From: Gemmatimonadales bacterium
GTDB taxonomy: Bacteria; Gemmatimonadota; Gemmatimonadetes; Gemmatimonadales; GWC2-71-9
DNA: 22,898 nucleotides
Assembly (NCBI GenBank): GCA_039794085.1
Contig: JBDIWC010000054.1
Coordinates: 1 to 22,898, forward strand
Direction: 5' to 3'
A program made the translations under genes and the position numbers. Of the stretch, positions 1-22,898 are shown piece after piece (position 1 is the stretch's first letter; each line of letters opens with the position of its first letter). The notes under the pieces were generated by a model. That model was not told the origin of the DNA. It did no database searches and saw nothing but the letters and a program-made list of their open reading frames with translations.

Positions 1-127
1 GTGCCGAAGAAACCGAGCCCCTGCCACGACCCGGGTACGGCTTGTTCCCCCGTGAACGTGATGGGCGAGGCGGCGGTTCCAACTGCTGACAGCGAACCCC
101 CACCCGTCACGAACATCCCCGTCCCCG
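1..127. repeat. Intragenic perfect direct repeat, copy at the window edge (identical to 583-709)
   Basis: Base-by-base identity with 583-709. The offset is 582 nt (194 codons), in frame. This copy is cut by the window edge. Confidence 0.95.
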
Positions 128-2843
128 AGCCGAAAATGAGCCGAGCCCCTGGCACGATCGTCAGGGACGTGCCGATTACCACTCCTTGGCCGACGCGGAT
201 CGGCAAACTGGTGATCTGCCACCTATGGGGGCCCCCAGCAACATTCTCATATCCAAGAATCCCCGGTGCACGGACATCAAGGTAGGGCCGGCCATTACCG
301 GTCAGATAGTCGGCCGCCGGGTCCAGTCCCCCCACCAGCGCAGCGGGAACCTGGAGCCCCGCGAATGCGTTGTCGCGGAGTGCTACTCCGGTGAACCCCA
401 CGAGAGCTCCGGTATGTCTGACCGTCAGGCCGGTGCCACTGCTATGGTGGATAACGCTCTGCGACACGCGCACACTGGCTCCACCTCCCACCATGACGTT
501 CGCGGGTTCGATGCCAATGAAAGGACCGCCTTGTTCACCGGCGTAGCCGACATCGACATGGGTGAGTTCGTTCGCGGAACTCGTGCCGAAGAAACCGAGC
601 CCCTGCCACGACCCGGGTACGGCTTGTTCCCCCGTGAACGTGATGGGCGAGGCGGCGGTTCCAACTGCTGACAGCGAACCCCCACCCGTCACGAACATCC
701 CCGTCCCCGTGGCGAAGGCGACGTTTGTTCCCGCAAGGATCCTGAGCGCCCCTGCAACAGAGATCGGGATGGCCACCAGGTAGTGAACGCAACCCACTGC
801 ACCTGGCGCCCACACTCCTTGAGCCTGCACTCCGTTGTTGATGATCGTGGGGGACGGGCAGGAACCAGGTCCGACCGTCACCCGTATGGTGGCTTTACCC
901 AGGCCTCCGGGCCCGGTACAGGCGATTGCATATTCCGTCGTGGTTGACGGACTCACTGTGACGGAGCCAGAGGTGCTTGTCATCTGTGTCCATGGCGCCG
1001 AGCAGGTTGACGCGTTCGTCGCCGACCAGCTCAACGTGGAGCTTTGCCCAGCACTGATGGTCACAGGATTCGCGCTCAAGCGTACTACCGGCGGCAGCCC
1101 CGTTGGAGATGTCGGGCACCCAGACGTCACGTTGGCCACCTCGTTCAGGATGCACACGACCTCCTCGATTAAAGGATCTGGATCAAACCCTCTATCCTGA
1201 TCACCACGTTGCATCTCGCTATGATCGTAACCATCGTGCACACTTCGCCGCTTCACCCAGTCTGGTAACGCCGATTTGGTCGTGACAACCCCATCATTCG
1301 GAGAAGGCAAGTTGAGGCTCGTCTGTTTGTACCACGGTGCTTCAAACAGATCTCCAACGCTACGCACGTCGAACGGGCGCAGGTTTCCTGCGAGCGCGTA
1401 GATCTTGGCACCGTCTGACATCGCGCCCTTGAGGTTGGCAATAACCAGGGACTTCGTACCCTGGTCGCGGACGCCGTTGCTAACGAACACCGGCGAGGCA
1501 AGGCACGCCAGGAAGAAGGTAACGCAACCGGCTGGATCGCTTCCCACCAGCGCATCGGCGATCTCCGTTCCCCCATGGGGACTACCCAACGTCACCAGTG
1601 CCTTGACCCGGCTTGAGCCATGCTGCCGCATATACTCTCTGGCCACGACCCCACCCATACTATGGCCCACGATAACCACGTCCTGGAAGGGCAGGTTCAT
1701 GATCGCGTTGGACAAGAACTCAGCAGCGGTCGCCACACTGTTAAAAGTCGTATACCGCAGAACGTAGCGCTGGTACTCATCCGGGATCCCCTCGTCGTTG
1801 AGAAGTCTCTCGAAGTCCTTCTCCGGTTGGTAGGTCCGGAAGTACCCGCAAAACAGTCCAAGTGGTTTCCATCCGTGAATGAAGATGAGGCCAGTTTCAG
1901 CTCCCGACGAGGAGGATCCCGTTGGGTATGCCTCGAGCTTGTTCTCTCCCTGAGTACACTGGATGTTAGTCCCCATGATCCTTGCTGCCGTAACCGAGAA
2001 CACGCCAGGAGACCGGACACTGTAGGCGATGGTCGACTGAGCATGACCCGTGATGGGAACAGTGAAGATCTCCGGGTTGGCGGTCACATAGCCGAACCGG
2101 GGCTCCGACACCGTTCCGAAGTTCAGAACACCATTTGTCTGCATGCCGGTTACCGATCCAGCTTGCCTGATCGTCAGAGTAACCGGGTTCGTCGTACTTG
2201 CTGCGGACTCCGAACCGGGAGAGAATGCGTTGCCGCTGGCGGGTTCTATCTCAATCGATATCGCTGGCGTGATCGCGGTCAGGTCCAGCTGACTGAACTC
2301 GGCTCCCTGCACATAGGCAACCTTCACGGTCACAGGACCGGCGGTACCCACCGCGTTTACTTCGACAAATGTCCCACCCCCCAGAGCCAAGGTGTCTATG
2401 TCACCTGGGTCGACTCGACTCTCTGTTTGTTCGATCACCTGAGCCATGAAAACAAGGTCGCGGTCCTGTGCCGAGAGGTTCACTGTGGCGACAGAATCCC
2501 CGCTTGGCAGGTAGCCGGGTGGCAGTCTCAGGGTAACCGTGTAATGGCCTGGATTGAGGCCAGTAAACCGGAACGCCCCGTCTGTGCCCGTCAGCGTGTT
2601 CCGAGAGAGACCCTGAGTACCGAGGAGGATTCGTACTTGAGGAATGGGCGTACCCCCAGTCGTACGAACCACCCCCGAGATCATCGCGGTCTGGGCTGGG
2701 GGCGGGGGTGGGGGGGGTAACGGCTCGGTTCCCCCGGTGCAACCGATCAACCATGACCCAATCACCACACCCAATAGCGACAGCCAGCGCCGCCTCGCGC
2801 AGAATGGCTGCCCTTCTATCGCTCCGACCAGGGGTCCTCCCAT
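1..2843 (-). CDS. Large multidomain lipoprotein: lipobox, poly-Pro linker, carboxypeptidase-regulatory-like (Cna-B-type) domain, alpha/beta-hydrolase (lipase/PGAP1-like) domain, Ig-like module, parallel beta-helix repeats; 3' end lies outside the window
   Basis: Hand translation of the minus strand from ATG 2843 (GGAGG SD upstream) gave no stop to the window edge. Begins MGGPLVGAIEGQPFCARRRWLSLLGVVIGSWLIG-C-TGGTEPLPPPPPPP. Motifs: TGTDGAFRFTGLNPGHYTV; oxyanion-type IFIHG (~1872-1886); nucleophile elbow GHSMGG (1650-1667); LVTLGSPHGGT; NDGVV (1284-1298); YDH (1221-1229); LSANPVTISAGQSSTLSWSATNASTC; then the repeated GGSLSAVGTAASPITFTGEQAVPGSWQGL. Probably missing from the ORF track because it has no stop in the window. 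Confidence 0.9.
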   Translation of the reverse strand, partial: MGGPLVGAIEGQPFCARRRWLSLLGVVIGSWLIGCTGGTEPLPPPPPPPAQTAMISGVVRTTGGTPIPQVRILLGTQGLSRNTLTGTDGAFRFTGLNPGHYTVTLRLPPGYLPSGDSVATVNLSAQDRDLVFMAQVIEQTESRVDPGDIDTLALGGGTFVEVNAVGTAGPVTVKVAYVQGAEFSQLDLTAITPAISIEIEPASGNAFSPGSESAASTTNPVTLTIRQAGSVTGMQTNGVLNFGTVSEPRFGYVTANPEIFTVPITGHAQSTIAYSVRSPGVFSVTAARIMGTNIQCTQGENKLEAYPTGSSSSGAETGLIFIHGWKPLGLFCGYFRTYQPEKDFERLLNDEGIPDEYQRYVLRYTTFNSVATAAEFLSNAIMNLPFQDVVIVGHSMGGVVAREYMRQHGSSRVKALVTLGSPHGGTEIADALVGSDPAGCVTFFLACLASPVFVSNGVRDQGTKSLVIANLKGAMSDGAKIYALAGNLRPFDVRSVGDLFEAPWYKQTSLNLPSPNDGVVTTKSALPDWVKRRSVHDGYDHSEMQRGDQDRGFDPDPLIEEVVCILNEVANVTSGCPTSPTGLPPVVRLSANPVTISAGQSSTLSWSATNASTCSAPWTQMTSTSGSVTVSPSTTTEYAIACTGPGGLGKATIRVTVGPGSCPSPTIINNGVQAQGVWAPGAVGCVHYLVAIPISVAGALRILAGTNVAFATGTGMFVTGGGSLSAVGTAASPITFTGEQAVPGSWQGLGFFGTSSANELTHVDVGYAGEQGGPFIGIEPANVMVGGGASVRVSQSVIHHSSGTGLTVRHTGALVGFTGVALRDNAFAGLQVPAALVGGLDPAADYLTGNGRPYLDVRAPGILGYENVAGGPHRWQITSLPIRVGQGVVIGTSLTIVPGARLIFGSGTGMFVTGGGSLSAVGTAASPITFTGEQAVPGSWQGLGFFG
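583..709. repeat. Intragenic perfect direct repeat, second copy
   Basis: gtgccgaagaaaccgagccc...acgaacatccccgtccccg is identical to 1-127 and diverges abruptly after 709. Confidence 0.95.
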
Positions 2844-2926
2844 ACTGTCACCTCCGATGTGATCTCACGATGTCGGCTCCGCCACCAACAGGTGGAACAT
2901 GTCCTGACGACGGAGTCTCGACAGCG

Positions 2927-3652
2927 CTACATGTCCCCAAGGGTCTCCCCGATCTGCATGAATCCTCCAACGGCAATGGCCGCCGTGCTCACCAGCGTCA
3001 GGTACAGGCCAATGGCCGCGATGCCGAACAAGCTCCGGCCGGCAACGGTGGCCAGCAGGACAACCGCCACCCAGAATGAGCCGAGGAAGAGGAACCAACG
3101 GGCGCGAAGAGCACGCTGTCGGGGGGCGGCCTTGATGTTCAGGTATGACAGGAAGAAACACGTACCAAATGACAGAGGCAGCACCCACAACAGGCCGCTG
3201 ACCTGCTGCGCCATCGCGAAGCCGCTTGCGCTGCCTCCGAACCCGCCAAACCAGGGAAGGAAGAACGCGACCACGCCAGCGGTTGACGCGAACACCACGG
3301 CCTTCTCGGCACCCGTTCCAGCGGCCCGGAATGTCTGAAGCACGGAGTGCTGAATGACGCTCGCCGTAGCCTCGGCGGCCGCGGAAGTCCGGGCTGCCGC
3401 GGAGGCCACGCGCGCCCGCACAGCGTCCTCCCGAGAGGCTTGAGGTGGCGGCGGTGGCGGTGTATACGGGCCTGCAGGCGACGGATCGTGAGCGACCACG
3501 ACATCCGCGTAGCGCCGCCAGCTTCCGGCTCCCTCTTCGATGACCGGAGTGCCCTCGGCCACCACGCCCGACGCGCGGAGGCTTTGCAGGACGTCGAGGG
3601 ACACCGGGCCCACCGTATTCTGGTTCTGGTCAGCGTAGTAATACGTTGGCAT
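2927..3652 (-). CDS. GYF_2 (DUF4339)-domain membrane protein
   Basis: ATG 3652 preceded by GAGGAG. N-terminus YYYADQNQNTVGPVSLDVLQSLRASGVVAEGTPVIEEGAGSW matches the GYF_2 pattern, followed by a Pro-rich linker and about four hydrophobic helices including AFFLPWF. The ORF-track start at 4060 is overextended. Confidence 0.85.
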   Translation of the reverse strand: MPTYYYADQNQNTVGPVSLDVLQSLRASGVVAEGTPVIEEGAGSWRRYADVVVAHDPSPAGPYTPPPPPPQASREDAVRARVASAAARTSAAAEATASVIQHSVLQTFRAAGTGAEKAVVFASTAGVVAFFLPWFGGFGGSASGFAMAQQVSGLLWVLPLSFGTCFFLSYLNIKAAPRQRALRARWFLFLGSFWVAVVLLATVAGRSLFGIAAIGLYLTLVSTAAIAVGGFMQIGETLGDM

Positions 3653-3845
3653 GGCTCCTCTCTTCCCATGACATTGACGAGTCCCTACGGGGTGACCTGA
3701 GTGCGCTATCCTCTTCTCGACGGTTCCCGTTACCGCCGAGCGCTCTCCTCCGTTGCTTTTCCCAGCCCCTGATGCAACGGCCCGTGTCGCGCGGCACGAA
3801 CTCCCACGTCCTATTCCCAACACCCTCGCACCCCTTCGAGACGGT

Positions 3846-6269
3846 CTATCGCAGCGTGAGCAGTGTTTCTCCCGAGTGCCCGGTCGTACACCTCCATGTG
3901 CCCCCGAGTTGTCTCTCCTCACGCAATGACAACTCGTAGGTACAACCGAGAGCGGCGTTACCTCGGCGGATGTAGTGCATCTCGGTGAATACGATGGTAG
4001 GACCAACCAGCGCACCGGAGACAGAGTGAACCGCTTCGAGCGAAGGCCAGTCAACTTCACCCGTGAGTCTGCCCGACGGGGCGTCGAATGTCAGCACTTT
4101 AAGTCGCATGGGCCATCGCTCACTCGCAGTCCAGGACTCCCCCTTCCAGACATGCGAGGACTCCGCGAGGAGCTCCCTCATGCGGCTCACCTGGCCGCTC
4201 TCTCTCGCAACCGTGGCCGTAGCCTCTTGCGGTGCACGCCGAGCCGCGTTTGTTGGCTGCGTCGGATAGACTGGTTCAGGGCCGACCGGGGTACCGGCGG
4301 TGCTGTCCCTATTCCGGATCCTTTCAATCAGCACCGACACGACCTTCTTATGATCAGATTGGCGCGCACGCTCCAAGGCTGTGGCGCCACGATGGACCTC
4401 TGTTGGATCTGCCCCTGCGTCCAACAGGATCGCAACAACGGCGTCGTTCCCTGCAGCTGCAGCTGCATGGAGTGGGGGCACCGGCTCATATTCTCCGCCT
4501 CCCGCGAGAGGAGCGCCAGCGTCTATTAGAGCACGGACCACACTTTCGTGCCCCTTGCTCGCTGCCATTCCCAGCGCCGTCAGACCTGAACCCTCCTCCG
4601 AGACATCGAGACGGGCACCGGCCGCCACCAGAGCCTGCACAACCCCAAGGTGACCATGGCTCGCGGCCTCCATCAGGGGCGTGTGTGATGCCTTATATCC
4701 AAACCCCTCATTGACATCAGCCCCAGCGCTGATCAGCTGTGACACAACACGAGCATCACCGCCTGCTGCCGCGCAACCCAACGCCGTCGGTGATCCACCG
4801 TCCTCCGAATATGGTTCTGCCGTTGACACGGACTTCCTTGCCAGGTCAACGCGCAATGCGACGGACACGGTGTCCACCTGACATCCTGAGGGACCCTGCA
4901 GGCTCAGGCGTTCTCGTTGAAGGGTCAGGTGTAGAACATCGGTACTCGGCCACTCGAGGGAGTGCGGCTCGACGCGGACATCACCACCAGCATTCAGAAG
5001 CGCGACCGTCTCGATGTGGCCGTCAGGGTTGGGAATGTCCGTGCTCATGAGCGTGGTAACCACGTCGCTCCCATCCTGGGATATCCACTCTGCTACCAAG
5101 GTGAGGAGCTTGCCATCAGGCGCCCACTGGCCGGGTTGTGGGAGGTACAGGGCGGCCCCTACTGGAAGCGCGGACAAGAGATCGCCGGACAATACGCGCT
5201 GCGAATCGGGATGTACGATCCATGCGTAGAATCGTGTGTCAGTCGCGTACTCCACCGGGACTGTGCCAAACGTGAGAATCCTGTAGCCATGACTGCTGGG
5301 ACGGGATAGCAGGATGTAATAGTCGCTCAGGTAGTTTGCCATCCCCGGCTTGACCCTGAACGGGACGGCATTCGCTCCGACGCAGATCTCTCCTGTGGCA
5401 AGATAGGAAATCGCTCCAATCGCGTCCTGTTCGGGGGTGACCATCAGTTGGCTATCCGGAAGACTCTTTGCCACACTCTTCCGGCGGCCCAACAGCCGGT
5501 CGACGAAGCTCCTCCGGGAGTGTGAACGCCCTGCTGCCTGAGCCGCACAACGGCGTGAGGCGATCGTGTCAATGACTCCGGTCGGGGAGGGTTGCTTGCT
5601 GAGTGCTGCCTCCATGTCTGGTCCTTGGGATGCAGCAGCTGGGCGCGCGCCAGTGGACGCCACTCCCGGAATGTCGTCACAGCTGATTGCGTGGCCAGCG
5701 ATATCGGAAAACGCGCTTATCATACCCGACAACCACCCCTCGCCACCGCTCGGGGCGGCCATCCACTCGCCGTTCACGCGAGCCACGGGGACCCGTGCGA
5801 AAGGATCCTCACGCGCCTTCCAGTCGTTCCATCCCTCGCGGTACTGCCCACCGATCATGTAGGTAACCGCCTCCCACCGGTATTCACGCGACGCGCGAGC
5901 ATAAAACGCCGCGCTGCCCTTCCAGTCGATGCCGTTCAGCTTGTCGGCCTCGGTGACGACAAGAGGAGTCACAGCCGCCCGTACCCCCCGCATCTGCACT
6001 ATCGCGGCTTTCGACATCAGTTGCTCGTCTCGCAATGTGTAGTAGGAATCACCACACTTTGTCCACTGAGAAGCGAGCGTGCTCTCCGCGACCCGCATCG
6101 CACGACCGGACGACGCGTTGTCACACGCTGCCACAGTCAGGGCAACAGCTATGGCCACGAGAGGCGCAATGGCACGACGTCCGGATCCTCGAGTTGCAGC
6201 CGGGTGGCACCACACAAGGCTGCTTGCGCCCCACGAGCGCAACCCATACTCCTTGTCATACATGATCAT
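3846..6269 (-). CDS. Ankyrin-repeat-containing putative lipoprotein
   Basis: GGAGGAG SD 8 nt before ATG 6269 (start uncertain). Hydrophobic stretch ending LTVAA-C. About four ankyrin repeats at ~4330-4800 (TALGCAAAGG, TPLMEAASHGHLGVVQALVAAGA, TALGMAASKGHESVVRALIDAGA, PPLHAAAAAGNDAVVAILLDAGAD). Beta-rich C-terminal domain of ~110 aa. Confidence 0.85.
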   Translation of the reverse strand: MIMYDKEYGLRSWGASSLVWCHPAATRGSGRRAIAPLVAIAVALTVAACDNASSGRAMRVAESTLASQWTKCGDSYYTLRDEQLMSKAAIVQMRGVRAAVTPLVVTEADKLNGIDWKGSAAFYARASREYRWEAVTYMIGGQYREGWNDWKAREDPFARVPVARVNGEWMAAPSGGEGWLSGMISAFSDIAGHAISCDDIPGVASTGARPAAASQGPDMEAALSKQPSPTGVIDTIASRRCAAQAAGRSHSRRSFVDRLLGRRKSVAKSLPDSQLMVTPEQDAIGAISYLATGEICVGANAVPFRVKPGMANYLSDYYILLSRPSSHGYRILTFGTVPVEYATDTRFYAWIVHPDSQRVLSGDLLSALPVGAALYLPQPGQWAPDGKLLTLVAEWISQDGSDVVTTLMSTDIPNPDGHIETVALLNAGGDVRVEPHSLEWPSTDVLHLTLQRERLSLQGPSGCQVDTVSVALRVDLARKSVSTAEPYSEDGGSPTALGCAAAGGDARVVSQLISAGADVNEGFGYKASHTPLMEAASHGHLGVVQALVAAGARLDVSEEGSGLTALGMAASKGHESVVRALIDAGAPLAGGGEYEPVPPLHAAAAAGNDAVVAILLDAGADPTEVHRGATALERARQSDHKKVVSVLIERIRNRDSTAGTPVGPEPVYPTQPTNAARRAPQEATATVARESGQVSRMRELLAESSHVWKGESWTASERWPMRLKVLTFDAPSGRLTGEVDWPSLEAVHSVSGALVGPTIVFTEMHYIRRGNAALGCTYELSLREERQLGGTWRCTTGHSGETLLTLR

Positions 6270-6614
6270 ACAGGTGGCTCCTCCCCATGGCCACAAGTCG
6301 TACCCGCTCGACCCACTTCGTAAAGACCACCAACCAGTCACCGATCCGAGGGGAACTCCCCCCCCCCACCGTGCCCCCCGCATTACTCGTATAGTGTCGC
6401 CAACGTGTCATTCCCTTTGTTGACCTTTGTCACGATGTCGCGGAAGGTGGCGGTCCAAACGAGGGAAGTGGGGGTGGGTGATCACCTTCTTCATCGGCCA
6501 GGTCGCCCCCACCATAACCGGCAGAACCGCGTTGAGGTCCTCCAGACCCGCCTGCACACACAACCCACTGGCTCCCAGAGCACGACACCACGTCCAAGGC
6601 CGGCAGCGGAAGAG

Positions 6615-7112
6615 TCAAGCCAATCCCCTCGCTTTCACGACCACCGTACCAGCGATCTTGTCGTGCCATGCCTGGGCGTTCTTGTCGACAATCGCCCAGA
6701 GGTATCCGAGTCCAAACACGATGCCGCTCAGAAACCGTCCCACGACCTCGCGCACGAACATCTTGCCGAAGCCAGGAATGCCCCCGGTTTGCTGGTCCAC
6801 TACCTGCAGACCGAGCAGCTTCTTGCCGGGGCTCAGTCCTTGCCGCATCAGACTCAGGTACCAGATCACGTACAGGATTGGGAGCAGAACCGCGGCCATG
6901 ACCCCCACGTCTTCAGACCCGGTCATGCCACCCAGAACAGCAATCCCTCCGAAGTACAGCAGCACCGCGATCAGCGGATCGAGCGTCAGGGCCACCCACC
7001 GGGCGAACAGGCCGGCCTTCCGGCCCAATCCGGGTGCCGGGATATACGCGTTGCACCAATTACAGAAGAACGAGTCGGGAGGGGTTTCCTTTGCACATGA
7101 CGGGCAGTTCAT
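6615..7112 (-). CDS. RDD family membrane protein with N-terminal zinc ribbon
   Basis: GGAGG SD before ATG 7112. MNCPSC...FCNWC zinc ribbon. RDD hallmarks ARWVALTLD, SPGKKLLGLQVV, VRE and QAWHDKIAGTVVV. Confidence 0.92.
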   Translation of the reverse strand: MNCPSCAKETPPDSFFCNWCNAYIPAPGLGRKAGLFARWVALTLDPLIAVLLYFGGIAVLGGMTGSEDVGVMAAVLLPILYVIWYLSLMRQGLSPGKKLLGLQVVDQQTGGIPGFGKMFVREVVGRFLSGIVFGLGYLWAIVDKNAQAWHDKIAGTVVVKARGLA

Positions 7113-7252
7113 TCTGACCTCCGGCTCGCTGAGGTTATTGATCAACAGGTCGGGCAAAGCAGGCGGAAGGACCTTTACCCATTCGCAGGTGGTGGCCTCC
7201 CGGTGGACCAGGCCGGTCTCGAGGCCGTCGGCTCCCCGGCCCCAGGCTCTGG

Positions 7253-8107
7253 CTACAGCGGTGGAATCGCCACGGCCCCACGCTTGCGCACGGCGAGCCC
7301 CTGGGAAGCCACGGTTGCGACCTCGCGTGCATTCATGTAACTCTGCGCAGTGGTGAACACCGAACCGTACAGGGCCTGTAGCTTGGGATAGAGCGGCCGG
7401 AGGAGGGCGGGATCGTCCAGAAGCGCAATGCGCGCTTGTTCCGGTGTCATGGCTGCGGTCGCGTACTTGTTGTCACTTGTGAACGAGAACGCCTCCGATG
7501 GTATATCGATGCTTCGAGTCCACATGCGGGTGTTCGTCACCGGTTCCTTCAATGAGAGGGTGACGCGGCCACCCAGAGACGCAGTGCCATTGAGCCGGTT
7601 GTAAGTACCCGTCTTCTTGATGATGCCACCCAGACCGGATTGTTCAACCACGGAGAGCGCTGTGACTTCAACATCCATTTGTAGCTCTGGTTCGAGGAGC
7701 AGCTGGGATGCCTCACGATCAGGGAAAACCATCGCCTCGAAGGAGTCAAAGGGTCCTCTGGCCAGATAGCCCAGGCAGGTCGCCAGCTCCATGAAGTCGC
7801 CTTGCATCGCATTGGATAGATCGGCGAAGAGCTGGGGGGCGGAGGCAGCCGAGTATCCCCGCGTCCAGGCGGGCTGGATCGGGCTCTGCCACCTTGGTGC
7901 GACGATTGCGAGGGTGATTTTGGTCGAACCGGGCTGCTGGCATGTCGTCGGCGTGAAATCGTAACTCGGCCTCGGCACCGGAGCCGCTGCCGGTGCTGAT
8001 TGCGAGCTCATGCAGCCCAATGCACTAGCCAAGGGCGAGAGCAATACCAGCAAGTGCATCGCGGTTCGAGGCGCGGGTACGGAAAGACGGCTGAAATTGT
8101 GGCGCAT
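7253..8107 (-). CDS. Lipoprotein resembling the HpaA / neuraminyllactose-binding hemagglutinin (NLBH) family
   Basis: Lipobox SALG-C after LLVLLSPLA (alternative start 8059). Segments GYLARGPFDSFEAMVFPDRE, GRVTLSLKEPVTNTRMWTRSIDI and the C-terminal helix LQALYGSVFTTAQSYMNAREVATVASQGLAVRKR parallel the HpaA layout as I recall it. Family call made by eye. Confidence 0.65.
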   Translation of the reverse strand: MRHNFSRLSVPAPRTAMHLLVLLSPLASALGCMSSQSAPAAAPVPRPSYDFTPTTCQQPGSTKITLAIVAPRWQSPIQPAWTRGYSAASAPQLFADLSNAMQGDFMELATCLGYLARGPFDSFEAMVFPDREASQLLLEPELQMDVEVTALSVVEQSGLGGIIKKTGTYNRLNGTASLGGRVTLSLKEPVTNTRMWTRSIDIPSEAFSFTSDNKYATAAMTPEQARIALLDDPALLRPLYPKLQALYGSVFTTAQSYMNAREVATVASQGLAVRKRGAVAIPPL

Positions 8108-8280
8108 TTGGATCCTCGAGTACCCTTGGGGTGACCAGGGAAACGTGCCGACGACAAGGTGTGGTGGTGGAGTTGACCCAGTTTCGTGGACACCTCCTTC
8201 GTTGGGGAAGGAGGACGTCCTGATGCCGAAGCAGCGGCTATCCACCGAACCGGGGCAACTTCACTCAGCGCGACCCCACC

Positions 8281-8309
8281 TTGCCGCCTCCGCCCCCCGG
8301 CCCTAACTT
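8281..8309 (+). promoter_or_regulatory. Putative sigma70 promoter (TTGCCG-N17-TAACTT) facing the SARP remnant and the ClpP operon
   Basis: Both hexamers are identical in the two repeat copies, while three spacer positions differ. Confidence 0.55.
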
Positions 8310-8388
8310 CCCCGGTGCGACCCAAGACAAGTCCGGCCCGACGAACGCAGCGACGACAAGGCGTGGTGGTATCCAACCTCCACCCCAG

Positions 8389-8406
8389 GCGTGACAGCGG
8401 CGTCAC
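8389..8406. promoter_or_regulatory. Putative SARP-type box, heptamer direct repeat GCGTGAC-N4-GCGTCAC (also reads as GTGAC-N6-GTCAC inverted repeat)
   Basis: Heptamers with 11-bp period directly before the ATG. Fully conserved in copy 2. Confidence 0.45.
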
Positions 8407-8604
8407 ATGACGACCAGCACAGGGATCCCCTCCCCCGATTTCCCGGCGGCCCCCGGTTCGTTTCACCTCCGAACCCTTGGCACCTTAGGGATTTACGCGC
8501 CCGGTGGGTGTCTCCGTCTCGGTCCCGGCCTCCCCTTGTCCCTCCTGACGCACCTGAAGGCCATGCCGGGCAGTCGGCCCGGCGGGAACACCTGGCCCCT
8601 GTAG
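8407..8604 (+). pseudogene. Truncated, frameshifted 5' fragment of the SARP/BTAD regulator
   Basis: MTTSTGIPSPDFPAAPGSFHLRTLGTLGIYAPGGCLRLGPGLPL matches the N-terminus of 12015..16001. ATGCCGGGCAG here vs ATGCCGGGGCAG there is a -1 frameshift. Homology ends at 8597. Confidence 0.88.
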
Positions 8605-8642
8605 ACTTCTTCACCCCACCAGCAGGAGAGGGCCGCGCGCAC

Positions 8643-9821
8643 ATGGAAGCCAACACCACAATCCTCGATCGGGTCCGTGCGGTACCGGCCCAGCGCCGGG
8701 TTTTCCTTCCGCTCGGATTCTCTCGGGACGAGGCCGGCCGGTGCACCGCCGAGATCCTGCGATTGAGCGCCGAGAACCACAACGATATGCTCCTCTGGCT
8801 CCCCCCCTATGGCAGCCTGCATGGGTCCCTGGCGCTGGGCGACCTCCTCGCCACCGGGGGCACCGCCCCCGTGATCGGCCTCCTCTGGGGCGAGGCCCGA
8901 ACCGCCACCCCTGCCCTCCTCCAGACCTGCGCGCCTCGACTCATCACTCCCCATGCCACCCTCGCCCCGCGGCGGATCGACTCCGTCTTCCAGACCTCGG
9001 CGAGCCGCATGAATGGACCGCCCGGGGGCGCGGAGACCGTTCTGGGTGAACTCCGGAATGCACTGACGAGCCTCAAGCAGGACGCAGCACACCGCGTGTG
9101 GCAGCGCATCAGTACCCGGATCGGTGTCACGATCTCTGACCTCATGACCGACGTGGCGGACCGGCCGGCCTGGAACGCCGGCGAGTCGGTCAGACTTGGC
9201 TGGGCGGACGCCGTCCTGCAGGGCCGGCATGCCGACCTGGATCACGAACCGACCCCTCCCACGGTTCGGCGCCTCGCCATGGATGCCGTGCAATCGGAAC
9301 GGGTGGTTCGGATCCAGGCGGAGCTCATCGCCGACATGGTCGCCGCCTCGATCGCGCTTCTGTTCCGGCTCAGCCAGGAAGGGGCCCAGCCCCTTCTCGT
9401 GTTGTTCGAAGGAGACACCGCGGACTTCCCCGCGACCACCGCCCTTCTCGACCACCTCGCGATGGTGCCCTGCACGGTCGTGGGATTGGCGAGCGGCACT
9501 CTCGGCCTGCTCGACACCGCCGCCCTGCAGGGGTGCACGATCCGGGCGGCCCGTGCCACCGCCTCGTTCCACCTGGCTGTGCGGACCGACTGGACCCAGG
9601 CCGAGATCACCATCACGGAAGAGATGCCGCCGGAGGAGGCGGAGCGGATGTTTCTTTTGGAAGCCGGACGGATCGGGACCCGCGCTGTCGCGGTGGCAGA
9701 GGTGCTCGCTTCCCGGAGCCGAGTGGCGGCCGAGGAATGGTCTCGTCGCATGAAGGGGGCGGTGATGATGTCGGCGGAGGAGGCGGTCTCTGACGGAGTG
9801 CTGGATGTCCTCCTCGACTGA
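8643..9821 (+). CDS. Tandem double ClpP-fold protein, both domains lacking the catalytic triad (ClpR-like pseudoprotease)
   Basis: ATG 8643 with upstream GGAG (the ORF-track start 8391 runs through the repeat). Domain 1: RRVFL..AEILRLSAEN..PVIGLLWGEARTAT..WNAGESVRLGWADAVL. Domain 2: ERVVRI..TVVGLASGTLGLL..MMSAEEAVSDGVLDVLL. Each aligns by eye to full-length ClpP, with the Ser/His/Asp positions substituted. Confidence 0.8.
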   Translation: MEANTTILDRVRAVPAQRRVFLPLGFSRDEAGRCTAEILRLSAENHNDMLLWLPPYGSLHGSLALGDLLATGGTAPVIGLLWGEARTATPALLQTCAPRLITPHATLAPRRIDSVFQTSASRMNGPPGGAETVLGELRNALTSLKQDAAHRVWQRISTRIGVTISDLMTDVADRPAWNAGESVRLGWADAVLQGRHADLDHEPTPPTVRRLAMDAVQSERVVRIQAELIADMVAASIALLFRLSQEGAQPLLVLFEGDTADFPATTALLDHLAMVPCTVVGLASGTLGLLDTAALQGCTIRAARATASFHLAVRTDWTQAEITITEEMPPEEAERMFLLEAGRIGTRAVAVAEVLASRSRVAAEEWSRRMKGAVMMSAEEAVSDGVLDVLLD

Positions 9822-10401
9822 GCCACACGGGACGCCCGCCACCGAGCGGGAAGTCCCCGGGCTCCCCATCATCGAGCCCGGCCGAGTCCTGAGTTGCATC
9901 GGGGCGGTACGCTGGTACCGCACGTCCCCCCTGGCGGATGAGTTGCTGCGGCTGGGCAGGATCGCCGACAAGCCGATCCTGCTGGTCATCGACTCCCCCG
10001 GTGGCGACTCCAACGCGGCGGACGCCCTCCATACCGTCATCAACCTGATTCAAGCCCCGGTGATTGGGCTCGTCGCAACCCGGGCCTGCTCCGCCGGGTG
10101 TGAGATCCTCCAGGCGTGTCGTGTGCGGTTGGCATTCCCGTCCTCGGCGCTCCTGGTGCACTTCTCCTCCATCACGTCCACCGAGCCCTTGACTCAGGCG
10201 AATGCGGATGCCCGGAATGTATTCTCGCAACAGCGTCGCGCCGCCCAAGAAGTCCAGTGGGCCACCGAGGTCAGAACCTTGGCCAAGCGCACCGGAATGG
10301 AGCTGGAGGCCGCCAGGCAGCTCCTGACCGAAGACCGGATCCTTCCGGCCAGGGAGGCGCTCGCCCTCGGCTTGCTGGATGGGATCGTGGGAGGGAAGTG
10401 A
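9805..10401 (+). CDS. Divergent ClpP-family serine protease (S14) with intact triad
   Basis: ILLVIDSPGG, ACSAG (Ser), LLVH (His), LAKRTG, TEDRILPAREALALGLLDGIV (Asp). Overlaps the upstream gene by 17 nt, with a GGAG SD. Not in a tig-clpP-clpX context, so no gene symbol is given. Confidence 0.92.
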   Translation: MSSSTEPHGTPATEREVPGLPIIEPGRVLSCIGAVRWYRTSPLADELLRLGRIADKPILLVIDSPGGDSNAADALHTVINLIQAPVIGLVATRACSAGCEILQACRVRLAFPSSALLVHFSSITSTEPLTQANADARNVFSQQRRAAQEVQWATEVRTLAKRTGMELEAARQLLTEDRILPAREALALGLLDGIVGGK

Positions 10402-10669
10402 TGTAGCGCCACGAATGGGGGGCGAGCTGCTCCCTTTTCTTACGATGGTGAATCCTGGCAGATGGGTTCAACGGGAAGTCCGAGAGTTCGGCGCTCACCC
10501 ATTTGGGAACCCGGGATACCAGAACGAGCTCCAGTGCCCAGCGAACGAACCGCATTGCCATCGGCATAGAGAAGCCCAATGACGGAAGTGGTACGAAGGA
10601 GTGTGTCCCATCTTCAGTGCAGTGTGCGGCCCGTCCACCGAGCCCTTGGCCCACCGCCCAGAAAGCGGA

Positions 10670-10704
10670 GTGGGCCCGCCTTGCGCCTACGCAGACGGGC
10701 CCAC
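10670..10704 (-). terminator. Hairpin, probable intrinsic terminator of the beta-helix lipoprotein gene
   Basis: GTGGGCCCG..TGCG-CCTA-CGCA..CGGGCCCAC, 26 nt past the stop at 10731, with a weak pyrimidine tail on the minus strand. Confidence 0.55.
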
Positions 10705-10730
10705 CCTACGGGGAAAGAACTTGCTTGCTG

Positions 10731-11828
10731 CTACCGGGAACAGGCCGCGTCCGGGAGGGCCCGGTTCTGTATTCCGGGAAGAGGATCAGGATCGAAAGAA
10801 GTAACGAACCCGCAGACGAGCGAGTGATTGAAGACGTTGCCGCTCCCCGCGTCAACCATGCCGAAATCGCCATTCGGCCCATCGACCCCGAAATCACGAA
10901 CATCGTTGTACTCGTAGGCTCCGCCATCCCCGGCAACGAAGAGCCCGACGTCGGAGTTGCCGGTCACCCGATTCTGGGAGACGACCGCTCCGTTGGCCTG
11001 AAAGATGAGAATCGCCGTGGCCGCGAAGTTCGTTGCTCCGAGCCACTGATTGCCGGCAACCTCATTGTGGCGGACCAGGCCGAGCGCGCCGAATCCCAGT
11101 TGCACGCCGTTGGCAGCCAGGTTCTGTTGAGTGGCGCTCGCACCGAGCCGGTTGTGCTCGACCACCACGTCGACATCACCGTTGGCGACAATCCCGGTTT
11201 TCTGGTATTCGTCGATCACGTTGTGGGTAATCCGCACTGACTGGGTGTTGGGGTGGGTACCGTCGAAAGGGGCGTTGCGCACTTCGATGGCATTGCCCTC
11301 CTGGCAGCCGCTCGCACCCTGATGGATCCCCACGACGCTGTTCATGGTGATCTCGCCCGAGGCACCGTCGAACATGATGCCGCGCAGACGATCATCACCC
11401 CCATCACAGACATTCGCCAGGTTCGAGACCGTCACCGTCACGTTGCGAACCGCCGCCCACAGTCCACCATTCTGTATGACCGCCCCGAGGAAGTGGCCCC
11501 CCGAGGGATCCACGGCCGTGATCGTATGGCCGTTGCCGTCGAGGGTCATGCCATCGGGCACGAGAAGGGTGCCGTCGGTCATGCAGTCCCCATCAAGCGC
11601 CATGATGCTCCCGGTCGTCGTGAAAGTGCAGTCGGTCGTCAGGGCGAACTCAGCCAGATTGTTCGCAACCGGAAAACCGGTCTCCTGGGCGGTCTCCGGA
11701 TGGAAAACCATCCCGTCGAGATTGAAGGTCGGTGCCGCCACCGAAGCCGGCGGGCTGTCCGAGACCGCGGTTGGAGCGCCGTCGCACCCGAACAGGGCTA
11801 CGACCAAGACCAGCAGAACCCTTCTCAT
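10731..11828 (-). CDS. Right-handed parallel beta-helix (pectate lyase/NosD-like) lipoprotein
   Basis: GGAGG SD, then MRRVLLVLVVALFG-C lipobox. TLDGNGHTIT, RGIMFDGASGEITMNSV, YQKTGIVANG, NGVQLGFGA are PbH-type repeats. The ORF-track extension to 13670 is antisense to the SARP gene. Confidence 0.9.
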   Translation of the reverse strand: MRRVLLVLVVALFGCDGAPTAVSDSPPASVAAPTFNLDGMVFHPETAQETGFPVANNLAEFALTTDCTFTTTGSIMALDGDCMTDGTLLVPDGMTLDGNGHTITAVDPSGGHFLGAVIQNGGLWAAVRNVTVTVSNLANVCDGGDDRLRGIMFDGASGEITMNSVVGIHQGASGCQEGNAIEVRNAPFDGTHPNTQSVRITHNVIDEYQKTGIVANGDVDVVVEHNRLGASATQQNLAANGVQLGFGALGLVRHNEVAGNQWLGATNFAATAILIFQANGAVVSQNRVTGNSDVGLFVAGDGGAYEYNDVRDFGVDGPNGDFGMVDAGSGNVFNHSLVCGFVTSFDPDPLPGIQNRALPDAACSR

Positions 11829-11888
11829 TCTTCCCTCCCTGTGTGGCAAACGAATGGTGAGACCGATATGGCCACCCGATACCCCACC

Positions 11889-11917
11889 TTGCCGCCTCCA
11901 CCCCCCGACCGTAACTT
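11889..11917 (+). promoter_or_regulatory. Putative sigma70 promoter of the SARP regulator (TTGCCG-N17-TAACTT)
   Basis: Near-consensus hexamers with a 17-nt spacer, ~100 nt upstream of ATG 12015. Confidence 0.55.
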
Positions 11918-11996
11918 CCCCGGTGCAACCCAAGACAAGCCCGGCCCGACGAACGCAGCGACGACAAGGCGTGGTGGCATCCAACCTCCACCCAGG

Positions 11997-12014
11997 GCGT
12001 GACAGCGGCGTCAC
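11997..12014. promoter_or_regulatory. Putative SARP-type heptamer direct repeat GCGTGAC-N4-GCGTCAC
   Basis: Abuts the SARP ATG. The 11-bp periodicity is typical of SARP boxes. Confidence 0.45.
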
Positions 12015-15000
12015 ATGACGACCAGCACAGGCATCTCCTCCCCCGATTCCCCGGCGGCCCCCGGTTCGTTTCACCTCCGAACCCTTGGCACGGTGGGCCT
12101 TTACGCGCCCGACGGGAGCCTCCGTCTCGGTCCCGGCCTCCCTCTCGCCCTCCTGACCTACCTGAAGGCCATGCCGGGGCAGTCGGCCCGGCGGGAGCAC
12201 CTGGCCGACACCTTCTGGGCCACCAGCGACGCCAGTCACTCCCGGCAGGCCCTCCGCCAGACCCTGACCCGTCTTCGGGTCGTTCTCGGACCGGAGGCCT
12301 TCGACGACCAGCACTCCGAGCTCCACCTCCGCGTCCCCCTGGCAGCGGACTTCCTCCAGTTCGTCGACGCCGTCGAGACCCGGGAGTTCGACCGGGCCCT
12401 GTCCCTCTATGAGGGTGAGTTCTTCCCCGAATACGGAAGCCCCGGATCCGCCGATTTCGAACAGTGGGTCGACGTGGAGCGGGAGCGCTTCCGGCGGCTC
12501 TTTCTCCGGATCGCCGAAGCGGCGGGCCGCGACGCCCTGGACCGGGGCGCCTCCCGGGAGGCGGTCCTCCTGGGTCGCCGGATGCAATGGGAAGTCCCCG
12601 CCTCCCAGGCCGGTACCCGCCTTCTCCTCGAAGCTCTGCTCGCCACAGGAAACCAGGACCTCGCCAGGGCCGAGGCCGATCTTGCCCTGGGGAAACTCCG
12701 CGAGGCGGGCCGCGACCCCGAGGCGGCCACGATCAGGGTCATCCAGAGCCTGGACAACCCGGCCCGGATCCCCCGGGAGGATCCCTCCCCCGAGGGGGAT
12801 CTCCTCGCCGCGCTGGTCGGGCGGGAACGAGAGTTCCGATCCCTGATCGATGCGTGGAACCAGGCCCGCCAGGGCCCCGCCATCGAGGTCTGCATCACGG
12901 GAGCCGCCGGACTCGGCAAGACCCGGCTCCTGAAGGATTTCTGCCTTCGTTTGAAGACTCTCGGCGCCCGGTTCCTGGCGGCACGCGCGCTGCCAGGGGA
13001 GCGAGGTCTCGACTTTGCGCTGGTCGGAGACCTGGTGGGTGCCCTCGCCGAAATGCCGGGAGCCAAGGGCGTCTCCCACCAATCGGCCGCGGTACTGGTC
13101 GGGATCAATCCGGCCCTTTCCGCAACCTATCCCCAGCAGCCGGCACCGGCGAGCGACAACGCCATTCATCGCCGCGCCCTGGCTGTCCTTGACCTGGTGC
13201 GAGCAGTCGCCGACGAGGCGCCACTCGCCCTGCTGATCGACGATCTGCACTGGGCCGACGAGGCGTCCCTCCAGGTGCTCTCGTTCCTCGCCGGCCGCCT
13301 GGGCGGGGTCCGCGTGATGCTGGTGACCGCGAGCCGCCCGTCGGATCATGCGCTGGATCCCGCCCTCTGCGGTCTCCGGCTTCACCTCGCTCCACTCCCT
13401 CCGGCGGACATCCAGGATCTGATCGAGAGTCTCGCCACCTTCCCCCCCGGGGCCACCTGGGGTCCGAGGGTCGCGGAGATTCTGCAGCAGACAACGGCCG
13501 GTTCTCCGCTCCTGGTACTCGAGACGCTTCGGTTGAGCATCGAGGAGGGCGACCTGCTCCGCACGGACGGCGTGTGGGAGACGGCGGAGCCGGAGAAGAT
13601 GCTGCGTCGCCTCGCCCAGTCCGATGTGCTCGCACTGCGCCTGGCGTCCCTCCCCAAGGAGGCGAGACACCTTCTCCTCTGCCTGGCCGTCGCGGGGGTT
13701 CCGCTCACGGACGAGGAAGTGGCCGCCGTGGGAGGGGACAAGGAACCGCTAGGGCTCTTGGAGCAGGCCGGGTCGTGTCATCACAGCCGGGCAGGATGGG
13801 AGTCGACTCACGACGAGTTGTCCGCCGCTGCCCTCCGCCTGGCCACGCCCGAGGAGTCGGCCCAGGCTCACCTCACGATCGGGCGATTGTTCGGGGAGCG
13901 GGCCACGGGGCTCCTGGGCTTCCGGCGCGCGGCGGCACACCTCCTTCAGGGCGGAGGACACCAGGATCTGGAACTCCTGGTCCGCCGGTGGATAGCGGCC
14001 GCCCGACGCACCGGCGACCAGAGAGGGGCGCGCACGCTCGTCACCGACCTGTTGGGCGACCTGACCCCGGCATCCGAGGTACGCCGGTTCACCCGTCGGG
14101 TTCCCCTCTCCCTGCGCTGGGGCCGACAGAGAGTGGCGGTGACAGCCGCCATGGCGGTCCTCGCGGGGTCCGTCGCCGCCCTCGCCAACGCCGGGCGGAC
14201 CCCGGAAGCTCCCCCGGATGCGGTCCTCGTCGTTCCCTCTCGCCCGTCCGGCTCGAACAGCTCCCTCATACTTGCACAGATCTCCGTCCGCCGGCGGGAG
14301 TGGTCGGGCGTGGACACAATTCGTCCGAACCGCACTACACGAGCGACGACCCTGACTTCCAAGCGGGGTGACTGGCCTCTCACTCCCATTGGAAGTGAAG
14401 GCCGGCTGGTCTACCCCGAGTCCTGGCCCGATTCGGGAGGTGTTGACCTGACCCTGCGTGAGAGTGACGGAACCCTTCGGCGGCTTACCCATGCCCGGGG
14501 TGACGACATCGACCCCAGCCCATCTCCGGATGGCCGGTATCTCGTCTTCAGTACCGGACGATGGCGCGGACCGGCGAGCCAGGATCTTGCAATCCTGGAT
14601 CTGGAGAGCTCGACGGTGCGTCGACTCACCCACGGCCCCGGTCGCGACACCAGCCCGCAGTGGTCTCCGGATGGAACCCGCGTTGCTTTCCTCCGCTACC
14701 ATCCCGAAGAGGACGCGAGTCACCTCTGCTGGACAACCGTTGACGCGGTCACCACCAGGTGCGGCCCCACCGCCGTCTCCCCGGACGGGCGGGTCCACGC
14801 GTGGAGTGGCCCTCTCCACATCATCTTCGACGAAGCGAGCGACGGCTTTTACCGCCTCGCCATCATGCGGTTGTGGCCTGAGGAAGATCAGGTTCCCCTC
14901 GACTCGACCGCGACGGGCCGATTCGTTGTCAGCCCGGATGGCCGTTGGGCATTGACGCTTCCCGGGACCCGCGCCCCTGGAGAAGAGCAGTACTTTTTCC

Positions 15001-16001
15001 CGCTCGATGCACCATCCCAGCGGACGATCTTCCTCAGCCCTTCCGCTGACAGCCCCTCCCCCTTCTGGCTCCCGTCACCTTCCCTGCACCAGGCGGTGGA
15101 TCGACTTCGGGTCACCTCCGGCTCGGCACCCCTCTCGGTCGGAGTGCCGCACCGCGTTCGGGTCGAGGCACTTCAGAGCACCGGTGAAGTCCTCGGCCTG
15201 GATCCGAGGGTCCAGCGGTGGTCATCGAGTGATACCACCGTTGTCTCCATCCTCTCCAATGGGTGGGTGATGCCCAAGCGCATCGGGCACGCCTGGCTTC
15301 ACGTGTTGGCGGGGGGTTGGAGGGAGGACTCGATCCCTCTCGTTGTGGAGAAAGGGACCCGAGAGGATCTGTACACCGAAGACTGGGCGGACACCACGCT
15401 CACCGGGTGGGAGACGTTCGGGACCCCACGACCTCGGGTGGTTTCCCGGGCCGACGGGACGAGGGCGTTCCTGAACAACGGGGATGAAACCTTCGAGAGC
15501 GGCGCGGTGTCGGTCATCGGGTTCGACGCGTCCGCCGGCCTGGGGCTCGAGGCGGAGGTCTCCACCCCGGTGACGGCCCCCATCTGGCAGCAACTCAAGC
15601 TCAGTCTGGAGAGCGGGAGCCGCGCCGCTGACGATTTCATCCTCAGCGATCTACGGTGTGGGATCACTTATCCCGCCGGTGAGGGGAAACGTTTGGTGGA
15701 CAGCGCCAAGGTCAGCGCGGGAGGAATGGCCGGCATCGAGATCTCCAGCATGGGATTCCGGTCGCCGGGGCCCTATACTGTTCAGATCCAGATCTTCCCG
15801 GACGGAACCTGCGGCCTGGCCATCGACGGCACCCCGGTCTGGCGGTCCGCCGATCCAGTGATCGATCCCCGCGAGACCTTCCAGGTCGTCATCGCCGGGC
15901 ACTCGGTGGGGACAGAGATCCTGGTCGGCCGATTGGTGATGTGGCGAGGAATGAAGGCCGAGACCGACTGGGCGGCACTCCCGCCGGTCTTGAGGCCTTA
16001 G
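12015..16001 (+). CDS. Transmembrane SARP/BTAD transcriptional regulator with STAND-type AAA ATPase, TolB-like (PD40) beta-propeller, Ig-like (BIG2) and C-terminal beta-sandwich domains
   Basis: LRTLG..REHLADTFW..RQALRQTLTRLR and ALSLYEGEFF..FEQWVDVERER (DnrI/BTAD). LVGRERE, Walker A GAAGLGKT, Walker B LLIDDLHWAD, TAGSPLLVLE. TM segment VAVTAAMAVLAGSVAALA (~14133). PD40 repeats DIDPSPSPDGRYLVF and DTSPQWSPDGTRVAF. BIG2-like WSSSDTTVVSILSNGWV. Confidence 0.92.
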   Translation: MTTSTGISSPDSPAAPGSFHLRTLGTVGLYAPDGSLRLGPGLPLALLTYLKAMPGQSARREHLADTFWATSDASHSRQALRQTLTRLRVVLGPEAFDDQHSELHLRVPLAADFLQFVDAVETREFDRALSLYEGEFFPEYGSPGSADFEQWVDVERERFRRLFLRIAEAAGRDALDRGASREAVLLGRRMQWEVPASQAGTRLLLEALLATGNQDLARAEADLALGKLREAGRDPEAATIRVIQSLDNPARIPREDPSPEGDLLAALVGREREFRSLIDAWNQARQGPAIEVCITGAAGLGKTRLLKDFCLRLKTLGARFLAARALPGERGLDFALVGDLVGALAEMPGAKGVSHQSAAVLVGINPALSATYPQQPAPASDNAIHRRALAVLDLVRAVADEAPLALLIDDLHWADEASLQVLSFLAGRLGGVRVMLVTASRPSDHALDPALCGLRLHLAPLPPADIQDLIESLATFPPGATWGPRVAEILQQTTAGSPLLVLETLRLSIEEGDLLRTDGVWETAEPEKMLRRLAQSDVLALRLASLPKEARHLLLCLAVAGVPLTDEEVAAVGGDKEPLGLLEQAGSCHHSRAGWESTHDELSAAALRLATPEESAQAHLTIGRLFGERATGLLGFRRAAAHLLQGGGHQDLELLVRRWIAAARRTGDQRGARTLVTDLLGDLTPASEVRRFTRRVPLSLRWGRQRVAVTAAMAVLAGSVAALANAGRTPEAPPDAVLVVPSRPSGSNSSLILAQISVRRREWSGVDTIRPNRTTRATTLTSKRGDWPLTPIGSEGRLVYPESWPDSGGVDLTLRESDGTLRRLTHARGDDIDPSPSPDGRYLVFSTGRWRGPASQDLAILDLESSTVRRLTHGPGRDTSPQWSPDGTRVAFLRYHPEEDASHLCWTTVDAVTTRCGPTAVSPDGRVHAWSGPLHIIFDEASDGFYRLAIMRLWPEEDQVPLDSTATGRFVVSPDGRWALTLPGTRAPGEEQYFFPLDAPSQRTIFLSPSADSPSPFWLPSPSLHQAVDRLRVTSGSAPLSVGVPHRVRVEALQSTGEVLGLDPRVQRWSSSDTTVVSILSNGWVMPKRIGHAWLHVLAGGWREDSIPLVVEKGTREDLYTEDWADTTLTGWETFGTPRPRVVSRADGTRAFLNNGDETFESGAVSVIGFDASAGLGLEAEVSTPVTAPIWQQLKLSLESGSRAADDFILSDLRCGITYPAGEGKRLVDSAKVSAGGMAGIEISSMGFRSPGPYTVQIQIFPDGTCGLAIDGTPVWRSADPVIDPRETFQVVIAGHSVGTEILVGRLVMWRGMKAETDWAALPPVLRP

Positions 16002-16070
16002 CTTGGTCGGTGCTGGGTCAGGGCTGGGTCCTCCTGTTTCACCTCGGCTGAAGCGGAGGCGATGCCTTCT

Positions 16071-16290
16071 GTGGGTGCGCCGCTTGCGGCGCACACGCGG
16101 GAACCGGCCCGCAGGTTCTTCCCACAGGTAGGGGCACGGCGGCGTGGATCGTAATCCCCGGGGGCTTTCGCCCCGGGCTCGGCTCTGCGGCCGTTCACAC
16201 GGCCGGGCGCACCGGAATCATGCCCGAAGGGGCATCGTCCTTCCCAGCCCCGGGTTGCGGTGTGGGTGCGCCGCAAGCGGCGCACCCACA
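16071..16290. repeat. Cluster of REP-like palindromes
   Basis: GTGGGTGCGCCGC-TT-GCGGCGCAC (16071-16094), CCCGGGGGC-TTTC-GCCCCGGG (~16157-16177), and perfect 14-bp arms TGTGGGTGCGCCGC-AA-GCGGCGCACCCACA (16261-16290). Confidence 0.8.
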
Positions 16291-16294
16291 ACAT

Positions 16295-16473
16295 GCCACA
16301 GTTCCACCCACGAACGACGAAGACCAGGCGAGACGGCCGCTGCTTCGACACCGCGCCGTGTTCCGCTCACGGGATCGCCACGGACTCCTGCGGAGTCCTC
16401 GCGATGACGACCCCGGCGTCCTTTCAGGACCCGTCGCCGAAGGCGCCGAGGCCGGGCTTCAGCCCGGTGATCG
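16295..16473. repeat. ~180-bp direct repeat, copy 1 (matches 18242-18419)
   Basis: Shared ccacccacgaacgacgaag..cttcgacaccgcgccgt..ccgctcacgggatcgccacggactcct-cggagtcctcgcgatgac..caggacccgtcgccgaaggcgccgag..gggcttcagcccgg. Confidence 0.92.
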
Positions 16474-16565
16474 TGGGTGCAACGGAAGAATGGACCCCGG
16501 CGTTCGCCGGGGTGACGATCCTGCTCGGGTTGAGATCCGGCGTCCTCCAGGACCCGTCGCCTCCT

Positions 16566-17759
16566 TCAGGCCTCTCTCCACTCGTCACCCGGCATGATCC
16601 GCCGCATGAACTCATCGAACAGCGGCACCGTGAACGCGGTGTCCCCATGGAAGGGACTGTAGATCATCCCCTTCGCGATCAACTGGGCTCGGGTCGGAGC
16701 CACTGACGTGACAGCTCTCTTCATGACGTCGGCGATATCCCCCGACCGATGGGGACCAGGTCCCAGCTCCGCCATGGCCCGGAGATACCGCTTCTCGAGC
16801 GGCGTGAGTCGATCAAACCTCACCCGGAAGAAACTCTCATCAAGCGCTGCGACGGCGCTCCGGGACGCCTCCCGCACGTCCTGGATCGTGATCGGCGACC
16901 TCTCCGCCACCTCCCAGGTGTGCTTGCCCCATTCCTGGACGAAATAGGGATAGCCACTCGTCTCCCTGACGATTTGATCCAGTGCGTCCTCCGTAATCTC
17001 CACGCCGAGGGCGCCCACGGGCACTTTCACCGCCTGCTTGGCATCCGTGGCCGACAGCGGCCCGACCTCGGGGAAGTCGAAGAGACGCTCGGCGTAGGAC
17101 TTGGCGCTTCCCATCCGGCCCCGCAGCTGCGGGAGCCCCGCGCCGACGACGACAACCGGGAGTCGCCGCTGGGCCGTGCGGTGGAGTGCCGTGATCAAGG
17201 CTTCGAGCTGCGGTTCCTCGACGTACTGGAGTTCGTCGACGAAGATCGCCAAGGCAGTTTTCGCCTTCTGAACAGCCTGTCCCACAACTTCCAGGAGCGC
17301 CTGGAGATCGTGCTCGAGATCTCCATTGTCGGCCAAGCCCGGCTCCGGCTCGACGTCGAATCCGACCTCGATGTCTCCATACTTGACCTTGAGACCCTTG
17401 GCAAAACCTGCCAGGCCCCGGAGCCCTCGAATGGCAAGGTCCTTCGCCTTGGCGTTCCGGGAAATCCGCAGCAGGCCCTGGCGGAGTTGCGGCGCGAGGA
17501 TCGCGGGAAGGGAACGGTTCTCCGGTGCCTCGATGCGCAGGGTCTGGATGCCCGAGGCCTCCGCATCATCCCGCATCCGGTCCAACAGGACGGTCTTCCC
17601 CACCCCGCGGAGCCCCACCATGAGGACGCTCTTGGTGGGCAGCCCCCGCCGCACTCTCTCCAGGGCGACGCGTACTGTTTCCCGGAGCTCGTCTCGGCCG
17701 GCCAGCTCCGGCGGCGGGGTTCCCGCACCGGGCGCAAACGGGTTGGTCACTGGATCCAT
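16566..17759 (-). CDS. Stand-alone AAA/STAND-like ATP-binding protein with probable C-terminal winged helix
   Basis: NPFAPGAGTPPPELAGRD, Walker A GLRGVGKT, Walker B IFVDELQ, GAGLP, SYAERLF, GYPYFVQEWG; C-terminal RSGDIAD..RAQLIAKGMIY..FTVPLFDEF. Confidence 0.93.
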   Translation of the reverse strand: MDPVTNPFAPGAGTPPPELAGRDELRETVRVALERVRRGLPTKSVLMVGLRGVGKTVLLDRMRDDAEASGIQTLRIEAPENRSLPAILAPQLRQGLLRISRNAKAKDLAIRGLRGLAGFAKGLKVKYGDIEVGFDVEPEPGLADNGDLEHDLQALLEVVGQAVQKAKTALAIFVDELQYVEEPQLEALITALHRTAQRRLPVVVVGAGLPQLRGRMGSAKSYAERLFDFPEVGPLSATDAKQAVKVPVGALGVEITEDALDQIVRETSGYPYFVQEWGKHTWEVAERSPITIQDVREASRSAVAALDESFFRVRFDRLTPLEKRYLRAMAELGPGPHRSGDIADVMKRAVTSVAPTRAQLIAKGMIYSPFHGDTAFTVPLFDEFMRRIMPGDEWREA

Positions 17760-17765
17760 GGATGT

Positions 17766-17793
17766 ATTATAGCGATCTTAGCTAAATTAGCAA
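17766..17793 (-). promoter_or_regulatory. Sigma70 promoter TTGCTA-N16-TATAAT, 6 nt from the ATG (leaderless), with overlapping palindromes
   Basis: Minus strand reads cTTGCTAatttagctaagatcgcTATAATacatccATG. AT-rich patch, no SD. Confidence 0.75.
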
Positions 17794-17959
17794 GTTCGTA
17801 TAAATCACCTAATATCCATCAAACTCTGCTCGCCCTGTCAACCTTCATTGCCCTCGGACGGTGATCAGCCTTCCCCCGTGGGCCGGCCGGGGCATTGAGG
17901 CGATTCGAGGTATCCTGGAGGAATTTCCCGCCGAGCGGCTGGTGGACGCCACACCCCCT

Positions 17960-18035
17960 GTGGGTGCGCCGCGTGCGGCGCACCTGGGAAGATCCGACTT
18001 CCCTGCTCCTGGTGCGCCGCACGCGGCGCACCTAC
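17960..18035. repeat. Inverted REP doublet (REPIN-like)
   Basis: GTGGGTGCGCCGCGTGCGGCGCACC (17960-17984) and, on the opposite strand, GTAGGTGCGCCGCGTGCGGCGCACC (18011-18035), with a 26-nt spacer. Same family as the palindromes at 16071 and 16261. Confidence 0.85.
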
Positions 18036-18075
18036 GACGGGACACCAACAAGGCGGTAGGCGAGGGGCGGTTCTA

Positions 18076-18191
18076 GGCGGTGGGCGGTAGGCGGTAGGGG
18101 AAAAGCGGTCACTGCAAGGGCCCGATCCCCCCTCTCCCGCCCTGCGGGAGAGGGGCCGGGGGTGAGGGTGTACGGACAGGGTGGGATTCGA
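18076..18191. repeat. Copy of the tRNA-Ser 3' end (19 nt) plus ~95 nt of its downstream flank
   Basis: Matches 18436-18550. Includes GGCGGT(A/G) heptamers, a CCCCTCTCCCGC..GCGGGAGAGGGG hairpin and cggacagggtgggattcga. Confidence 0.93.
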
Positions 18192-18241
18192 TGCGCAGCC
18201 CGCCGCCCCGGCGGGCGAAGCAGAGCGAGGACCGCGCAGCG

Positions 18242-18419
18242 GCCGCAGCTCCACCCACGAACGACGAAGGCCAGGCGAGATGGCCGCCGCTTCGACACCG
18301 CGCCGTCCTCCGCTCACGGGATCGCCACGGACTCCTTCGGAGTCCTCGCGATGACAACTCCCGTGTCCTTCAGGACCCGTCGCCGAAGGCGCCGAGCGCG
18401 GGCTTCAGCCCGGGGATCG
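18242..18419. repeat. ~180-bp direct repeat, copy 2 (matches 16295-16473)
   Basis: See copy 1. Confidence 0.92.
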
Positions 18420-18435
18420 CGCACTGCAAGCGATT

Positions 18436-18550
18436 GGCGGTGGGCGGTAGGCGGTAGGGGAAAAGCGGTCACGCAAGGGCCCGACCCCCCTCTCCCGCCT
18501 CTGCGGGAGAGGGGCCGGGGGTGAGGGTGTACGGACAGGGTGGGATTCGA
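18436..18550. repeat. tRNA 3' end and flank, duplicated at 18076-18191
   Basis: Near-identical to 18076-18191 with a few 1-nt indels. Confidence 0.93.
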
Positions 18551-18618
18551 ACCCACGATACCCTTGCGGGTACACCGGTTTTCGAGACCGGCTCCTTCAG
18601 CCACTCGGACACCTGTCC
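18532..18618 (-). tRNA. tRNA-Ser (anticodon CGA)
   Basis: GGACAGG TGTCCGAGTGGCTGAAGGAG CCGGT-CT-CGA-AA-ACCGG, long variable arm TGTACCCGCAAGGGTATC, GTGGG-TTCGAAT-CCCAC CCTGTCC G. 87 nt, discriminator G, CCA not encoded. Confidence 0.97.
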
Positions 18619-18830
18619 AGACGAAACCCCAAAGGGCTTCACGAGTAAATCTACCAACAAATCAGCCGGTTTTCCACCGGGAGAGCCAGTCGGCTCACAT
18701 GGCGGGACATTGTCCCAGACCCCTGTTCTCGCTATCCTTGGGCCCGGTTCCCGGAGGCCACCTCCGGGCCCTCCATGGCCCCGAAATCGTTCCCTGCTGC
18801 TGAAAGTCCCCCGTGTCCCCCGCCGAGACA

Positions 18831-20435
18831 ATGACAACCCCGACCGGCGACGCCGAGCTGATCCGGGAAGTGGCCCGGCGCCGGACCTTCGCCATCATCT
18901 CGCACCCGGACGCCGGCAAGACCACGCTGACGGAGAAGCTCCTTCTCTACGGCGGGGCCATCCATCTGGCCGGCACCGTGAAGGCGCGCCGGGAATCGCG
19001 GCACGTCACCTCCGACTGGATGGAGATGGAGCGGGAACGGGGCATCTCGGTCACCTCCAGCGTGATGCAGTTCGACTACGGGCCGCACCGGGTCAACCTG
19101 CTCGACACCCCCGGTCACCAGGACTTTTCGGAGGACACCTTCCGCACCCTGGTGGCGGCGGACAGCGCCGTGATGCTGCTGGACAACCGCAAGGGGGTCG
19201 AGGCCCGCACCCGCCAGCTCTTCGACGTGTGCCGACGGCGGCGGATTCCGATCGTGACCTTCGTCAACAAGTGCGACCGGGCCGGCGAGGACCCCCTGCA
19301 ACTGATCCAGGACGTGGAGGCCGATCTCGGCGTGGCCTGCTACCCCATCACCTGGCCGATCTACCACGACGGATCCTTTGCCGGCGTGTTCCACCGCCAG
19401 CTCGACCGGGTGATCCTCTTTGCCCGCGGCATCGATCACGGCGCCACCCGCACCGAGGGTCGGCGCTTCTCACTCCGCGAGCCGGAGCTTCGGACCATCC
19501 TCGGTGCCGCGACCCACGACCATCTGGTGGAGGAGATCGACCTCCTCCAGGCCGCGGGACACCCGTTCGACGCCGAGGCGGTCACCGCGGGTTCACTCTC
19601 CCCGGTGTACTTCGGCAGTGCCCTCACCAACTTCGGGGTGGAACCGTTTCTCGCCGATTTCCTCGACTTTGCCCCGCCCCCCGCCGCCCGGGACTCGACG
19701 GTGGGTCCGGTGTCGCCCACCGACCCCCGATTTTCGGGTTTCGTCTTCAAGATCCAGGCGAACATGGACCCCCGTCACCGGGACCGGATCGCGTTCGTGC
19801 GGATCTGCTCGGGACGGTATGAACCGGGCCGCGAGGTGACGCTGATGCGCACCGGGAAGACCCTGCGCCTGGCATCGCCCCAGCAGTTCCTGGCCCGCGA
19901 GCGAACCCTGGCGGAGGAGGCGTGGCCGGGGGACGTGGTGGGCATTCTCGACCGGGGTTCCCTCCGCATCGGCGACACGCTGAGCGAGATCCCGGGCGTG
20001 ATCTTCCAGGACATCCCGCGCTTTCCCCCGGAACACTTCGCCCGGGTACACGCCTCGGACCCGCTCCGTCGCAAGCATCTCGACACGGGCCTTCGGGAGC
20101 TCTCGGAGGAGGGGGCGGCCCAGGTGTTCTACGCCGAGAGCGATGCCGGCCCCACGCCGATCGTGGGAGCGGTGGGACGTCTCCAATTCGACGTGATGCT
20201 CTCCCGCCTCGAGCATGAGTACGGCGCCACCTGCCGCCTCGAGCCGCTCGGCTACTCCCACCCCCGGTGGGTCACCGGTCCCCAGGCCGCCATCGACCGC
20301 GCCGCCAACCACCGGGGGCGGCTCCGGCTCTACGACACGACCGGGGCGCAGCTGTTCATCTTCGACGATGCCTGGGCGGTGCGGTGGGCCGAGGAGAACG
20401 AGAAGGAGATCGGATTCAAGGAGAGTCCGGAGTAG
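18831..20435 (+). CDS. prfC: Peptide chain release factor 3
   Basis: RRRTFAIISHPDAGKTTLTEKLLLYGGAI, SDWMEMERERGISVTSS, DTPGHQDFSEDT, NKCD, FVFKIQANMDPRHRDRIAF, GAVGRLQFDV..RLEHEYG. Alternative GTG start at 18813. Confidence 0.97.
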   Translation: MTTPTGDAELIREVARRRTFAIISHPDAGKTTLTEKLLLYGGAIHLAGTVKARRESRHVTSDWMEMERERGISVTSSVMQFDYGPHRVNLLDTPGHQDFSEDTFRTLVAADSAVMLLDNRKGVEARTRQLFDVCRRRRIPIVTFVNKCDRAGEDPLQLIQDVEADLGVACYPITWPIYHDGSFAGVFHRQLDRVILFARGIDHGATRTEGRRFSLREPELRTILGAATHDHLVEEIDLLQAAGHPFDAEAVTAGSLSPVYFGSALTNFGVEPFLADFLDFAPPPAARDSTVGPVSPTDPRFSGFVFKIQANMDPRHRDRIAFVRICSGRYEPGREVTLMRTGKTLRLASPQQFLARERTLAEEAWPGDVVGILDRGSLRIGDTLSEIPGVIFQDIPRFPPEHFARVHASDPLRRKHLDTGLRELSEEGAAQVFYAESDAGPTPIVGAVGRLQFDVMLSRLEHEYGATCRLEPLGYSHPRWVTGPQAAIDRAANHRGRLRLYDTTGAQLFIFDDAWAVRWAEENEKEIGFKESPE

Positions 20436-20442
20436 GGGGGAT

Positions 20443-20480
20443 GGAGTAGGGAGTAGGGAGTGGGGAATAGGGAGTAGGGG
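20443..20480. repeat. Heptamer tandem repeat (GGGA(G/A)T(A/G)) x ~5
   Basis: ggagtagggagtagggagtggggaatagggagtagggg just after the prfC stop. Confidence 0.8.
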
Positions 20481-20568
20481 TCAATCACCGGAGTCATCCC
20501 GAGCCGAAGGCGAGGGATCTGAGGAGGTCGCGGGTGGACTTCCCGGCGGCTGCGGCACCCGCCGTCCT

Positions 20569-20722
20569 GGGGGTGACTGGGGAGGCCCAATACCCAGAAC
20601 CCAATACCCGGGGGGGGACTGGGGAGGCCCAATACCCGATACCCAATACCCAATACCCAGAACCCGATACCCGGTGGGGGGGACTGGGGGGCCCAACACC
20701 CAATACCCAGAGCCCGATACCT
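20569..20722. repeat. Composite array: three GG(G/T)GACTGGGG(A/G)GGCCCAA units, each followed by CCCAATA/CCCAGAA/CCCGATA heptamers
   Basis: Read directly from the sequence between the converging prfC and LTA-synthase-family genes. Confidence 0.85.
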
Positions 20723-20752
20723 GGTGTGCGGAGTGGCTGGGTGTTGGGGACT

Positions 20753-22678
20753 CTACTGCTTCATCCGTCCGCTGCGATAGAGCCGGTCCGCCAGATGATA
20801 ATAGGCCACCGCGTCCGACAGTTGAGCGCGGTCCGCCGAATCGGGTGCGACCACCGCGCGGAATCGTTGCTCGCCCGGATCCCACCGGTACTCCGTTTCC
20901 CGGGCGTGCAGGTCGAGCACCGCGATCCCGTCCCCCTTCATCAGTGCCAACTTGGTATTGTGGGTCATCAACGCCCGACCCTCTTCCGGCGACATCGTAA
21001 AGAGATCGCGCCCGAAGAATGGTGACATATAGGGGTGCCCCAACCGGGCGAGCACCGTGGGCGGCACATCGAGGGAGGAACCCCGGGTGCCGATCCGGCT
21101 GCCGGCGGGCACCCCGGGAGCAATGACGAGCACCGGCACCTGGTAGCTGGCCAGGGGGATCTCGGAGGCACCGTACACCCGGGCTCCATGGTCGCCCATG
21201 AGAACAAAGATCGTCTGATCGTACCAGGCGCGGCCCCGGGCCCGGGCCATGAACCGGCCCAGCGCCCAATCCGCGTATCGCACCGCGTGGACCCGCTGTT
21301 TGGCACCCGGGTCCTCGGCGATCCGCCCCGGGGGATAGGTATAGGGGCGGTGGTTGGAGACGGTGAGCACGAGCTGGTAGAACGAACGCCCGGTCCCGGC
21401 GACCGAGTCGGCCTGCGCGAGAGCCCGGTCGAAGATGTACTCATCGGCAACGCCCCACGCCGTCCGGAAGGCGCTGTCCGGGAACGCCCCCTGGTCGATG
21501 ACCTGATCCACGCCATTGGCCGCCATGTAGTGCCCCATCCCGTCGAACAGCGCCCGTCCCCCATAGATGAAGGTCGTCGCATATCCCTCGGCGCGGAGAA
21601 AGGCGGGTAGGGTGAAGAGTCCTTCCGACGCGGTGCGCCGCACGATGGAGATGCCGGGGAGCGGCGGAATCGAGGCTGTTGTCGCTTCGAGCGCGCGGAT
21701 GGTCCGGTTTCCCGTGGAGTACATGTCCGTGAACATCGTCCCCAGGGCCATCAGGGAATCGAGCGCCGGCGTCCACCCCCGCCCCAGGGAGTCGAGCCCT
21801 CCGACGAACTCCGACCCGAGACTCTCCTCCAGCACCACGACCACGTTGAGACGGCGCGGCGGCCCCGCAGGGTGCAGCTCGCGCCAGGTGTCTCCGTCAT
21901 TCCGGAAGCCGTCAGGGGAGAGGGCACTCTCCGCGAGACCGGCCCGCACCCGTACCACCTCCTCCCCGGCGGGGCGGGTCGCGTACAACCCCTCGTAGGG
22001 AGCATCGGCGCCGAGCAGGGCGCGCCCGAAGGCGAGGTAGCCGTTGTCGCCGATTTCGCGGATGGTCCGGTCGTCGACGGTCCACGCCTCGCCCCCCGCA
22101 CCCGTCACCCTCCCCAGAAGCAGCAGAAGGAGGTGCCCGCCGGCCAGGACCAGGCGCGGAGCGGGTGCGGCACCCGTCTCCACCGCGTGAGCGACCGGGG
22201 ACCGGAGGAGCCGCACCACGACGAAGATGAAACCGACCACGCCGACCACGATCCACCCCAGGGGGAAGCTCTCCCGCAGGTTGCCGATGACCTCAGTGGG
22301 ATAGATCAGGTAGTCGACCGCCACAAAGTTGAACCGGCCGCGGAACTCCGCAAAGAAGAGAATTTCGGAGAGGGTGACGAAGGCGATCCCCCCGAATGCC
22401 ACGCCGAGTCCCCCGCGCAGAAGGAGCCGGCCCAAGCGGGTGGCGTGCCACCGCTCCGGGACGAGTTGCAGATAGAGGTGCCAGGGGAGGAGGAGCCAGG
22501 CAGCCACGATCAGGTCCCGCACCGTCCCGGCAGCCAGGGCCAGGGCGACCGCAGCGAGGCCGGCGCGGATCTCTCCGGCGGCCATCACCAGGAAGAGCCC
22601 GCGGGTGAGTGTTCCGACCAGGAGGAGGGTGGCCCCGAGCCAGAGGAGGGGACGCAATCGACCGGGAAACCATCTCAT
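20753..22678 (-). CDS. LTA synthase family protein (alkaline phosphatase/sulfatase superfamily; LtaS/MdoB-like)
   Basis: About five N-terminal TM helices, FFAEFRGRFNFVAVDYLIYPTEV, NVVVVLEESLG, GNRTIRALEA (catalytic Thr), WGVADE, TVSNHRPY, YADWALGRF, GDHG. ATG 22678 preferred over the TTG at 22726. Confidence 0.93.
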   Translation of the reverse strand: MRWFPGRLRPLLWLGATLLLVGTLTRGLFLVMAAGEIRAGLAAVALALAAGTVRDLIVAAWLLLPWHLYLQLVPERWHATRLGRLLLRGGLGVAFGGIAFVTLSEILFFAEFRGRFNFVAVDYLIYPTEVIGNLRESFPLGWIVVGVVGFIFVVVRLLRSPVAHAVETGAAPAPRLVLAGGHLLLLLLGRVTGAGGEAWTVDDRTIREIGDNGYLAFGRALLGADAPYEGLYATRPAGEEVVRVRAGLAESALSPDGFRNDGDTWRELHPAGPPRRLNVVVVLEESLGSEFVGGLDSLGRGWTPALDSLMALGTMFTDMYSTGNRTIRALEATTASIPPLPGISIVRRTASEGLFTLPAFLRAEGYATTFIYGGRALFDGMGHYMAANGVDQVIDQGAFPDSAFRTAWGVADEYIFDRALAQADSVAGTGRSFYQLVLTVSNHRPYTYPPGRIAEDPGAKQRVHAVRYADWALGRFMARARGRAWYDQTIFVLMGDHGARVYGASEIPLASYQVPVLVIAPGVPAGSRIGTRGSSLDVPPTVLARLGHPYMSPFFGRDLFTMSPEEGRALMTHNTKLALMKGDGIAVLDLHARETEYRWDPGEQRFRAVVAPDSADRAQLSDAVAYYHLADRLYRSGRMKQ

Positions 22679-22719
22679 CGGCGGAACCTGTCTGCATAAA
22701 TGACTGTCGGGTAACGGGA

Positions 22720-22762
22720 ACCCCAATGCCCAATAATACCCGGTACCTGGAACCCAATACCT
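22720..22762. repeat. Degenerate CCCAATA-type heptamer repeat upstream of the LTA-synthase-family gene
   Basis: ccccaatgcccaataatacccggtacctggaacccaatacct, same family and orientation as 20587-20722. Confidence 0.6.
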
Positions 22763-22898
22763 GATGTGGGTTCACTAGTGTCCGGTTAACTTGCGGAGAC
22801 GGCCTTGTAAGTATGCTGTTTCCGGCAGTTTAGGCGATTTGTCGCCTGTCACCGACTTGAGCCCGGCTTCGACTCCGGGCATCCTCCACTCCTCATTT

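Follow-up and report, generated by a model that had tools for sequence, protein, structure and literature searches.

A rare accessory cassette of a Gemmatimonadales genome joins two triad-less ClpP-type domains in one chain beside a divergent ClpP with an intact triad

The 22,898-nt stretch of DNA analysed here (hereafter the window), which is the whole contig C54 of a 4.16-Mb, 94.7% complete Gemmatimonadales genome, carries two overlapping genes, A and B, that make up an A1-A2-B unit which is conserved yet very rare. By sequence comparison, all three encoded domains have the ClpP fold and the catalytic triad is found in B alone. We estimate at roughly 55% the probability that this unit encodes a heteromeric, ClpP/ClpR-like accessory peptidase, with A1 and A2 as neighbouring scaffold subunits, B as the holder of the sole active sites, and weak or absent coupling to the host ClpX. 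The trio with two dead types and the fused doublet are particular to this cassette; in the full-text literature, a scope that leaves out most subscription papers, we found no description of a tandem dead ClpP or of an A1/A2/B trio.

ORF translation confirmed the 17-nt overlap of the 392-aa and 198-aa genes reported in the initial annotation, and every motif quoted there was present in the translations of A and B (Table 1). The absence of tig, clpX and clpA from the window, also claimed there, was borne out by a Pfam scan of its 12 ORFs.

Table 1. Features of the gene pair and its flanks (window positions)
Feature	Position	Strand	Description
Gene A	8643..9821	+	ATG to stop, 392 aa; two triad-less ClpP-fold domains in one chain
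Domain A1 (dead ClpP type 1)	8643..9218	+	Residues 1-192; assigned from triad columns, orthologs P0004-P0007 and clade 100/98
Linker A1-A2	9219..9257	+	~13 residues; derived from former A1/A2 gene overlap and A2 leader
Domain A2 (dead ClpP type 2)	9258..9821	+	Residues 206-392; assigned from triad columns, orthologs P0008-P0010 and clade 100/100
Gene B	9805..10401	+	ATG to stop, 198 aa; divergent ClpP with intact triad and oxyanion Gly-Gly
A/B overlap	9805..9821	+	17 nt; B start codon inside conserved C-terminal Asp codon of A2
Terminator-like hairpin with T run	10417..10443	+	Directly 3' of gene B
Decayed BTAD/AAA regulator remnant	8273..8597	+	Copy of 11881-12206: upstream region and first ~64 codons

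Using Pfam alone, CLP_protease (PF00574) was recognised in residues 213-389 of A (E 4.2e-6, over the cut-off) and in residues 31-195 of B (E 3.3e-17, 63.4 bits for a cut-off of 20.2), and no match was obtained for domain A1. A profile built from A1 and its relatives gave 56 matches among PDB sequences, all 56 named ClpP (best E 1.1e-6); the A2 profile gave 71, the best 60 of which are all ClpP, and the same holds for the best 60 of the 106 PDB matches of gene B. Profile-profile comparison yielded probabilities of 97.7% for A1 with B, 98.3% for A2 with B and 97.5% for A1 with A2. The claim that gene A consists of two ClpP-like folds is upheld by these comparisons.

The structural model of gene A, computed from a 10-row alignment in which the first ~50 residues of the A2 rows were misplaced onto domain 1, shows ClpP-like secondary structure in both halves (pLDDT 58.9, pTM 0.40); as a tandem model it is weak and silent on domain packing, which we counted against the heteromer reading. 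A single-sequence fold (pLDDT 37) was set aside. The best fold matches of the model are ClpP chains, mostly via domain 2 (A2 with ClpP: Z 12.2, rmsd 6.2, 161 residues aligned). Membership of the crotonase family was rejected, crotonases reaching a Z of at most 8.9 versus 12.2 for ClpP and being absent from the listed profile matches of A1 and A2. Checked in this way by profile matches and fold comparison, each half is S14/ClpP-like as opposed to S49 or crotonase. A prediction of the A+B complex, each chain with its own alignment, scored 0.19 and 0.02 for a mark of 0.32, with no control complex folded alongside.

In the joint alignment with host ClpP, the triad columns of B hold S96/H119/D177 (Ser, His and Asp codons at 10090, 10159 and 10333, respectively), its oxyanion pair G66-G67 aligns with host ClpP, and Ser, His and Asp are invariant in all seven B-type rows. 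The same columns read T87/R110/R174 in A1 and L289/A312/A373 in A2, and the triad is broken in 9/9 A1/A2 rows, as expected from the proposal that it had been lost in both halves of A and kept in B. By comparison, both subunit types are catalytic in the ClpP1P2 hetero-tetradecamers of mycobacteria and Listeria.

Gene A also resembles SppA (S49), which has two ClpP-fold domains per chain, a likeness that concerns the fused forms only. SppA relies on a Ser/Lys dyad and a membrane anchor. Neither nucleophile column of gene A (Thr87, Leu289) holds Ser, neither of its two Lys residues (145 and 371) is invariant in its alignment, and the top 19-residue hydropathy of its first 40 residues is 0.33. The SppA features are therefore not evident in A, as had been noted before: the dyad is absent and there is no N-terminal hydrophobic segment. 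Moreover, the listed profile matches of gene A go to ClpP.

When 1.84 billion representatives were scanned in full with HMMER, 17 proteins came up: the query A itself, one complete tandem (P0003, 34%), four single-domain proteins of A1 type plus two fragments, three single-domain proteins of A2 type, the fragment P0012 (which starts in the A1 tail and runs into A2), two members of another dead type (P0013 and P0017), a Patescibacteria-like ClpP (P0018) and two repeat-type proteins. The single-domain orthologs of A1 (P0004-P0007) show 36-42% identity and those of A2 (P0008-P0010) 30-31%. A B-profile search gave seven proteins including the query, and word-index searches with A and B alone found nothing but A and B themselves. 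We dropped P0011 and P0016, two long proteins that match the linker region in short, repeated stretches, as well as P0026, the ends of which look chimeric and resemble adapter read-through; P0015 and near-identical cluster members were left out of the trees.

Four overlapping samples of 400 genomes, drawn from the family, the order, the class and the phylum, were all devoid of the cassette, in keeping with the accessory nature proposed for the unit. It was likewise absent from 60 relatives of the genome carrying locus L009 (see below), and among 40 close relatives a single genome (G038) gave a weak match alone (E 0.009). There was no match in plasmids and no further copy in the host genome; among the sequencing runs, no RNA run is listed as carrying the locus, and run X6 covers about 214 nt of A.

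In the phylogenetic trees, the A1 clade (100/98) and the A2 clade (100/100), both starred, are accompanied by a B group in which four of five rows stand together at 100/99 and P0025 joins at 93/82. A1, A2 and B thus form three clades, separate from the host clpP genes, indicating that each subunit type was kept while diverging to 25-45% identity. It should be noted that A1 and A2 of the window have the longest branches of their clades, a point counted against the heteromer reading.

P0013 and P0017 represent a further dead ClpP type, the handle of which mixes A1-like and A2-like motifs; together with the active P0025, the group is possibly a two-gene ancestor of the trio. The contigs of P0017 and P0025 are both 2812 long, which suggests linkage. 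Linkage is suggested in the same manner for P0005 and P0008, both on contigs 4525 long, and for P0023 and P0024 by N-termini which carry the letters that the 17-nt overlap would force. P0018, in whose cluster one member is labelled Patescibacteria, shares an LQAC-x-x-R motif and a long handle with the cassette. ClpP-like proteins of Patescibacteria and large phages are 25-30% identical and show no supported grouping with A1, A2 or B; jumbo-phage ClpP gave weak matches at 26-29%.

The cassette was read as DNA at three loci, namely the window, L006 and L009, one of the latter two being a Gemmatimonadetes MAG; L007 and L008 are near-identical copies of L006. L006 and L009 both encode A1, A2 and B, in this order, as individual genes that overlap, and the A2/B overlap is 17 nt, as is that of A and B in the window. 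Linkage and order are therefore kept where the gene pair was found elsewhere. In L009, A1 (2237-2821) is split by a frameshift near 2400, reflecting either decay or an assembly error, and B is truncated at the contig end.

Besides A, the fusion was seen in one full protein (P0003) and one probable fragment (P0012) among 14 relatives, the remaining relatives of A being single domains or fragments. The fusion is thus optional; L006 and L009 are unfused. The split form is at least as common as the fused one, which occurs in at least two, probably three, diverged proteins. When a single origin was tested, the A2 domains of fused rows as one clade gave a p-AU of 0.444, and the fused A1 rows grouped at 71/88.

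The spacing that separates the last conserved A1 Asp and the first-strand A2 Arg amounts to 31 residues in 3/3 fused forms, compared with about 30 and 32 codons in the loci with separate genes. At all five unfused junctions the Asp codon is GAT, which gives the next ATG, versus 32/89 for Asp overall; since the three loci share ancestry, these junctions are not independent. In the fused junction of the window the Asp codon is GAC, hence the A2 ATG is gone, and one indel at the A1/A2 overlap suffices to fuse the genes. This junction codon and the conserved spacing indicate that the doublet is a read-through of an existing overlap, and the doublet in turn implies that, in the product, A1 ends close to where A2 begins.

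These observations revise the interpretation first given to the gene pair. Its S14/ClpP-like halves, conserved linkage and order and accessory status stand; doubling as a conserved feature does not. In particular, the idea that the covalent doubling fixes the ring stoichiometry is weakened, because L006 and L009 have three separate genes and most relatives are single-domain: the fusion cannot be what the system needs for setting its stoichiometry.

The genomic settings of the three loci have no neighbour in common. L006 lies in an island of lower GC3 that also contains IS21 and genes for an AAA ATPase, DegT, an OGFr-domain protein and Fic; beyond the island come genes sharing 66-76% identity with those of the window genome. 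An operon-like run of unknown genes (L006 positions 2791-9549) adjoins the IS21 element and holds the 605-aa AAA ATPase, a weak match to PADLOC IetA, and the DegT-family aminotransferase. The L009 cassette adjoins a PcfJ-like gene on the opposite strand, then a metallophosphoesterase gene.

Such neighbours, together with the sporadic distribution, an inhibitor-first gene order with overlaps and the Fic protein of the L006 island (a PADLOC SoFic match of 134 bits beside IS21, AAA ATPase and OGFr genes), would suit a toxin-antitoxin-like or defence switch, in which a gate-less, harmful B is held off by A1/A2 until a phage or stress trigger leads to growth arrest. We consider this unlikely. None of five cassette proteins (A, B and three relatives) matches PADLOC-DB 2.0 at E 0.001, which speaks against a catalogued anti-phage system and leaves room for an undescribed one. 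The window neighbours are lipoprotein-like, RDD, ankyrin, beta-helix and regulator genes and not defence genes, the lack of a common neighbour points the same way, and a frameshifted A1 in L009 ill fits an essential antidote, if the break is real. A ClpP-like phage prohead protease was also considered, and placement in a head-gene module was not found: the scanned neighbours of the cassette in the window, L006 and L009 include neither a portal nor a capsid family. In viral scans A1 had three weak matches (E 1e-4) and B had none, and the PHROG matches of B are weak.

The evolutionary constraint on the cassette could be followed in soil run X5, from another study, a contig of which covers 8296-10597 with 194 substitutions in 2302 nt (about 92% identical). 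Its gap positions number 11, six upstream, two downstream and three corresponding to one net +3 insertion in B, so that the 1179 nt of A contain no indel versus eight in 543 flanking nt (binomial p 1e-3 to 7e-5). In A, seven of 11 changed codons are non-synonymous (12 substitutions, among 40 of 375 alignment rows), which corresponds to a dN/dS of roughly 0.5, calculated by hand from a tiny sample with stop codons further on remaining possible. On these comparisons the reading frame looks protected, and amino-acid constraint in the window lineage looks moderate. The X5 contig has 1339 extra letters at window positions 10597-10633, directly after the cassette.

We therefore weighed whether the cassette is a decaying passenger, that is, a heteromer once functional elsewhere and now drifting, with the fusion as an accidental read-through. 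The long branches of the window A domains, the share of non-synonymous codons in X5, the frameshift in L009 A1, the single indel that is enough for fusion and a position behind a broken regulator remnant are all in line with it; the absence of indels from A in X5, with an in-frame one in B and eight in the flanks, is not, and neither are the intact triad of B, the fusion in several diverged proteins and a GC3 of 0.83, near the 0.80-0.89 of neighbouring host genes. On balance, decay appears improbable.

The remnant in question is 91% identical to 11881-12206 over 326 nt, with a 1-nt deletion near 8568, and its ATG at 8407 is out of frame with gene A; in X5 this ATG is also out of frame, via other indels. 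A reading of gene A as the product of an N-terminal BTAD regulator fusion split by an assembly error was rejected on account of the X5 indels and of the X1 and X2 contigs, which lack such an indel. The duplicated segment (8273-8597/11881-12206) comprises a divergent intergenic region and the 5' end of a 1328-aa BTAD/AAA/PD40 regulator, each copy having a secreted-looking gene on the opposite strand; the genome holds seven BTAD matches. The remnant is not part of the conserved cassette, and the sequences that precede the cassette in L006 and L009 contain no comparable one. It probably supplies the cassette promoter; a promoter scan of the cassette region revealed no sigma-70-like promoter. Downstream, the hairpin is plausible solely for its position, since the scan for terminator-type hairpins gave seven sites in 2.7 kb versus 1.3 in shuffles.

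According to PMC9035409, canonical ClpP requires handle, oligomerisation-sensor, cleft and gate elements. B is like canonical ClpP (S14, PF00574) in its fold, Ser-His-Asp triad and oxyanion Gly-Gly, whereas its handle is longer (45-47 residues) and without the Gln-Pro motif, and its sensor and cleft residues are changed; it missed both housekeeping ClpP models, TIGR00493 (36.2 vs 308.6 bits) and PRK00277 (45.4 vs 249). Overall, the handle region spans 45-52 residues in the cassette compared to 36 in host ClpP (9-16 longer), and the handle Gln-Pro after the His, the sensor Arg and the cleft Tyr are missing from nearly all cassette rows. For example, the sensor column holds Glu in window B and Arg in four of eight B rows, and the cleft Tyr-Tyr columns read, as alignment columns only, Leu/Val in B, Leu/Trp in A1 and Leu/Leu in A2. 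A1 is devoid of the N-terminal gate segment and starts at helix A in a low-confidence model. By analogy with canonical ClpP, the missing handle motif and ring sensor could make B incapable of forming an active double ring. A1 and A2 each keep conserved handle sequences of their own, which fits specific contacts among the three subunits and leads us to infer a dedicated heteromer.

The remodelled gate, handle, sensor and cleft aromatics make the usual docking on host ClpX improbable. This bears on whether the dead subunits, with or without B, could join host ClpP rings and retune or poison ClpXP. The host does possess a tig-clpP-clpX locus on contig C6, a second clpP on C49 and a ClpX with an IGF loop, and no ATPase of its own adjoins the cassette at any locus. 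We nevertheless regard such mixing as very improbable: identity of the cassette proteins to host ClpP is about 22-27%, handle and cleft residues differ from host ClpP, an active B stands beside A1/A2 in 3/3 loci read as DNA, and an LQxC-x-x-R motif is common to A1, A2 and B and not found in host ClpP. Host ClpP itself is 86% identical to the ClpP of a Gemmatimonadetes genome.

Least probable of all is an arrangement in separate rings, with A1 and A2 alternating in an even all-dead ring (e.g., four doublets) that caps or activates a B-only ring, as it requires a symmetry mismatch or a non-heptameric B ring and the profile matches listed are all ClpP, without SppA, even if a doublet tiles an even ring without B, the same-fold tandem SppA is among the fold matches (Z 10.1, rmsd 18.5) and apicoplast ClpP and ClpR form separate homoheptamers (PMC7966870).

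The window surroundings are compatible with a variable region. Extended similarity between the window and two genomes of the same genus does not set in until the tRNA-Ser gene at 18531, at its edge or just within it, which gives the 18 kb to the left the look of a variable region lying behind the tRNA; this comparison scored 40 candidates per genome in fragmented assemblies whose contigs end near the tRNA. This suggests that the tRNA-Ser site is an integration hotspot; no integrase was seen in the window. The tRNA-Ser(CGA) gene spans 18531-18619, and a 78-nt repeat including its 3' end is found at 18114-18191, 359 nt away. Palindromic REP-like repeats occur at 16055-16561 and 17944-18419, and recur many times in G001 and G002, the two genomes of the same genus; between the two repeat stretches of the window lies a lone 397-aa STAND-like AAA_16 ATPase gene (16566-17759, minus strand), a weak PADLOC mad8 match that nothing ties to the cassette. 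Elsewhere in the window, a 947-aa lipoprotein-like ORF with an alpha/beta hydrolase domain (3-2843, minus strand) is cut by the contig end and repeats its residues 1-134 at 583-716 (99%), and short imperfect C/A-rich direct repeats stand at 20566-20770, between prfC and a sulfatase-family gene.

For the preferred heteromer, we propose that a mobile or accessory three-cistron cassette (A1, A2 and B) would encode a distinct serine peptidase of ClpP fold, hetero-oligomeric in its make-up. The overlap between stop and start codons would couple translation and thereby yield roughly matched subunit amounts. A1 and A2 would lie side by side in the ring, so that their read-through fusion would be tolerated, and would act as scaffold and allosteric partners while B would supply all active sites. 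If the ring is heptameric, the fused form could close it only together with B: two copies of A with three of B, for instance, would give the ratio of four dead to three active subunits of the plastid R-ring, which has three ClpP1 and four ClpR (PMC7966870; 10.1101/2021.07.26.453741). Possible substrates of the predicted complex are peptides or unfolded proteins, which it may cleave without ATP. A bolder version, which we consider unlikely, would be a self-contained, ATP-independent protease whose three kinds of subunit each take a set place in the ring and whose co-evolved dead pair, fused here into a natural ClpP dimer, gates the active subunit until a stress or phage signal, in effect a new and possibly non-heptameric conflict module.

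A1 and A2 fit, by profiles and joint alignment, the definition of ClpR as a ClpP homologue without the catalytic triad (PMC7966870), and the motif that they share with B and that host ClpP lacks suggests an independent loss of the triad. The cassette is like the ClpP/ClpR cores (cyanobacterial ClpP3R, the plastid R-ring and the apicoplast complex) in combining an active subunit with triad-less paralogues, and like the plastid R-ring (three ClpP1 with ClpR1-4) in having more than one dead type. Those cores (PMC7966870; 10.1101/2021.07.26.453741) are essential, ATPase-coupled and housekeeping, with single-domain ClpR. In contrast, the cassette is rare and accessory, has its own divergent active subunit and no linked ATPase, and encodes its two dead types in tandem, sometimes fused.

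The rarity of the cassette and the absence of a phenotype limit its weight. Cyanobacteria, plastids and apicoplasts are the settings from which dead ClpP subunits have been described; there they are indispensable and difficult to take apart experimentally. The dead/active ClpP design seems to have arisen independently in this small bacterial cassette, which is non-essential and has two types of dead subunit, and its split and fused versions constitute a natural experiment on the role and ring position of pseudo-subunits. Moreover, a natural S14 tandem would demonstrate that a covalent link between adjacent ring subunits is possible, and could aid the construction of ClpP rings with defined positions.
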